NCBI GenBank assembly: GCA_030753015.1
Contig: JASMDC010000004.1
Span: 84,046-148,045 of the forward strand
Origin: Candidatus Undinarchaeales archaeon
GTDB taxonomy: Archaea; SpSt-1190; JASMDC01
DNA length: 64,000 bases
Direction: 5' to 3'
The notes beneath the pieces are model-generated. The model was not told the DNA's origin and searched no databases. It saw only the letters and a program-made list of their open reading frames with translations. Numbering within the stretch: the first letter of the stretch is position 1; each line of letters begins with the position of its first letter. A program made the position numbers and the translations under genes. Of the stretch, positions 1 through 64,000 are shown piece by piece.

Positions 1-1362
1 TACGAGCTCGCCCCGGGCCTCGGAGATGGCCGCGCCCGCCTTGGCAGCAGCCCCGCTCGCCTGGGCCACGGTCTCGGGTATGTCCTTCGGTCCCTGGGAT
101 ACTCCTGCGACGAATATCCCCGGCCGGTTCGTCTCCAGGGGCCTGTCCAGCGAGGTCCGCAGGTAGCCGAAGTCATCAATCTCAAGGCCGAGCGTCTCCG
201 CGAGCCTGGATATGTTGGGTGTCGGGTCGAGCCCGGTACCGAGCACCACCATGTCGAAGTCCATCGTCCGGATCTTTCCGGTGTCCAGGTCCTCGTACTT
301 GAGCGAGAGGCCCTCTGTCCTGGGATCTATCCGGATCGCGCCGATCCGTGATCGTACGTAAGTGATCCCGAACTCGTTCTTGCCCCTCTCGTAGAACTCG
401 TTGAACGCCTTACCACAGGCACGGACGTCCATGTAGAACATGTAGGGCTCGATGTCCGGATCGTGCTCTTTTGCGATGATTGCCTCTTTCGTCGTCATCA
501 TGCAGCATACCGACGAGCAGAGGTCCCTGTTGATGTGGGGGTTCCTCGAACCCACGCATTGGATGAACGCGATCCTTCGCGGCGTTGTTCCGTCCGACGG
601 CTTCTTCACATGTCCGCCGGTAGGACCGGAGGCGCTGAGGTATCGCTCGAACTCCAGCGAGGTCAGGACGTCGGGATGATGGTAGCCGAGCTCCGTCTGG
701 TTGGTAGGATCGAACGGAGTGAAGCCCGTGGCGACGATGACCGAGCCGACGTCGATGTCGAACTTCCGGTCCTCCTGCTCGAAGTCGATCGCACCGGCCC
801 CGCACGCCTTCTCACAGAGGCGACACACACCCTTCGCGTGATAGAGACATTTCTCCTTGTCCATCACGGCAACCAGAGGCACAGCCTGGGGGAAGGGGAT
901 GCGGACGTTCTTGGTAACGACCGTCCCGGCGTTGTACTCGTCGGAAATCTTTATGGGGCATTTCTCCTGGCATAGCCCACAGCCGGTACACTTCTCCTCG
1001 TCCACAAAACGTGTCTTCTTCTTGATGGTGAGGCTGAAAGCACCCGCCTCTCCAGTGATGCCCTCCACCGTGGACATGGTCAGGAGCTCTATGTTCGGAT
1101 GCCGCGCAATCCCAACGAGCTTCGGGCCCAGGATGCACATAGAGCAGTCGAGTGTGGGGAAGGTCTTGTCCAGCTGCGCCATCCGTCCACCGATGCTCGG
1201 CCCCTTCTCGATGAGGTACACCTTGAACCCAGAATCAGCAAGGTCGAGGGACGCCTGCATCCCGGCGATCCCGCCGCCGATGACCGCGACGGCGCCAACC
1301 TTCTTGCTCGCCGGTGGTGCCCCCTGGGCCTTATCATCCTTGGTCTCGTCAGTGTTGTTCAT
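1..1362 (-). CDS. hdrA: Heterodisulfide reductase subunit A-like flavoprotein (5' part; runs off the window edge)
   Basis: Hand translation from ATG at 1362: MNNTDETK..VAVIGGGIAGMQASLDLA (FAD), GGRMAQLDKTFPTLDCSMCILGPK, CTGCGLCQEKCP, FIQCVGSR..CSSVCC, GPKDIPETVAQASGAAAKA. No stop inside the window, so it is missing from the ORF track. Confidence 0.93.
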   Translation of the reverse strand, partial: MNNTDETKDDKAQGAPPASKKVGAVAVIGGGIAGMQASLDLADSGFKVYLIEKGPSIGGRMAQLDKTFPTLDCSMCILGPKLVGIARHPNIELLTMSTVEGITGEAGAFSLTIKKKTRFVDEEKCTGCGLCQEKCPIKISDEYNAGTVVTKNVRIPFPQAVPLVAVMDKEKCLYHAKGVCRLCEKACGAGAIDFEQEDRKFDIDVGSVIVATGFTPFDPTNQTELGYHHPDVLTSLEFERYLSASGPTGGHVKKPSDGTTPRRIAFIQCVGSRNPHINRDLCSSVCCMMTTKEAIIAKEHDPDIEPYMFYMDVRACGKAFNEFYERGKNEFGITYVRSRIGAIRIDPRTEGLSLKYEDLDTGKIRTMDFDMVVLGTGLDPTPNISRLAETLGLEIDDFGYLRTSLDRPLETNRPGIFVAGVSQGPKDIPETVAQASGAAAKAGAAISEARGELV

Positions 1363-1363
1363 C

Positions 1364-2221
1364 TCACTCCACCTCCAAGACCTTCAGCGGGGATACCATG
1401 TTCCGGCTCAGGCCCAGTTCCGAGGGATCTATCCCGAGGGCATAACCGAGGAGCTGTGTGAAGTAGAGGATCGGGATCTGGAACTTCTTCTTGAGCACCC
1501 GCTCCACCTTGAACTGGATCCCGTCCAGGGCCATGTGACACATGGGGCAGGGAACGACGATGAAGTCTGCTCCCGCGTCCTGCGCCTCGGTGAGGATCTC
1601 CCCCGCCAGGGCGTAGGCATGATCCTCGTTCGTTACCATGAGCGGACCGCCGCAGCATTTGGACTTCCTCTCGAAGGGCAGGGGCTCCGCTCCCGCGAGC
1701 TTGATGATGGTATCGAGCGACGTGGGATTCTCCGGGTCCTCGTAGGCGACCTCCGCGGGCCGCACGATCAGGCACCCGTAGTAGCCGACGCCCTTCTTCC
1801 CCTTCAGGCGTCGCTTCACCTTCTTCTCGATTTCCTCGGATCCGAGGTCGTTGACGAGCACATCGAGAAAACGCCTCGACTCGACCGTGCCCTCGAATTT
1901 CACGTCCATGATGTCGTTGATCTTGGTACGGAGCGCCTCGTCCTCGAGGAGCTCGCGATGCGCCCTCTTGACCCGGTTGAAGCATGCGCTGCACACCATG
2001 ACGAGGTCCATTCCCTCCTTCTCTGCAACGGCCAGGTTCCTCGCCGGCAGTGCCACCGAGGCGACGTGGTCGAGGGCCCCTACCTCCAACGCACCACAAC
2101 AGTTCCAGTCCTCGATCTCTACAAGCTCGATGCCGAGCGCCTTGGCCACGGCCTTGGTCGACATGTTGTATTCCTTTGCAGAGGAGTCCAGGGAGCACCC
2201 GGGGAAATAGGCGTACTTCAT
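1364..2221 (-). CDS. hdrB: Heterodisulfide reductase subunit B
   Basis: MKYAYFPGCSL, two CCG domains (WNCCGA; KCCGG), CSAC and CPMC motifs. Confidence 0.93.
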   Translation of the reverse strand: MKYAYFPGCSLDSSAKEYNMSTKAVAKALGIELVEIEDWNCCGALEVGALDHVASVALPARNLAVAEKEGMDLVMVCSACFNRVKRAHRELLEDEALRTKINDIMDVKFEGTVESRRFLDVLVNDLGSEEIEKKVKRRLKGKKGVGYYGCLIVRPAEVAYEDPENPTSLDTIIKLAGAEPLPFERKSKCCGGPLMVTNEDHAYALAGEILTEAQDAGADFIVVPCPMCHMALDGIQFKVERVLKKKFQIPILYFTQLLGYALGIDPSELGLSRNMVSPLKVLEVE

Positions 2222-2811
2222 TCCTTCCCCCCCCCCTTTGTACCAAAGAGCCTTCTGACCTTCGAGGAGCCCTCTATCCAGTGGGGCAGCAGCGGGATCT
2301 TACCCTTGAGGAACATCCTGAGCCCGAGCTCCGTGTAGCCGAGCGCGCCGATGGGCCCCTTTCCGAAGAGGAGGTATCGGGTCATCATCTCGGGCTCGAA
2401 GATGCGTCCATAGCGGCGGACGGTCCCGGCGAACGCCCGATCGAAGATGGGCTTGGAGCTACCGAGCTTGATGCGGCCCGCATCCGATTCCTTGAGCGCG
2501 ATCCTTCGCAGGGATTCGACGACGTCGGTGAACCGCACGTTCTGTGGACATCGCTCGTAGCACATCAGACATCCGGCACAGTTCCAGATGTCCTCGGAGG
2601 AGAGCACGTCCTCCCGCATCCCCAGCAGGACCTTCCGGATGATTCGGCGGGGATTGAATCCATCATCGAGCTCGGTGATGGGGCATGAGAGCGTGCACGA
2701 GCTGCACTGGAAGCAGGCCTTGATGTTCTCGCCCCCGGGCTCTCGGGCCACCTCGTGCTTGAATTCCGAATCAAGGAGAGCGATCTCGACTTTATTTTCA
2801 TCCGCTGCCAT
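2218..2811 (-). CDS. hdrC: Heterodisulfide reductase subunit C
   Basis: CFQCSSCTLSCP and IWNCAGCLMCYERCP 4Fe-4S motifs; stop overlaps the hdrB start. Start at 2811 preferred (the ORF track gives 2859). Confidence 0.9.
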   Translation of the reverse strand: MAADENKVEIALLDSEFKHEVAREPGGENIKACFQCSSCTLSCPITELDDGFNPRRIIRKVLLGMREDVLSSEDIWNCAGCLMCYERCPQNVRFTDVVESLRRIALKESDAGRIKLGSSKPIFDRAFAGTVRRYGRIFEPEMMTRYLLFGKGPIGALGYTELGLRMFLKGKIPLLPHWIEGSSKVRRLFGTKGGGKE

Positions 2812-3118
2812 GCGCGATTCCTCCAGAGCAGAGAGGGTCTTAAACCTTCCTTTTTCCATTTGGTCGGGGACGTACCTTCACGATATCCGATCCCTCCGGG
2901 ACGTGCGTCGCGGCCGGGGATGATCCGTGTGGATATTCCCTATTTCCGATGGAGCTATTAACGATTGTTATCGCCATTGGGAGGGCATTTTTAAGGGTTG
3001 CTAAGATGCCCTCGCGTTTTTAATTAGAACCGGCATATCGGTTAACATTCCATGAGGCGATCCGGCGCATCCCGCCACCACAACCCCAGATCCCGGTGGG
3101 TATGTCCGTCCCACCATC

Positions 3119-3295
3119 CTAATCTGTGCGAGGTTTGCCCTCTTCCGGATCGTCATCACTGGAAACACCCTTCTTGAATTCGGACCGTGCCCTGCCAAGT
3201 GACCTGGCGAGCTCAGGTATCCTCTTCGCTCCGAAGAGGAGGACCGCTACCAGTAATATGACCAGCCATTCCGAGAGACCGACAGAGAATACCAT
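3119..3295 (-). CDS. tatA: Twin-arginine translocase TatA (58 aa, below the ORF-track cutoff)
   Basis: MVFSVGLSEWLVILLVAVLLFGAKRIPELARSLGRARSEFKKG: TM helix, FG hinge and amphipathic helix typical of TatA. Confidence 0.92.
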   Translation of the reverse strand: MVFSVGLSEWLVILLVAVLLFGAKRIPELARSLGRARSEFKKGVSSDDDPEEGKPRTD

Positions 3296-3308
3296 GGTTT
3301 TTCACATC

Positions 3309-4640
3309 CTAAGGTAAGTTATCAAGAGAGTCCATGAGGAGAACGTCCACTTCCGATCCCGCCTCGAGAGGCTCCCTTCCGGGAGGGATTACCGCAAGGC
3401 CGTGGGATCCCATCATCGAGAGCAGGCGCGACGAGCCATGGCGTCCCGCCGCCATCCTTGCGATGTATTTTCCTTCGGACAAGCTGAGGGAGACAGCTAT
3501 GATGCGGGTCTTCTTGGCCTCCCTCTTGAGGCCTGTCTCAAGGACCGCCTTTACACTTGGCCGCTGGTACTGTTTCCTTCCACTCAGGCGTAGCACCATG
3601 GGGCGGCCGAACAGCTCGAAGGCGATCATGGCAGCGAGCGGATTGCCGGGGAGACCCAGGACGGGGCTCGCGCCGATCCTACCGAATGCCACAGGCTTCC
3701 CGGGCTTCATGGATACCTTCCAGAAGATGAGCTCACCTATCTCGTCCAGAGTGCGGGTGACCAGATCGAACTTCCCCATGGAGACGCCGCCGGACGTGAC
3801 GATCGCGTCCGCCTTCAGCCCTTCCTCAAGTCGGGACGTCAACTCATCCTGGTTATCTCGGGCCGTAGGAAGGAGGATGGGAATCCCGCCCGCACGTGAT
3901 ACCTGGGACGCGATGAAGTACCGGTTCGCATCCCATATCTTGCCTGGGGAGAGCCTGAGACCCTCATCGAGGTCCTCGATCTCCCCTCCAGTTGAGATGA
4001 TCGCGATCCGGGGTCTCCGGTGGACCGGGATGCGGCCAATCCCGATTGATGCCAGTATACCCACCTCCGGTGGGCGGACGACCGAGCCTTTAGTCACGGC
4101 GACCTCACCCGCGTGGAGGTTCTCCCCGCAGAGGGCGACGTGCTTCCCCTCCTTGGACTCATAGAGGATCTCAACTTGGTCCTCGCGGGGCCTAGTCCTC
4201 TCCACCATCACAACCGCATCGGCTCCAGCAGGGAGGAGTGCTCCGGTCATAATCCGTATCGCGTCCCCGGCCCCCACTTTAAGTGTGGACGCCGAGCCGG
4301 CCTCTAGCTCCCCCACCACTCTGAGGGTGGCAGGTGAATCCTCGCTCGCACCTCGCGTGTCCGACGCACGCACGGCGTAGCCGTCCATGGCTGCCCGGTC
4401 GAAAGGGGGTACGTTCATGGGGGAGACTATGTCCTCGGCAAGGACCCTGCTGAGAGCATCGAGGATCGGGACGTTCTCGATTCCCTCTACCACGTTGGTA
4501 CAGGAGAATATGTGGGAGAGCGCCTCATCTATGGGAATGAGGCTCGGAGGGGCTGTCGATAGGAGAGGCATTCCCTCATCCCAAGGTGATGGGACGGCAA
4601 CGACATTCTTCCTGGCACGTTCTCGTTCCATCCCTATCAC
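3309..4640 (-). CDS. moeA: Molybdopterin molybdotransferase MoeA
   Basis: PPFDRAAMDGYAV, IMTGALLPAGADAVVMVE, SGGVSMGKFD, KPGKP, LPGNP motifs. Confidence 0.93.
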   Translation of the reverse strand: MIGMERERARKNVVAVPSPWDEGMPLLSTAPPSLIPIDEALSHIFSCTNVVEGIENVPILDALSRVLAEDIVSPMNVPPFDRAAMDGYAVRASDTRGASEDSPATLRVVGELEAGSASTLKVGAGDAIRIMTGALLPAGADAVVMVERTRPREDQVEILYESKEGKHVALCGENLHAGEVAVTKGSVVRPPEVGILASIGIGRIPVHRRPRIAIISTGGEIEDLDEGLRLSPGKIWDANRYFIASQVSRAGGIPILLPTARDNQDELTSRLEEGLKADAIVTSGGVSMGKFDLVTRTLDEIGELIFWKVSMKPGKPVAFGRIGASPVLGLPGNPLAAMIAFELFGRPMVLRLSGRKQYQRPSVKAVLETGLKREAKKTRIIAVSLSLSEGKYIARMAAGRHGSSRLLSMMGSHGLAVIPPGREPLEAGSEVDVLLMDSLDNLP

Positions 4641-4656
4641 TCCTGGAACATATCAC

Positions 4657-5295
4657 TTACACATCTTCGGTCCCGAGCCGGTCCCGTTCGCTAAGGATGA
4701 AGCTCTCCATGGCTCCCGCCACCTCCAGGTAGAGGGGATTGGTAGTGGAGCTGCGGATCTTGTCGCAGAGCTGTGTGATCCACTTGGCAAGATGCTTGTC
4801 GATGAACTTCCTTTGAATATCCCGCGTTCGGCGGACTGCGTCGTCATCCCTCTTCCCTAGCTCTTCAGCCTCTCTACGGCAAAGCAGTTCCATGAATCCC
4901 AGCTCCACCCCTATGTGATCGTGTGGCTCGGGAAAGCTGGTGGGGAGTGCCACTCCTGTTTCCATGTACATGCTCTCAACAGCATGTGTGGACTTCCCCA
5001 AGACCTGGCCCCCGGTCTCCCCCTCTGTATCGAGATAGACCGATTCGAATGGTTTCACGTACAGGGTACCCGGGACTATGAAGAGGGTGTTGAACTCGAT
5101 TACGGTGTCCTCCAACACGGGACGAGGAACGTCTTTCTCGCCTTTTACGCGTGGGGCCAGTTCGCGGAGTACTCTCTTCTCAAGGATGGCGCTCAGCAAG
5201 TTGTCCGTCGGTTCCAGGAGGACCGACCGGGAGAGCAACGCGTAGATGCTCTCCCGGGCACTCGCCTCGTCCTGTTTGGTCCTGGGGCGAGACAC
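4657..5295 (-). CDS. TorD/DmsD-family molybdoenzyme chaperone
   Basis: PFESVY and EPHDHIGVELGFM motifs; probable GTG start at 5295, just after the ttrA stop. Confidence 0.87.
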   Translation of the reverse strand: MSRPRTKQDEASARESIYALLSRSVLLEPTDNLLSAILEKRVLRELAPRVKGEKDVPRPVLEDTVIEFNTLFIVPGTLYVKPFESVYLDTEGETGGQVLGKSTHAVESMYMETGVALPTSFPEPHDHIGVELGFMELLCRREAEELGKRDDDAVRRTRDIQRKFIDKHLAKWITQLCDKIRSSTTNPLYLEVAGAMESFILSERDRLGTEDV

Positions 5296-5302
5296 GAATG
5301 TC

Positions 5303-8170
5303 TCACCCGATGCGCTTGATCTCGACTGCAGTGTCGTAGAAGGACGAACTCCCGCCGATGGGATCCTGGAGTCCGATGTCCTTGAGCACTGGATCAAGGC
5401 GCATGATCGGATTCCCCGACACACCAGCGCCCCTCCATGTCTGGGCCTCGGTCTTCGTCCCGTCGACATCGGTCGCCTTGGCGCCGTACTCCCAGTGGCC
5501 GTAGGAGTGGCAGATGTTCACCACACCGGGCCGGACGCCCTCTATGACTAGTGCCTTGCCCTCGACACCCTTGCTGGAGCTTGCGGACGTTATACGAATG
5601 CGGTCGCCTGTCTTGATACTCCTTGCCGCGGCGTCCTTCGAGTTGATCTCAATGGAGTTCTCGGGCTCGAGCTCCATGAGCCACTCGTTCTGGGCGGTCC
5701 GCGACTGGGTGTGGTACGACTTCTTGTAGGTGTTCAGGACGAGGGGGAAGCCCGAGTTGTCGATGGGTTTCCACATGCAATCCTTGATGGCCTCATACAT
5801 AGGCAGACCGTCGTAGGTCTTGCCGGTCATGGAGTCGATGGTTGTCGCGAGCTTCTCCGAGTAGAAGAGGCAGACGCCCTTCCAGGTATGCGCGTGCACG
5901 TCGTCCTTGTAGCGCTTGGAGTGGTCCTCGAACCGCCCGCCACGGGCGAGGATGTAGTCGACCTTCTCCTGCTCCGTTGAGCCGGGGACACCGTCACCCT
6001 CGCCGGCGATGTTGGCGATACACTTCATGTACCAGTCCACCGCCGAGTTGAGCGGCATCCCGGGGCCGAATCCGTCGTCGCCGTAGCCGGGAAGCCCCAT
6101 CTTCTTGGCGATATCGATGATGACGTCCTCCTCCAGGCGCGTCTCCGGGTACACGGGATCGACGAGCGGGGTACGGACCTGGCTTACCGTGGTGAGGATG
6201 GCAGGCGCCGTGTGCGTCGTTGAGTAGCGCTCCAGGTAGTGGCGGTCGGGAAGTATGTAGTCACAGAGCGCGTCCGTCTCCCCCATGATGGTTGTGAAGG
6301 CTATGTGAAGCGGCAGCTTCTTGGAGTCCTTCAGCATCTCGATGTAGACCGATCCCGCCGGTGTCGAGTAGACCGTGTTCCCCATGTGGTTGATGAGGCA
6401 CTTCACGGGATAAGGGTAGTTGTCCTTGATGCTCGGTACGATCTCCTGCCAGTTCCCGTGGAGGGCCAGGGGGAACCACGGCCGCTTTGCCGGGTAACCG
6501 TTGGTCTTGAACTCCGTGGAGCTCTCGTAGTTCTTCTTCACCCGCGTCAGTGGGATGCCGGAGGCCTTGACCTTCCCGGGATGGAGCTCCTTTGCGAGGT
6601 TGTAGTCGTTGCCCTTCTTCCCGCCGGTCTCGTGCCAGTGGCCTCCGCCCTGGGCCATGCCGCCCTTGAAGCCCACGTTGCCGATGAGCCAGTTGAGCTC
6701 GGCGATGGCCATGGCGTTGTAGGTGCCGTTTGTGTGCTGCACCGTGCCGCGGTAGAAGTCCGCGCACGCCTTCCTCCCGTGGGATGTGAACTCGTCCGCG
6801 GCAGTGGTGATGATGTTGGCGTCCAGCCCGCAGATGTCAGCGTACTCCTGGATCGATTTCTCCATCACCCGCTCCTTCAGGAGCTGGAACACGGTCTTTG
6901 TCTGGATGCCGTTGACATCGACTGCGTTGCCGTCGGGAGTGAAGAGGTCACCCGCGTCGGCCTTGTCGGCGATGGCGGGTGCCCCACCTGAGAGAACCAC
7001 CAGTTGCTCGTCCGTGCCCTCGGGAAGGCCTGCGGCGTCGGCACGCAAGTACTTCATGGTGTCCAGTCGCACGAGCCAGGTGGCGTCCGACCAGTTGGGG
7101 ATGCCGTCGGCAGAGGCTGCGTCCTTGCTCGGGTTCTCGAGGTACTTCGTGTCGAAACGCCAGTTCTCGAAGATCCAGCGCATCATGCCCAGGGCGAACG
7201 CGGCGTCAGTGCCCATCTTGATGGGAATCCACTGGTTCGCCTTCGCTGCGGACTTGGAGTACCGCGGGTCGACGATGACCAGCTTACCGCCCCGCACTCT
7301 CATCTGGACGAGCTTGCGCGCCAGCGCCTGCATGGGGAAGTTCGCCTCGATAGGGGAAGAGCCGAACCAGATGATGTACTCGGAGTTCTCGATATCGGGC
7401 TTGAGATGGTTCTTGGGCTTGCCGCCGAGGCCTCCCTTGTGGAGGAGGAGCTCGTAGCCCACGTGGTGACTGGTCTCGCAGATGCTCGTGTGGTCGATCC
7501 GCTTGTTGGTCGTCCCAAAGGAGCTTCCGAAGAAGCGGTCCGTGAACTCCTTGCGCCCGTGCTCGGAGCGTCCCACGCTGTAGACGAGCTGGTTGGCCTT
7601 GGGACCCAGCTCGGGGGCGTTGGCGTCGATGGGGGTGTCAAGGTCGCGGATTGCCGCAAGCCCGTCCACTTGACCCTCGCCGAACAGGTCCCCGCCGTTT
7701 ATGATCTCGTCGATCGCCTGGTCCCAGGAGATCCGCTTCCACTTGCCCGAGCCCCGGGGGCCCGCGCGCTTCAGCGGGTACTTCACCCGAAGGGGATCGT
7801 AGAGCTCCTTGAAGCCTGCCTGTCCCTTCACGCAGGCGGTCCCCGCGATCTTCATGGCTTCGGACGGGTCCGTGGCGTAGGGGAGATGGGGCTCCTTCGT
7901 GCGCGGGTCGTAGGGGTTGCCGTCGATCTTGATGATCCGGCCGTCCTTGATCCGTGCACGAATAGCGCACCCGCTGTGGCACATGAGGCAGGTGCTGTAC
8001 TTGACCTGCACTCCGGCGTCCATTTCAGTGTTCCCTTCCGGCCCTACCTTGTAGGCCGTTGCGGGGACGAAAAGCTTATCCCGTCCCTCGAGGGCTAGCA
8101 CGGCCGCTGCCGCAGCCCCCACCTTGATCATACCGAACATGTTGCGCCGGGATATCTTCTTGCTATTCAT
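5303..8170 (-). CDS. Tat-exported molybdopterin oxidoreductase catalytic subunit, tetrathionate reductase TtrA/SrdA-like
   Basis: Tat signal ISRRNMF; CLMCHSGC...C 4Fe-4S; GNPYDP...ACVKG; HTSIC putative Mo-Cys ligand; C-terminal molydopterin-binding domain; B-C-A gene order as in ttrBCA. Substrate uncertain. Confidence 0.82.
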   Translation of the reverse strand: MNSKKISRRNMFGMIKVGAAAAAVLALEGRDKLFVPATAYKVGPEGNTEMDAGVQVKYSTCLMCHSGCAIRARIKDGRIIKIDGNPYDPRTKEPHLPYATDPSEAMKIAGTACVKGQAGFKELYDPLRVKYPLKRAGPRGSGKWKRISWDQAIDEIINGGDLFGEGQVDGLAAIRDLDTPIDANAPELGPKANQLVYSVGRSEHGRKEFTDRFFGSSFGTTNKRIDHTSICETSHHVGYELLLHKGGLGGKPKNHLKPDIENSEYIIWFGSSPIEANFPMQALARKLVQMRVRGGKLVIVDPRYSKSAAKANQWIPIKMGTDAAFALGMMRWIFENWRFDTKYLENPSKDAASADGIPNWSDATWLVRLDTMKYLRADAAGLPEGTDEQLVVLSGGAPAIADKADAGDLFTPDGNAVDVNGIQTKTVFQLLKERVMEKSIQEYADICGLDANIITTAADEFTSHGRKACADFYRGTVQHTNGTYNAMAIAELNWLIGNVGFKGGMAQGGGHWHETGGKKGNDYNLAKELHPGKVKASGIPLTRVKKNYESSTEFKTNGYPAKRPWFPLALHGNWQEIVPSIKDNYPYPVKCLINHMGNTVYSTPAGSVYIEMLKDSKKLPLHIAFTTIMGETDALCDYILPDRHYLERYSTTHTAPAILTTVSQVRTPLVDPVYPETRLEEDVIIDIAKKMGLPGYGDDGFGPGMPLNSAVDWYMKCIANIAGEGDGVPGSTEQEKVDYILARGGRFEDHSKRYKDDVHAHTWKGVCLFYSEKLATTIDSMTGKTYDGLPMYEAIKDCMWKPIDNSGFPLVLNTYKKSYHTQSRTAQNEWLMELEPENSIEINSKDAAARSIKTGDRIRITSASSSKGVEGKALVIEGVRPGVVNICHSYGHWEYGAKATDVDGTKTEAQTWRGAGVSGNPIMRLDPVLKDIGLQDPIGGSSSFYDTAVEIKRIG

Positions 8171-8186
8171 GATAATCACCTTCCTC

Positions 8187-9212
8187 CTAGGACAGGGGAA
8201 TCGTCTGACCCCCAATTATCAGAACGTACTTCATAGCGAACACCCCGATGAGCACGAGGAGCGACACCAGCTGGTAGGTGGCGACGGACTCTCCGCCGAT
8301 GAAGACCAGAATGGCCAGAGGGATGAGCAAACCCACTACGACCTGTCCGCCGATGTACAGGGTGCTCATGCTCCCCTCGGTGAGGAGCTTGGCCGTGGCC
8401 TGGCCCTCGGCGCCCGAGTACTTCAGGACGATCATGTCCGAGAACACCAGGATCAGTTCGAAGGCAAGGAAGATCGCAAGAATCGTTCCCAGGAGCGAGA
8501 TGACCTCGCCCTTCGTGGGACAGTAGTCGTCCTCAGACTCCGCCTTCACCACCTTCGCAGCGGGCTTCGGCTTGGCCTCCTCCTTGGACTCCTTGACTGT
8601 CTTCTCTTCCTTCTCCTCCTCTTCGGCCTCGTCATCCTCTTCTTCGTCAGCCTTCTTCGGGCAGCTGTGCGCGGGACCAATTATCCCGTGGACGAGGATG
8701 ATGAGGGCGGCCGATGACGTGATCGCCGACACCAGGAACACCAGGGGAAGTGTGGGGCTATGCCAGAGCGGACGCTGTCGGATCACACCGAAGAGAACAC
8801 CCTTGTACATCTCGATGGCAACGGCGGAGAGGAAGCCGAGCTTGCCGGCGAATTGGACGAGATCGTTCTTCCCGGTATTGAGGGCATAGAAGTAGAGCGC
8901 GCTCATCAGTGTGAAGAGAGATCCGATGTACACGTCCCAGGTCATGGGAGAGGTCACGTTCACCCTGAAGAACAGGGTTATGAAGCGCTCAGGGCGCCCC
9001 ATCTCTGCGATGATGAAGAGGGGACCGACCATGGCGAAGATCAGCGCCAGGAGGGCTGCCGTCTTCGCAATGGGCTTGAGCCGGCGTATACCGAACACCG
9101 GACCCAGGGTGGCGAGCATGAAGGAACCCGCCCCGAGCCCCAGAAGGGTCGAGTAGATCACGACGAGGTTCCCCCAGAAGAGCTCAGTGACGACCGTGTG
9201 GAAGATCGCCAT
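8187..9212 (-). CDS. NrfD/PsrC/TtrC-family membrane quinol-interacting subunit
   Basis: Multi-TM protein with EMGRPERF, TSPMTW and RPLWHSP motifs; carries an acidic/Lys-rich insertion. Confidence 0.9.
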   Translation of the reverse strand: MAIFHTVVTELFWGNLVVIYSTLLGLGAGSFMLATLGPVFGIRRLKPIAKTAALLALIFAMVGPLFIIAEMGRPERFITLFFRVNVTSPMTWDVYIGSLFTLMSALYFYALNTGKNDLVQFAGKLGFLSAVAIEMYKGVLFGVIRQRPLWHSPTLPLVFLVSAITSSAALIILVHGIIGPAHSCPKKADEEEDDEAEEEEKEEKTVKESKEEAKPKPAAKVVKAESEDDYCPTKGEVISLLGTILAIFLAFELILVFSDMIVLKYSGAEGQATAKLLTEGSMSTLYIGGQVVVGLLIPLAILVFIGGESVATYQLVSLLVLIGVFAMKYVLIIGGQTIPLS

Positions 9213-9213
9213 G

Positions 9214-9909
9214 CTAGAAACCCCCTTCGTATGACTCTTCCTCAATTCTGCCCATGATCGTTCCCTCCGGATAGATGTAGAACACGTGGGGATCGGTCCC
9301 GAGCTCGGGCTTCAGCACGATGGTCGGGTTCTGGCTGATGAGCTTGAAGGCCTCGCTATCGGGATCGGTTAGGTCGCCGAAGACGCGTGCCCTTCCCGTG
9401 CAGTTGTCTACACAGACGGGCTTCAGGCCCTTATCAACCCGGTGGGAGCAGAACGTGCACTTGTTCGCCACGCCATCGATCGGGTTGCGGAAGCGGGCGT
9501 CGTAGGGGCAGGCGACGATGCAGTAGCCGCACCCGACACAGATGTCGTAATCGATGAGCACGATGCCGTCGTCCCTCTTGTGGGCTGCCTTCGTGGGGCA
9601 GACGGAGACGCATGGGGGGTCCTCACAGTGGTTGCACAGGCGGGGAAGGAACTGCCGTGAGACGTTCGGGTACTTGCCTTGCTCCACATCCTTCACCCAT
9701 GCGCGCCATTTACCCTTGGGGACCTCGTACTCGCTCTTGCACGCTATTGTGCAGCTGTGGCACCCGGTGCATTTGCGCAGGTCGATGACCATGCCGTAAC
9801 GCGGTCCGGGGTGTGTGGGATGTCCCGCCAGCGACGATATAGGCACCATCGCTGCCGCGGCGGCGGTTGCGGCGACCGCCTTTACTACGTTCCGTCTCTT
9901 TTCGTCCAA
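9214..9909 (-). CDS. 4x[4Fe-4S] electron-transfer subunit, TtrB/PsrB-like
   Basis: TTG start after GGAGGG; Tat-like KRRNVVK; CTGCHSCTIAC, CNHCEDPPCVSVCP, CVGCGYCIVACPY, KCTFC. Confidence 0.92.
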   Translation of the reverse strand: MDEKRRNVVKAVAATAAAAAMVPISSLAGHPTHPGPRYGMVIDLRKCTGCHSCTIACKSEYEVPKGKWRAWVKDVEQGKYPNVSRQFLPRLCNHCEDPPCVSVCPTKAAHKRDDGIVLIDYDICVGCGYCIVACPYDARFRNPIDGVANKCTFCSHRVDKGLKPVCVDNCTGRARVFGDLTDPDSEAFKLISQNPTIVLKPELGTDPHVFYIYPEGTIMGRIEEESYEGGF

Positions 9910-10125
9910 GCATATCCCTCCAATAACACGGTGATAGCGCCGGGGAGGTGCCCCGGTTTTTTAAAAGTTATCATCGAAACTTTGCATTTTAAAGATTATT
10001 CCGATATAAGTTTCAAAATAGAAACTCTCTCTTCGATTGAACGTTTATTTTGTCCTATCTATACCCATTATATCCTTCAGTTCATAGGTTTCAGACCATA
10101 ATTATAACAGGGGGATAATCTGCCC

Positions 10126-10325
10126 TCATATCACGATCATGTACTTCATCGTAAAGACCTCGACGAGGACGAGAAATGACGCGAGCTGGAATACAGGAAC
10201 GGGCTTCTCTCCACCAAGGAACGCGAGGATGGCGAGCGGGATGATCGATCCCAGAACGATATTGATCCAGATGAACTGGGTGCTCATGGCGCCCTCCGTG
10301 AGGAGTTTTACGGTTTCATCCCCAT
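10126..10325 (-). pseudogene. Remnant of a second NrfD/TtrC-type gene (C-terminal two TM helices only)
   Basis: GDETVKLLTEGAMSTQFIWINIVLGSIIPLAILAFLGGEK..FQLASFLVLVEVFTMKYMIVI aligns with the C-terminus of 8187..9212 (GQATAKLLTEGSMSTLYIGGQVVVGLLIPLAILVFIGGES..YQLVSLLVLIGVFAMKYVLII). Confidence 0.8.
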
Positions 10326-10362
10326 TATCTGGGCGGGGCCATGGCCACTTCTACCACACGTC

Positions 10363-11055
10363 CTACCTTATCTGGCACGATGCCACATATCCCCCCACGA
10401 CCTCCTTCATGACCCGCAGCTCATCCTCGCCGGGGCTCCTCGCGTCCATGAGGTCCGGATCGAGGAGCTTCGATGAAGGGCGGAATCCCTGGAGGAAGAA
10501 TCGTCGGGCCCCGCGGACCATGGCCCCCACTTCCATGAGGTCCCCCTCCTTGAGCTGGGACCCGACGACGGTGGTCCTGAACTCGTGGTCGATCCCCGAA
10601 TCGATGATCGTGGCGATGCTTCGAAGGACCCGGTCCTTGTCGATCCTTTTCCGGACGATCGATCCGTACCTGTCCAGGGGCCCTTTCACGTCCATGGCGA
10701 CATAGTCGACGAGCCCGGAGCTTATCACCCTCGCGAGCCTGTCCGGGAAGCTGCCGTTGGTGTCCAGCTTAACGAGATAGCCGAGCCTCTTGACCTTGTC
10801 GAGGAAGTCGTCGAGATCACGGTGTAGGAGGGGCTCGCCGCCCGTGACGGTGACGGCGTCGAGCTTCCCTCTTCGCTCTCCCAGGAAGGACAGGACTTCC
10901 GCTTCCGGGATGGGAGCGTGGAACCGTTCCGGGTCCACGAGCTCGGGATTGTGGCAATAACCGCATCTCAGATTGCACCCCTGGGTGAAAACGACGGCCG
11001 AGAGCTTGCCAGGGTACTCTATCAGCGAGAACCTCTGGAGGCCGGCGATCTTCAT
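10363..11055 (-). CDS. nrdG: Anaerobic ribonucleotide reductase activating enzyme (radical SAM)
   Basis: MKIAGLQRFSLIEYPG, GCNLRCGYCHN, TGGEP, KLDTNGS; directly downstream of nrdD. Confidence 0.92.
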   Translation of the reverse strand: MKIAGLQRFSLIEYPGKLSAVVFTQGCNLRCGYCHNPELVDPERFHAPIPEAEVLSFLGERRGKLDAVTVTGGEPLLHRDLDDFLDKVKRLGYLVKLDTNGSFPDRLARVISSGLVDYVAMDVKGPLDRYGSIVRKRIDKDRVLRSIATIIDSGIDHEFRTTVVGSQLKEGDLMEVGAMVRGARRFFLQGFRPSSKLLDPDLMDARSPGEDELRVMKEVVGGYVASCQIR

Positions 11056-11057
11056 GG

Positions 11058-13163
11058 TCACCCCTCCACGGCATACACGGTCCTCGTCCCGAACTCGGCT
11101 TTCTTTCCCTTGTTCCACTGACTCGTGGGCCTCAGGTACCCCACCACCCTCGAGAAGACCTCCGCTCTGCGCCCGCAGGTGGGACAAGTCTCATGCTCGC
11201 CTGCAAGATAGCCATGAGTGGGGCAGACGCTGAAAGTCGGGGTGAAGGTAATATAGGGTAGGCGGTAGTTCTCGCAGAGCCGTCGGACCAGGAGCTTGAC
11301 CGTGTCGGGGCTCAGGGGCATTTCACCTGCGAAGACGTGCAGGACCGTCCCCCCGGTGTACCGTGTCTGGAACTCGTCCTGCAGATCGAACGCCTCGAAC
11401 ACGTCGTCGGTGAAGTTCACGGGCAGGTGTGTGGAGTTGGTATAGAACGGCTCGGCCCCTTGGCCGTGGTGTTCCTCGTTGGCGCATATGATGGCGGGAT
11501 GCTTCTCCTTGTCGGCCTTGGCAAGCCTGTAGGACGCTCCCTCCGCAGGGGTGGCCTCGAGGTTGTAGTTGTTCCCCGTCTCCTCCTGGAACGTCACGAG
11601 CTTCTCCCTCATTGCGTCAAGGACCTTGAGCGTGAAGGCATGCCCGCGCTCGCTTGCGATGTTTTCTCCGAACAGGTTCAAGCAGGCCTCGTTCATCCCA
11701 ATGAGACCGATCGTCGAGAAGTGGTTCTTCCAGTATTCACCGAACCTTTCTTTGATATGGTCGAGGTAATGCTTCGTATATGGATAGAGGTCGTTCTCCG
11801 TGAACTTCTCCAGCGCCTTCCTCTTTATCTCAAGGCTCTCCCTGGCCAGGACCATCAGTGCGTCAAGGCGCTCCATGAACCCGTTCTCGTCATCGGCGAG
11901 AAAGCCGATCCTCGGCATGTTCAACGTGACCACACCGATGGAGCCTGTCAGTGGATTGGCGCCGAAGAGCGCGCCTCCCCTCTTCTCCAGGACCCGGTTG
12001 TCCAGTCGTAGCCGGCAGCACATCGAGCGGGCGTCCTCGGGACTCATATCGGAATTGATGAAGTTGGAGAAGTAGGGCACCCCGTACTTTGCCGTCATCT
12101 CCCACAATCCCTCCAACCGGGGATTTTCCCAGTCGAAATCCTTGGTGATGTTGTAGGTCGGGATCGGGAAGGTGAACACCCTCCCCTTGGCGTCCCCTTC
12201 CATCATCACTTCGAAGAGCGCTCTGTTGAAGATGTCCATCTCCTCTTGGAACTCCCGATAGGGCTCACTCTGCATGACGCCGCCGATAATGACGCCTTGA
12301 TCGGAATAGGCGCTCGGCACCGTCAGGTCCAGGGAAAGGTTCGTGAAAGGCGTCTGGAAACCCACTCTCGTGGGAACGTTCACGTTGAAGACGAACTCTT
12401 GGAGGCACTGCTTGACCTCTTTATAATTCAGCCCATCGTACCGTATGAAGGGGGCCAGGAGGGTGTCGAAATTGGATAGTGCCTGTGCACCAGCGGCCTC
12501 ACCTTGCAGCGTGTAGAAGAAGTTGACCACCTGTCCGAGAGCACTGCGAAAATGTCTAGCCGGATCGCTCTCCACCTTCCCCGGAACACCCCTGAATCCT
12601 TCCATCAGCAGTTGATGGAGGTCCCAGCCGACGCAGTAGACGGAGATGGTATTGAGATCATGGATGTGAAGGTCGCCGTTCACATGGGCCGCTCTCACCT
12701 CCGGCGGGTAGATGCTGTTCAACCAGTAGACCTTGCTGACCTCCGAGGATATGTAATTGTTCAATCCCTGCAATGAGAAGGCCATGTTGCTGTTCTCGTT
12801 GACCTTCCAATCGTTCAGCTCGAGATACTGGTCCACGAGGTCAACTCCTGCCTTCTCTGCGATCTCCCGCATCCGTGCATGTTGCTCTCGGTACAGGATG
12901 TACGCTTTGGCCGTCATGCGGTAGGGGGATGACAGCAGCACCTCCTCGACGACGTCCTGCACCTCTTCCACCGTCGGGACCTTGTGGGTGATCACCTGCT
13001 GGACAAGGCTCAGGACCTTCAGCGTAAGCCGCTTGGCGACCACCTCGTCGAACTCGCCCGTGGCCTCCCCGGCCCGCCGGATGGCGACCGTTATCTTTGC
13101 AGGATCGAACTTCCGGATCTTCCCGTCCCTCTTCCTAATTCTCTTGAATACATGGGGGGCCAT
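11058..13163 (-). CDS. nrdD: Class III (anaerobic) ribonucleoside-triphosphate reductase
   Basis: N-terminal ATP cone (IRKRDG..FDPAKI), YCVGW, RSMCCRL, EATPAEG, C-terminal CxxH..CxxC and glycyl-radical SRVVGYL. Confidence 0.95.
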   Translation of the reverse strand: MAPHVFKRIRKRDGKIRKFDPAKITVAIRRAGEATGEFDEVVAKRLTLKVLSLVQQVITHKVPTVEEVQDVVEEVLLSSPYRMTAKAYILYREQHARMREIAEKAGVDLVDQYLELNDWKVNENSNMAFSLQGLNNYISSEVSKVYWLNSIYPPEVRAAHVNGDLHIHDLNTISVYCVGWDLHQLLMEGFRGVPGKVESDPARHFRSALGQVVNFFYTLQGEAAGAQALSNFDTLLAPFIRYDGLNYKEVKQCLQEFVFNVNVPTRVGFQTPFTNLSLDLTVPSAYSDQGVIIGGVMQSEPYREFQEEMDIFNRALFEVMMEGDAKGRVFTFPIPTYNITKDFDWENPRLEGLWEMTAKYGVPYFSNFINSDMSPEDARSMCCRLRLDNRVLEKRGGALFGANPLTGSIGVVTLNMPRIGFLADDENGFMERLDALMVLARESLEIKRKALEKFTENDLYPYTKHYLDHIKERFGEYWKNHFSTIGLIGMNEACLNLFGENIASERGHAFTLKVLDAMREKLVTFQEETGNNYNLEATPAEGASYRLAKADKEKHPAIICANEEHHGQGAEPFYTNSTHLPVNFTDDVFEAFDLQDEFQTRYTGGTVLHVFAGEMPLSPDTVKLLVRRLCENYRLPYITFTPTFSVCPTHGYLAGEHETCPTCGRRAEVFSRVVGYLRPTSQWNKGKKAEFGTRTVYAVEG

Positions 13164-13770
13164 TACAATCTTCCTCTAATCCCAAGGAATCGGGGATGAG
13201 TTCCGCCCGGGGGTGGGGGTGGGTGGAAATGTCCTTCTTCGAAGGGGATAAAGATACAATAATTGATTCTTTATATTTCCATGCTTGGGGTTGTTGAGTT
13301 GCCATTCTTCACCTGCGGAAATCGTGTTTGATTGGGCTGCGGGTCATCGGTTTTCAGAGTCTTTATAAACGTCACGGCCGCGTGTTAAGGTATCCCTATT
13401 GATACTATTTATTTAATAGTTATCGGGATTCTGTCGATTTTACATTCCCTGCGGCCGAGGCCGGCTGATTCATGGAGATTTTGATGGAATGGACCGCTCC
13501 CACGTTCCCACTGGGTTTGCAGTGGCCCAGTTAATGTGATCTCCGAGAGCGGCGCCTTTAGAGTCATTACATTGGATTTGAGGTAGATGAAGGCGTCCCA
13601 TGAATCACTCTCAATGAGCGTCGCCTCTTTATTCCACCAGATGAAGGCCCTTGAGCATCCCTCCGGACAATAGTAGGCGGTTCAACGTTATATACAAAAG
13701 GAGGGTGGCATGCCGGTACTCAGGTGGATCTCGTACCTTTCGGATTTGGTTCCCCCCCGGGAAACACGAT

Positions 13771-14157
13771 ATTCATCCTACCCATGAATTTGTGGGCTTT
13801 CTAGATGCTCCGCCACTAGGCTGCAACGGCCAGGGCGGAGCTGGTCGAGGTGGAACCGAGGAACACGTCACGGATGTGCAGCCTGTGCGGGAACATCGTT
13901 CCCAGGGCGCGGATCAGCGCCCATCGGTGCCCGCATTGTGGGTCTGAGGAGCATTAGGACGTGAACGTCGCAGTGAACATTCTCGCAGAAACTAGGGCTG
14001 GACGAGCCCGAAGTCATGCCTGTGGAGATCCTGCCTCTACTCCCTCCCTGAACGCGGGGGCTAGCGGAGTCGACGAAACTGGAACTATACGCGGTTGTCC
14101 GCACGCCCGTGTGGTCACCGCTGGAAGCCCGTGGATTTATCCACGGGAGGATGTCAC
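13771..14157 (+). mobile_element. Decayed IS200/IS605-family element: tnpB 3' fragment, omegaRNA-like region and right end
   Basis: Frame from 13820 reads ELVEVEPRNTSRMCSLCG..HRCPHCGSEEH*DVNVAVNIL (TnpB Zn ribbon and RuvC-III, with TAG at 13955). It is followed by GCCTGTGGAGA..GGAACTATAC..GAAGCCCGTGGATTTATCCACGGGAGGATGTCAC (end hairpin, ending 14157). An inverted end-like motif ATTCATCC..GTGGGCTTTCT lies at 13771. Confidence 0.85.
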
Positions 14158-14264
14158 CTACAGTTTGACTTCAACGGCCCTTTGCGTCGGAATTCCTGCA
14201 TCGTATCCTGGCGCTCATGGGATGCCAATGTCGGGAGGCCCGGTCGCCCATGCGACTCCTACCA

Positions 14265-15512
14265 TCATTCCTGCTCGTGTTCGCACACGTCTCTGACGTC
14301 GTCCTGGGACAACGCCCGCCGCAGCTGCGCCGTGAGCACGGGTATCACCTCGTTCACGTCCCCCACGATACCGAAGTCGGTGTGGTCGAAGATGGGGGCC
14401 TCCGGATCGTTGTTGATGGCCACGATGACCTCCGATGTCTGCATGCCCGCCATGTGCTGGACGGCACCGGAGATGCCGCAGGCGATGTAGAGCCGTGGGC
14501 TGACTGTCCTGCCGCTCAGTCCGACCTGATGTGCGTGATCGGTCCAACCCTCGTCCACCAGCGGCCGGCTCACGCCAACCACGCCCCCCAGGAGATCCGC
14601 AAGCTCCCGGAGCATCAACAGTCCCTTCCGGTCACCAAGACCGCGCCCGCCGGCGACGACCACATCGGCGTCGACGATGCTCTCCTCCCGTACACCACAG
14701 ACGATGTCAAGGACACGGATGCGCTCGGTGAGGCCGGACAGGTCGGACACCTGACGCGCGATGTCGCCCTCGTGATGGGGGTTCGACAGCGGCCTGGGGA
14801 AGGTGCGCGGGCGCACGGTGGCCATCTGCGGCCGGCTGTCAGGGCAGACGATGGTGGCCATGACGTTGCCGCCGAAGGCGGGGCGCGTCTGGAGAAGGAG
14901 CCGTCGTCCCTCGTGCTCGCCAATTGCCAGACCGGTGCAGTCGGCCGTCAGTCCCGTTCGCAGTCGCACCGCCAGACGCGGGCCCAGGGATCTACCCAGG
15001 GAGGTGGCGCCGATCAGCAGGATGCTCGGACACACCTCGCCTACGAGCCCGGCCATCGCCGCTGTGAGGGCTTCCACGCGGGGATTGGTGAGGCAAGGGT
15101 CGTCGAGCAGAAGGACGCGGTCGGCCCCCGACATCACCAGGGAGCTGGCCAGTCCTTCATCAACTGGTCCCGGCAGGGCGCACACCAGAGGCTCGGCCAG
15201 CTCGTCGGCCAGCTCCCGGCCCTTGCTCAGGAGCTCGAAGGCAACGTCCCGCACGGCATCACCATCGCGCTCGGCGAATACCATGACACCACATCCTTCG
15301 TCAGGTCCCCGGCGCGGGACGGCCTCGCGAAGGATGAGCGCCACCTCGGGACAGGCTTTGATGCACGCACCGCACAGGCGGCAGCTATCGTCGATGACGG
15401 GGTACGGATCCAGCAAGACCGAGCCGAAGGGGCAGACGTCGCGACACACGCCGCATCGCGAGCACCGGTCGCGGTCCAGATCGATGGCGCCCTGATCCCT
15501 TTTGCCGCTCAT
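14265..15512 (-). CDS. etfA: Electron transfer flavoprotein alpha subunit with an N-terminal 2x[4Fe-4S] ferredoxin domain (CarE/LctC-like)
   Basis: CSRCGVCRDVCP and CRLCGACIKACP; TGLTADCT, RPAFGGN, RPQMATVRP, QVGLSGRTV, GISGAVQH. ATG at 15512 overlaps the etfB TGA. Confidence 0.92.
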   Translation of the reverse strand: MSGKRDQGAIDLDRDRCSRCGVCRDVCPFGSVLLDPYPVIDDSCRLCGACIKACPEVALILREAVPRRGPDEGCGVMVFAERDGDAVRDVAFELLSKGRELADELAEPLVCALPGPVDEGLASSLVMSGADRVLLLDDPCLTNPRVEALTAAMAGLVGEVCPSILLIGATSLGRSLGPRLAVRLRTGLTADCTGLAIGEHEGRRLLLQTRPAFGGNVMATIVCPDSRPQMATVRPRTFPRPLSNPHHEGDIARQVSDLSGLTERIRVLDIVCGVREESIVDADVVVAGGRGLGDRKGLLMLRELADLLGGVVGVSRPLVDEGWTDHAHQVGLSGRTVSPRLYIACGISGAVQHMAGMQTSEVIVAINNDPEAPIFDHTDFGIVGDVNEVIPVLTAQLRRALSQDDVRDVCEHEQE

Positions 15513-16339
15513 AGGCCGCCATCCCCTACGATGCGCTGTTCGAGGAGCACCTGGACGAGCCCGGAGACCGCGTCCTCGGGATCCCCGTCGAACACCCTGC
15601 CCCGTGCCCGCTTCGGCGGCGGGAACACACGTACTACGCGGGTCGGTGAGCCCGCGAGGCCCAGGCGCCGGATGTCCACGTCGAGGTCCTTGGCCGTCAG
15701 TACCTTGAAGGATCGCTCCCGGGCCGCCATCCATTGTTCGAGGTCGGGCATCCGCGGCTCATTGATCCCCTTGACGACGGTGACGAGGCAGGGGAGGTCC
15801 ACCACGAGCGTCTCGACCCGAAGGTCCAGCTCCCGCTCCACGGTGAGCGCCCCTTCATCCGGCCCCGAGACGGACGTGACATAGCACACGTGGGGTATCG
15901 CCAGGAGCTCGGCCAGTCCCGGCCCCACCTGACCAGTGTCCCCGTCGGTCGTCTTGGTACCGCAGAGGATCAGGTCGAACCGGCCGCACGCCGCCACACC
16001 TCGGGCGAGCGTGTAGGATGTAGCGAGGGTGTCAGCGCCGGCGAAGGCCCGGTCGGAGAGGAGCACAGCGCGATCGCAGCCTAGGGCCAGCGCGTACCGT
16101 AGAGCGTGCTCTGCCTGGGGCGGGCCCATGCTCAGCGCGGTCACCTCAGCGCTGCACCCCGTGGCCGCCAACCGCCCGCGTATGCGCACCGCTTCCTCGA
16201 GTGCATAGAGGTCGAAAGGGTTGAGCTGCGAGGCGACACCGGTGCGCTTCAGCGTCCCCGTCCCCTCGTCGGTCTCCACCGTCTCGGAGGCCGGCACCTG
16301 CTTGACACAGACAATGATGGAGAACGTATCGCCGGTCAC
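15509..16339 (-). CDS. etfB: Electron transfer flavoprotein beta subunit, bifurcating-type motifs
   Basis: CVKQVP, NPFD, DRAFAGADTLAT, DGDTGQVGP, GLAGSPTRV. GTG start overlaps the upstream TGA (GTGA). Confidence 0.92.
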   Translation of the reverse strand: MTGDTFSIIVCVKQVPASETVETDEGTGTLKRTGVASQLNPFDLYALEEAVRIRGRLAATGCSAEVTALSMGPPQAEHALRYALALGCDRAVLLSDRAFAGADTLATSYTLARGVAACGRFDLILCGTKTTDGDTGQVGPGLAELLAIPHVCYVTSVSGPDEGALTVERELDLRVETLVVDLPCLVTVVKGINEPRMPDLEQWMAARERSFKVLTAKDLDVDIRRLGLAGSPTRVVRVFPPPKRARGRVFDGDPEDAVSGLVQVLLEQRIVGDGGL

Positions 16340-18813
16340 GCGAGCACCTCCACCCGAGGGACGACCTTGCGGTACACCGCCTGCGGCGGGCAAAGGCGTC
16401 CGTCCACCGTGAGGAGCTCGCGCAGCGCAATGCCGAACAGCCGCTCGTTCTCCTCGAGGTAGGGTCTGATGAGCTCCCAGTCGTCGGCGGAGAGCTCGGT
16501 GAAGACGCCTCCGTTGAGCTGGCCCTCATCCAGCTGACTACGAGGATCGCGGATGTAGAGCGCGCCACCCGACGCGAGCGAGAACAGGTTCCCGCCGGAG
16601 AAGGGGGTGTCAAGCTCGTGCAGGGTGCCGTCTGGGAGGGCCGCAACGCCGTTGAGCACGGCGAAGCCGCCACCGGCAAGCGGATCGCCCGCCATGAAGC
16701 TCTCAGCCAGGTAGTCGAGGCAGGTGCCGTTGATGACCACCCGCGGACCCCCCACGGCGTTGATAAGGGGACGGCCCGCGGCGTTGCCCCGCACGTAGAC
16801 CTCGCCGCCCTTGGCGCCGTAGAGGAAGGTCTGTCCCACGTCCCCGTGGACCACCAGGCGTCCCGCGGCGAGGATCTGGCCCAACTGGTCCTGGCCATCG
16901 GCGTGGACGCGGACCTCGCCGTTCATGAGACCTGAGCCCAGGTAGTCGCCGGGGCTGCCGTACACGTCGATGATCACCGGCTCCTCCTGCCCCAAGAGCC
17001 CGCACCCCACGAACCGCTGGCCGCACAGGTCGAAGGCGATGATGTGCCGCCATCCGGCACGATAGGCGTCCACGATGGACCGGGAGAGGGAGTCTGGGCC
17101 CTCCATGGGATATCCCCTGCCGCGCACCACGAGGGTGGCTCCGGAGCCGGGTGGCGAGGGAACAGGGCCCGTCCCCGCGTGGCGGTGAAGCCCGCCCACG
17201 TCAGGTCCGGGGAGCACCATGGTGCGGAGGAGGAGGTCGTTGATCGCGCTCTCGATGAGCGTCCGACGCCATCCTGGTGAGACGTGCGGCGTGTCTACCC
17301 CGCGGTCCAGGAGCAGGGTGAGGAGCCCGAGCACGGTCCGGGGTCCAGGTCCTTCGGTGTCGTGGGCACTCGCGGCGAGCCCGCTCAGCAGGCCGCGCAG
17401 TCCGTCACTGGTCGCCCCTGCAAGCAGCGGGCGGAGCCACAAGAAGGCGCTTTCGACCCCGTTGCGTGCGAGGTGGGCCATCACCGTGTCCGCTGACGGG
17501 ATGGATCCGTTACGGGAGGAGGGCGTTGCTCGCGGACAGTCCACCTCACCACCGTACTTGTCGCGGCATACGAGCAGGCCGTCCTCCAGGGAGAACGCGA
17601 AGGCGCCACCATCGGTGTGGCTCCCGCCCCGGGCGTTCCAGTACAGGTCCGCCCGCGTCGGCACACCTGATCGCTCGCCGTGGATGTTCTCCAGCACGGC
17701 GTCGATGGCCTGCTTCTCGCTGGCGACGAGCCCGATATCCAGCTCCCCCCGCTGGAGGGCGAACACCTGGGGGCGGAGCATGGAGGTATCGGTGATGCCC
17801 ACCAGCTGCAGCAGGCCCCGGTCCGGCTTGGCGCGCCCGATGATGAAGAACCACGGGCCGTCGGGCGAGCCATGGATGTGGGTGCGCTGGATGGCTGCGT
17901 ACACCTCCTGCTTCCCTTCGGGCAGCATGAGGAAGTCACGCTCGGTGGTGGGGGCGAGCGCCTCGATGATGTACTCTAGCGGGTAGCCATACACTCTGTC
18001 CAGCAGGTCGAAGAGCTGGACGGACACCTCGGTGTCCGTGAGGAACAGGGGCGTCATCCCGTGCTGTCCCAGATAGTCGCGCACGCTCTGGTAGTTGGCG
18101 AAGTCACCGTTGTGCACTAGCGCCTCGTTGAGGCCAATGAAGGGGTGGGCGCCACCGGGGTGCCAGACCCTGCCCTTGGTTGGGTAGCGCTGGTGGGCGA
18201 TCCAGAGTCGGGCGTGAAGGTCGCCCAGGCGGTAGTTGGTGATTACCTGCTCGGCGAACCCGACTATCTTGAACACCAGAAGGTCCCGCCCGTGACAGAG
18301 CACGAAGGCCTGCGGGTCCGGGCGGTCAGTGTAGTAGGCGGTGTTGAGGGCGAAGGAGTTGGCGTGGACGAAGGCGTCCTCCTGCGAACGGCGGTCCAGG
18401 TCCGCAAACCCCCGCTCCGCGACGAACGCAGCCAGCTGCTCCTCCCGTGGTCGACAGAAGTACCGCCACACCTCGGGAGGCGGCACCTCCAGCCCCGGGA
18501 CGTCATGCCAGTCATCGATGGCAGGCACCCGTTCGGACCGGGCCACTGCAAACGGCCCGAGGACGTGCCGGTCCTCGACCTCCTCCCGGCACTCTGGATC
18601 CAGGTAGGCCACCTGGACGAGGTAGTGGGAGCGCAGAACCTCGGGCGACACTCCCAGCTGTGCCGGATCGAGGCCGGCGGCCACGATACCACCGCCCTTA
18701 CCGTTACCGCGGTTGTTCATCTGTCGGGCGGCCGCCTCCAGGTGCCGTCCGGCCACGGGCTCGGAGGCCAGGAACCCCACGACCCCGCATCCGCCCTCGG
18801 CCGGCTGTCTCAA
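16336..18813 (-). CDS. Glutamate synthase subunit: class II glutamine amidotransferase fused to a GXGXG domain
   Basis: GGAGGTGA RBS then TTG start (MRQPAEGG-CGVVG, Ntn catalytic Cys); HQRYPT, HPF, HNGD, TDTE; C-terminal GXGXG beta-helix (GDYLGSG, GDVGQTFLYGAKGG). Confidence 0.87.
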   Translation of the reverse strand: MRQPAEGGCGVVGFLASEPVAGRHLEAAARQMNNRGNGKGGGIVAAGLDPAQLGVSPEVLRSHYLVQVAYLDPECREEVEDRHVLGPFAVARSERVPAIDDWHDVPGLEVPPPEVWRYFCRPREEQLAAFVAERGFADLDRRSQEDAFVHANSFALNTAYYTDRPDPQAFVLCHGRDLLVFKIVGFAEQVITNYRLGDLHARLWIAHQRYPTKGRVWHPGGAHPFIGLNEALVHNGDFANYQSVRDYLGQHGMTPLFLTDTEVSVQLFDLLDRVYGYPLEYIIEALAPTTERDFLMLPEGKQEVYAAIQRTHIHGSPDGPWFFIIGRAKPDRGLLQLVGITDTSMLRPQVFALQRGELDIGLVASEKQAIDAVLENIHGERSGVPTRADLYWNARGGSHTDGGAFAFSLEDGLLVCRDKYGGEVDCPRATPSSRNGSIPSADTVMAHLARNGVESAFLWLRPLLAGATSDGLRGLLSGLAASAHDTEGPGPRTVLGLLTLLLDRGVDTPHVSPGWRRTLIESAINDLLLRTMVLPGPDVGGLHRHAGTGPVPSPPGSGATLVVRGRGYPMEGPDSLSRSIVDAYRAGWRHIIAFDLCGQRFVGCGLLGQEEPVIIDVYGSPGDYLGSGLMNGEVRVHADGQDQLGQILAAGRLVVHGDVGQTFLYGAKGGEVYVRGNAAGRPLINAVGGPRVVINGTCLDYLAESFMAGDPLAGGGFAVLNGVAALPDGTLHELDTPFSGGNLFSLASGGALYIRDPRSQLDEGQLNGGVFTELSADDWELIRPYLEENERLFGIALRELLTVDGRLCPPQAVYRKVVPRVEVLA

Positions 18814-21371
18814 CCCATCACCTCCTCGCCCAGTTCCCGGCCCTCGGCCATGAGGAGGAGCTCGGGATGTCCCCGCAGGTCGGCGATGGAGCCCAGACCC
18901 AGACCGAGGCAGATGGCCCGCAGCTGTGCCTCCCAGGAGCGCCGGAGGTTGACGATGCGCTGGCGACCCCACTGCGGATCTATGAGCGCCGCGCGCCGGG
19001 GATCAGTGGTGGTGATGCCCAGCGGGCACCCCCAGTCCTTCTCACAGCTCCCCAAGCGCTCGCAGCCCAGCGCCACGAGGTCCGCTGTCCCGACCATGGC
19101 CCCGTCGGCGCCCAGTGCCACAGCCTTGGCTATGTCGAACGCCGTCCGTACCCCGCCCGAGGCGATGAGCACCACCTCGTCGCGAACGCCCTCCGACTGC
19201 AGGAAGTCGTGTACCTTGGGGATGGCGTACTCCACGGGCATGGCGATGTTCTTCTTGCTCACCTCAGGGGCGGCGCCGGTGCCGCCGTAGGAGCCGTCGA
19301 GGTTGATGACGTTGCTCCCGGCGTGGTAGCTGCCCACCGCCACCATGTCGACGTCGGTGGGGGTGGACACCTTGGTGATGACCAGGGCGTCGGGATTGAT
19401 GGACCTGATCCAGTCGATGTGCTTCTTGTGGTCCTCCACCGAGTACACCGAGTGGAAGGGGAAGGGGGAGAACAGGGAGATGCCGGGGACCGAGCCCCGG
19501 GCGATGGCCACGGCCTTGGACACCTTCTCGGCGAGGAGGTGGCCGCCCAGCCCGGGCTTGGCACCCTGGGCGTACTTGAACTCCACCACGGGCACGCTGG
19601 CGATGGTCTCCTCGCTCACCCCGAACAGCCCGGTCGCCACCTGGGTGATGACGTGATCGCGGTAGGGGACCAGCTCCCGGGGAAATCCGCCCTCGCCCGT
19701 GGACACCAGGCTCCCGGTGTCCGCCGATGCCATGGCGCGGGCGAGCATGACGTTGCTGGAGATGGAGCCGAAAGACATCCCGCCGCCGTACAGGGGCATG
19801 CGCAGGGTGTACTGGGGACCGTTGCTCCGACGGTTGAGGGGGAGGGCGAGATCCACCGACCGGTCGACGGTCCCGCGCTCCATGAGCGCATCAAGGTCCG
19901 TACCATCGGTCTCGAAGGGAAGGAAGAGGGCATCGAACCCGCCGCCAGAGCGACCGGCACGGTAGTCAATGGAGCTTGCCGGGGGATGGCCGGTCCGGGC
20001 CTGCTCGATGGTGGCGCGCAGGAGCTCAGGTGTCCAGCGCATATCGCCGATCAGGCCCTCGCGGAAGCCGCCGGCCCGGTCACGCAGGGGAGACCCGGCG
20101 GGGAGCCTCCCCGTCACCAGTTCCCTGAAGGCGGCCTCCTCGTGGGCGTAGAAGATGACGCGGCCCGTCTCCCCGCGCAGCCGTCGCACCTCCCGCATCC
20201 CCATGGCGCCCAGCACCTCCAGCAGCTGGTTGCGCCAGGCGGCCATGAGGTTGCAGATATGGGCGGCACCCTCTGTGGGTTCGACATCGCCGTGCTCCAC
20301 GGGACAGGGGTACCGGGTGTCGGCCCAGAGCATGCACCCGAGCGCCACCATGAGCGCGAGGTCCACGGTGACCGCGTCAGCGCCGCACGCCAGCGCCTTG
20401 GGCACGTGCTCGGCATCGGCGATCCCGCCGCTAAAAAGCACCGTCACGGCGTCTCGACTCTCTGCCTCCAGCAGCAGCCTGTGGAGCCGGTGAAGAGTGC
20501 GGCCGGCGAAGCGACCCGATCCGTCCCGGTCCCGGGCATGGTGGTCGGCGTTGAGGTGGATCCAGTCAAGCTCTACGCCACCAGCCACCAGGGCGGCGAG
20601 GGCGTCGGCAGCGCGGAGCGTGCACGGTGCCCGCACGCCCACTAAGGCGTCGGGAGCGAGGTCCCTGAGCACGCCAAGGAGATCGACGACCGTCTCCCTG
20701 TCCAGCTCGTCATTGTCCAGGCTGAGTTCGATGGCAGGGAGGCCCGCGGAAGCGAGCTCGTTCACACGCTCGACCTGGCTCGCCTCGATCCGGAGCACGA
20801 CCGAGTGACGGAACGGTTCACGGTCCTCCCCCCACTGGGACACGGGCACCACCGCCAGTGTCCCGACATCCTGTGCTGCACGCAGCACGGACAGGTGGGC
20901 GCCCCGGCCCGAGGTCGGGATGTTGGGGAGCTCGAAGAGCACGGGGAGTGGAAGGTCGATGTGGGGCGGCATCTCGGTGGCTACCCTGCCGTCGGGATGG
21001 AACCGGAGGAAGGACGGCGCCCGTCCGAGCTGAACGGTCGTCGAGATGTACTCGCGCCCGTGGATGCCGTCCCGGGTGGGCCGCACGATCTCGGACATGT
21101 CGAACCAGATGCTGTCGAAACCAACACCCGCGAACCGACCCCCATACCCAGCCCCGGAGATGGGGATGCGGCCGGTGACGGCCTGGTAATGGGTGCGGCT
21201 GAGCACTTGGGATGTCCAGTGGGGATCACCACCCCTGCCGATGTCGAAGGCAAGGCGTCCGAACCGTACGTAATCATCGACCTTCTGGAGGTGGAAACGG
21301 GTGGGCAGCCCCGTCGGCTCCACTTGCCGGACCGCTATGGTATACCTGCCCGAGCCTGCTGGGTTGACCAT
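18810..21371 (-). CDS. Glutamate synthase FMN-domain subunit with two tandem FMN-binding (GltB2-like) domains
   Basis: Domain 1: GFDSIWFDMSEIVRP..FSGGIADAEHVPKALACGADAV. Domain 2: GGMSFGS, TGEGG, QVATGLFGV, KYAQGAKPGLGGHL, SGGVR, CERLGSCEKDWGCPLGITT. Confidence 0.85.
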   Translation of the reverse strand: MVNPAGSGRYTIAVRQVEPTGLPTRFHLQKVDDYVRFGRLAFDIGRGGDPHWTSQVLSRTHYQAVTGRIPISGAGYGGRFAGVGFDSIWFDMSEIVRPTRDGIHGREYISTTVQLGRAPSFLRFHPDGRVATEMPPHIDLPLPVLFELPNIPTSGRGAHLSVLRAAQDVGTLAVVPVSQWGEDREPFRHSVVLRIEASQVERVNELASAGLPAIELSLDNDELDRETVVDLLGVLRDLAPDALVGVRAPCTLRAADALAALVAGGVELDWIHLNADHHARDRDGSGRFAGRTLHRLHRLLLEAESRDAVTVLFSGGIADAEHVPKALACGADAVTVDLALMVALGCMLWADTRYPCPVEHGDVEPTEGAAHICNLMAAWRNQLLEVLGAMGMREVRRLRGETGRVIFYAHEEAAFRELVTGRLPAGSPLRDRAGGFREGLIGDMRWTPELLRATIEQARTGHPPASSIDYRAGRSGGGFDALFLPFETDGTDLDALMERGTVDRSVDLALPLNRRSNGPQYTLRMPLYGGGMSFGSISSNVMLARAMASADTGSLVSTGEGGFPRELVPYRDHVITQVATGLFGVSEETIASVPVVEFKYAQGAKPGLGGHLLAEKVSKAVAIARGSVPGISLFSPFPFHSVYSVEDHKKHIDWIRSINPDALVITKVSTPTDVDMVAVGSYHAGSNVINLDGSYGGTGAAPEVSKKNIAMPVEYAIPKVHDFLQSEGVRDEVVLIASGGVRTAFDIAKAVALGADGAMVGTADLVALGCERLGSCEKDWGCPLGITTTDPRRAALIDPQWGRQRIVNLRRSWEAQLRAICLGLGLGSIADLRGHPELLLMAEGRELGEEVMG

Positions 21372-21524
21372 CTCGATGCCTTGCCGGGGTTGGCACTATG
21401 CCAATCTAATATACTGATATTGGACTCTAGATATATAACACTGAAAGAAAATAATAAAATTGGAAATAAATTTATAGTAATTAACGAAAATAATTAACAA
21501 AGTAGAAAAATCGAGGGAAATACC

Positions 21525-22025
21525 GTGCCACAGATTACGAAACATTCCATCGATGCCACGGACCTGCGCATCCTGGACCTCCTCATGGACGATGCCCGAC
21601 GCACCTACCGTCAACTTGCCGACGAGGTCGGTGTGTCACCGGTAACGGTGATGAAGCGCGTCCACAGCATGGAGCGCACGGGCGTCGTCCAGGGCTATAC
21701 TGCGCGGCTGGACTACCAGGCACTGGGATACGACATCCTGGCCATCATCCAGCTGCGGATCTCTAAGGGGAAGCTCCTGGAGGTGGAGAAGCGCATCGCC
21801 ACCCACAACGCCGTGTTCGCCGTGTACGACATCATCGGCCCCTTCGATGCACTGCTGCTGACGCGGTTCCGCACGACACCAGACATGGACCGGTTCCTTA
21901 AGACCATCCAGACCTACGATTTCGTGGAGCGGACCGAGACTATACTGGTGCTGAACACGATCAAGGACGAGCCGCTGCGGGTAGGGGAGGACCGGTCTCC
22001 CCCGCTGCCGCCGCGCCTGCCGTAG
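21525..22025 (+). CDS. Lrp/AsnC-family transcriptional regulator, divergent from the glt-etf operon
   Basis: IDATDLRILDLLMDDARRTYRQLA HTH and C-terminal RAM domain; AT-rich intergenic region 21400-21520. Confidence 0.92.
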   Translation: MPQITKHSIDATDLRILDLLMDDARRTYRQLADEVGVSPVTVMKRVHSMERTGVVQGYTARLDYQALGYDILAIIQLRISKGKLLEVEKRIATHNAVFAVYDIIGPFDALLLTRFRTTPDMDRFLKTIQTYDFVERTETILVLNTIKDEPLRVGEDRSPPLPPRLP

Positions 22026-22082
22026 CAGGGGGCCAGTGCTCCTGAGCGGTCTGCGTGACCCCCCAGGACCTGTGCGAGCCGT

Positions 22083-23144
22083 TCACGGGGGCCTGGCCAC
22101 GCGGTCCCCACTGAAGGCGACGATGTGCGCTGGGGCCGCCGTCACGCTGACCCTCGTTCCTCGCTCGACCAACAAGGTGGAGGGACGGCTGCTGTGCACC
22201 AGCTTCCCCGAGGCGAGGCTCAGGGTGTAGATGTTCTCCGAGCCCCTGAACTCCTGTCCTTCCACGACCGCTCCACCCTGGTCATCCACCGTGAACGTGA
22301 TGTCATCGGGCCTGATCATGAGCTGAACGTCCGATCCCTCCGCCAATCCCGCTTTGTTCGGGAACACACCCAGTTCGGTCTCGATGCCCTCCTTTTCCAC
22401 GAGGCCGTCGATGAAATCGGCCTGCCCCACGAAGTCTGCGACAAAGCGGGTGGATGGGAAATGATAGATCTCCTCCGGGGTTCCGACCTGCTCGGTCCGC
22501 CCAGCGTTCAGCACGGCCACGCAGTCGGCCATGGAGAAGGCCTCCGCCTGGTCGTGCGTCACCAGGATCGCGGTGGAGTGTGCCTTTTTCAGGATGTTCA
22601 GCACCTCGTCCCGCATCTGGGCACGCATGTCGGCATCGAGGTTGCTGAGAGGTTCATCCAGTAGTATGACCACCGGACAGGGGGCAAGCGCCCTGGCCAG
22701 GGCGACGCGTTGCTGCTGGCCGCCGGAGAGCTGGTGCGGATAGCGATCCCCCAATCCCTCCAGCCCGACGAACTCCAGCATGTTATCAACGATCTTCTCA
22801 CTCTTCTCCCTGTCGAACCCGGTCAGCCCATAGGCGATGTTGTCCTTCACCCTCAGGTGGGGGAACAGGGCGTAGCCCTGGAACACCATGCCGACATTCC
22901 GCCTATTGGGGGGGATGAACACCCCGCCGCCGGCGACGGGCTCACCGTCGATCAGTATCTCACCGCTGTCCGGTGTCTCCACTCCGGCGATCAGGCGGAG
23001 GGCCGTGGTCTTCCCGCATCCGCTGGGACCGAGGAAGGCAAATATCTCCCCCTTCTCCACCGTAAAGGACATGTCATCGATTGCCTTCACGTCGTCGTAG
23101 CTCTTGGCCACGTTCCTCAATTCGATTCTCGTCATAGATCCCAT
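22083..23144 (-). CDS. fbpC: Fe3+ ABC transporter ATP-binding protein
   Basis: GPSGCGKT, LSGGQQQRVALARAL, LLDEP, C-terminal TOBE domain. Confidence 0.88.
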   Translation of the reverse strand: MGSMTRIELRNVAKSYDDVKAIDDMSFTVEKGEIFAFLGPSGCGKTTALRLIAGVETPDSGEILIDGEPVAGGGVFIPPNRRNVGMVFQGYALFPHLRVKDNIAYGLTGFDREKSEKIVDNMLEFVGLEGLGDRYPHQLSGGQQQRVALARALAPCPVVILLDEPLSNLDADMRAQMRDEVLNILKKAHSTAILVTHDQAEAFSMADCVAVLNAGRTEQVGTPEEIYHFPSTRFVADFVGQADFIDGLVEKEGIETELGVFPNKAGLAEGSDVQLMIRPDDITFTVDDQGGAVVEGQEFRGSENIYTLSLASGKLVHSSRPSTLLVERGTRVSVTAAPAHIVAFSGDRVARPP

Positions 23145-23274
23145 CCCCCTCGTCCTCGGGACGTCACTTCAGGGCCCTCCTGCAAAGGTCCTTGCCGTAA
23201 CCCGATCGTGCATCGAGCGAGTCCAGCAGGGCCGTATGGAGGCCCACGTCGTCATCATAATCTCCATCACGGAT

Positions 23275-24882
23275 TCACCCGTTCTCATCGCTGCCCGGTT
23301 CCTGGGAGAGGATGATCATCATGGAGAGGGCCGAAACGCCCACCAATAGAAGTGCCGGGATCGCGGCACGTGCAAAGTAGACATCGTCCGTGGCTGACCA
23401 CACGCGGGTCGCCAGGGTGCTGAAGCCCGTGGGCGCCAGGAGGAGCGTCGCCGGGAGCTCCTTCATGGTAGTGAGGAACACAAGGGACGCGCCGGTGAGC
23501 AGGCCTGGGGAGATAAGGGGCAGGGTAACCGTACGCATGGCACGCCAGGGCGTGGCACCCAGGCTCCGGGCCGCCTCCTCCAGCTGGGGGCTCAACTGCA
23601 GGAGGGATGCGCGGATCGTGCCCACAGCCTGGGGGATGAACAGCACCACATAGGCGAAGATGAGCATGGCCGTGGACTGGTAGAGGGGCATGGCGTACGT
23701 TACGCCGAAGAACACCAGGGAGAGGGCGACCACGATGCCCGGTAGGGCGAATCCGATGTAGGTGCTCCGCTCCAGCAGGTTGCTGAGCAGTCCAGGGAAC
23801 CGCACCGAGAGCGAGGCTACGGGAATTGCTGCGAGCATGGCAACGAGGGCCGTCAGTCCGGAGACGTAGATGGAGTTCGCGGCGAGATGCCATACGGGAG
23901 TGAGCTGCTCCCCGGCGGAGAGCCCGCGCACAAGCCAATAGGTGATCACGCTCAGGGGCATCACCAGCGACAATCCCACGATTGTTGTGCAGAAGAGCAG
24001 GGCAGGCCAACGCCAGCGGCCCAGCTCGACAGTACCGGGGGATCTCCTGGAGCCTGTGCCGCTGGTGTAGTACCTGCCCCCGCTGCGGGCCAGGTATTCC
24101 AAGATGAGGAGAATTGCCGCTAGCCCGACCAGGGAGATGGAAAGAACGGCCGCCATGCTCCGATCGAAGCTGGACTGGTACTGGATGTAGATGACCCTGG
24201 TGAATGAGTCGAAGCGCATCAGGGAGGGCGTCCCGAAGTCTCTCAGGGTGTAGAGGGCCACCAACAGCCCACCCGCCGCGATGGAGGACTTGAGGAGGGG
24301 GAGGGTCACCCGAATGAAAGTCTGCCAGCGACCGTGCCCGAGGCTGCGCGAGGCCTCCTCGAGGGCCGGGTCGAGGGAAAGCAGGCTGGCACGCACGGTC
24401 AGGAGGACGTAGGGATAGCTGAAGAGGGTGAGCGACAGCAGCGCACCGGGCCATCCGTAGATGGACGGCAGCCGCTGTACACCGAGCAGCTCGAGCCATG
24501 TCTGGAGGATGCTCCCCTTGGGGCCGAGGGCGGCGATGATGGCGAAGCTCCCCACGTAGCTGGGGATAACCAGGGGGAGTGCCGTGGCCACCGACCAGAA
24601 CCGTCTTCCCGGGAGGTCCGTCCGCACCGTGAGGAAGGCAAGGGGCACGGCGATGAGGGTGGACGCAACGGTGACGGCGAGGGCAAGGAGTGCGCTGTTG
24701 ACAAAGACCCGGATCGTGCGGGGATGGAGGAGGAGATCCCAGACGCCATCCCCTACACCGGCCGTGCGGATGACCAGATAGGCGAGCGGGAACAGCATGG
24801 CAGAGGCGACGAGGATGGAGGCGAGGACCAGGGGAAGGGGGGGCCTGGGTGAGGGGATGAGGCGCGTCAGCAACGTCACCAT
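23275..24882 (-). CDS. fbpB: Fe3+ ABC transporter permease
   Basis: Two permease halves, each with an EAA motif (LEEASRSLG; LEEAARSLG). Confidence 0.88.
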   Translation of the reverse strand: MVTLLTRLIPSPRPPLPLVLASILVASAMLFPLAYLVIRTAGVGDGVWDLLLHPRTIRVFVNSALLALAVTVASTLIAVPLAFLTVRTDLPGRRFWSVATALPLVIPSYVGSFAIIAALGPKGSILQTWLELLGVQRLPSIYGWPGALLSLTLFSYPYVLLTVRASLLSLDPALEEASRSLGHGRWQTFIRVTLPLLKSSIAAGGLLVALYTLRDFGTPSLMRFDSFTRVIYIQYQSSFDRSMAAVLSISLVGLAAILLILEYLARSGGRYYTSGTGSRRSPGTVELGRWRWPALLFCTTIVGLSLVMPLSVITYWLVRGLSAGEQLTPVWHLAANSIYVSGLTALVAMLAAIPVASLSVRFPGLLSNLLERSTYIGFALPGIVVALSLVFFGVTYAMPLYQSTAMLIFAYVVLFIPQAVGTIRASLLQLSPQLEEAARSLGATPWRAMRTVTLPLISPGLLTGASLVFLTTMKELPATLLLAPTGFSTLATRVWSATDDVYFARAAIPALLLVGVSALSMMIILSQEPGSDENG

Positions 24883-25148
24883 CGGATCAGTCTCCAGATG
24901 TTACAGTGCATGTTTTATCGTTTCCCCTCCTTCGACGTGACTGGCGCTCATCCCGCGGGACGTGCCCCCCGCCGGAGGGTCGGGGCTCTCGTGCTTCACC
25001 CCTTTCGTCCGTGCGTTGCCGGCCTCGGACTCCGCGTGCATCCTCCACAGGCACGACCCGCCGCTCACATGGTCACCTCGGGAGGTCGGTTCCGGCAGCG
25101 GGCGGGAGTGGCGGCCCCCACCCACGCTTGCGGATCCCTGTCCTCCCG

Positions 25149-26234
25149 CTACAGGGCACCAACATCCTGAAGGAGCTTCAGCGTCCCCCTCAGATCGTCC
25201 AGGTCGCTCAGGTCGATGTCCGGCGAATTGATGTCCGAGAGGCGCTTCTGCGGTCCGAGCACGCTCGTTCCATTGACCAGCGGGTACTCGTAGGTCTGCG
25301 TGGCGTAGGAGGTCTGTGCTCCCTCGTTGAGCATGAACCCGATGAACCTCTCTGCAAGCGCTTGATCAGTTGAGGTGTCAACGATCCCCAGCCCCGCCAC
25401 GTTGATCATGGAGCCGGCGTCGCCCGTGGTGTAGTGGTGCGCTACGGGGAACCCGGGGTCCTCCGCTTGGAAGCGGTGGAGGTAGTAGTTGTTCACGAAG
25501 CCTACGTGGATCTCTCCGCGGCCAAGGGCCGCGACGATGGGTGAGTTCTTGGGGTAGACCTGGGGCTCGTTGGCTATGATCCCTGTCAACCACTCCCGCG
25601 CCTTCTCCTCGCCCTCGAGCACCCTGAAGGCGGTGATGAATGACTGGAAAGAGCCGTTTGTCGGCGCCCAGCCGATCTTACCACCGCCCCATTTCTCCTC
25701 GACGAACCCCCAGATGGAGTCGGGAAGCTCCTCCTTGCTCACCAGCTTCATGTTGTAGTCGACCGTCCTCGCCCTGCCGGAAATGCCGATCCATTTCCCC
25801 GAGCGGGAGCGAAATCGAGGCTCCACACGCTGCAAGAGCGCGTCGGAGAGTGTGGACAGGCGTCCCTCCTTGGAGAGTGCGCCGAGCGCCCCTGCGTCCT
25901 GAGCGAAGAAGAGGTCGGCAGGGCTGTTCTTTCCCTCCTCCAGGATCGTGGCGGTCAGCTCGGCCGTCTTGCCGTACCGAACCTCGGTCTTGATGCCTGT
26001 CTCCTCCTTGAACTTGTCGATCATAGGGCCGACAAGGCTCTCCCCGCGACCGGAATAGATTGTCAGTGTCGGCGGTTCGGCCGAGACGCTCCCGCCGGCC
26101 GGCCCCTGTTTCAGACAACCTGCGGTCGCGACGCCCAGTGCCGCCACGCCCAGGTATTTCACGAGTGTCCGCCTATTCATCACGGTGTAGCCGGGTTCAG
26201 GATTGTCGAGCGTTGGGGTGAACATGGTCATCAC
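25149..26234 (-). CDS. fbpA: Fe3+ ABC transporter substrate-binding lipoprotein (FbpA/FutA-like, Tat-lipobox signal)
   Basis: NRRTLVKY..VATAGC signal; IYSGR, EEGKNSPADLFFAQDAG, NNYY Fe-ligand Tyr pair. The true start may be MNRR at about 26180. Confidence 0.88.
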   Translation of the reverse strand: MMTMFTPTLDNPEPGYTVMNRRTLVKYLGVAALGVATAGCLKQGPAGGSVSAEPPTLTIYSGRGESLVGPMIDKFKEETGIKTEVRYGKTAELTATILEEGKNSPADLFFAQDAGALGALSKEGRLSTLSDALLQRVEPRFRSRSGKWIGISGRARTVDYNMKLVSKEELPDSIWGFVEEKWGGGKIGWAPTNGSFQSFITAFRVLEGEEKAREWLTGIIANEPQVYPKNSPIVAALGRGEIHVGFVNNYYLHRFQAEDPGFPVAHHYTTGDAGSMINVAGLGIVDTSTDQALAERFIGFMLNEGAQTSYATQTYEYPLVNGTSVLGPQKRLSDINSPDIDLSDLDDLRGTLKLLQDVGAL

Positions 26235-26246
26235 TTTTTTTGTAAA

Positions 26247-26261
26247 CCTAACATTGTTAGG
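26247..26261. promoter_or_regulatory. Inverted repeat CCTAACA-T-TGTTAGG upstream of fbpA; possible iron-responsive (DtxR-like) operator
   Basis: Perfect 7-1-7 inverted repeat with TTAGG/CCTAA half-sites, between an AT-rich TATA-like element (about 26268-26280) and the start codon. Confidence 0.45.
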
Positions 26262-26569
26262 CCCCCATATAATATTTAAACTTTTCGAACTTCATTAACC
26301 TCAAGCCCGCCCGAGTGCTGACAGGATATCTGCGGCGTCGCGTCGGCACCTCACGCATACAGCCTTGTCTCTCCAGCTCGTCAGGATCCAAGAACCTCAA
26401 CCACCAGCGGTATGGTCCTCCCCGACACCACGTCGGCGAGGAACGGATCACCCCCCGCTGCCGCCGCGCCTGCCGAACGCGTGCGCCGGTGCAGCGAGTA
26501 GGATCCCCCGAGGGTGAGCCCTAGTCGTCCCGTCAGACGCTGACGACATCCTTGACCGAGGGAACCCCC

Positions 26570-26870
26570 CTAGTCATAGGCCCATACGTACATGCCTTTC
26601 TGCTCCGCCTCGAACAGGTAGTGGAGCAGCATTGAGTCGTGGTCGTTGATGATCCTCAGCGTCTGGCCCGGCTCGAGCCGCTCCCTATTCCTCGAAGATC
26701 CTCTCGTGCCGTTAGAACGACAGCATGGGCTGCATGTGCAGCTCCACGGCGACCTCTCCGGGCCCTTGGTCCTCCGAGGTGAAGCAGCAGTAGCCAATCT
26801 TGTCGCAGTCCCTCTTGATCGTGTCCCACTCCTCGGGCGTGAGCACCTGGAGGGCGATCTGGTAGAGAGC
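26570..26870 (-). pseudogene. Degenerate duplicate of the 3' end of the DUF438/hemerythrin-DUF2249 gene
   Basis: LYQIALQVLTPEEWDTIKRDCDKIGYCCF...LEPGQTLRIINDHD is nearly identical to about 28257-28551, but has premature TAA/TAG codons and a frameshift. Confidence 0.87.
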
Positions 26871-26893
26871 GACATGACCAAGTGAACGCCAAT

Positions 26894-27712
26894 CTACGTC
26901 AGCTTCCTCCGGATGGCGTCGGCGATCCTCATGACGTGTCGGGACGCGGGGGCGTCCAGGTCCTCGGCGACGATGGGGTTCCCCGCATCGCCCGAGGTGC
27001 GCATCTCTAGCGAGAGGGGGATGGAGCCCAGATGGTCGATCCCGTACCGCTCTGCGGTCCTGGCCACGCCCCCCTCGCCGAAGATGTGGCTCTCGGTCAG
27101 GCAGTTGGGGCACACGAACCCAGCCATGTTCTCCACGAGCCCCAGCACGGGGACGTCGATCTGTCTGGCCATATTGATGGTCTTGCGCGAGTCCAGGAGG
27201 GCCACGTCCTGGGGGGTGGAGACGATGACGACACCGTCGAGGGGGATTGTCTGCATCACGGTCAGCGGCTCGTCGCCGGTGCCCGGTGGGAGGTCCACTA
27301 GGAGGATGTCCAGCTCCCCCCACGCGACATCCGAGAGGAACTGCCGCAGCACCCCCATTTTGAGGGGGCCCCGCCAGATGACGGGTGCGTCGTCCTCGTC
27401 GAGGAGGAAGGACATGGACATGGTGAGTATCCCTCCCTTGCTTACCACCGGGAATATCCCGGGGGGACCGGACGTCGCCCGCCGCCCCTGGACGCCCAGC
27501 ATCTTGGGGACGTTGGGGCCATGGATGTCTGCGTCCAGGACACCCACGCGCAATCCTTTCGCGGCGAATGCCGCGGCCAGGTTCACGGTGACCGAGGTCT
27601 TGCCCACGCCGCCCTTGCCGCTCATGACGGCGACCTTATACCTGATGTGGTCAAGCGTAAGACTGATCCTCTCGTTCTGCTCCTCCATCTCTTCCTTGTG
27701 TCCCATGGTCAT
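26894..27712 (-). CDS. Mrp/ApbC/NBP35 Fe-S cluster carrier ATPase
   Basis: SGKGGVGKT, DADIHGPN, PVIWRGP, DLPPGTGDE, ENM..FVCPNC. Confidence 0.93.
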   Translation of the reverse strand: MTMGHKEEMEEQNERISLTLDHIRYKVAVMSGKGGVGKTSVTVNLAAAFAAKGLRVGVLDADIHGPNVPKMLGVQGRRATSGPPGIFPVVSKGGILTMSMSFLLDEDDAPVIWRGPLKMGVLRQFLSDVAWGELDILLVDLPPGTGDEPLTVMQTIPLDGVVIVSTPQDVALLDSRKTINMARQIDVPVLGLVENMAGFVCPNCLTESHIFGEGGVARTAERYGIDHLGSIPLSLEMRTSGDAGNPIVAEDLDAPASRHVMRIADAIRRKLT

Positions 27713-27973
27713 GCCTCCATCCGTACATCCTGTTTTGTTTTCCGGGCCATTGTCCGGAAGAACGTCCTCCGGCCGAGCTCGGTCATATGCTTGATGCGCT
27801 CGAACCTCTCGCCGTGGTCCTCCCCCTCGGAGGCGGTCCCTCCGGGATCAGGATACGGCGCCATCATGTTGTGGTCGGGGCGGGGAGCCCATCAACTACC
27901 GCCGCGTCTGCCGCAGCAGGACGCCGACACAGTTGGAGGGGACCGCCAGAGGTATGTCTTGGAAAGAGCCCAG

Positions 27974-28195
27974 TCAGGCGCTCACGACCTCCGTGACGCC
28001 CGGCACCCGCTCCTTGAGCAGGCGCTCGATCCCCATCTTGAGCGTCATCATGCTCATCGGGCACCCAGCGCAGTGGCCCATGAGCCGTACCGTCACCACA
28101 CCATCGTCGCTGACGTCCAACAGCTCGACGTCGCCGCCGTCGGCCTGGAGCGCGGGCCTGATATCGTCCAATGCCTTTTCAATGTCATCTTTCAT
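27974..28195 (-). CDS. NifU/NfuA C-terminal domain Fe-S carrier
   Basis: IRPALQADGGDVEL..GHCAGCPMSMMTLKMGIE. Confidence 0.93.
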   Translation of the reverse strand: MKDDIEKALDDIRPALQADGGDVELLDVSDDGVVTVRLMGHCAGCPMSMMTLKMGIERLLKERVPGVTEVVSA

Positions 28196-28209
28196 GTGGT
28201 TTCACCTCG

Positions 28210-29430
28210 TCACTTCGTTCGCGTGATCCTCACGATCCAGTCACGGGGCCCTTCCTGGTCGTAGGCCCATGCGTACTTGCCTTTCTGCTCCGCCTCGAAC
28301 TGGTAGTGGAGCGGCCTGGGGTCGTGGTCGTTGATGATCCTCAGCGTCTGGCCCGGCTCGAGCCGGTCCCATTCCTCGAAGATCCTCTCGTGTCGCTGGA
28401 ACGGCGGCATGGGCCGTAGATCCAGCTCCACGGTGACCTCCTTGGGCCCCTGATCCTCCGGTGTGAAGCAGCAGTAGCCGATCTTGTCGCAGTCCCTCTT
28501 GACCGTGTCCCACTCTTCCGGAGTGAGCAGCTGGAGGGCGATCTGGTAGAGAATGTTGTCCTCCTTGAATATGTGGGCCTCCAGCTCCCGGGACAGGTAG
28601 CGGCCCAGCTCGATGATCCTTCCCTTGAACTCGTCGAAGGGGAGGTCCTCGGGGTTGTGGGCGAGCCGGTACAGCTCTTGCTTCCGCTTCCGCAGCTCGA
28701 GGTGGTCCATCCGCATGATGTTCGGGGGCTCGACCACGTCGTGCTTCTCCAGCGCAGGGAACAGCGCCTCCTCCTCCCGCTCGTGATGGCTCTCCGCCTC
28801 CACCAAATGGTGGGCGATGTCCTGCAGTCTCGCCACGTCGTCACCCATGGCCTTCAGGTCCTTTACGTCCTCCAGCCGCCCCACGAGGGTGGCCAGCTCA
28901 CCCAGGCTCTCGAGGATGACCTTGTGCTCCTCCATGAGGGTGTTCACCGGGTGGGGCGCTTGCACCTCCTTCCTGCTCTCCACCAGTGCGTCCCGCATGA
29001 ACTCGAGGTGGATGTCGCACAGTCCCCCCCGGATCTCGTCGTGGGACACACCCTCCCTGATCAGCTCTTGTTCCAGAATTCCCAGGGTGCTCGCGTCCAC
29101 CTCACTCAGAAGCTCCCGAACGCGCTCCTTGATCTCCTCCGACACATCACCACTCTGCAGTTCCCTCAGCAGCGCTCTCAGGCGGTCTTTCTTGTCCCCG
29201 CCGCTGGTGATGCGCTTCACGCCCAGGATCCATGCCTCGGGGCCCTCCTTCTCGTGGGCGACCTCGAACTCTTCCCTGGCTTTGAGCATGTGGACGAGCG
29301 GTACGGGATTGAACTCTATTACGAGCCGGAGCGCATCCCCGTCCCTGAGAGCCTCTAGCGCGGGGAAGATCAGCGCCTCCCGCTCGCTGTGTTCCAATCC
29401 TCTCACATCGATCGTTCTTGCAGTTTCCAT
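28210..29430 (-). CDS. DUF2249 - DUF438/hemerythrin-like - DUF2249 protein
   Basis: N-terminal IDVRGL..FNPVPL and C-terminal LDLRPM..NDHDPRPL (DUF2249-like); LCDIH, HPVNTLMEEH, HHEREEEALFP, HIFKEDNILY (hemerythrin-like). ATG at 29430 after AAGGAGG. Confidence 0.82.
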   Translation of the reverse strand: METARTIDVRGLEHSEREALIFPALEALRDGDALRLVIEFNPVPLVHMLKAREEFEVAHEKEGPEAWILGVKRITSGGDKKDRLRALLRELQSGDVSEEIKERVRELLSEVDASTLGILEQELIREGVSHDEIRGGLCDIHLEFMRDALVESRKEVQAPHPVNTLMEEHKVILESLGELATLVGRLEDVKDLKAMGDDVARLQDIAHHLVEAESHHEREEEALFPALEKHDVVEPPNIMRMDHLELRKRKQELYRLAHNPEDLPFDEFKGRIIELGRYLSRELEAHIFKEDNILYQIALQLLTPEEWDTVKRDCDKIGYCCFTPEDQGPKEVTVELDLRPMPPFQRHERIFEEWDRLEPGQTLRIINDHDPRPLHYQFEAEQKGKYAWAYDQEGPRDWIVRITRTK

Positions 29431-29431
29431 G

Positions 29432-30079
29432 TCATATCCTCCTTGTCTCGATAGTAATCCACTGGTCGATATCCCGTCGCTCCGCGACCATGAGCTGCAC
29501 CCGTTCCATCCACAGGTCCTGGAACTCCTTCCGCTCCTCGTCCCTGGCGGCGTCCCATACGACCTTCTCAAGAAGGCGGGCCATCCGCTCCCCGCCCGCG
29601 GGTACGGGCACCAGCCCTGGTCGGTAGGTGACCAGAACGGCCTCATGTGTGTCCGATCGTTCGAACTCGAAGCATATGGCCCCAGGCTCGCTCCCTCCGG
29701 GCTCGAACCGGAGCAGGTCCTTCCTCCTGAACTTGTGCCCTAGTCCTCTGAAGCCCGAGTGCGGGGCGGCGCCGGTCAGAAAGGAGAACACCTGTCCCAT
29801 GACACCGAAGACGCCCTCGTCGGGCTCGCCGTGGACGGTGACCGCCACCTCCCCCCTCACGGGTACGGCATCGGGATAGAGCCGCTCGAGTGCCAGCTGG
29901 CAACAGAGGTAGGCGGCCGCCACCGTGGGGCAGGCATGGCCGGCCATCTTCACGGTATCGATGAAGGTGTACTCGATGACGTTGTCCTCTGAAGTGAGGG
30001 CCCCCAAGGTTCCGGCAAGGGGTTCCTTGAAGAGGATCGGCTCGACCTGAGTGAGGGCCTCCTTGAACGCTTTAACCAT
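29432..30079 (-). CDS. FmdE-like putative metal-binding protein
   Basis: KMAGHACPTVAAAY motif; GFRGLG. Confidence 0.6.
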   Translation of the reverse strand: MVKAFKEALTQVEPILFKEPLAGTLGALTSEDNVIEYTFIDTVKMAGHACPTVAAAYLCCQLALERLYPDAVPVRGEVAVTVHGEPDEGVFGVMGQVFSFLTGAAPHSGFRGLGHKFRRKDLLRFEPGGSEPGAICFEFERSDTHEAVLVTYRPGLVPVPAGGERMARLLEKVVWDAARDEERKEFQDLWMERVQLMVAERRDIDQWITIETRRI

Positions 30080-30159
30080 GGGGCATCGACCTTTTCTTCA
30101 TTATACACACTATATTGTTAGTAAAATATATAAATATTCCCCTCCTTTATATTATCAGC

Positions 30160-30816
30160 ATGGCGGAGGACACCCAAGAGGTCCGGATGCCCGAGAAGGG
30201 GCCACGTATCACCATCCTCAAGCACCTTCTGGGCGAGGACCTCGGCGCCGTGGAGCTGTGCGCTCTGCTGGGGATCGCCGAGAACGCGGCACGGCGACAC
30301 CTGGACATCCTCGAGAACAAGGGATTGGTGGAGCACCACTTCGAGCGGGCGGCCCGTGGCCGGCCCAAGAAGCTCTACCGGCTCACCCAGGCCGGGCGCG
30401 ACCTCTTCCCGCGGCAGACGGGACTGTTACTTTCCATCATGCTGAGGAAATGTGAGGAGAGGTTCGGGAGCCGGGAGGTGGAGGACCTGCTGAACGCGGT
30501 GGTCGAGGAGCTGGTGGACCACTTCGTCGCCGAGGACGTAGGTGACGACCTTGAGACTCGGCTGGAGGCACTGGTGAGAGCCTTCGACGAGTTCGGGTTC
30601 TTCTCCACCCTCTCGCGGGAGGACGGCTCTTACAACATCGAATACCGGAACTGCGCTTTCTCGGACGTGTCACGGGACACCGCCACGCTGCTCTGCAAGG
30701 TGCACCGCCGGGTGGTCCGGCGTGCCCTGCGGAACGTTGACATCAGACAGGACCTGTGCGTCATAAAGGGCGACTGCCTGTGCCGGCATGTCGTCAACAT
30801 CAAACCGGACCGGTGA
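30160..30816 (+). CDS. wHTH transcriptional regulator with a Cys-containing C-terminal domain (SufR-like)
   Basis: ARRHLDILE..RGRPKKLYRLT; NCAF..LCKVH..C..GDCLC. Divergent from the fmdE-nfu-mrp genes. Confidence 0.78.
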   Translation: MAEDTQEVRMPEKGPRITILKHLLGEDLGAVELCALLGIAENAARRHLDILENKGLVEHHFERAARGRPKKLYRLTQAGRDLFPRQTGLLLSIMLRKCEERFGSREVEDLLNAVVEELVDHFVAEDVGDDLETRLEALVRAFDEFGFFSTLSREDGSYNIEYRNCAFSDVSRDTATLLCKVHRRVVRRALRNVDIRQDLCVIKGDCLCRHVVNIKPDR

Positions 30817-30879
30817 GTGCAGTGGTCGACCAATTATTAACTGTTACGTCGGAAGGGTAAGAAACAAGGAAGGCGTATA

Positions 30880-32088
30880 ATGATGGAACCAAGGAAGATG
30901 ACCGACTCAGTGACCTGGATGGGAGCGATCGACTGGGACCGCCGACTGTTCGACGCGCTCATCCCGCTACCTGATGGCACGAGCTACAACGCGTACCTCA
31001 TCAGAGGAAGCGAGAAGACCGTGCTGTTGGACACGGTCGATCCGACAAAGGCTGAGGTGCTCCTGCGTCAGTTACAGGACGTCAGGTCCATAGACTACAT
31101 CGTGTCCCATCACGCCGAGCAGGACCATTCAGGCGCTATACCGGACGTCCTCGAACGCTACCCCGAAGCACGGGTGATCACGACACCCAAGGCTAAGCCG
31201 ATGCTCATCGACCTCCTGGGTATCGACGAGGACCGAATCATAACGGTAGAGGATGGTTCTACCATATCGCTCGGGGACAGGACCCTCACCTTCATCCACA
31301 CGCCCTGGGTGCATTGGCCTGAGACGATGGTCACGTATATGCCCGAGGAGCGCATCCTCTTCAGCGGCGATTTCTTCGGTTCGCATTTGGCGACCACTGA
31401 CCTCTACGTGACCGACGGGGCGAGGGTGCTCGAGGCGGCCAAGCGGTACTACGCCGAGATCATGATGCCGTTTAGGACGATCATCGCCAAGAACCTGGCG
31501 AAGCTCGAACAATTCGACATCAGGACTATAGCTCCAAGTCACGGCCCCCTGTACGACCAGCCATCGTTCATTGTGGACGCCTACAAGGCCTGGACGTCGG
31601 ACCATCTGACGAATATCGTGGTGCTCCCCTACATTTCCATGCACGGCAGCACCGGGACGATGGTGACGCATCTCATCGGGGCGCTCGCGGAACGTGGCGT
31701 GATGGTGGAGCCCTTCGACCTCGCCGTCACGGACATAGGAAAGCTCGCGATCGCCCTGGTGGACGCCCCCACCATTGTGGTAGGTACGCCGACGGTACTT
31801 GGCGGGCCGCACCCGTCCGTGACGTACGCCGCAACGCTGGCGAACGCGCTCCGGCCCAAGACGCGGTTCGCGGCGGTCATCGGCTCCTACGGCTGGGGTG
31901 GGAAGGCCGTGGAGACCGTGGTAGGATCGATCCCCAACCTCAAGGTCGAGGTCGTCGGCTCGGTCCTGTGCAAGGGCACGCCTGGAAAGGATGAGTTCGT
32001 CGCCCTAGACGGGCTCGCCGACACCATCGCCGGCAAGCACCGGGAGATCGGTGTCCTGGAGGTCGCAGGGGATGAGGGCGATGTTTGA
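30880..32088 (+). CDS. fprA: Flavodiiron protein (FprA; O2/NO reductase)
   Basis: GTSYNAYL, HAEQDHSG, HWPE, SGDFFG, APSHG; C-terminal flavodoxin domain (SMHGST, GSYGWGG). Confidence 0.93.
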   Translation: MMEPRKMTDSVTWMGAIDWDRRLFDALIPLPDGTSYNAYLIRGSEKTVLLDTVDPTKAEVLLRQLQDVRSIDYIVSHHAEQDHSGAIPDVLERYPEARVITTPKAKPMLIDLLGIDEDRIITVEDGSTISLGDRTLTFIHTPWVHWPETMVTYMPEERILFSGDFFGSHLATTDLYVTDGARVLEAAKRYYAEIMMPFRTIIAKNLAKLEQFDIRTIAPSHGPLYDQPSFIVDAYKAWTSDHLTNIVVLPYISMHGSTGTMVTHLIGALAERGVMVEPFDLAVTDIGKLAIALVDAPTIVVGTPTVLGGPHPSVTYAATLANALRPKTRFAAVIGSYGWGGKAVETVVGSIPNLKVEVVGSVLCKGTPGKDEFVALDGLADTIAGKHREIGVLEVAGDEGDV

Positions 32089-32227
32089 GCCGAAGATAGA
32101 GCGTGCCTGATGCCCCGAGATCGACACCATCATCGATGATCATGGACGTATCATCGCGCAGAGCGACCGTCTCGGGCAGCCCATATGGAGGTCTGATGAT
32201 CCGGAGGGACGTGATGTCGGGTCCCGC

Positions 32228-32776
32228 TCAGCCCTTGGCCCTGCCCTCGAGCTCCTCCACGATCGACAGGAACCGCTCCTTGGACCCTTTCTCGAACCTC
32301 TTTTGCTCGGCCTGGTCAAACCGCTTCAGGATCGATTGCTTCACCTTTGCGTCCAACGCCTCCTCGGCCATGACGTAGAGGATGTTGTCCTCCTTGTAGA
32401 TGTGCTCCTGGAGCAGCTGCGCGTAGTTCAGAGCGTTCTCCATGACCTTGGACGGATCGTTCTCACCCACCCCTGCCTCCATGCCCTTGACGAAGTCCCT
32501 CCCGATGTCGTGCTCGTGTAACATTTGCGGTATGGGATTGCAGTGCATTTGCACGTCGTCCTTGCACAGCTCGACGAACAGGATGTCCTCCTCCTTCGCA
32601 TGGTGGAACCTGTCGGCATAGTTACGTATGAAGTCGATGGCCTTCTCAAAGAACTCCCTGTCTAGCTCCTTGCCCGATCGAAGGGACTCGCATTCCTTGA
32701 CCAGTGCACCTATCAGCCTCAGTATGTTCTGGTGTTCCTCTGAAAGGATCGTTGTTGGTCTTTCGGCAGGGTTCAT
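32228..32776 (-). CDS. Hemerythrin-like (HHE) domain protein
   Basis: LSEEH, YADRFHHAKEEDILF, MLHEH, HIYKEDNILY. Confidence 0.88.
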   Translation of the reverse strand: MNPAERPTTILSEEHQNILRLIGALVKECESLRSGKELDREFFEKAIDFIRNYADRFHHAKEEDILFVELCKDDVQMHCNPIPQMLHEHDIGRDFVKGMEAGVGENDPSKVMENALNYAQLLQEHIYKEDNILYVMAEEALDAKVKQSILKRFDQAEQKRFEKGSKERFLSIVEELEGRAKG

Positions 32777-32810
32777 GTCAGTGGTTGATGAAGCCAATAA
32801 TTATTTATAC

Positions 32811-32834
32811 ATATGTGAATTTAAATTCACATAT
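32811..32834. promoter_or_regulatory. Perfect 24-bp palindrome ATATGTGAATTTAAATTCACATAT; likely ArsR-family operator
   Basis: Exact reverse-complement palindrome in the divergent region between the hemerythrin and ArsR genes. Confidence 0.7.
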
Positions 32835-32968
32835 AATGTATGGACGAGGTGGACAATAGCATAGGGATAGCCATGTTCCTCTTAGAGACCGGGGACCACC
32901 AGATGGTGTTCATTTGACAGCTTTCGCTGGAGGTGGAGGATGCACAGCACATGTGAGTCCCATTTCAA

Positions 32969-33283
32969 ATGACGCGTGAATGTCATCTCTTCTTTGAGAC
33001 CCTGGGCACAAAGGTGAAGCTCAACATCCTCACCACCCTGAGGGAAGGGCCGTTGAGCGTCAATGAGCTTTCAAGGGCCGTCAATCATGAAAGGAGCAAA
33101 GTCTCCCATGCACTACGCTCCCTTCATGACTGCCGCTTCGTCGTGGTCAGTAAGGATGGGAGGAGGAGAATCTACTCTCTGAACACGGACACGATCGTGC
33201 CGCTGCTCGACCTGGTCGAGAGGCACATGAACACCTATTGCATGGGCAAGGGCTGCAACAAACAGGCCCGCGGGGGTCGGTAG
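32969..33283 (+). CDS. ArsR/SmtB-family transcriptional regulator
   Basis: FFETLG..LSVNELS..SKVSHALRSL..KDGRRRIYSLN; four Cys residues. Confidence 0.88.
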   Translation: MTRECHLFFETLGTKVKLNILTTLREGPLSVNELSRAVNHERSKVSHALRSLHDCRFVVVSKDGRRRIYSLNTDTIVPLLDLVERHMNTYCMGKGCNKQARGGR

Positions 33284-33627
33284 GCCGGGCGTTCGGGACG
33301 CTAGACGGCTATCGCAACAGTGCCAGAAGCCGCTCCTCCGCGCCGTAGAGCCATCCCTGGAAGGAAGGTCGTCCCCACGTAACGGTTCAAGATGATCAGC
33401 TCCCTAGAGAAGATGAGGTCGCCCAGCACGAGGAACAGCAGTCCGGAGACCAGCGAAGTGGAATGGAGAAAGGCCGAGTCAGACGGGAACCGAAGGAAGT
33501 TTTTATAACAATTGTTATGTTCGCTTTGCCATGGACACGTGTGGACACCACGAACATGTCCCGGCCGGAACGACACCGGTCACGAGCAGAGGGGGCACAC
33601 CCCCCGCCCTTCCCTGAGATAAGGACC

Positions 33628-35184
33628 ATGGAAACCATATCGCGTACCGTTGCCCTGACCCTGCTCATCTGTTTTGTCCAAGCAGCGAGCCTGTCGCCAA
33701 CACCTGTCCCTACCATGACTGCCGTACCGACCTCGGCGGGCATTGAAGTAGAATGGTGCGGACGCTACACCCGCATCTGCGGGCCGTGGCCAGCCGACGC
33801 CGAGAAGGGGTGCGGGTCGTTCTGGGAGAAATCCCCGACGGGCAGCGAAGGGGACACCCGTGGAGCGACGAAGGTCTGCTACAACACCCACCTCACCTTT
33901 GCAGAGGTGGAGGGGCCGGGCAGCGACGAGCGGACCATGCACTGCGGTCACGCCCGCGGGGAGCCGCCGTGCGTCGATCCGGAATGGTGCGGACGCTACA
34001 CACGCATCTGCGGGCCGTGGCCAGCCGACGCCGAGAAGGGGTGCAGGTCGTTCTGGGAGGGAGCACCGACGGGCGGCGAAGGGGACACCAGTGGAGCGAC
34101 GAAGGTCTGCTACAACGCCCACCTCACCTTTGCAGAGGTGGAGGAGCCGGGCAGCGACGAGCGGGCCATGCACTGCGGTCACGCCCGTGGGGAGCCGCCG
34201 TGCGTCGAACCGGATGAGGTGGAGGGCGAGGTCACCCCCGTGCCGGTGGATGCCGTCGAGCTAGAGGAGTCCAGAGCAGCGACCACCGGCCCCGAGGTCA
34301 CCGCTCCACCGGCGCCGCCGTCCCCCACGCCCTCACCAAGCCCCGCACCCGAGCTCCTGTTCGGAGTCATCCCCAAGGCCAGGGAGGGGATGATCGCCTT
34401 CGCCAAGGAGTACTGGGAGATCTTGGCCGGCGCCATCGGCTCCCTGGGTGTCGTCGCCTACTACCTCCACGTCCTCAAGCGCAAGACTCTGGGCGAGGAG
34501 GACGTGGTTGTCGAGCGGGGGAAGACGCTGGATGGGAACGCTGTCAAGGTGGCTATCACGGTCAGGAACAACTCCACCTTCAAGATCACCGATATCAAGG
34601 TCACCATCGACCACCCCCCCGCCTTCAAGGTCCAGGGCGGCTCCCCCACCGTGGAGCTGGGTAACATCAGGGCCGGCGAGTTCCAGAGCTCCGTCTTCCA
34701 CCTCGTCCCCACCAGGAGCGTGAAGGGTTCGGTGACCGGCTCCATCACCTACGAGAACAACAAGGGCAGGCCCAAGGTCGTTCCCATCGAGCCCATTGAT
34801 CTGGGCTCGGTGTCCCCCGCCCTTGAGCAGGTGCGGCTCTCCCACGAGGAGTTCGCTCAAAGGGTCCAATCCCTCATACAGGACAGCAAGACCGTGACCA
34901 TCCGAACCGACCCCGCCACGGTCTTTGGCAGGATCAAGGAGCGGTTCTCCGCCATCCACACCGTGTATGAGGTGGTGGACCCCGAGCGGACGACGTTCCT
35001 CGGCGAGTATGCGGGCCAGAACGCCTACAGCAAGGCATTCATCGGCGCATGGATCAATGTCGTCGGGGGCGCTGCGGAAGGCCAGGTCGAGCTCATCGTG
35101 TACGGCGAGGAGGAGGCGAGTGTCACGGGCCTCCTGAGCGAGCTCGTGGAGCTCATCGAGACTAAGGAGAGCTGGGTGGCGTAG
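33628..35184 (+). CDS. Single-pass membrane protein: signal peptide, two 77-aa Cys-rich repeats, Pro/Thr linker, TM helix and a cytoplasmic beta-sandwich plus alpha/beta domain
   Basis: METISRTVALTLLICFVQA signal; repeats; TM ILAGAIGSLGVVAYYL followed by KRK. Function unknown. Confidence 0.75.
   Translation: METISRTVALTLLICFVQAASLSPTPVPTMTAVPTSAGIEVEWCGRYTRICGPWPADAEKGCGSFWEKSPTGSEGDTRGATKVCYNTHLTFAEVEGPGSDERTMHCGHARGEPPCVDPEWCGRYTRICGPWPADAEKGCRSFWEGAPTGGEGDTSGATKVCYNAHLTFAEVEEPGSDERAMHCGHARGEPPCVEPDEVEGEVTPVPVDAVELEESRAATTGPEVTAPPAPPSPTPSPSPAPELLFGVIPKAREGMIAFAKEYWEILAGAIGSLGVVAYYLHVLKRKTLGEEDVVVERGKTLDGNAVKVAITVRNNSTFKITDIKVTIDHPPAFKVQGGSPTVELGNIRAGEFQSSVFHLVPTRSVKGSVTGSITYENNKGRPKVVPIEPIDLGSVSPALEQVRLSHEEFAQRVQSLIQDSKTVTIRTDPATVFGRIKERFSAIHTVYEVVDPERTTFLGEYAGQNAYSKAFIGAWINVVGGAAEGQVELIVYGEEEASVTGLLSELVELIETKESWVA
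33751..34212 (+). repeat. Intragenic tandem repeat, 2 x 231 bp (77 aa, 6 Cys each)
   Basis: GAATGGTGCGGACGCTACAC starts at 33751 and 33982; the two units are nearly identical. Confidence 0.93.
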
Positions 35185-35274
35185 CTGCATCCAAAGATCC
35201 CCTGCATCGTCGGCGACGGTTGTCATCACACGACGGGCCCCCCGTCATCTCTTTAGCCACCTCAGGAGACCCAC

Positions 35275-35880
35275 CTATGCTTCGTCGCTTTCTCCCAGCA
35301 ACGTGACGATGTCCTTCCTGATGCCCTCGGGCTCCCACTTGTTCATAAGGTACATCTTCCTCACGTTGTTGTCCCGGTCAATGAGAAGGGCGATCATGGA
35401 ATGGCGGAAGGTCTCGTCATCCTGCCTCTCCGCGATGATCTCGTACTCGTCGAGGATCTTTTCTATGGCTTCTTCGTCCCCACCGAGGAAGTGCCAGTTA
35501 CTGAAGTCCGCGCCGTACAGCTCCCCGTACTTCTTGAGCATACCGAGGGTGTCGCGCTCGGGATCGAACGAGACGAGAATAAGCACGGTCCTTCCACCGA
35601 GCTCCTCCCCCAGGGATTCCTGGAGCCTCCTGAAGTTCTTGGTGGTCCTCGGACACATGTTCGGCATCTCGCAGCTCGTGTAGATGAAGCTCATCACCTT
35701 CACCTTTCCAAGGAGCTGGTCCGAGGATATCGTCTCATTGTCCTGGTTCAGAAGCTCGAAATCGGGAGCCTTTTTGATGATGTGTAGAACTTTCTTCTCA
35801 GGTGCTGCTCTATAGGAGATTATAAATATACTCCCTAATACGATTATCCCTATTATTATGGCTATTATCTTCGATTCCAT
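35275..35880 (-). CDS. SCO/SenC copper chaperone
   Basis: N-terminal TM helix, APDFELLNQD, FIYTSCEMPNMCP, SFDPERDT, WHFL, FRHS. Confidence 0.88.
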   Translation of the reverse strand: MESKIIAIIIGIIVLGSIFIISYRAAPEKKVLHIIKKAPDFELLNQDNETISSDQLLGKVKVMSFIYTSCEMPNMCPRTTKNFRRLQESLGEELGGRTVLILVSFDPERDTLGMLKKYGELYGADFSNWHFLGGDEEAIEKILDEYEIIAERQDDETFRHSMIALLIDRDNNVRKMYLMNKWEPEGIRKDIVTLLGESDEA

Positions 35881-36722
35881 TATTTCACCTCGAGCTTGAC
35901 CCAGTCCGATATGTACTTCCTGCCTCCACGGTCGCCCTTTGCACCGTTCCACACGGCGAACGCAAAATAGCTTATCTCACCGGATACGAACGTAGCATCG
36001 GGCTCACTGTGGGCGGAATCGAGCCTCCGTTTGAACACCACGTGCCACCTCCCGTTGTCGTACAGGCCCCGACCCTGCACCGTCTGGTTCTCCTTCACCA
36101 CAGAGGTGCCGATCCCCGTCGCCACGAGGTCACGCACCGCCGAATTGAGCGCAGGTCGTGTGACGACGAGCACCTCCTCCTCCTCGAACGGATAATGATA
36201 GTCGGCATAGGGCGTCGACCCCTCTGGAACCTCGTTCGACCAGAACTGACCATCCAGGTCGGCCTTCCAGTGCCAGATACCGACCATGTCCTTGAAGCCC
36301 ATTATGATCGAGGAGGGCTTTGTCCTGTTCTTCAGGGGGAACATGATCGCGCAGGCGTCAGAGAACGTGTTCGTGCCAGACAGGATGTCCTCGGTTTCGT
36401 CATCCCAGCTCACATAGAGATAGATGTCCTTCCCGTTGTGGAAGGCCTTCACGGCGATGGGGGGGAGCGAACCTTTTGCGGGCCAGGGGATCACCGTGAG
36501 CTGGTAGACGAGCTCGACCTCCGTTGGTGGCTGCGTGTCCCACACCTCCAGGGAGATGCCCGTGGACAGATCTATGTCCCTGTCGACGAAGGGCGCTTCT
36601 GTAACCTCCGGTTCCCCCACCCCCACCGGGCCCTCCACCGACCGGATGAAGCCATAGGTGACGAGCACCAGGAAGGAGAGCACCAATGTGATCGATACGA
36701 TCACGACGGTCTTCGGTCTCAT
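35880..36722 (-). CDS. EbdC-like (DOMON) heme-b gamma subunit, copy 2
   Basis: N-terminal anchor; VKAFHNGKDIYLYVSWDD, DACAIMFP, IMG, WHVVFKRRL, AFAVWNG..RGGRK (Met/Lys heme ligands as in EbdC). Confidence 0.85.
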   Translation of the reverse strand: MRPKTVVIVSITLVLSFLVLVTYGFIRSVEGPVGVGEPEVTEAPFVDRDIDLSTGISLEVWDTQPPTEVELVYQLTVIPWPAKGSLPPIAVKAFHNGKDIYLYVSWDDETEDILSGTNTFSDACAIMFPLKNRTKPSSIIMGFKDMVGIWHWKADLDGQFWSNEVPEGSTPYADYHYPFEEEEVLVVTRPALNSAVRDLVATGIGTSVVKENQTVQGRGLYDNGRWHVVFKRRLDSAHSEPDATFVSGEISYFAFAVWNGAKGDRGGRKYISDWVKLEVK

Positions 36723-36816
36723 GCAGGCGTCCCTCCACGGCGATCCTCCCCGGCCCGTCCGGACACACTATCCATGAACCCCTTCAGAGGCCTACGGGAC
36801 CATTGATCGCGAGGGA

Positions 36817-37905
36817 TCATCGATGACCCTCCCCCGAAGGATGGTACACGCAGTACGGCTCCTCGCCCAGGAGGTTCCCCGAGGTGCCCAGCGCTCTGGC
36901 CCTGCACCCCCCGCAGACCGACCGGTACTCGCAGACGCCGCATCTGCCCTCTAGCAGGTCGTGGTCCCTGAGCGACCGGAAGAGGGGGGAGCCCTGGTAT
37001 ATCCTCTGGAAGGACTCCTGCCGGACGTCCCCCGCCTTCACCGGCAGGAATCCGCACCCGTACACCTCGCCCGTGCTGGAGATGAAGCAGAAGCCGTTGC
37101 CGGCCATGCATCCCCTACCACCCGAGCGTGAGCCCCGTCCACCGCCGTGGGGCCGGCCCGCAGGTCCATCCGGCGGCTTGCCGTCGTCCTCCCCCTCCAT
37201 CTGGGCGATGACCCTCGTGTAGTGCGGGGCGCAGGTCATCTTGATAGGGAGCGGCAGAGAACGGTTCCATCCATATACTCTCCTCAGCGTCCGCTCGTAC
37301 TCCTCGGGAGATATCTCCATCCTCACCTTGGCCCTTCCCGTGGGCACCAGCATGAACACGTCCCACGCCTTGGCACCGAGCCTCTCGGCAAGGTCCCGGA
37401 TGTTGGGAAGGTCCCCCAGGTTGTGCTGGGTGACGGTCGTGTTGATCTGGAAGGGCATCCCGCCGTCCTTGAACACCTTGAGGGCCGATGCGGCCATCTC
37501 GAACGAACCCGCCACCTTGCGGAAGCCGTCATGCACCTCGGGATTCGAACCGTCGATGCTTATGGAGACCATCCTCACCCCGCTCTCCTTCATCCTCCGA
37601 ACGGTCCCGGGCACTATTTTGCTCCCGCTCGGCGCCATGACAACCCTGAAACCCCGCTCGTCGGCGCGTGCCGCTATGTCGAAGATGTCCTTCCTGAGAA
37701 GGGGATCACCGCCCGACAGGATGAAGACGGGTTTGGCGAACCCGGCGATGTCATCGATAAGCCTGAAGGTCTCCTCGGTGGTGAGCTGGTGTGGATCGGG
37801 CTCGGTCTGCGCATTGGCCCTGCAGTGGACGCACGCGAACCTGCAGGCCCTGGTGGACTCCCAAGCAATGACCCGGGGCGAAGGGTGATCGTCCGACACC
37901 CTCAT
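36817..37905 (-). CDS. ahbD: Radical SAM heme synthase AhbD-like
   Basis: WESTRACRFACVHCRA, FMLVPTGR, TCAPHY, RGCMAGNGFCFIS, SPASM CxxC..CGGCRARA. ATGA overlap with ahbC. Confidence 0.83.
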   Translation of the reverse strand: MRVSDDHPSPRVIAWESTRACRFACVHCRANAQTEPDPHQLTTEETFRLIDDIAGFAKPVFILSGGDPLLRKDIFDIAARADERGFRVVMAPSGSKIVPGTVRRMKESGVRMVSISIDGSNPEVHDGFRKVAGSFEMAASALKVFKDGGMPFQINTTVTQHNLGDLPNIRDLAERLGAKAWDVFMLVPTGRAKVRMEISPEEYERTLRRVYGWNRSLPLPIKMTCAPHYTRVIAQMEGEDDGKPPDGPAGRPHGGGRGSRSGGRGCMAGNGFCFISSTGEVYGCGFLPVKAGDVRQESFQRIYQGSPLFRSLRDHDLLEGRCGVCEYRSVCGGCRARALGTSGNLLGEEPYCVYHPSGEGHR

Positions 37906-39056
37906 ACAACCTCCATCCCGATCTCCTCGTCGGTGAGGTAGCATGCCGGATCGGGTGCCCAGAGGTCGTGGTGGGCGGCCTCCGCCCGCACCCTGAGGTT
38001 CCCGTTGCACATGTCGAGGTAGCTGCATCCAGCACACCTCCCCGTGAGGAGCGTTTTACGGTTCCTGAGGTCCTTCAGCAGCGGTTGGTCCGGATCCGAC
38101 CAGATCTCGCTGAACCTGCGCTCCAGGATGCTCCCCACCGAGTGGTGGTGCCAGAACTGGTCGGCATGCACGAATCCGTTGAAGTCGACGCATCCTATGC
38201 CCGAGCCGGAGCTGTTCCCGCCGTTCATCCGGAAGAGCTCCCGGGCCTCCTGCGCCCTCTCGGGATCCTGTTCGAGCAGCTTCCGATAGACATAGGGGGC
38301 ATCGCAGTGGTTGTCCACGGTCAGGACCTCCACGTCCCTCCCGCTCCTGTCCAGTGCCTCGACCCTCTCTATCATGTGGTCGATGAAACCGCGCCTCTCG
38401 GCGTGCGACAGGTCGTCGTGGATCAGGTCTGCCGCTCTCCCCGAGTAGACCAGGTGGTAGAAGCACACCCGCGGTATCCCCTCCTCCTCAACAAGGTCGA
38501 ACATCCGGTAGGCGTCCGGAAGGTTGTGCCTCGTGAGTGTGAACCTCAGACCGGTCCTGAGCCCGGCCGAGATGCAGTTCCGGATCCCCTGCACAGCGGA
38601 AGCATAGGCGCCGTTCAGTCCCCTGAAGCGGTCGTTCGTCCCCTCCATCCCGTCCAGGCTTATCCCGATGTAGGAGAATCCCGCTCTCTTCAGTCTCCCG
38701 GCATTCTCCCTGGTGATGAGCGTCCCGTTGGTGGACAGGACAGTCCTCATCCCGAGATCCTTCGCCCTGCCTGCCAGGTCGAACAGGTCTTCCCTCATGA
38801 GGGGCTCACCTCCCGAGAATATGAGGACGGGCACGCCGAACTGAGCAAGATCGTCGATGAGGTCCTTCCCCTGCTCCGTGGTGAGCTCGTCCGGGCGGAT
38901 CCCGCCCTCGGCCCGGGCATAGCAGTGCACGCAGCTCAGGTTGCATCTTTGCGTGGTGTTCCAGACCACCACGGGCCTGCGGTGAACACCCCTCCGGTAC
39001 CGGAGGTGGTCACCCGCTCCCTCCCTTCCACACCATATCCTGGTTATATTGATAAT
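37902..39056 (-). CDS. ahbC: Radical SAM 12,18-didecarboxysiroheme deacetylase AhbC-like (probable ATT start)
   Basis: RPVVVWNTTQRCNLSCVHCYA, CFYHLVYSGR, LTVDNHCD, NGGNSSG, CNGNLRVRA, DPACY. The frame extends 28 codons upstream of the ORF-track GTG (IINITRIWCG..GDHLRY). Confidence 0.85.
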   Translation of the reverse strand: MINITRIWCGREGAGDHLRYRRGVHRRPVVVWNTTQRCNLSCVHCYARAEGGIRPDELTTEQGKDLIDDLAQFGVPVLIFSGGEPLMREDLFDLAGRAKDLGMRTVLSTNGTLITRENAGRLKRAGFSYIGISLDGMEGTNDRFRGLNGAYASAVQGIRNCISAGLRTGLRFTLTRHNLPDAYRMFDLVEEEGIPRVCFYHLVYSGRAADLIHDDLSHAERRGFIDHMIERVEALDRSGRDVEVLTVDNHCDAPYVYRKLLEQDPERAQEARELFRMNGGNSSGSGIGCVDFNGFVHADQFWHHHSVGSILERRFSEIWSDPDQPLLKDLRNRKTLLTGRCAGCSYLDMCNGNLRVRAEAAHHDLWAPDPACYLTDEEIGMEVV

Positions 39057-39574
39057 GTCCGATCAACTTCCCCTGTGACGGCTGCTATCGCCCGTTCCAC
39101 GATGCGGCCGTTGCTCGTCTTCTTGAACTGCCTCGTGCTGAAGAGGATGAGGTAGTTCGCGATCCCGGTGGAGTCGCTCATCTCCTGCACGAGCCCCTCG
39201 ACCGTTGCACGATCACGGCCGTGGAGTACGGTGAACAGGTTGTACGTCCATCGGCCGGGCACCGTCCCGCGGAGGATGCAGTGTGTCACCCGCTCGTTTC
39301 CCGCGAACGCCGTCCCCACGTCCTCGATCCGGCTCTGCGGCACCTCCCAGGCTACCAGGGCGTTGGCAACGATCCCCACCCTTCTGTGGTTTATCGATGC
39401 ACCGAAGCGGCGTATCACGCCATTCTCCTTCAGCCTCTTCAGCCTCGTCACGACCTCGTCCTCGCTCAGGCCTGTGACCCTGGCTATGTCGCGGAAGGGC
39501 TCTGGCACGAGCGGTATCCCGTCCTGGGTGGCTCGCAGTAGGGCGACATCCCTCCCATCCAACTGAGGCTCCAT
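39044..39574 (-). CDS. ahbB: Siroheme decarboxylase beta subunit
   Basis: Lrp-like fold, IRRFGASINHRRVG, THC..R, WTYNLFTVLHG, FKKTS. Confidence 0.87.
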   Translation of the reverse strand: MEPQLDGRDVALLRATQDGIPLVPEPFRDIARVTGLSEDEVVTRLKRLKENGVIRRFGASINHRRVGIVANALVAWEVPQSRIEDVGTAFAGNERVTHCILRGTVPGRWTYNLFTVLHGRDRATVEGLVQEMSDSTGIANYLILFSTRQFKKTSNGRIVERAIAAVTGEVDRTLSI

Positions 39575-39576
39575 GA

Positions 39577-40068
39577 CTACCGCCCGCCCATGTTGAAGTT
39601 CACCCTTACCTTGAAGAGGCGTTCTGTGGGGAGGTTCAGGACATCGCCTTCAGAGATCCCTGTCCTCATGTGTATCTCGGAGAGGAGGTGGGTCAGGCTC
39701 TCTCGGTCAGGTGCGGTGAGCGTGAACCAGACGTTGTATATGTGGTCCCTCTCGTAGTTGTGTGAGACCTCATCGTAGCCGTTGATGATCCCCACGATCT
39801 CGGAGAGCTTCCTGGAGGGCACCTTCATCGCCACCAAGGTCGCAGCCCTCAGCCCCACCTTCCGTGCGCTTATCACGGGGCCCAGCTTTCTCACAATCCC
39901 CTCCTCGCTCAGCCGTCTCAGCCGCGCCAGCACCTCCTCGCCGCTCAGGCCAAGCCCCCTGCCGATCTCCGCCCACGGCTCCTCTGTCAGGGGTATCTCC
40001 CTCTGTACCGCATCCAGAAGCTGCCTGTCCGGGCCATCAAGCCCTTCATCCACATCTCTTTCGGGCAT
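39577..40068 (-). CDS. ahbA: Siroheme decarboxylase alpha subunit
   Basis: IPLTEEPW, VSHNYERDHIYNVWFT, FKVRVNF. Confidence 0.87.
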   Translation of the reverse strand: MPERDVDEGLDGPDRQLLDAVQREIPLTEEPWAEIGRGLGLSGEEVLARLRRLSEEGIVRKLGPVISARKVGLRAATLVAMKVPSRKLSEIVGIINGYDEVSHNYERDHIYNVWFTLTAPDRESLTHLLSEIHMRTGISEGDVLNLPTERLFKVRVNFNMGGR

Positions 40069-40076
40069 GCAAGGAC

Positions 40077-40460
40077 CTACTCCACCGTCAGCTCTCCGGT
40101 CATGTCCATGTGATGGTTGGAGCACCACACCGTGCACATGAAGGGGAAGGTCCCCTTCCTGTCGGGCGTGAACTCGATCACCTTCACGTGCCCGGCCTTG
40201 ATCTCGGGGGCCGCGACATCGAACGCCGGCAGGGCGAACCCGTGGCTCACGGTGTCGACGTTCCTGATGCGCATGGTGACCTTCTCCCCCACAGGGACCG
40301 TGACGTGCCTCGGTTGCCAGTTTCCCCTCTCGGGTGCCCTGGCGATGAGGTCCACTGTGTATGCGCTGCTCCGGTAGCTCTCGGCCCCGAGTATAGCTGC
40401 GACGACGCCCACCGTGGAGATGAGCACGATGATGACTGCAATCATTTCTCGTATTTCCAT
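40077..40460 (-). CDS. Membrane-anchored cupredoxin with a CuA-type site (oxidase subunit II-like)
   Basis: N-terminal TM helix; SHGF...CTVWCSNHHMDM matches H..CxxxCxxxHxxM. Confidence 0.87.
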   Translation of the reverse strand: MEIREMIAVIIVLISTVGVVAAILGAESYRSSAYTVDLIARAPERGNWQPRHVTVPVGEKVTMRIRNVDTVSHGFALPAFDVAAPEIKAGHVKVIEFTPDRKGTFPFMCTVWCSNHHMDMTGELTVE

Positions 40461-40464
40461 GTCC

Positions 40465-42318
40465 TCACCCCAGGAACAGCTTCAGGAACCCCAACGTCGC
40501 CAGCGTCAGGAAGCAGAGCATGGGAAGCCAGCCACGCTGTGCCTCTCCGGGTTCAGGATAGGTCTGCTTGGACAGCCGGTAGCCGAACGCGATACAGAAC
40601 AGCTGGAACACGATCAGGACGGCTCCCTGCAGGTACCCCATCACATCCGTGAACACAGGTGTCCAGGGGAAGTTCGCCGTGCCCAACAGGTTCCATCCCC
40701 AGGCGAAGGGATCGGAGATCACGTGCAGGAGATAGCTCCCGTTCGGGAGAAGTATGCCGAGGCTGAACGCTATCCACACGCCAAGACCCATGGGGACGAG
40801 GGTGTAGGAGAAGTTCACGAACACCCTCTTCAGCGACACCTCCCTGTTCCCGCTCGCAAGCTTCGAAAGATAGGCGAACACGCCGAACACGGCGGGTAGG
40901 GCGATGAGGCTGACCGTCGAGTGGATGGCGATGAACGTCAGGAATCCCGAGTAGGTCGTTGCCCTCATCATGTCCTTGAGCTCGCCGTAGGGACCCTGGT
41001 AGATTATGAAGAAGACCACGGCGATACCCAGCATGATGAAGCCCTTCCACGCCTCGTCAAGCCCCCTCTTCTCCCTCTTGGTCTCCACCAGCAGGTCCAC
41101 ACCGGGAGGCCTCAGGTTGAACGCCATGTTGTCGTGGGGGCAGGTCTTGAAGCACTCGAGGCACATGCCGCAGTAGGTGTTCTTCTTGAAGTCGAAGGGG
41201 GTCAGGAGCCAGGGGCATCCGTGCCCCTCCTCACTTCCCACGAAGCATGTCTTGGGTGTGTGGCCCTTACAGATTTCCGGGTCCTTGCACCGAATCTCGC
41301 TCATGGCGAACTGGGAATAGAGCGCCTGGAACCCGGAGACGGGACACATGTACAGGCAGAAGGACCGCTTCTTGTACACCAGCCCTACGATGAACGAGGC
41401 CAGGATGACGGCTCCCAGGAGGATGAAGCTTGCCAGCGGCTTCACGGTCATGAATCCGGAGAAGAACGTGGTGCCCAGGAACAGGAAGTTCATGACCCAC
41501 ATGTTCTTGAGGCTCTTGGGCCACGGCTTGTTCAGGCCCGATTGCTTCCCCGGCTTGACCTCGATCACCGCTCCCCGGTGGTACCAGTCGGAGAAGAGGG
41601 GGAACGGGCACACCATGCACCACGTCCGGGCGAAGAAGGGTACCAGGATGAACATCAGCATGACCCACCAGAGGATCCATACGAACATCACTCCCACGTT
41701 GTAGTTACCGGCCGAGTACCCCCCCACGAACATGGAGAGGAGGAGGGCGAAGAAGAAGAGGAGGTTGACCAGGATGGCTCCGAGGGGGAACCACCTCGAC
41801 TTGAAGAGCGTCCTTATGGGCTTGAAGCTCGTGAGGTCGAACCGCCAGTCCAGGTCGATGAGCCCGAACAGCTTGTCCTTCGCAGGCTTGTCACCGTTCC
41901 CTTCCCGAGCCATCACAATCAGGCTTCCCAATGCCACGAGCACCGCCAGGGCCGCGTACCCGTTGAACGGCGAGTTGGGCTCGACGTAGAGGTGGCCGAC
42001 CATGTAGGGATGGAACTCCCCGCAGGTCACCGAACACCTGAAGGTGAACCGACCCGGTTTGTCGGCGACGAACGTGATAACACCGTCCTGTCCTGGATGG
42101 GCCTTGGTCTGGACCTCATATCCGTCTAGGAACAGTCCGTGGTGCACGTCCTCGCTCGTCAGGCGGATCGTCACCACGTCACCCTCGTTTACCTTGATGA
42201 CGCCGGGCGTATAGGAGAACGTCTTTCCGCTGACCTCGATGTATCTCTCCTCGGCAACGACAAAAGGCGCGATGAGAAGGCCTACCAGGAGGGCCAGCGC
42301 CAGTACCCTGATCATCAT
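40465..42318 (-). CDS. CuA cupredoxin fused to a NapH/NosR-like polytopic 4Fe-4S membrane protein
   Basis: Signal peptide; HHGL..CSVTCGEFHPYM; multiple TM helices; RTWCMVCP, RSFCLYMCP, CKGH..C..GCPW, CGMCLECFKTCP. Confidence 0.85.
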   Translation of the reverse strand: MMIRVLALALLVGLLIAPFVVAEERYIEVSGKTFSYTPGVIKVNEGDVVTIRLTSEDVHHGLFLDGYEVQTKAHPGQDGVITFVADKPGRFTFRCSVTCGEFHPYMVGHLYVEPNSPFNGYAALAVLVALGSLIVMAREGNGDKPAKDKLFGLIDLDWRFDLTSFKPIRTLFKSRWFPLGAILVNLLFFFALLLSMFVGGYSAGNYNVGVMFVWILWWVMLMFILVPFFARTWCMVCPFPLFSDWYHRGAVIEVKPGKQSGLNKPWPKSLKNMWVMNFLFLGTTFFSGFMTVKPLASFILLGAVILASFIVGLVYKKRSFCLYMCPVSGFQALYSQFAMSEIRCKDPEICKGHTPKTCFVGSEEGHGCPWLLTPFDFKKNTYCGMCLECFKTCPHDNMAFNLRPPGVDLLVETKREKRGLDEAWKGFIMLGIAVVFFIIYQGPYGELKDMMRATTYSGFLTFIAIHSTVSLIALPAVFGVFAYLSKLASGNREVSLKRVFVNFSYTLVPMGLGVWIAFSLGILLPNGSYLLHVISDPFAWGWNLLGTANFPWTPVFTDVMGYLQGAVLIVFQLFCIAFGYRLSKQTYPEPGEAQRGWLPMLCFLTLATLGFLKLFLG

Positions 42319-43160
42319 GTCCCCGCCTCCAAAGAGACGAAGTCGGAAATCGATTTCCTGCCGCCCCTGTCGCCGCTCGCACCGTCCCATACGGCGAACG
42401 CGATGGAGTAGGTCTCCCCGGGAGTGAAGGCGGCGTCCACCTCCGGATCGGAGGCGGTGAGCGAGCGCCTGAACATGACGTGCCAAGTGCCGTCGATCCA
42501 GAAGCCCCTGCCCTCCACCAGGCTCACGTTCTTGCGGGTTAGCGTGGCGATCCCTGTTGCGATTATGTCATTTACGGCAGATACGTGTTCGAGGCCCATG
42601 ACCGTGAGCGTCTCATTCTCCTCGAAGGGATAGTAGTAATCCGCGTACACCCTGGCCCCCGGCCCCTTTCCCGACCAGAACTCCCTGTCCTGGTTGGCCT
42701 TCCATTGCCAGATATTGGAGCTCCCCATGAAGCCCATCATGAGGGTCGAGTTGGGCACGTCCTCGCCCAGAGGGAACATGATGGCGTTAGCGTCGGAGAA
42801 CGTGTTCCCCCCATGGATCTCGTCCAAGGTATCGTCCTTATAGCTCAAATAGAAGTAGATGTCCTTCTTATTGTGGAAGGCCTTCACGGTTACGGACGGC
42901 ACCGAATCCTTCGGCCACGGGAGGACCATCAACTGGTAGAACAGCTTGATCTCCTTGGAATCGATGCCCTCCCACTCGTCCAACGACGTCGCCCCCCTGA
43001 AATCGATGTCCTTGTCGATAAAGGGAGCCTTGAGGACCACCCGTTCATACTCGTAGTCGGCAGGGATGCCCCATGCATGTTGCATGCCGTAACGGACCAG
43101 GCCCAGGAACAATGCAATCAAGACGATAGACAATACTATGACGGTGTTCTTCTTCATCAT
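42315..43160 (-). CDS. EbdC-like (DOMON) heme-b gamma subunit, copy 1
   Basis: Clear paralog of 35880..36722 (VKAFHN, AIMFP, MMG, WHVMFRRSL, AFAVWDG..RGGRK). Confidence 0.85.
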   Translation of the reverse strand: MMKKNTVIVLSIVLIALFLGLVRYGMQHAWGIPADYEYERVVLKAPFIDKDIDFRGATSLDEWEGIDSKEIKLFYQLMVLPWPKDSVPSVTVKAFHNKKDIYFYLSYKDDTLDEIHGGNTFSDANAIMFPLGEDVPNSTLMMGFMGSSNIWQWKANQDREFWSGKGPGARVYADYYYPFEENETLTVMGLEHVSAVNDIIATGIATLTRKNVSLVEGRGFWIDGTWHVMFRRSLTASDPEVDAAFTPGETYSIAFAVWDGASGDRGGRKSISDFVSLEAGT

Positions 43161-43723
43161 GCATCCCTCCCGAGGAAGCGTTCATCGGATTCCAGGAACT
43201 CGAGCAGTTCCTGTGCGGTCTCCCGATAGAAACCGTTCTCGGACTTGGCGAGGATCGCTTCCGCTATCTTCGTTGCCGCGGGATGTACGTGCCTGCGGAA
43301 GAACTTCCTCTCCGCATCCTGGCATATCCGGGCCTTCTCGCGGGCGTCCTCGGTGTCGCCGTTCTTGAGGGCATGAAGCCTTTTGAAGATGAGATAGTGC
43401 ATGAACTCGAGCTCGCCTGACAGGGAATCCGGTCGGTCCCTGTCCGGCTCAACGCCGAAGGCCCGGTAGAACCCCATGATGTCGGCCAACTCGTTCGACC
43501 GCTGGAACTCGTTCTTCGCAAGGTGCTCCGTCCCGTAGAGCCAGACCTCGCTGGCCCTGAAGAGCCCGTCATATGCCCGCTTCAGCTCGTCCAGTTCCTT
43601 GTTCGAGAACGAACCCTTGAAGAATGAGAGGAATTGATCGTCGGGGTACGAGAACGCAACGGCGAAGCTCTTGTAGGTGAGCATCCGGTCCCTCTCGCCC
43701 CTTTCCTTCTTGCTCATGTCCAT
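43157..43723 (-). CDS. TorD/NarJ/EbdD-type chaperone (delta subunit)
   Basis: ELADIMGFYRAFG..DRPDSLSGELEFMHYL; GGAGGTG RBS upstream of the start. Confidence 0.85.
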   Translation of the reverse strand: MDMSKKERGERDRMLTYKSFAVAFSYPDDQFLSFFKGSFSNKELDELKRAYDGLFRASEVWLYGTEHLAKNEFQRSNELADIMGFYRAFGVEPDRDRPDSLSGELEFMHYLIFKRLHALKNGDTEDAREKARICQDAERKFFRRHVHPAATKIAEAILAKSENGFYRETAQELLEFLESDERFLGRDA

Positions 43724-43739
43724 CACCTCCGTCACAGGC

Positions 43740-44879
43740 TCAGCTGATGCTGATCCTATGGACATCCCGTTGTCCGTCATAGACGTCCCTCACGACGATC
43801 GGCTCCTTCAACGGCACCTTGATGATCTCCTTCCCGTCCGCGTCATACCCATAACAGGAGCCGCTGTCCAGGTCCCCCTCGACCTTGAACGAGTGGATGA
43901 TATTGTCGGTGGCGCCGAAGAGCATCAGGAGACCGATGAGGTTCATGTCCTCGGTGGCCTTCTTGTAGCGCTCGACCGCCTCATTTGCACCGGGACCGAA
44001 GAGCTGTCGGTTGAAATCCTCCGGTACATGGATGGGGGGGATGTAGTACACGTTAGGCTCGGTGCCGAACTGCGGATAGAGGGGACGCGCGATCTTTGCG
44101 ATGTGTACGAGGTAGTCGATAGGGTTGTCCTCTCTCGGAGCGTCGGGAGGGCTGATGAAACCGAACATACGAATCTTGCCAATGCAGTTCTGGACGCACT
44201 GGGTCTGTTTGTCGTTCTCGATAGCGGGGTAGCAGGAGATACATTTCTCCGAGTTCCCCGTGTGGGACCGGAACATTGATTTCTTGTAGGGACACGCACG
44301 CACGCATTCCTGGTAGCCACGACACCTCTTCTGGTCGATGAGCACAATGCCGTCGTCCCGTTTGTAGATGGCCTTTCGCGGGCAGGCGGCCACACATGCA
44401 GGATATGTGCAATGGTTGCATATCCGCGCCAGGTAGAACATCCACCGATTGTGGGGCACCTTGATGAACTCGCCCTGCTTGACCGCCTCGTTCACCTCGT
44501 CCTCGCCGATGTTCGGATAGGTGTAGTCCTCCTCGTCGGGGATAAAGCCGAGTATCTCCTCGCCGAAGGACGGGCTCTCGAAGATCGTGTCGCCAACGTA
44601 CCTGTCCCCCCTCCATTTCTGTGTCCCGAGCTTCTCCAGGAGCCTCACATCCCAGCCAAGCGGATAGAACCCCCAAGGCTTGGTTTCCACGTTGTTCCAG
44701 AACATGAACTCCTGGCCCTTTCCGGAGGTCCATGCGTTCTTGCAGGCAATGGTGCACGTCTGGCAGGCGATGCACTTGTTCGTGTCGAAGATCCAGGCCA
44801 CTTGCTTCTCGTGACGCTTCGATGGATACTTGTAGTCCATCTCCCTCCCGATCTGCCAGTTATAGGCCTTGTACGTCAT
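43740..44879 (-). CDS. Type II DMSO-reductase-family beta subunit (NxrB/NarH-like)
   Basis: [72 protein letters not shown]. Confidence 0.92.
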
Positions 44880-47800
44880 TGGACGAACCCTCCCTTGATG
44901 AACCTCTTCATCACGTCGCTCTCGTACATCGGCCTCAGGCCCAGGCGGGCGGGTCTCCACAACTTGTTCCCCTCGTAACCCCCGTCCTCGGCTTTAGTGA
45001 ATTTCACGAAGCTGTCCCGGGGAGCCCCGTTGGGACAGTTCACGTCCGCCGCGAATCCCTTTCCTATCACGGGGCCGATGGTGTTCTTCCTAACGAGGCT
45101 GTCCGTCATGAGCGTGGGCCTCAGCCATCCCCTCGTGCAGCTCTGGTGTGAGCCGAACCGGTACATGGCCTGGTACCCGGTCCTCGGATTCCTGGCGAGG
45201 CCATCGGCGTTCTCCAGGTGTCCCTGGACCGAGCCATAGCTTGCGCCGTACATGTGAAACCACGAACGAGAGATCGTCGGGGGGATGCCAAGATAATATC
45301 TGGCGCGCAGCATCAGCCGCGAGAGCCTGTACTCCTCGCTTCCCTCCTTCTTCTCTCCACGATACGGTCGGTCCTCGGGATCGGCATCGACCCAGATATA
45401 ATCACCGTCCTCGATACCCAGGGCCTTGGCATCCTGAGGGTTGATATCGACGTACCCTTCACCCACCCAGGGCATGCGCTTGTCCCTTCGGTACGGATCA
45501 CCGAATGGACCGAAAAACATGGCGATGACGTCGATGTCCACGGGCATGGTATGTGAGGAATGCCGGTATTTAGGGGTGATGTAGACGTGTGAGAAGCCTT
45601 CCTTCTTCAGGGGATGGGACGACACTAAAAGCTCGTTCGGCGTCATGACGACGTTCCTCACCTGACGTACCTCGCCGGAGCGGTCGTCCTTCGCAATCCC
45701 GTACGCCTCCGGTCCCGTGGGTCTGAGGGCAGGGTGTGGTTTTGCAACGATCACGTTCGGCTCGTACATTGTCCCGTCCACTGTCTCCCGGTGAACGGGC
45801 AGGTTCTCCCCGTACTCGATGAACTCGTCCTCGTCCCGGTAGAACTCGAGCCTTCCCGTCTTGGAGTACCACTGCTTGTCCTCGTTGGACTGCTCCCAAC
45901 CGATTATCTTGGGGTAGGTGCGGCTCATCATGAGGGCGGGTATCCCCTGAGCGGAATTCTTCGCCAGTTCGGCGAAATCATACCCCTTCGTCATGGAGGT
46001 TGCGTCCATGATCCTCTGGATGTAGACGCCGACCTTCCCCTCGTTGACGAACTTCCAGTAATCGTTGAACCGTTCGTCCCCCAGGATCCTTGCCAGGGCA
46101 GCCGATACACCGGAATACACCTCGATGTCGCCCCTCGTATCGTGTATCCGCTCGAGCGGTGACGGGGTGAAGATCTGCAGGAAGGGATTGGTCACCGAGG
46201 CGGTGGCGTCCGGATGCTTGAACTCGCCCCAGGAGTCCACGGGATAGACCACGTCCGCATACTCGCAGGACGCCGTCCACCACCACTCGCTCACGGCCAT
46301 CATCTCGATCTTTGGAAGGACATTCACCACCATGTCGTAATGCCCCTTCAGGTTGCCGAAGATGGAGTTGGCGTTGCAGAACATGAGCGACTTGGTGGGG
46401 GTGGGGATGTGGGACGCGCCGGTGAACATCTTGTTCCCCACCTTCAGCGGATGGTCCCCGTGGTTGTAGTAATGCGCCGATTCGAACTTGAAGTACCGTT
46501 TCAGCCTCGAGCTCTTCTCCTCATCGAGCTCGATGTCGAACGGGTTCTCCGCGATGTACTTGCCCATGCCGTCGAAGTACGCTGCTCGGTAGTTCCCCGC
46601 AAAGCTACCGACGTTTCCGCCGTGCGTCCCCACGTTCTTGGTGAGGGCGCACACCAGAAAGATTGCCCGATCCTTCAGGTCTGCGTTGAAGAACTGGTTG
46701 GGGCCCATCCCAACGGCGATGAGGGTCTTTCCCTTGTTCGCAGCGATGTCGCGTGCAAGGCTCGTGATCGCCTCCTTGGGCGCCCACGTGAGCCTTGAGA
46801 CAGTTTCGGGATCGAAGTTCTCCGTGAGGTACTCCGATATGAGGCTGAACACGGTCCTGACCTCGACCTTCGTGTCGCCGATGTCGATCTCGCGCGCGGC
46901 ATCCAGGTCGGGTGAGATCCCTTTCTCCTTGAAGTACTTGCCGACCTCGTCACGGGTCACAGCCGCGAGTCCATCCTTGCTCTCGTCCCACACGACGAAG
47001 TTGCCCCACTCATCGAGCAGCGTCTCGGATATGACCTGCTTCCCATCCGCCTTTATCGGGGCGGGAGCGCTCTCGCCCTTCTTGAGGACGATGGTCTCCC
47101 TTCTCTCGGTGGGAGGGGCAAAGCCCGGGAGCACGTCCTCGGCACGAACCAGCTTGAGGGTGTCCATCCTCACCAGGAGCGGGAGGTCCGTTCTGCTGTT
47201 AACGTACTCCTCGTCGTACAGCCCTTCCTTGATGATCACGTAGGCCAGCCCCAGGGCGAAGACGGGATCGGAGGCGGGCCTGATGATGATCACCTCGTCG
47301 GACTTGGAGGCGACCGACGAGTATTCCACGGTCACGGTAACGACCTTGGAGCCCTTCACCCGGGCCTCGGTGAGCCAGTGGGCGTCGGGCATCTTGGTGG
47401 ATATCCAGTTCATTCCCCAGGGTATGATCAGCTTTGCGTTCTCTGCATCCACGAGGTCGAAATCAACCGTCTGCTGACCCGTCACCATGGGGTGGCCGGG
47501 AGGCAAATCCGTGTGCCAGGTGTAGTTGTCCCATCCCTTCGCCCCAAGTGCGGTCTCCGGGGTCGTCCCCCTGATATGGGTGTCAAGGAGGGCCAGGGAG
47601 TTCGCGAAGCGATACATCCCGAACACGCGTGTGATCCCCAACAACGGCATGCCACCGCGGAACTTGAGCACCTGGGTGCCTGCGCCCTTGGTGGCCTCGA
47701 TCACCTCCGGGTCGTAGAGGAGCTCGCCCGTCCTCTCGTCCGTCTGGATCCCGAGCAACTTCTGACCCGCATCTCCGCTGTAAGTGGTGGCAATGTTGAT

Positions 47801-48349
47801 CATCGACTTGGCGACTATATCGAAGATCTCGTCCCAGGAGACCTTCACGAAGTTCTCCTTGCCCCGATTGAAATACTCCAGCGGCGGTCTACCGTCCTCG
47901 CCCCGGGGGAAGCCCGCCTCGATCCATCTCTTGAAGCCCTCCCTGACCATGGGATACTTGACCCGCCTCGGTCCGTAGATCCTGCGGATCAGCGTCAGGC
48001 CCTTCTGACACAGTCGCGGCTCCCATCGTGGGGATGCGGTGTTGCCGTACAGGTCCTTCGCCTTACTATAGCCGTAGCTGGGTCCGATCCTCGTGATGAC
48101 GCCGTTCTTGACATAGGCCTTGAGGAGGCAGTTGTGGGTGTCATTGGGCGCGCACATGAAGTGGAACGTGGAGTCATGCCTGAACTGGTCCCGGTAGATC
48201 TTCTCCCAGTCCCTCTCCGGATAGTGGTCCAGGGGATTGTCGGTCGTTGTAGAGTACACGAGATTCGAGAGGAGCGGCTTGCTCAACGCAAGCCCGGCAA
48301 GACCGGTCAAGGAAAGCGTCAGGAACTTCCTACGTGGTATCTGTTTCAT
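44876..48349 (-). CDS. Tat-exported type II DMSO-reductase-family alpha subunit, periplasmic NXR/NAR-like
   Basis: Tat motif PRRKFL; [13 protein letters not shown]; [12 protein letters not shown]0 motif; [13 protein letters not shown] (Asp Mo ligand); [10 protein letters not shown]; TGRLEFY. Reaction direction and substrate not determinable from sequence. Confidence 0.87.
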
Positions 48350-48585
48350 TGCAATCCCCTGCTATCAATATCGAGTAGAAGCAAGAACAAAAAAAGGAAA
48401 TAAGCTTTAAAAATGATGCGTTGACACCCTTAACTATCGAAGGTTTTTCCGGGGTTTGACCTTCCATCTTTCATCGGTCGTGGACAAGGATACATCCTCG
48501 AGCGCCGTTGGGATCGGTCAGCCCCGTGCCCACCTTCGTGACAATTACAAGGCGACCTGTCGTCGTTGACGATAGAACCCCATTA

Positions 48586-50115
48586 TCAGTCCATGGCCTG
48601 CTTGAGGCCGAGGAAGATGTTCTTTTGTCTCTCGATATAGAGGTACATGTACGCAACAGAGGCGGCGAACACCAGTCCTAGGATGACCACGTAGGCCGTG
48701 ACCTGCTGTCCGAATCCCTCCCAGGCATAGGCCAGCGTCAGGAGGAGCCCCGTGGCAAGGTGGCTGGTGACGGTCAGGGCGTTGGCCGGCACTAGGTCGA
48801 ACGACTCATCGTAGTGTCTCCTGGCGTGGGCGATGGCCCTGAGCGAGAGCGGGAGCGTGATGAAGGCCAGTAGGGTGGCCTGGGGCAGACGTTCGGCGAT
48901 CACACCGGCCAAGATGACGAGGTGCGCCGACACCATGAGCGCTCCGTACACCACCGACGCCCGTGACCGCCCAAGCCTGACCACCAGAGTCTTCTTGCCC
49001 ACCGCCTTGTCGGCCGCGTAGTCGGGGAACTCGTTTATCCAGAGCACTGCCGTTATGAGGAGCGCCACGGGGAGGCTGGCCAGTACCGGGACCCAGCTCA
49101 GTTGCTGCGTCTGCACGAAGTAGGCGCCCAGGGTCATCAGGACGCCGAAGTTCAACCCGATGAGAAGCTCCCCCACACCCCTGCCCGCCCAGTTGAACGG
49201 ACGCCCGGTGTAGAACATCCCCGAGACGAACCCGAACACACCCAGCGCGAGAACGACCGGACCCCTCGCCCACGTCAGGTAGAGGCCGATCAGGCTGGCG
49301 AGGAAGAAGCTGAGGAGTCCGCCCGTCAGCACCTCGAGAGGGGAAAGCAGGCCCGACTGGATCACTCGGCTCCCACCACTGAAGGGCCTGACGAACTCCG
49401 TGTTCGCCTCGTCGTTGCCGCTCACGTGGTCGAAGTAGTCGTTGACCACGTTGGCGCCGATGTGCAGCAGCACTGCAGCGATCAAGGTCAGGGCGAAATA
49501 CCCCCAGTGGAGCATCCCGGTCCCTTCCCATGCCACGGCCGAGCCGAGCAGGACGGGAACGATACTAGCGGTGAGGAACGGCATCCTGATCTCCATCAGC
49601 CAGCTCCTGGCCTTGGTCCTCAGCTGCTCCCCGTCGCTGACCACCGTCCGGTTCTCCGGGTACTCGAGCACAGTGGGCGGCAGCCCCTGGACGATCTCCT
49701 TGAAGATTCGGAGCTTGACCACCTCCGGCGCCACCTTGATGCAGTCCAGGATACCCTCGTTTCCCGCACCCACCAGGTGCTTGACCACCGGCGATCTCTT
49801 TGCGGTGAGCTCGAGTGCCCTCTGTCGCTCTTTCCGATCCTTCACGATCACGGCCTTGCCGCTGATCTCCACCTCGTGCGAATCGTTGATATCGTCCCCT
49901 CCCTTGTAGACGAGGAGCGATACCGAGGGGTGGTGGGTGATCTGCACGGTCTTGGGATCACCCTTCATGGTGGCCAGATAGAGATTGAGATCATCGTCGG
50001 AGGCGAAGTGCATCATGCGGTTCCTCGTCCCTCCACCGGCCGATGTTGCCACCGCGGCCACGGGTATGCTCTCCAGGACCGACTGGATCTCGGCCTTCGT
50101 GTGTTGCGTTTTCAT
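48586..50115 (-). CDS. menA: MenA (DHNA prenyltransferase) fused to an N-terminal pyridoxamine-5'-phosphate-oxidase-like split-barrel domain
   Basis: N-terminal RMMHFA..LYLATMKGDPKTVQI..PSVSL; C-terminal RMPFLTAS, NDYFD, FSGGSRVIQ, NEFPDYAADKAVGKKTLVVRLG. Confidence 0.85.
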   Translation of the reverse strand: MKTQHTKAEIQSVLESIPVAAVATSAGGGTRNRMMHFASDDDLNLYLATMKGDPKTVQITHHPSVSLLVYKGGDDINDSHEVEISGKAVIVKDRKERQRALELTAKRSPVVKHLVGAGNEGILDCIKVAPEVVKLRIFKEIVQGLPPTVLEYPENRTVVSDGEQLRTKARSWLMEIRMPFLTASIVPVLLGSAVAWEGTGMLHWGYFALTLIAAVLLHIGANVVNDYFDHVSGNDEANTEFVRPFSGGSRVIQSGLLSPLEVLTGGLLSFFLASLIGLYLTWARGPVVLALGVFGFVSGMFYTGRPFNWAGRGVGELLIGLNFGVLMTLGAYFVQTQQLSWVPVLASLPVALLITAVLWINEFPDYAADKAVGKKTLVVRLGRSRASVVYGALMVSAHLVILAGVIAERLPQATLLAFITLPLSLRAIAHARRHYDESFDLVPANALTVTSHLATGLLLTLAYAWEGFGQQVTAYVVILGLVFAASVAYMYLYIERQKNIFLGLKQAMD

Positions 50116-50555
50116 CCTCTCACCTCAAAACCCCGAAGAACCACAGCATCCGGGCTCAATCGCCACGTCGAACGTAAATGTTGGATACATTGTCGCGACC
50201 TCGGTCATCCCATTTTGGTCGAGTACCTGAGATAACCGACGATGGAATCTTAACAATTGTTATATTTCTTTGCACCCGCTCCACGGACAGCGCTTTCATC
50301 TCGGCACGGCACCCCTCTTTCCCGTTCGACCTCCGGATGATGCCCTTGGAACAAACCATCACATCCTCTGGACGGGAGTTCACTTGTATTGCCATCACGG
50401 TTGTTCAGACCGCATATGCATGTCCTATCCGCTACGCCAGCTCGGACACGCGCGCCCTCATGGGTACGTCTCTCGAACGATAATCAGGGTGCGACATCTG
50501 CTGGAACACGAGCAGAAAACTGGGAAGCTCCCTAGCATCGATGGTGAGTAAGCCC

Positions 50556-51095
50556 TCAGGTCCCTTCCGCCAGCACCATCCCCTCGTCGAGGTCCCCATC
50601 AGAGACTACTTCGGATCCGAGGCAGCGTTTGTACTCCTTTAGGATGATGAAGGTGTGCTCGTTGTTGATACCCTCGATGGTGAATAACTCCTTCCTCAGG
50701 AACGTGTTCAGCTCCTCTTGCCCTTTGAATAGGCCATGAACCATGAGGTTGTAGTTCCCCGAGACGGAATACATGAGCGTCACCTGGGGGAGCACCTTCA
50801 GTCGGTTGGTCACCGTCTCCACCATGTTGGGCGAGATGTTGAGGCCGAAGATCACGGAGATGTCCTTTCCGAACTTCTTCGGATCTATAGCCGTGATGAA
50901 TCCGGTGATGTACCCCTCATCCATGAGCCTCCGAACACGGCTGCCCACGGTGACGGAGGAGACGCCGATCTCACGTCCGATCTTGCGGAAGGACTTGCGT
51001 GCATCTTTGTTGAGATGTGTGAGAATCCTCTTATCGATCGAGTCGATACCGACCGAGGAATCCATTCTCGGTCGGGCCTTGTTTCTCGCTTCCAT
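50556..51095 (-). CDS. Lrp/AsnC-family transcriptional regulator
   Basis: IDSIDKRILTHLNKDARKSFRKIG HTH and RAM domain. Confidence 0.9.
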   Translation of the reverse strand: MEARNKARPRMDSSVGIDSIDKRILTHLNKDARKSFRKIGREIGVSSVTVGSRVRRLMDEGYITGFITAIDPKKFGKDISVIFGLNISPNMVETVTNRLKVLPQVTLMYSVSGNYNLMVHGLFKGQEELNTFLRKELFTIEGINNEHTFIILKEYKRCLGSEVVSDGDLDEGMVLAEGT

Positions 51096-51212
51096 TGTAA
51101 AGATATTTGGTGTCCTATCTTTAAAAATGTTATCACAATTGTGATGTTTCTAGGTCGCTCTTTTGTTTTTTCCCCTGCCAAGCATACCCGTACCTTTGCT
51201 TATTTCTTTTAA

Positions 51213-51695
51213 TTATCGATCCTCTTCCCCTTTCTTCACTACGCGGACCTCGTCCCCCATCCTAATCTCACCCGGACAGGAAACAGAGGCGAAGTGACTG
51301 TTCTCTCCAAGAGCACAGGCGTTCTCACGGCGGTCCAGACCACAGGAGAGAGGACACTTCCTGCGTGCTGAAGTGATGCGCAGCTGGGCCGTACCGATTC
51401 TCAGCAGGTCCCCACGCTCCAAGCGTTCCCATCCCTCCCCTTCCACAAGGATGTTCTCGCGGAAACGGCCCCTCTTCAGGCATGCCTCTCCCCCGGGGCT
51501 TTCCAAGAACACCCGCATCCCGTCATAGTACAGGAGCGAAAGAGTCCTCTCCTCGACACCGTAATGAGCATCCCTTACATCACCCCCTGCCTCGAGTGTT
51601 AGTGTATCCACTGGAATTGTCCTCCTGCTTTCGTGCTTTTCCCCAGGAGGCACAATCCTTCCTTCGTACACAAAGAGAGCCCTGACCCTCAGCAT
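51213..51695 (-). CDS. MOSC-domain protein
   Basis: DAHYG..RTLSLL, GRFRENILVEG, GDLLRIG..KC, GEIRMGD. Confidence 0.8.
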   Translation of the reverse strand: MLRVRALFVYEGRIVPPGEKHESRRTIPVDTLTLEAGGDVRDAHYGVEERTLSLLYYDGMRVFLESPGGEACLKRGRFRENILVEGEGWERLERGDLLRIGTAQLRITSARRKCPLSCGLDRRENACALGENSHFASVSCPGEIRMGDEVRVVKKGEEDR

Positions 51696-51867
51696 AGAAT
51701 CGCCCGCAAGACATCTGTTCCCTATGAAGAAGCTGTAAAAAGGTTACGCGAACGGCCCCGACTCAATCGATCGTGAGATTCGATCATTGGTTGCTGAGGC
51801 AGGGCGTTACTGACACGATCTTACAGAGTTTCAGTATAGGTAGGATTTCTTTAATTGAGGTGCTTAA

Positions 51868-51951
51868 GTGGCCTCTGTGTACTACTTCGTGCACACTAAG
51901 GCCCTGTGCCCCCCTTGTGAGAAAAAGGAAGAGAAGAAGGAGAAGAAGTAA
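51868..51951 (+). CDS. Candidate 27-aa microprotein MASVYYFVHTKALCPPCEKKEEKKEKK
   Basis: GAGGTG RBS 5 nt before GTG; TAA followed immediately by a terminator-like hairpin. Confidence 0.5.
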   Translation: MASVYYFVHTKALCPPCEKKEEKKEKK

Positions 51952-51990
51952 GGCAGGGGGTCACCCCTGCCTCTCCCTTTTTCTTTCTTT
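51951..51990 (+). terminator. Hairpin AGGCAGGGG/CCCCTGCCT followed by a T-rich tract
   Basis: 9-bp stem followed by CTCCCTTTTTCTTTCTTT. Confidence 0.65.
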
Positions 51991-52009
51991 CGATTCCAAC
52001 TACCAATCA

Positions 52010-52639
52010 ATGGAAAGGAGCTTGTTCACCTCTGCGGCGGTCCTTGCCGGCGGGCAGTCCCGTCGAATGGGATTCGACAAATCGCAGCTGCATATCGGGG
52101 GAAGACCGCTCCTCGACAGCATACTCGAACAGCTCGAGACAAGGTTCGATCGGATCGTCATCGTTGCGGACCGGGAAAAGGACCTGGTCGAGCGCACTGA
52201 CGTGGAGGTCATGTACGACCTAGTCCCTGGCATCGGACCCCTCGCAGGGCTCTACACCGCGCTAAAACATTTCAGGGAAGGATTCGTGTTCCTTACGGCG
52301 TGTGACATGCCCGTAGTGGACGTGGGCTTCATCGACCGGATGAAGGAGGAGTACCGCTCCCGGGAGAGTAACATGTGCGACGCCATCCTGGGAAAGCATA
52401 TAGGGACGGGCATGATCGAGCCGTTCCATGCATTCTACTCGTGCGGACTTGTACCTGAGATCGAACACCTTCTGGAGGCGGGGGAAGGGGGCGAGCCGCG
52501 CAGACGCTCCTTCCAGTCTCTTCTGCATGACAGGGAAACGCTGTTCGTCGATATGGAGGAGGCGGGTTTCTCCCTCAATCTCAACCGCCAGGCCGACGTG
52601 GATACATTTATCAAATCGAACCAGGAGCGCGAAGAGTGA
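52010..52639 (+). CDS. mobA: Molybdenum cofactor guanylyltransferase
   Basis: LAGGQSRRMGFDKS, GPLAGL, ACDMP, NLN. Confidence 0.92.
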   Translation: MERSLFTSAAVLAGGQSRRMGFDKSQLHIGGRPLLDSILEQLETRFDRIVIVADREKDLVERTDVEVMYDLVPGIGPLAGLYTALKHFREGFVFLTACDMPVVDVGFIDRMKEEYRSRESNMCDAILGKHIGTGMIEPFHAFYSCGLVPEIEHLLEAGEGGEPRRRSFQSLLHDRETLFVDMEEAGFSLNLNRQADVDTFIKSNQEREE

Positions 52640-53460
52640 TGGAACCGTCCATAATCACCGAGGTCGGTGCGATCAAGGTCAAGGAGGGCAAATCCACTCC
52701 CATCAGCGACACTGTCGTCCTGGAGTATCCGTTCACACTGCACATCAACGGCGAACAGTACGTCACGCTGGTGTGCAGTCCCCAGCATTTGGAAGAGATG
52801 GTCTACGGCCTGCTGTTCAGTGACAACATCATCCACGGTATGGAGGACGTGGAGGACCTTTCGGTGGTACAAGACAAGGGATTGGCGCGAATCCAACTGA
52901 GGGACCACCTCGACGACAGGAAAAAGCACAGGGGAAGGCGTGTGATCACCTCCGGCTGCGGTAAGAGCACAGTGTTCTACAACGTCGAGGACCTTGTCAC
53001 CCAGAGACCGATTCGCTCAGATGTGACGGTTACGCCCGAAGTCATCCAAGAGATCATGAAGGCGTTCGACAAGTCGTCCGGGATCTACTTCTCCACGGGC
53101 GGTACCCACTCCTGTGCCCTCTGCAAGGAGGATGCGATACTGTTCTTCGCCAGCGACATCGGTAGGCACAACGCCCTGGACAAGTGCGTGGGCTACCTTC
53201 TCAAGAACGCGATCGAGCCAGATGGCTGCTACGTTGTGTCCTCGGGCAGGCTCTCCTCAGAGATGGTCTACAAATGCATGCGCGCTGGAATAGGTGTCGT
53301 GGCCTCACGCTCCGCTACCACGAAGCTCGCCATTGAAGTAGCCGACCAGGTGGGGATGACCCTTATAGGATTCGTGAGGGGTCGCAGGATGAACGTTTAC
53401 ACTCATCCAGAAAGGATCTGCCTTGAAGGGGCTGTACCAGAGGGGAGTGACGAGGCCTAG
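52636..53460 (+). CDS. fdhD: FdhD/NarQ sulfurtransferase
   Basis: ITSGCG, TGGTHSCAL, DIGRHNALDKCVG, SGRLSSEMV, GFVRGRRMNVY. Confidence 0.92.
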   Translation: MMEPSIITEVGAIKVKEGKSTPISDTVVLEYPFTLHINGEQYVTLVCSPQHLEEMVYGLLFSDNIIHGMEDVEDLSVVQDKGLARIQLRDHLDDRKKHRGRRVITSGCGKSTVFYNVEDLVTQRPIRSDVTVTPEVIQEIMKAFDKSSGIYFSTGGTHSCALCKEDAILFFASDIGRHNALDKCVGYLLKNAIEPDGCYVVSSGRLSSEMVYKCMRAGIGVVASRSATTKLAIEVADQVGMTLIGFVRGRRMNVYTHPERICLEGAVPEGSDEA

Positions 53461-54206
53461 AGCTCTTTGACCTTCTTGTCCAGCTCCAAGGAGAACAGGT
53501 CGTGTTTGTCGATGATATCATTCAGGCTCTTCTTGTCGGTCTTCCGGTATTCCTTCTCATCCAGGTAGGCATGGTCGAGCTTGACCTGTAGTACCCCCTT
53601 GCCATCCTCACGCTTCCGTTGAAATGCTACTGAGGAGAACGGGAGGATCTTCGTACCGGTCGAGAAGGCCTTCTCGTTGATAACCCACACACCCGTGGTA
53701 TAGGACATTTCTTCTGTACTGTCCATGGCGGACACCAGCTCCCCCCACCGTTTGTGCTCGGTGTACAGAGAATTGCCCTTCGTCTCGGAGGCCGAAGGAC
53801 TATAGTTAACTTGAACATTCCATTCAGTGATCCTGAGCTCCGGATCGCTCTCCATGTTGAAGGTGTAGGGCTTGTCGTTGGCCGTGCCCTTAGCGTCAAT
53901 GCCATAGAGTATCCCTCGACCGTCCGAGAACCCATCCTGGAACCGCGACAGGTTCTTGGAGGCGTAGTCGCGGGCCTCTTCCTCGGGGACCACCCATCGA
54001 TGGCGTTCCTCGGCAAGGGTGTAGGAGGGGAACAGACCCATGAGCCCGCGGTCCACGTCGAACGTGTATCGGTGCTGGGACTCGCCGTCCTTCTGTACTG
54101 TAAGGAACAGGCGCTCCTCCCGTCGTCCGAGGATGCCGTGCTTGTATGTAGCCTCCAGCTTCACCTCTCGACCATCCTCGAGCTCGTAGGTCTCCATGAC
54201 TATCAC
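53457..54206 (-). CDS. Hypothetical protein
   Basis: 249-aa ORF with protein-like composition and an upstream TATA-like element (about 54237-54244); no recognisable motif. Confidence 0.65.
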   Translation of the reverse strand: MIVMETYELEDGREVKLEATYKHGILGRREERLFLTVQKDGESQHRYTFDVDRGLMGLFPSYTLAEERHRWVVPEEEARDYASKNLSRFQDGFSDGRGILYGIDAKGTANDKPYTFNMESDPELRITEWNVQVNYSPSASETKGNSLYTEHKRWGELVSAMDSTEEMSYTTGVWVINEKAFSTGTKILPFSSVAFQRKREDGKGVLQVKLDHAYLDEKEYRKTDKKSLNDIIDKHDLFSLELDKKVKEL

Positions 54207-54288
54207 CCTGCAGCTATACTGCGCTCTTCAACCGCGATATAAACCTTTCTCTCTGTACAAGCTCGATATTAACTTCTGGAGCAACGTT

Positions 54289-55182
54289 CTAGATCCCGAA
54301 GAACCGTAATGCGTTCGCGACCGTGACCTCGGCCACTTCCTGCTGAGATATTCCGTGGGTTGAGGCGATGGCAGCTATGGCGTACGAAACGTTCACCGGC
54401 TCGTTCACGGGCTCAAGCCTCGTCGGATGCTGGTATGGAGCATCGGTCTCCGTGACCAGTGCTTCGAGCGGTACCTCTGCGGTGATGCGCCTCCAACGCT
54501 TGAACTTGTAAGCAGAACTAGGAACCGATAAGGTGAAGCCCGCCTCTGCCAATCGCGGCCCATATTCCTTCGGACCGGCGAAGCAGTGCCACATGACCCG
54601 TTCCGGTAGAATCCCCTGTTTATCAAGGAGGTCAAGGATGGCACTCAGTGCACCATCCCGCTCGTTGTAGCGGTGGTCTGACCGTTCCTTGTCCACATCT
54701 CGCTCTGATGCGTTACGTACATGGAGCACGTAGGGCTTCCTCAAGTTCTTCGTGAGCTTAAGCACCCATTTCAGTTCAGATAGTTGACGTTCCCTCCCTG
54801 CTAGGGTGCGCGCGTGGTGGAAGTCGAGCCCCACCTCCCCGATAGCCAAGAATTCCTCCGGATTCTCCAGCACATAGTTCTCCCATTCTTCCCTTTGCAC
54901 CCGGTAGACCGCGGCATCTGTGTACGTGACATGTTGCGGTGCCCATCCGCACGTGAATCCCGTCCGCTCTTGCTGGCTGACTATCTCTCGGACCGAATTG
55001 AGAGATGGGATGTCCGTGCTGCTCGTGATGAGATACTTGCCACCCGCAGCGAAGAACCTGTCCATCTGTTCCGAGTATGGTGGGAGTGATGGATCCCTTC
55101 GTCCCAGCCATGGAAGATGACAGTGGACGTCTATGAAGCCGAGCCCGCCCTCCGGTTCCGTTGGGAGCTTCCTTCTCGACAT
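54289..55182 (-). CDS. TatD-family metal-dependent hydrolase
   Basis: IDVHCHL, AIGEVGLDF, VLHVR, WHCFAG, ETDAPY. Confidence 0.88.
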   Translation of the reverse strand: MSRRKLPTEPEGGLGFIDVHCHLPWLGRRDPSLPPYSEQMDRFFAAGGKYLITSSTDIPSLNSVREIVSQQERTGFTCGWAPQHVTYTDAAVYRVQREEWENYVLENPEEFLAIGEVGLDFHHARTLAGRERQLSELKWVLKLTKNLRKPYVLHVRNASERDVDKERSDHRYNERDGALSAILDLLDKQGILPERVMWHCFAGPKEYGPRLAEAGFTLSVPSSAYKFKRWRRITAEVPLEALVTETDAPYQHPTRLEPVNEPVNVSYAIAAIASTHGISQQEVAEVTVANALRFFGI

Positions 55183-55240
55183 CGCATATCTGTCTCTCTT
55201 TTTGCCCTTTTATAAATGAGCCTCGCAATTGTCCGAAACC

Positions 55241-55272
55241 TTTATATACTTGTTACTACTTTATAGTAGTGA
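55241..55272 (+). promoter_or_regulatory. TATA box plus palindromic operator, copy 1 (TTACTACTTTATAGTAGTGA)
   Basis: TTTATATA at 55241-55248 and a 20-bp near-palindrome at 55253-55272. Confidence 0.75.
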
Positions 55273-55283
55273 AGGTTCCCCCC

Positions 55284-56273
55284 ATGTACGATGCTGCTCC
55301 TGCACCGGACGCTGGCGATGCCTACACCGAGCGTGTGTACGGTCTGGTGCGCGACCTCGGGGTCAAGGATAAGGAGCTAGCGGACGACCTGGCCTACCTC
55401 CACAAGGACGGCCTGAAGCCCGAGGACCTCACGGAGCTCAAGGGCAGGGCCGACGGTTACCGCACTTTCTCCTCATACCTCAAGGACGATATCGAGGGCG
55501 ATATCACCGGCCTCATGGCAGATAAGAAGGCCGCCCGTGACAAGCAGTACGGTAGCCAGATGAGCAAAGACGAGATCAACGAGGCCTACGAGCTCATGTG
55601 TGATATCGACGGTGGTAACCGCACTCTCAAGCTCCATGAGTGGGAGCGAAAGGACGGTTCCAAGGGGTCCCGTCGAGGGTACACCGAGAACGCCATGCTC
55701 CGCTCACTGGGCTTCGATACATTCCAGAAGAAATTCGGTGAATCCTCACATCGCGACGACACTCTCACACGCATCGACGGATACCTTGACGAGCTTGACC
55801 GGTTCGAGATCCCCGCTCAGGGGCCTTCCTACTGGGAGCGCCTTGGCGAGTACGGGGAGAAGTTCCTCGATTGGGGCAAGGCCGCATACGAGACCGGTAA
55901 GGACATTGCCGTCAAAGGCTACCACGTCGCTGCCGACGGCCTAGAGAAGGGCTACGCGATCGCCAAGGACGCTGCCATCAAGGGCTACCATCTCGCGGGC
56001 GAAGGCCTCTCCAAAGGCTGGGAGGCTACGAAGCGGAGTGCCAAGGCCTTCGGTGAAGGTGTCGAGTCCACTATAGCTCGTATAGGTGCCTCCTACAAAA
56101 CGGACTCAGCCGCACGCGCCCGTGACCTTCTCGAGTACAACAAGACCATGGGCGAGGCCCGTGACTCACTCTTCATCGGTATACTCCAGAACAAGGCGAA
56201 GATGCAGTCCGAAGTGAACCGCATAGAGAAAGAGACCGGAGGAGCCATCGATAACCTATTCGCCTGGGCCTAG
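55284..56273 (+). CDS. Hypothetical protein with 22-aa amphipathic repeats; paralog of 56388..56996
   Basis: ATG at 55284 downstream of the TATA/operator; shared C-terminus RIGASYKTDSAARARDL..GEARD..GILQNKA. Confidence 0.75.
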   Translation: MYDAAPAPDAGDAYTERVYGLVRDLGVKDKELADDLAYLHKDGLKPEDLTELKGRADGYRTFSSYLKDDIEGDITGLMADKKAARDKQYGSQMSKDEINEAYELMCDIDGGNRTLKLHEWERKDGSKGSRRGYTENAMLRSLGFDTFQKKFGESSHRDDTLTRIDGYLDELDRFEIPAQGPSYWERLGEYGEKFLDWGKAAYETGKDIAVKGYHVAADGLEKGYAIAKDAAIKGYHLAGEGLSKGWEATKRSAKAFGEGVESTIARIGASYKTDSAARARDLLEYNKTMGEARDSLFIGILQNKAKMQSEVNRIEKETGGAIDNLFAWA

Positions 56274-56345
56274 GACCTCCAATCGCCCCCATCGGCCGGG
56301 AAATGCATCACCAGAACGAGCCATAGCGCACGAAAAAAGGAAATA

Positions 56346-56376
56346 TTTATATAGCTTCACCACTATATAGTAGTAA
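56346..56376 (+). promoter_or_regulatory. TATA box plus palindromic operator, copy 2 (TCACCACTATATAGTAGTAA)
   Basis: TTTATATA at 56346-56353; motif at 56357-56376. Confidence 0.75.
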
Positions 56377-56387
56377 ACTGGTGATGA

Positions 56388-56996
56388 ATGATGATCGAAG
56401 GTATTGACAAGGATGGCGGCGAGTGCAGGGCAATGGAGCTCTACACCGGCGGCAAGGACATAGCACCTTACGCCGAGGCCGGTCTTCCTGTTTCATATTC
56501 ACTCAACGGCAAGGAGCTCTCCCCCTACGCCAAGGGCGGCGAGCTGGTCCTGGCCGAGGACGGGAAGAGCGCACAGGGCTCCTACTCCGTTCCCTCCGGT
56601 TCTTACAGCGATAACGGGGCCGAGCTCAGCTACCTCTTGGCTGGCGAGAACCCCCACGAGGATAACCCCCAGGAGACCGCTGAGCGGAATGCGAAGCTCG
56701 GTAAGTACTGGGAAGGTGCCAAGGAGTTCGGAAAGGGTGCCCTCGACCTCGGTGGTCGCGCCGTCAAGGGCGTCGGCAACGCCATAGAGACTGGTATAGG
56801 TCGCATCGGCGGTTCCTACAAGACGGATTCCGCATCACGCGCTCAAGATCTCTACCAGACATCCAAGACACTCGGCGAGGCCCGAGACGTCTACTACCAG
56901 GGCATCCTCAAGAACAAAGCGCAGATGCAGGGATACATCAACCAGATAGAGGAGATCACCCCTAGCACCATGGAGCTCATGTTCGACTGGATGTAA
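56388..56996 (+). CDS. Hypothetical protein; C-terminus paralogous to 55284..56273
   Basis: RIGGSYKTDSASRAQDL..GEARD..GILKNKAQMQ. Confidence 0.75.
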   Translation: MMIEGIDKDGGECRAMELYTGGKDIAPYAEAGLPVSYSLNGKELSPYAKGGELVLAEDGKSAQGSYSVPSGSYSDNGAELSYLLAGENPHEDNPQETAERNAKLGKYWEGAKEFGKGALDLGGRAVKGVGNAIETGIGRIGGSYKTDSASRAQDLYQTSKTLGEARDVYYQGILKNKAQMQGYINQIEEITPSTMELMFDWM

Positions 56997-57108
56997 GCAC
57001 GCTCATCCATCATAACAGATAGACAGAGGACCAAACCCCCGGCAACGGCTCCGGAGGCACAGGCCCCAAAGGCCTATTTATAAAGTGGACGTGTTTTTCA
57101 AGGAAACA

Positions 57109-57140
57109 TTTATATACAAGTTACTACTATATAGTAGTAA
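57109..57140 (+). promoter_or_regulatory. TATA box plus perfect 20-bp palindromic operator, copy 3 (TTACTACTATATAGTAGTAA)
   Basis: TTTATATA at 57109-57116; exact palindrome at 57121-57140. Confidence 0.8.
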
Positions 57141-57151
57141 AGGACATACCG

Positions 57152-57889
57152 ATGGAATCGTACGCCTTGGTGTTGGACTGGGACCAGACGCTTTCTCCAG
57201 ACTACATGCAGGTGCCGCTCCTCAAGCATATGGGAAAAGAGCCCGCCCAGTACTGGAAGCAGGTCAAGGAGTACGATAAGAAGTACGCTCACGGGGAGTC
57301 GTTCCTTCGCGTGTTCCTGGAGGAGCCCGAGTACCAGGGAATGACCCGCAATGACCTCGAAGAGGCCGCCCAGAAAGTGCCTTACTTCGACGGTGTCAAC
57401 GACTTCTTCCGCGACCTCAAGGCCTATGCCAAGGAGAAGGACATCGACCTCAAGATCTATATCGCTTCCACCGGCCATAAAGAGATGGTGGAGGCGTCCG
57501 AGCTCGGCAAGTACTTCGATGGCGTCTATGGAGCCGAGTTCACCTACAAGGGTGACAAACCCGTTGACGTAGCCTCCGTCCTCCCTCCCGAGGACAAGCC
57601 CGACGCGCTCAAGGACATCAGCGTCAAGGAAGGCATCCCTCTCGACAACTTCATCTACTTCGGTGACGGTTTCTCCGACCTCCCCGCGTTCCACCTCGTG
57701 AACGAGCACGGGGGCGCATCTGTATGCGTTGGTGAGAAGGAGGAGTACGGACGCCAGGCCACCTACTGGGAAAAGCCCGATTACACGAAGCTCACAGGTC
57801 TCGTCAAGGAGATCATCGAGAGCGATGCGAGCTCAAGGAAGACCGCTGAGCCCCCACAGTCGCTGCCCGTCGGCTACTTCATGATGTAG
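57152..57889 (+). CDS. HAD-superfamily hydrolase
   Basis: Motif I DWDQTL, motif II ASTG, motif IV GDGFSD. Confidence 0.88.
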   Translation: MESYALVLDWDQTLSPDYMQVPLLKHMGKEPAQYWKQVKEYDKKYAHGESFLRVFLEEPEYQGMTRNDLEEAAQKVPYFDGVNDFFRDLKAYAKEKDIDLKIYIASTGHKEMVEASELGKYFDGVYGAEFTYKGDKPVDVASVLPPEDKPDALKDISVKEGIPLDNFIYFGDGFSDLPAFHLVNEHGGASVCVGEKEEYGRQATYWEKPDYTKLTGLVKEIIESDASSRKTAEPPQSLPVGYFMM

Positions 57890-57973
57890 GAAGGTCTCGC
57901 CGGGACCCGGTTCATTCGATTCCCCGCGACGAAAGCAAACGTACTTAAGGCGGGATTCTGGCAGGGGATCGCT

Positions 57974-59011
57974 GTGCTCACAACTACCGACGGAGAGCAA
58001 GATCGCCCCTCCGCCAATCCCGTGCTCCCGAGCCTTGAGCCCGTCGTCCGGGATCTCCTGCACCTCTCTATCGACACGGATCGCATCCGCGAGGTGGCCC
58101 GTGGGCTCGACGATGAACAGCTCGGCACCCAGAAGGATGACTGGTGGCGGGGCCCGGTGTTCCTCGAGGAGGACTCGGAGCGCACTATCCAGTTCTTCAT
58201 GGTCGCCAACACGCTCAACTTCAAGTACTGGGACTCGGAGGACCCGAACAAGGTGTACGCCACGGAGTACAAGGGCACGACCTGGGACGGGGCCTACGGC
58301 ATGTTCGCCGCCCTGGTCCGAGCCCTAGATGAAGGACGGGACATCCTCGACGCCGAATACCTCGCCGGGCTCACCGACGAGGAGGCCGAGGACATCTTCC
58401 GCGGCACCGTCCCCATGCCCATGGTAAAGGAGCGCGCCGCCATCCTCCGGGAGACCGGCCAAGTGCTGCGGGACAAGTACCACGGCAGCTTCACCAACCT
58501 TATCGAACGATCCGGCCACCGTGCCTTCGATCAAGGGAACGGCATCGTGGACCGCCTTGCACGCGACTTTCCCTCCTACAGCGACACGAGCCTGTACGTG
58601 GACCGCGAAGTTGTATTCCACAAGCGAGCGCAGCTAGCTGTGGGCATGCTGTACAATCGTCTGAGGGACGGTGACTTGTTCAAGGTAGAGGACGTGGACG
58701 AGCTCACGGTATTCGCCGACTACCAGCTCCCCCGCGCACTGCGCTCCCTGGGCATTCTGAAGTACTCGGACGAGCTGGCCCAGAAGGTGGACGGGCGGGA
58801 GCTCATACCCCAGGACTCTCCCGAGGAGGTGGAGCTGCGGGCAGCCACGGTGTATGCTGCCGACCTGCTCCTGACGGAGGTCAACGCCGCCAGGGCTAAA
58901 GAGGGCAATGAGGCGGTGAGCGTGCTAAACATCGATTACTGTCTGTGGCTTGCTGGCCGGGACGCCCCAGAGGACCAGTACCACCACCTCACGGAGACCA
59001 CGGCGTACTAG
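57974..59011 (+). CDS. Queuosine salvage family protein (DUF2419/QNG1-like)
   Basis: NTLNFKYW, FPSYSD, FHKRAQL, LTVFADYQLPRALRSLGILKYS, EVELRA, IDYCLW, C-terminal HHLTETTAY. Confidence 0.85.
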   Translation: MLTTTDGEQDRPSANPVLPSLEPVVRDLLHLSIDTDRIREVARGLDDEQLGTQKDDWWRGPVFLEEDSERTIQFFMVANTLNFKYWDSEDPNKVYATEYKGTTWDGAYGMFAALVRALDEGRDILDAEYLAGLTDEEAEDIFRGTVPMPMVKERAAILRETGQVLRDKYHGSFTNLIERSGHRAFDQGNGIVDRLARDFPSYSDTSLYVDREVVFHKRAQLAVGMLYNRLRDGDLFKVEDVDELTVFADYQLPRALRSLGILKYSDELAQKVDGRELIPQDSPEEVELRAATVYAADLLLTEVNAARAKEGNEAVSVLNIDYCLWLAGRDAPEDQYHHLTETTAY

Positions 59012-59048
59012 GGGATCGAATCCCTATAAAGTAAGCTCAGTAGATGGT

Positions 59049-59843
59049 CTACTCATCCTCAAGCACGTGGTTCGTGTTGACGTAGGTGCCCTTTTCCAGG
59101 TCCGCCTCGATCTCGATCCAGCCCGTCTCGTCCAGCCGGCAGGTGCCGTTCTCCATCACAACTGAGGACCCACCGTTCTCGGTGAGATACATTCCACCAG
59201 ATCTGTTACCCCCGTTGGCGAAGAGCACCATCTTGGTACCTGTCCTGCGCATGATTGTGCGGAGGTTCCCCTCGAAGAGGTCCGGTGAGTTGGGCCAGTA
59301 GGCCGGTACGAGCATGACATCGGGATTGAAGTCCGCCACCTCGCTGTAGAGCGACTTCTCACGCCCTTTGCGCATGATGTGGTTGGTCTCGATGCAAATC
59401 GGTGTCGAATAGCGCACGCCGTCGAGCTCCATCCCCCCGTCCCATTCTTCAGGGGCTTTGAACACCTTGGTCTCGTTGGAGCCGGTGTAGAGCTTGAACT
59501 TGTCGTGGTGCCAGACCTCTTCGCCATCCTTGATGCAGACCAGCGAGTTATAGAGCCCCTCGTCATCCTGACGCGCTGTCCCAAGGAAGAGCGTGAGGTT
59601 CTTCTCTCGTGAGATGTCATAGACCTCTTTCGGGACCGGAGCGTTCTTCTCGAAATAGGGTCGTGCTACTTCGGGCGAGCGCTCGAACACACCGTCCTCG
59701 TACTGCATCACGAGCTCAGGTGTGAGCACAACCGCATCGGTCGGGAACCGCTCATCGTAGAGGATGTCCATAAGCTCCTCTCGTTCCGTGCAGTTCACGA
59801 CGACGTACCGTTCCATCCGGTCAATCATGCCAAGAAATCCCAT
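59049..59843 (-). CDS. Carbon-nitrogen hydrolase (nitrilase superfamily)
   Basis: E-K-C triad context TPEL, YNSLV..HDKFKL, PICIE, VPAYW. The true start may be ATG at 59816. Confidence 0.78.
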   Translation of the reverse strand: MGFLGMIDRMERYVVVNCTEREELMDILYDERFPTDAVVLTPELVMQYEDGVFERSPEVARPYFEKNAPVPKEVYDISREKNLTLFLGTARQDDEGLYNSLVCIKDGEEVWHHDKFKLYTGSNETKVFKAPEEWDGGMELDGVRYSTPICIETNHIMRKGREKSLYSEVADFNPDVMLVPAYWPNSPDLFEGNLRTIMRRTGTKMVLFANGGNRSGGMYLTENGGSSVVMENGTCRLDETGWIEIEADLEKGTYVNTNHVLEDE

Positions 59844-59919
59844 ACTTAAGCCTTGCCTTTCGGCGTCGACGTTCGTACTGGAACAAGGACCACATCGACA
59901 CTCTCCTTTCTAAGAGCAT

Positions 59920-59995
59920 AAAAAACAGCCCCGCCCGGGAAGGCGGGGAAAGGGGATATCCCATGCGGGGAAGCATGGGAAGGGGGTACGGAACA
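59920..59995 (-). ncRNA. Candidate small RNA with two UUCCC-loop hairpins and a poly-U end
   Basis: Minus strand: TATATATA (60018-60025), then UCCCAUGC-UUCCCC-GCAUGGGA, CCCCGCC-UUCCCG-GGCGGGG and UUUUUU. Confidence 0.45.
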
Positions 59996-60041
59996 AAGTT
60001 GTCACTAGGGGGTAGTGTATATATAGATTGTCTTGGGTGGA

Positions 60042-60896
60042 TTAATCCCGGGCTCTGCCCGTCATTGGCACGAACCGGACGTCGAGCACGTGCCGACTGG
60101 TCACCTTTCCGTCCTTCTTCTCGACAACGGTGAGGCTCTGATAGAGCCGTGGATCCCCTAGAGGAAGAACGATCATTCCCCCTTCAGCGAGCTGGGCCAC
60201 GAGGGAGGGCGGTACGTGGTCCACTGCACAGGTGATGATGATCGCGTCGTACGGAGCATGCTCGGCCCAGCCGTCGTACCCGTCCGCGTTGAGCACGTGG
60301 ACGTTGTCGTACCCCACGGCATCGAGCGTGGCCTGGGCCCGTTCTGCAAGCGCGTCGATGATCTCGATCGAGTAGACCTCCGGCACTATGGTCGCGAGGA
60401 CTGCGGCCTGGTAACCCGAACCCGTACCTATCTCAAGTACCTTCTCGTCCCCCTTCAACCGCATCTCCTCCGTCATGAGGGCGACGATATAGGGCTGGGA
60501 GATGGTCTGACCGTGACCGATAGGAACAGGGCGGTCCTCATATGCGTAATCGCGGACATCCCCGGGCATGAAGCGATGGCGGAGGACCGAGCGCATGGCG
60601 GCCAATGTCGCCGGATCGCTAACACCCCGTCGTTCAACGGTCTCGGTCACGAGCAAGTCGCGTTCCCGAGCATAGACCTGTTCCTGAGGGTCCTCGGTAG
60701 GCGAAGGGACAGGAGGCTGACCAAGCGTCGAGGACGGTGAAGTGGACTTCGCCGCGGGCTGTGGAGATGAGGTCGGCACCATGGGCGTGTCCCCCGGCAT
60801 GAGCACGATCCGCGAGGGCTCTTCCAGCAGATAGGGGAGCGAGAGAAGCACGAGCGTAACGGAAAGGGCCAAAACCATGAGCCTGTCCCCGTCCAT
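60042..60896 (-). CDS. pcm: Protein-L-isoaspartate O-methyltransferase with an N-terminal hydrophobic anchor
   Basis: GQTISQPYIVALM, VLEIGTGSGYQAAVL, APYDAII, VRFVPM. Confidence 0.92.
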   Translation of the reverse strand: MDGDRLMVLALSVTLVLLSLPYLLEEPSRIVLMPGDTPMVPTSSPQPAAKSTSPSSTLGQPPVPSPTEDPQEQVYARERDLLVTETVERRGVSDPATLAAMRSVLRHRFMPGDVRDYAYEDRPVPIGHGQTISQPYIVALMTEEMRLKGDEKVLEIGTGSGYQAAVLATIVPEVYSIEIIDALAERAQATLDAVGYDNVHVLNADGYDGWAEHAPYDAIIITCAVDHVPPSLVAQLAEGGMIVLPLGDPRLYQSLTVVEKKDGKVTSRHVLDVRFVPMTGRARD

Positions 60897-60933
60897 GGGG
60901 AAATCTAGGACGACAAGGTAGAAAAAGATAATG

Positions 60934-60959
60934 GAAGGGGCCCGTTACCGGACCCCTTC
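60934..60959 (-). terminator. Hairpin downstream of the M14 peptidase gene
   Basis: GAAGGGGCCCG-TTAC-CGGACCCCTTC, followed on the minus strand by CATTATCTTTTTC. Confidence 0.5.
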
Positions 60960-60970
60960 ATCCTAACGGT

Positions 60971-62380
60971 TCAGGCGCCGTAGCCGCTGAAGGGCCCGTC
61001 GACGTCCTCGTAGAGTCCGCTGTTGTCGGTGAGCCACTCGTGAACGGCCCGCATACCGCTCCTGACCGCTCGCACCGGGGCAGCAGCTATGCTCTCTACA
61101 CTCTCGAGGAAGGCACCCTTCTTACCAAGGACCTTGCCATCGATGATCTTGTCGATCTTCTCACCGCCGACGTCCTTGTAACCCTCGCTCTGGAGCTCAT
61201 TGAGGCCGGCCTCCATGCGGTCACGCTGCTCCTCGAAGGCGGGGGCTAACCGCACGTCCACGTAGGACTTGCCGAACCACGCGCCGTACACATCGATCTC
61301 GCCACCATCGCCACGGATTGTCTGGTAGGTGTACTTGCCCACGTGGTGGGTGCGGACCTCGTACTGGTCGAAGAACTTGCCGGCCAGTGCATCCACATCC
61401 TCCACCTTGCCCTTGAGGGAGCCCAGGCGCTCGGTGGCACTGTAGCCCATGTGGGCCATGATGCCGCCCTCGACGCCGGCCACCTGTCCGTCCACGCGGT
61501 AGGAGAGCGGGTTCTCAAAGGTCTCGAAGGTGTATCCCTCGGCCCCGTGCTCCCTGGCCCACATGGTGAACACAGATATGCCGAGCCCGTCGATGAGAGG
61601 GCCGACCTCGTAGATGGCCTCCTCCTTCTTCACTACCTGGTCGGGCTGAGGGATGAGGGGCAGGACGACCTTCTCGATGAACCCGTCGTGGTAGATGTCG
61701 AATCCGCGGTCGACCGAGTTGCGGGTGATGTTCTTGCCAACACCCACTTTACCTTCGGGCACATCCTGGATGACCATGACGCCCTGGGTGGCCATGAGCG
61801 GAGACGTGGGCCCGCTGCCCAAGCTCGAGACCGTCTCGTGGAGGTCGAACACGATGGTGGGCTTGAAGTCCTCCAGCACTCCCTGAGTGGCCCTGACCTC
61901 CTCGGACTTGGACTCCTCGTTGCGGCGTCCGTGGGTTCCGTTGATGTCGCTCCACCAGCGGCCCTTGTCCAGAGGCCACAGCTCGCCGTTGCCGTTCAGG
62001 TCAACGAACTTCCGGCCTTGGTGGTCATAACCCTGAGCATCGATGCACGGGACCACGGCGATGTATGCGTCCTCCAACAGGCGTTCCATCATGGGTGTCT
62101 GTGGATCGGCGATCTCCCGGAGGATCTCCAGGGTCGCTAGCGGTCCCGCGACCTCGCCACCGTGATGGCCTGCGGTGATGAAGATGCGCTTGTCGGAGTC
62201 GGGATTGCCCGCGTAGACCACGTGCATGTCCCGCTCGTCCGACTGGCCAATGATCTCGTGCTTGAGCCCCGGGTTGGAATCGAGGACCTCGTTGAGCCGC
62301 TGCTCGTAATCCTCATAGGTCTTGTTGTCGTGGAGGTCCTTGGCATCGGACTGGATGGCGAAGAGGTCGCGATCGCTCAT
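60971..62380 (-). CDS. M14-family zinc carboxypeptidase/deacylase with a C-terminal extension
   Basis: ITAGHHGGE (HxxE), VVPCID, DIN, FDLHET, YTFE. Confidence 0.78.
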   Translation of the reverse strand: MSDRDLFAIQSDAKDLHDNKTYEDYEQRLNEVLDSNPGLKHEIIGQSDERDMHVVYAGNPDSDKRIFITAGHHGGEVAGPLATLEILREIADPQTPMMERLLEDAYIAVVPCIDAQGYDHQGRKFVDLNGNGELWPLDKGRWWSDINGTHGRRNEESKSEEVRATQGVLEDFKPTIVFDLHETVSSLGSGPTSPLMATQGVMVIQDVPEGKVGVGKNITRNSVDRGFDIYHDGFIEKVVLPLIPQPDQVVKKEEAIYEVGPLIDGLGISVFTMWAREHGAEGYTFETFENPLSYRVDGQVAGVEGGIMAHMGYSATERLGSLKGKVEDVDALAGKFFDQYEVRTHHVGKYTYQTIRGDGGEIDVYGAWFGKSYVDVRLAPAFEEQRDRMEAGLNELQSEGYKDVGGEKIDKIIDGKVLGKKGAFLESVESIAAAPVRAVRSGMRAVHEWLTDNSGLYEDVDGPFSGYGA

Positions 62381-63855
62381 TCTTCATCCCTCCTTTCGAT
62401 GGTCATTATGCCTCTGTCCTGGTCGCTGACCTCCCATTGCTGGGCGAGCGCCATGCGATGGTACAGCGCGGTGAACGGAGCGAGGCCAACCTCGCTAGCG
62501 TCGTTGAACGCGTTGATATAGGCCTCTTCCTTCGTGTCGTACTTCAGCATCAGCTCCTCCATGTGCTCGAGCCCGGCGTGGTGCACCTGCTCGGCGCCCA
62601 CGATGCGCTCGTGAAGCTTGTCGACACCGGCGATGAGCTCCTTGGTGTGCTCTGCCATGCGCTTGTTCTTCTGCTTCTCGATGAGCTCGGTTGACGCGAT
62701 CATGTTACCGCCAATGGCTGCCTGGAAGGGCTCCAGGGCCGCCAGCCCACCGCTGAACACGCCGCTGATACCTCGGTAGAGGAAGAAGGCGCCAAGACCG
62801 TCCGAGAAGATCCTGCTGATTTTCCACCCCTTGGTGTATTGGGCCTCCTCGCTGTAGTGCTGGAGCGTCTTGCCCATCAGGATGGTGTCCTTGGCATAGT
62901 CGACGAAATGGGTGGTGATAGCGGACATCTGCTCGTCGCTCAGCTCGACGGGGCTGCGCACTGAGAGCTTGACATTCGCATCATCGCGGTCGTTTAGGAG
63001 GAAGTACATGTCGGGCGATTCGTCCACATAGACCGAGTAGCCCTCCTTCGTGGGCAGGAGATAGATGGGGACCTCACGTACGAGCTCATCCCGCTTTTCG
63101 GTTGATATATCGTCTGGTGCCTGATGGATTTCGAAGGTAGAGGTCTTCTTCTCGACGCCCAGATCGTAGTTACCGGTCACGAACTTCATGAAGCCTTGGC
63201 CGGCGTTCTTCATGGCCTCGAAGAAGCCCTTCTTCTCCCGGTTGGCTGTCTTGAACTTCTCGTGGTAGAACTCCTTGGCCTCGGTGAACTCGAGTCGTCC
63301 AGCCTCCTCTTCCATGGCCTGGTAGATCTCCTTCTCGGTGCCATGAAGGCCGTCGAAGTACTCACCTAGACCCTCGACCTTTTCCCTGAGCGCGGCGTCC
63401 TCGCCGTCAATCGCTTCAAGGCCCAGTGTGATGTCCTCGGCGATCTGCTTGCGCTCGTCACACCCCTTGAGGTCCTTCGTGAGATACTTGTAGCCCCCGT
63501 AGAGGTCGCGAGCGCCCCAGTAGCCCATGAGCGGTGACTTCGTCAGAATGGCAAGCCCACCAAAAAGGGCGCCACCAATGAACGATTTGATCGCTGGGAG
63601 CTTACCCATGTGGCCCACGACATCGGCCTTGAGCGCCTCGTTCCCGAAACCCTTAGCTGCGTACTCCTTACAATCCGCCAGCTCGCCATCGCTCAGGTCC
63701 TTGTAGGAGTACACCTCAAGATCCAGGTCGATTGAGCCGCCATCAGAGTACCCCTGGACCTCTCGGATGACGTTGTCCGCATTTAGCGGGACGTACATCT
63801 CAGGTCCCTCGATAGTCGGCAAACAGTAACCAACAATATTACCTTCGATATCCAT
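62377..63855 (-). CDS. Hypothetical protein with an internal two-fold repeat and Gly-rich hydrophobic segments
   Basis: 492-aa ORF with upstream BRE/TATA GAAAACCTTATATA (about 63894-63907); ATGA overlap with the M14 gene. Confidence 0.72.
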   Translation of the reverse strand: MDIEGNIVGYCLPTIEGPEMYVPLNADNVIREVQGYSDGGSIDLDLEVYSYKDLSDGELADCKEYAAKGFGNEALKADVVGHMGKLPAIKSFIGGALFGGLAILTKSPLMGYWGARDLYGGYKYLTKDLKGCDERKQIAEDITLGLEAIDGEDAALREKVEGLGEYFDGLHGTEKEIYQAMEEEAGRLEFTEAKEFYHEKFKTANREKKGFFEAMKNAGQGFMKFVTGNYDLGVEKKTSTFEIHQAPDDISTEKRDELVREVPIYLLPTKEGYSVYVDESPDMYFLLNDRDDANVKLSVRSPVELSDEQMSAITTHFVDYAKDTILMGKTLQHYSEEAQYTKGWKISRIFSDGLGAFFLYRGISGVFSGGLAALEPFQAAIGGNMIASTELIEKQKNKRMAEHTKELIAGVDKLHERIVGAEQVHHAGLEHMEELMLKYDTKEEAYINAFNDASEVGLAPFTALYHRMALAQQWEVSDQDRGIMTIERRDEE

Positions 63856-64000
63856 GACTAAATCCCCTTGGCGGATTCGAGCAGGACAGGCCGTATATAA
63901 GGTTTTCTCTTACGGATACGGGGTGTAGAGTCCGGATATTTTTTCGCTCGAGCTTTCCTGGACTCTTGTCGCAAATAACCATGTAGTTCAGTCCTCCCTT

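Follow-up and report, generated by a model that had tools for sequence, protein, structure and literature searches.

How does a glutamate synthase receive its electrons when the operon that encodes it lacks gltD? This question is raised by a locus of a marine archaeon, which we analyzed within a window of 64,000 nucleotides (the whole stretch of DNA under study). The genes for a split glutamate synthase (GOGAT) and for an electron-transfer flavoprotein (ETF) share one operon there, spanning positions 14265–21371 on the minus strand. The initial annotation interpreted the operon as a candidate bifurcating glutamate synthase and noted that no complex of this kind is known to have been characterized. 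Our analysis partly supports this interpretation, and we found no description of an ETF-linked split glutamate synthase in the literature searched.

Organization of the operon

The minus-strand gene order is gltB-long (21371–18810; 853 aa, ATG start), the GATase-GXGXG gene (gat, 18813–16336; 825 aa, TTG start), etfB (16339–15509; 276 aa, GTG start) and Fd-etfA (15512–14265; 415 aa, ATG start). The three junctions are 4-base overlaps, whose coding-strand sequences TTGA, GTGA and ATGA agree fully with the initial annotation, and inspection of the sequence reveals GGAGGTG-like ribosome-binding motifs preceding the two upstream junctions. Upstream lies the divergent Lrp regulator that the annotation had also reported (lrp, 21525–22025, plus strand; 166 aa), an AsnC/Lrp-family transcription regulator whose product matches the Pfam families HTH_AsnC-type (3.7e-14) and AsnC_trans_reg (6.4e-12) and shares 43% identity along its entire length with the divergent upstream regulator of a related operon, L177. 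The 153-bp lrp/gltB gap (21372–21524, assigned to neither strand), which is AT-rich and contains TATA-like runs upon inspection, is the sole non-coding gap of the gene set, and we infer that it is the divergent promoter region of lrp and gltB.

The operon is flanked by NrdD (11058–13163) and an ABC transporter (22083–26234). No gltD, acyl-CoA dehydrogenase, FixC/ETF-QO or GlcD-type dehydrogenase gene was found within or adjoining it, in agreement with the initial report that gltD, acyl-CoA dehydrogenase, FixC and lactate dehydrogenase are missing. Two studies yielded RNA-library contigs that are 99–100% matches to gltB, gat and etfA and may represent DNA carry-over; etfB was covered by no contig in the same comparison.

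A glutamate synthase core in two polypeptides

GltB-long consists of a central-like domain (residues ~1–440) fused to an FMN/[3Fe-4S] synthase domain (~450–845). Pfam/NCBIfam searches matched its residues 515–825 to Glu_synthase (PF01645, 1.6e-97) and confirmed all domain calls of the initial annotation, which had described the first gene as an FMN domain only and had overlooked the fused central-like domain. GltB-long aligns with the GltS α-subunit FMN domains of 7MFM, 1EA0 and 6S6S (2e-49 to 3e-48), with the three [3Fe-4S] cluster cysteines in register, and C770, C776, C782 and P783 are invariant across 45 sequences. Its AlphaFold model (pLDDT 77.5, pTM 0.84) matches GltS α chains over ~900 columns (E 1e-24).

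The second polypeptide (GXGXG, 3.5e-11; GATase_6, 6.9e-7) consists of a class-II (Ntn) glutaminase, a helical linker and a C-terminal β-helix. The glutaminase Cys9 sits behind a short propeptide, the segment E6-G7-G8-C9-G10-V11 is invariant across 17 sequences, and alignment with GlmS shows Arg, Asn-Gly and Asp retained at their positions. The best matches of the model (pLDDT 83.4, pTM 0.89) are both ends of GltS α chains, over ~1550 alignment columns (E 2e-12). Together, the two proteins make up a complete glutamate synthase α subunit, and the conserved residues indicate that the GOGAT core of the operon is apparently complete and competent.

An ETF pair of the bifurcating type

EtfB belongs to the ETF family (PF01012, 2.9e-42), with LctB (7QH2, 1.7e-68) as its best solved relative. 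Scores against LctB, EtfAf, CarD (1.2e-55), C. difficile EtfB and FixA range from 1.7e-68 to 4.4e-53, whereas the non-bifurcating human (ETF-β, 2.4e-24), Paracoccus and Methylophilus ETFs reach only 2e-24. Both motifs cited in the initial annotation (GADTLAT and DGDTxQVGP) are present, as AGADTLATS and DGDTGQVGP at residues 96–108 and 130–140; a motif of the latter type marks the bifurcating FAD (b-FAD), according to excerpts of PMC9232219. EtfA (ETF, 2.2e-39; ETF_alpha, 5e-35; Fer4 families) is closest among solved structures to CarE (6FAH, 5.1e-100), with an alignment that starts at residue 10 and includes the ferredoxin domain. This N-terminal 2×[4Fe-4S] domain contains two CxxCxxCxxxC motifs starting at residues 17 and 44, and the same excerpts assign to such a domain the role of passing electrons on to external ferredoxin.

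By sequence, the operon ETF is of the two-FAD, NADH-binding (bifurcating) type, with LctB, CarE and Bcd-ETF as its closest kin, and the assignment of a bifurcating-type ETF with a ferredoxin-fused EtfA therefore stands. That this ETF would reduce ferredoxin by bifurcation is a plausible but tentative reading. The NCBIfam acryloyl-CoA reductase ETF models (AcrA/AcrB) score well on the pair, yet below their cut-offs, and a two-FAD ETF that does not bifurcate exists in Clostridium propionicum (excerpts of PMC9232219).

The kinship of the pair agrees with the initial annotation as to ETF type and departs from it as to partner: the nearest clade by sequence is the Bcd-type/acyl-CoA dehydrogenase–EtfBA group (46–51% identity), 9/9 metagenome relatives examined at ≥46% identity belong to acyl-CoA dehydrogenase operons, and of the 80 metagenome ETFs most closely related to the pair, none has GltB as a neighbor.

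Recurrence of the ETF–GltB linkage

Three sets of related loci contained an ETF linkage in 2/80, 1/15 and 0/11 cases (3/~105 overall); among loci with a fused GltB the count was 4/20, the window included. The pairing is rare yet recurrent. Its rarity implies that the enzyme family normally works without an ETF, and the ETF-less relatives of the operon enzyme evidently do so. Short-form GltBs either contain Fer4 motifs or neighbor Fer4 genes, and glnA adjoins the GltB loci of the relatives L020, L085, L022 and L208.

The loci L013 and L177 have a four-gene order identical to that of the window operon, and an Lrp regulator also adjoins L177. This archaeal trio is supported on the ETF tree (SH-aLRT 99) and on the GltB tree (94/93), and the two trees agree, indicating co-divergence. 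The bacterium L060 has the order etfB-etfA-gltB-gat; its etfA and gltB overlap by 4 bases, its EtfA has no ferredoxin domain, and its GltB nests among those of ETF-less Anaerolineae. The linkage is thus found in two GltB lineages, with overlapping genes each time. A single clade of all four ETF-linked GltBs was rejected (AU p 0.0047), and therefore on at least two occasions the linkage was either gained or retained.

The operon is present in 2/4 genomes of the order of L013. A 99% complete genome of the same genus as the window's host lacks the operon as well as any genuine GOGAT FMN gene; in that genus the operon is an accessory element. Conservation of the linkage, one of the points on which the initial annotation had made its reading depend, is supported by its recurrence with overlapping genes and not by its frequency or by the same-genus genome.

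Partners available in the genome

Two GltD-like genes occur in the genome, both tied to other systems: one adjoins a DHO_dh/Fer4 gene in a PreT/PreA-like arrangement, the other a PyrK-like gene in an NfnAB-like one. We rejected both as GltB partners, and the genome offers no free GltD for the operon. The operon ETF is the only bifurcating-type ETF of the genome, and a second ETF shares its operon with an acyl-CoA dehydrogenase and an ETF-QO of its own. Another acyl-CoA dehydrogenase (C73:62975–64186) has no adjacent ETF, adjoins a 3-hydroxyacyl-CoA dehydrogenase and could be the real partner of the operon ETF. Four POR-family genes and Rnf/Nqr subunits indicate that the host has a ferredoxin economy, and four glutamate dehydrogenase genes imply a glutamate supply independent of the operon.

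Proposed mechanism and alternatives

The operon appears to encode a GltD-less, two-polypeptide glutamate synthase, and we consider it likely that EtfBA is its electron-input module in some form. The full bifurcating version, with co-translated EtfBA as a dedicated module, is our tentative proposal. We infer that the four proteins would form one complex with NADH as the donor and with its electrons split. NADH would reduce the b-FAD of EtfB; the Ntn glutaminase in the second subunit would release ammonia, channeled to combine with 2-oxoglutarate into 2-iminoglutarate, which would be reduced to glutamate. The other, low-potential electron would leave the b-FAD and reach free ferredoxin by way of the two [4Fe-4S] clusters in the N-terminal domain of EtfA. 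The net reaction would be 2 NADH + oxidized ferredoxin + 2-oxoglutarate + Gln → 2 NAD+ + reduced ferredoxin + 2 Glu, such that exergonic glutamate synthesis would regenerate reduced ferredoxin for possible reoxidation by an Rnf-type complex. The substrate couple of glutamate synthase lies far above NADH in potential. According to excerpts of PMC8097209, the GltS [3Fe-4S] cluster lies at −280 mV, or at −190 mV once 2-oxoglutarate is bound, and the FMN lies at −240 mV; the 'high-potential' branch would therefore not be very high. These potentials, combined with our own arithmetic for the substrate couple, allow the bifurcating version. Such an operon, as a candidate, suggests a new way to power nitrogen assimilation.

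All the linkage evidence would also fit a simpler role for EtfBA, as a plain substitute for GltD that oxidizes NADH. Both electrons would then arrive at the [3Fe-4S]/FMN of GltB via the a-FAD and/or the tethered 2×[4Fe-4S] domain, which would serve as a built-in ferredoxin, and the enzyme would work as an NADH-GOGAT that neither reduces ferredoxin nor saves energy. The ETF-less relatives probably draw electrons from ferredoxin-like donors, so docking of a tethered ferredoxin domain at the same site is plausible; the GltS potentials (−190 to −280 mV) suit direct reduction from NADH-level donors, and the Clostridium propionicum ETF and the AcrA/AcrB matches indicate that non-bifurcating ETFs exist near bifurcating ones. 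However, CarE and LctC, both characterized Fd-domain ETFs that we checked, act in bifurcation or confurcation according to excerpts of PMC9232219. L060 keeps its linkage although its EtfA lacks the ferredoxin domain, which therefore is not a general connector, and a complete two-FAD ETF for mere two-electron transfer exceeds the machinery of GltD. We regard this simpler coupling as somewhat unlikely.

Physical coupling would be absent altogether if the split GOGAT were ferredoxin-dependent like its ETF-less relatives and the ETF served another enzyme, for instance the orphan C73 acyl-CoA dehydrogenase in the manner of Bcd-Etf, with operon sharing due to co-regulation or an accident of gene transfer. 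The scarcity of the linkage, the acyl-CoA dehydrogenase neighborhoods of the closest ETFs, the dehydrogenase without its own ETF and the accessory nature of the operon all favor this explanation, which we nonetheless judge unlikely: ETF and GOGAT genes overlap start to stop in three lineages and two gene orders, the GltB tree shows independent occurrences of the linkage, the ETFs and GltBs of the archaeal trio diverged in parallel, and the other acyl-CoA dehydrogenase operon supplies its own ETF and ETF-QO. It is more improbable still, in our view markedly so, that the system runs in reverse, by confurcating glutamate oxidation in which glutamate and reduced ferredoxin reduce NAD+ as in Ldh-EtfAB, or that it is no GOGAT but a relative that transfers amines or amides, such as N-methylglutamate synthase, an enzyme with the domain set of glutamate synthase. 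The closest match of EtfB, LctB, is a confurcating protein, and the four glutamate dehydrogenase and four POR-family genes give the genome the look of an amino-acid fermenter. However, glutamine hydrolysis makes the glutamate synthase reaction practically one-way, the catalytic residues of the glutaminase are conserved together with the invariant propeptide–Cys segment, and both glnA beside relatives, which points to a GS–GOGAT role, and the adjoining Lrp regulator speak for glutamate synthesis.

Comparison with known systems

The NADPH-glutamate synthase GltB/GltD (Azospirillum brasilense 1EA0, 2VDC and 6S6S; Bacillus subtilis 7MFM) has all four α-subunit domains in common with the operon (Ntn glutaminase, central, FMN/[3Fe-4S] and GXGXG β-helix), and both operon models match its α chains best. 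In the operon, however, the α subunit is divided, in permuted order, between two polypeptides, central+FMN and GATase+GXGXG, and the GltD β subunit is missing, with the EtfBA pair in the place of the reductase. The ferredoxin-dependent enzyme of Synechocystis (1OFD, 1LLW) is a single 1500-aa chain that uses free ferredoxin as the donor and has no dedicated flavoprotein partner; the ETF-less relatives of the operon enzyme probably work in this way.

The 2×[4Fe-4S] domain at the N-terminus of CarE, in Acetobacterium woodii CarCDE (6FAH), is also found in the operon EtfA; the partner there is the acyl-CoA dehydrogenase-type CarC, whereas in the operon it would be an Fe-S flavoenzyme with electron entry at a [3Fe-4S] cluster. 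In Bcd-EtfAB (Clostridioides difficile 5OL2; Acidaminococcus 4KPU) and the metagenome acyl-CoA dehydrogenase–EtfBA operons, which hold the nearest ETF clade, the dehydrogenase that the operon lacks is present. The high-potential couple is modest in both LctBCD and the operon enzyme. The lactate/pyruvate couple lies at about −190 mV. LctB of A. woodii LctBCD (7QH2) shares the b-FAD motif with the operon EtfB, and LctBCD differs in its GlcD-type FAD enzyme partner, its single-cluster EtfA and its physiological direction, confurcation. Finally, three-gene split ('archaeal-type') glutamate synthases share with the operon an FMN GltB and the GATase-GXGXG fusion, which occurs in at least 592 species genomes. 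Their central-like domain is a separate gene of ~460 aa, whereas in the operon it is fused to the FMN piece; the neighboring redox module of the operon is an ETF, and MTHFR-like and FlpD/MvhD neighbors are found in the loci L016, L047 and L022.

An operon joining glutamate synthase and ETF genes

The operon comprises four minus-strand genes: gltB-long (21371-18810; 853 aa, ATG start), a GATase-GXGXG gene, gat (18813-16336; 825 aa, TTG start), etfB (16339-15509; 276 aa, GTG start) and etfA, which carries an N-terminal ferredoxin domain (15512-14265; 415 aa, ATG start). The coding-strand junctions read TTGA, GTGA and ATGA, and GGAGGTG-like ribosome-binding motifs precede the two upstream ones; the etfBA genes are translationally coupled to the GOGAT genes. 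An AsnC/Lrp regulator gene (21525-22025) lies divergently upstream of gltB-long across an AT-rich gap of 153 bp, and the operon is flanked by an anaerobic ribonucleotide reductase and an ABC transporter. We detected no gltD, acyl-CoA dehydrogenase, FixC/ETF-QO or GlcD-type dehydrogenase gene in the operon or its flanks. The open reading frames, junction sequences and flank annotation agree with the initial annotation, which had described a four-gene operon with 4-nt overlaps and a divergent upstream Lrp gene, and had noted that the operon holds no gltD, acyl-CoA dehydrogenase, FixC or lactate dehydrogenase.

Two non-coding segments of the nrdD-etfA gap (13156-13660 and 13805-14160) match two different contigs of a same-genus genome at 77-79% identity, whereas nrdD itself has no match in that genome. 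RNA-library contigs from two runs cover 13160-13658, the deepest cover of the stretch compared. Rfam yielded no match anywhere in the window, this gap included, and the small ORFs of the gap had no Pfam match; a repeated element and a small RNA are both possible identities of this non-coding stretch. Elsewhere in the window, a minus-strand molybdopterin oxidoreductase cluster (2218-9909) encodes a DMSO-reductase-family catalytic subunit, a 4Fe-4S subunit, an NrfD anchor, a NarJ-like chaperone, MoeA and a further Fe-S protein, and contig C73 of the same genome carries a similar set. A 478-aa protein encoded at 28210-29646 combines DUF438, hemerythrin and two DUF2249 domains.

A split and permuted glutamate synthase core

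GltB-long contains an FMN domain, matched by the Pfam family Glu_synthase (PF01645) over residues 515-825 at 1.6e-97 (327.5 bits; cut-off 20.4). Alignments of this domain to the GltS alpha chains 7MFM, 2VDC, 1EA0 and 6S6S score 2e-49 to 3e-48. Three predicted [3Fe-4S] cysteines fall in register with the 7MFM/2VDC cluster loop, with one residue extra, and C770, C776, C782 and P783 are invariant across 45 sequences. The N-terminal 440 residues gave no significant Pfam match. An AlphaFold model of the whole 853-aa protein (pLDDT 77.5, pTM 0.84) nonetheless aligns to GltS alpha chains over ~900 columns (E 1e-24 to 1e-22), and relatives carry a precomputed Glu_syn_central (PF04898) match. We therefore interpret the N-terminal 440 residues as the central-domain counterpart. 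Two further cysteines of this central-like domain, C346 and C356, are nearly invariant in the fused form.

The GATase-GXGXG protein matches GXGXG (PF01493, 3.5e-11) and GATase_6 (6.9e-7). Its N-terminus bears an E-G-G-C-G-V motif with Cys9 behind a short propeptide, invariant in 17 relatives, and alignment to GlmS 1XFF reveals that the Arg, Asn-Gly and Asp positions, which we take to be the glutamine-binding positions of GlmS-type Ntn glutaminases, are retained. The best match of its predicted model (pLDDT 83.4, pTM 0.89) is to both ends of GltS alpha chains (~1550 columns, E 2e-12), the GXGXG half aligning with the GltS alpha C-terminus and the GATase fold also matching GlmS and PurF. In place of a single ~1500-aa chain ordered GATase-central-FMN-GXGXG, the window encodes two polypeptides in permuted gene order. 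The alpha subunit is thus split and permuted rather than degraded. Apart from the single-chain architecture, the window enzyme is predicted to share every cofactor and domain feature of the GltS alpha family and is counted as a member.

The ETF belongs to the bifurcating type by sequence tests

Pfam assigns EtfB to ETF (2.9e-42) and EtfA to ETF (2.2e-39), ETF_alpha (5e-35) and several Fer4 families, and NCBIfam agrees with the Pfam calls on the four operon proteins. EtfB scores far better against bifurcating homologs (LctB 1.7e-68, Acidaminococcus 2.8e-56, CarD 1.2e-55, C. difficile 2e-55, 7KOE 4.4e-53) than against non-bifurcating ones from human, Paracoccus and Methylophilus (2.4e-24 or weaker). 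The same holds for EtfA, which matches CarE at 5.1e-100 (aligned from residue 10) and other bifurcating homologs down to 1e-74, versus 1.9e-39 or weaker for non-bifurcating ones. Garcia Costas et al. reportedly defined the ETF groups in 2017, and the window ETF would fall in group 2 (two-FAD, bifurcating). EtfB residues 132-140 read DGDTGQVGP; PMC9232219 describes DGDT(A/G)QVGP as the recognition motif of b-FAD and as absent from non-bifurcating ETFs. EtfA carries two CxxCxxCxxxC motifs, and that source also presents the N-terminal domain of this EtfA type as a relay between b-FAD and external ferredoxin (PMC9232219).

The genome encodes a second ETF within an operon of thiolase, acyl-CoA dehydrogenase, EtfB, EtfA and ETF-QO genes. 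In a concatenated EtfB+EtfA tree (73 rows), this ETF-QO-linked ETF falls with the outgroup, apart from the window ETF, which groups with those of two related archaeal loci, L013 and L177 (SH-aLRT 99). The claim that the window ETF is of the bifurcating type is upheld by the motif, by the LctB and CarE scores and by the paired cysteine motifs of EtfA, and the proposed phylogenetic check pointed the same way. No member of a known partner class (acyl-CoA dehydrogenase, GlcD-type LDH or FixCX/ETF-QO) lies in the operon or its flanks, the neighbors being GOGAT genes. By these tests, the window ETF is assigned to the bifurcating group and appears without any known kind of partner.

ETF linkage is rare within a large family

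When one genome per species was scanned, GATase-GXGXG relatives turned up in at least 592 species, those listed including Chloroflexota, Desulfobacterota, Planctomycetota, Thermoplasmata, Methanomassiliicoccales and ANME-1. In the best 80 loci from these species, the gene immediately upstream of the GATase-GXGXG gene is usually an FMN-type gltB; the fused long form, with central-like and FMN domains in one protein, occurs in 8 of the 80 and the short form in most. Five of seven annotated short-form loci have a separate ~460-aa central-like gene just upstream (L181:5297-6844, L016:5005-6384, L054:5049-6446, L022:4977-6377 and L047:4957-6378), whose product shows just a weak match to the end of the Glu_synthase profile. 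The genes are adjoined by glnA in L020, L085, L022 and L208, which fits a GS-GOGAT role. Neighbors of the short-form genes further include GlcD-like FAD_binding_4/FAD-oxidase_C genes fused to a 4Fe-4S dicluster domain (L179:3501-5459, L035:3266-5131, L054:3134-5092), MTHFR-like genes (L016:4071-4991, L047:4036-4941) and glnA with FlpD/MvhD (L022:3110-4973). The electron supply of this split glutamate synthase family looks modular.

Adjacent etfBA genes were found in two of the best 80 loci (L013 and the bacterial L060), full 8-kb flanks being present in only ~34 of the 80. In the phylum of L013, 16 of 201 sampled genomes carry the GATase-GXGXG gene, and one of the 15 loci besides L013's own has an ETF (L177) while 14 do not. 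In the class of L060, gltB occurs in 21 of 201 sampled genomes, 13 of them with the long form, and none of 11 further long-form loci has an ETF (one of the 11, L203, is identical to L056). Linkage thus amounts to three of ~105 related loci overall, a figure in which the sets may overlap and contain further duplicates, and to four of 20 distinct long-form loci with the window included; all four ETF-linked loci are of the long form. The order of L013 has the operon in two of four genomes, and the same-genus genome (99% complete) lacks the operon as well as any real GOGAT FMN domain. Of the two sides of the gene-neighborhood check, recurrence of the linkage held, in L013, L177 and L060; broad conservation did not, given its frequency and its absence from the same-genus genome.

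None of the 80 closest metagenomic EtfA relatives (41-51% identity) has a gltB nearby. Among 12 annotated ones, nine, which comprise every one at 46% identity or more, come after an acyl-CoA dehydrogenase gene and three lie between ybeY and hisG. These contexts weigh against GOGAT as the partner of this ETF.

The pairing recurs in separate GltB lineages

L013 and L177 share the gene order of the window operon, and the divergent Lrp of L177 is 43% identical to the window's. L060, from an Anaerolineales bacterium, is arranged etfB-etfA-gltB-gat with a 4-base etfA/gltB overlap, and its EtfA has no ferredoxin domain. A GltB tree (20 rows, LG+C20) groups the archaeal trio of window, L013 and L177 at 94/93 and nests L060 beside ETF-less Anaerolineae at 95/92. 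A constraint that places the four ETF-linked GltBs together in a single clade is rejected (AU p 0.0047); the corresponding constraint is not rejected for the ETF tree (p 0.41). Branches are long in both trees for the window, L060 and several other rows. The GltB placements and the AU rejection imply that two or more GltB lineages independently gained or kept the pairing, with overlapping genes each time. On this comparative evidence, we think that the ETF-GOGAT linkage is functional.

GltB-long residue 687 (window ~19311-19313), the one column that separates the two groups, is Asn in all four ETF-linked proteins and His in all 16 ETF-less long forms, and 14 GltB columns are private to the archaeal trio. 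By a rough estimate, about half a column separating the groups is expected by chance, and L060 sits on a long branch; N687 was accordingly rejected as a signature of ETF-linked GltBs. Downstream of etfA, L013 (10197-11372) and L177 (8922-10097) encode a 391-aa protein with two CCG (HdrD/GlcF-like) domains, which has no counterpart in the window's genome at E 1e-10, and an OsmC-like gene also lies 3' of etfA in both.

Host genome and expression

The window's genome spans 3.85 Mb in 117 contigs, with 98.9% completeness and 5% contamination, and its gene for ribosomal protein S8e marks it as archaeal. The 12600-22500 interval recurs near-identically (at least 0.98 of sampled words) in 11 DNA runs of marine or seawater origin from six studies, some of which may be the source, and the organism is common in marine metagenomes. 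Halophily was rejected because the operon proteins have a pI of 4.9-5.8 and an ordinary D+E share. Operon GC is 0.682, exceeded in only 0.2% of 957 genome windows. Its third-position GC (0.81-0.86) equals that of neighboring genes, so the excess lies in amino-acid composition, and recent transfer as an explanation was set aside.

Three metatranscriptome runs, drawn from two studies, yielded RNA-library contigs that are 99-100% identical to parts of the operon, DNA carry-over being possible. These contigs fall on etfA (14284-14508, 14719-14885 and 14889-15393), gat (18095-18282, 18544-18718 and 18647-18841) and gltB (20148-20329, 20549-20726, 20915-21074 and 21083-21233). None bridges an operon junction under a 31-letter criterion in the three runs, and the interval 15579-17233, which includes etfB, has no such contigs and is uninformative in either direction.

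The genome holds four glutamate dehydrogenase genes and one glutamine synthetase gene, together with POR-family enzymes and Rnf/Nqr subunits able to use ferredoxin; no [NiFe] hydrogenase was found in it. On its contig C84 (97000-111000), two glutamate dehydrogenase genes adjoin NuoE-, NuoF-, formate-dehydrogenase-, PyrK- and GltD-like genes in what looks like an Nfn/Bfu-type bifurcating module.

Electron input and a candidate bifurcating mechanism

As set out in PMC8097209, the GltS core needs one-electron input at [3Fe-4S], with GltD clusters or ferredoxin as donors in the characterized enzymes. The window's gltB-long is the one full Glu_synthase gene of the genome, and both Fer4_20 (GltD-like) genes lie outside the operon: one is followed by a DHO_dh+Fer4_21 gene in a PreT/PreA-like context, and the other comes after a PyrK-like gene within a NuoE/NuoF/formate-dehydrogenase-like cluster, an NfnAB-like context. 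Because the GltD beta subunit is lacking, the window enzyme is not an NADPH-GltS. Free ferredoxin as the donor would be compatible with the core and with most relatives, which have no ETF, yet here the ETF is translationally coupled, and EtfB and EtfA are the only redox proteins co-translated with the GOGAT core.

That the ETF and GOGAT are uncoupled is, in our estimate, unlikely: the linkage is rare and the closest annotated EtfA relatives follow acyl-CoA dehydrogenases, but overlapping genes recur in separate GltB lineages. A coupled ETF could also serve a plain NADH-GOGAT with no reduction of ferredoxin. According to PMC9232219, the non-bifurcating ETF of Clostridium propionicum is closely related to bifurcating ETFs. 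We regard the plain enzyme as somewhat unlikely. Operation in reverse, or an enzyme that is not a GOGAT, appears very improbable against the domain and residue matches of the core. The reading that we tentatively prefer, as possible though still short of probable, is an ETF coupled to GOGAT and bifurcating to ferredoxin, which the gene order and ETF type would suggest.

In this candidate bifurcating enzyme, NADH would reduce b-FAD of EtfB, from which one electron would pass through the mobile a-FAD domain to [3Fe-4S], FMN and 2-iminoglutarate, and the electron of the b-FAD semiquinone would leave via the EtfA clusters to ferredoxin. The path from NADH through b-FAD and a-FAD to [3Fe-4S] is the economical reading. 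By an approximate calculation from standard free energies, the 2-oxoglutarate plus glutamine/glutamate couple would lie far above NADH, at ~-50 to -130 mV and so in the range of acceptors used by known ETF bifurcases, and the energetics would allow ETF bifurcation with GOGAT as the acceptor. GltS cofactor potentials range from -190 to -280 mV (PMC8097209).

Comparison with known systems

The initial annotation knew of no characterized ETF-GOGAT complex, and our full-text search of the main texts of openly accessible papers likewise found no description of an ETF-linked glutamate synthase. A new class of flavin-based bifurcating enzyme, in which NADH-dependent glutamate synthesis would drive ferredoxin reduction during nitrogen assimilation, is a proposal that we make with some doubt. 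If ferredoxin is reduced, central nitrogen assimilation would become energy-conserving in energy-limited anaerobes, and some anaerobic archaea and Chloroflexota, when assimilating ammonia, would save the otherwise wasted drop from NAD(P)H to 2-iminoglutarate. Bifurcation-type modules beside split glutamate synthases include ETF in the window and MTHFR-like, FlpD/MvhD-like and GlcD-FeS modules in relatives. This variety would fit a wider rule, in which GOGAT may be a general high-potential sink for such modules.

Characterized partners of bifurcating ETFs are acyl-CoA dehydrogenases, a lactate dehydrogenase and quinone reductases; a biosynthetic Fe-S flavoenzyme that receives electrons at a [3Fe-4S] cluster would add a new type of partner to this set. 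The glutamate synthase classes described in PMC8097209 are the NADPH enzyme with GltD, the ferredoxin-dependent enzyme and the fused NADH-dependent enzyme. An ETF-fed enzyme would represent a fourth way of supplying electrons to glutamate synthase.
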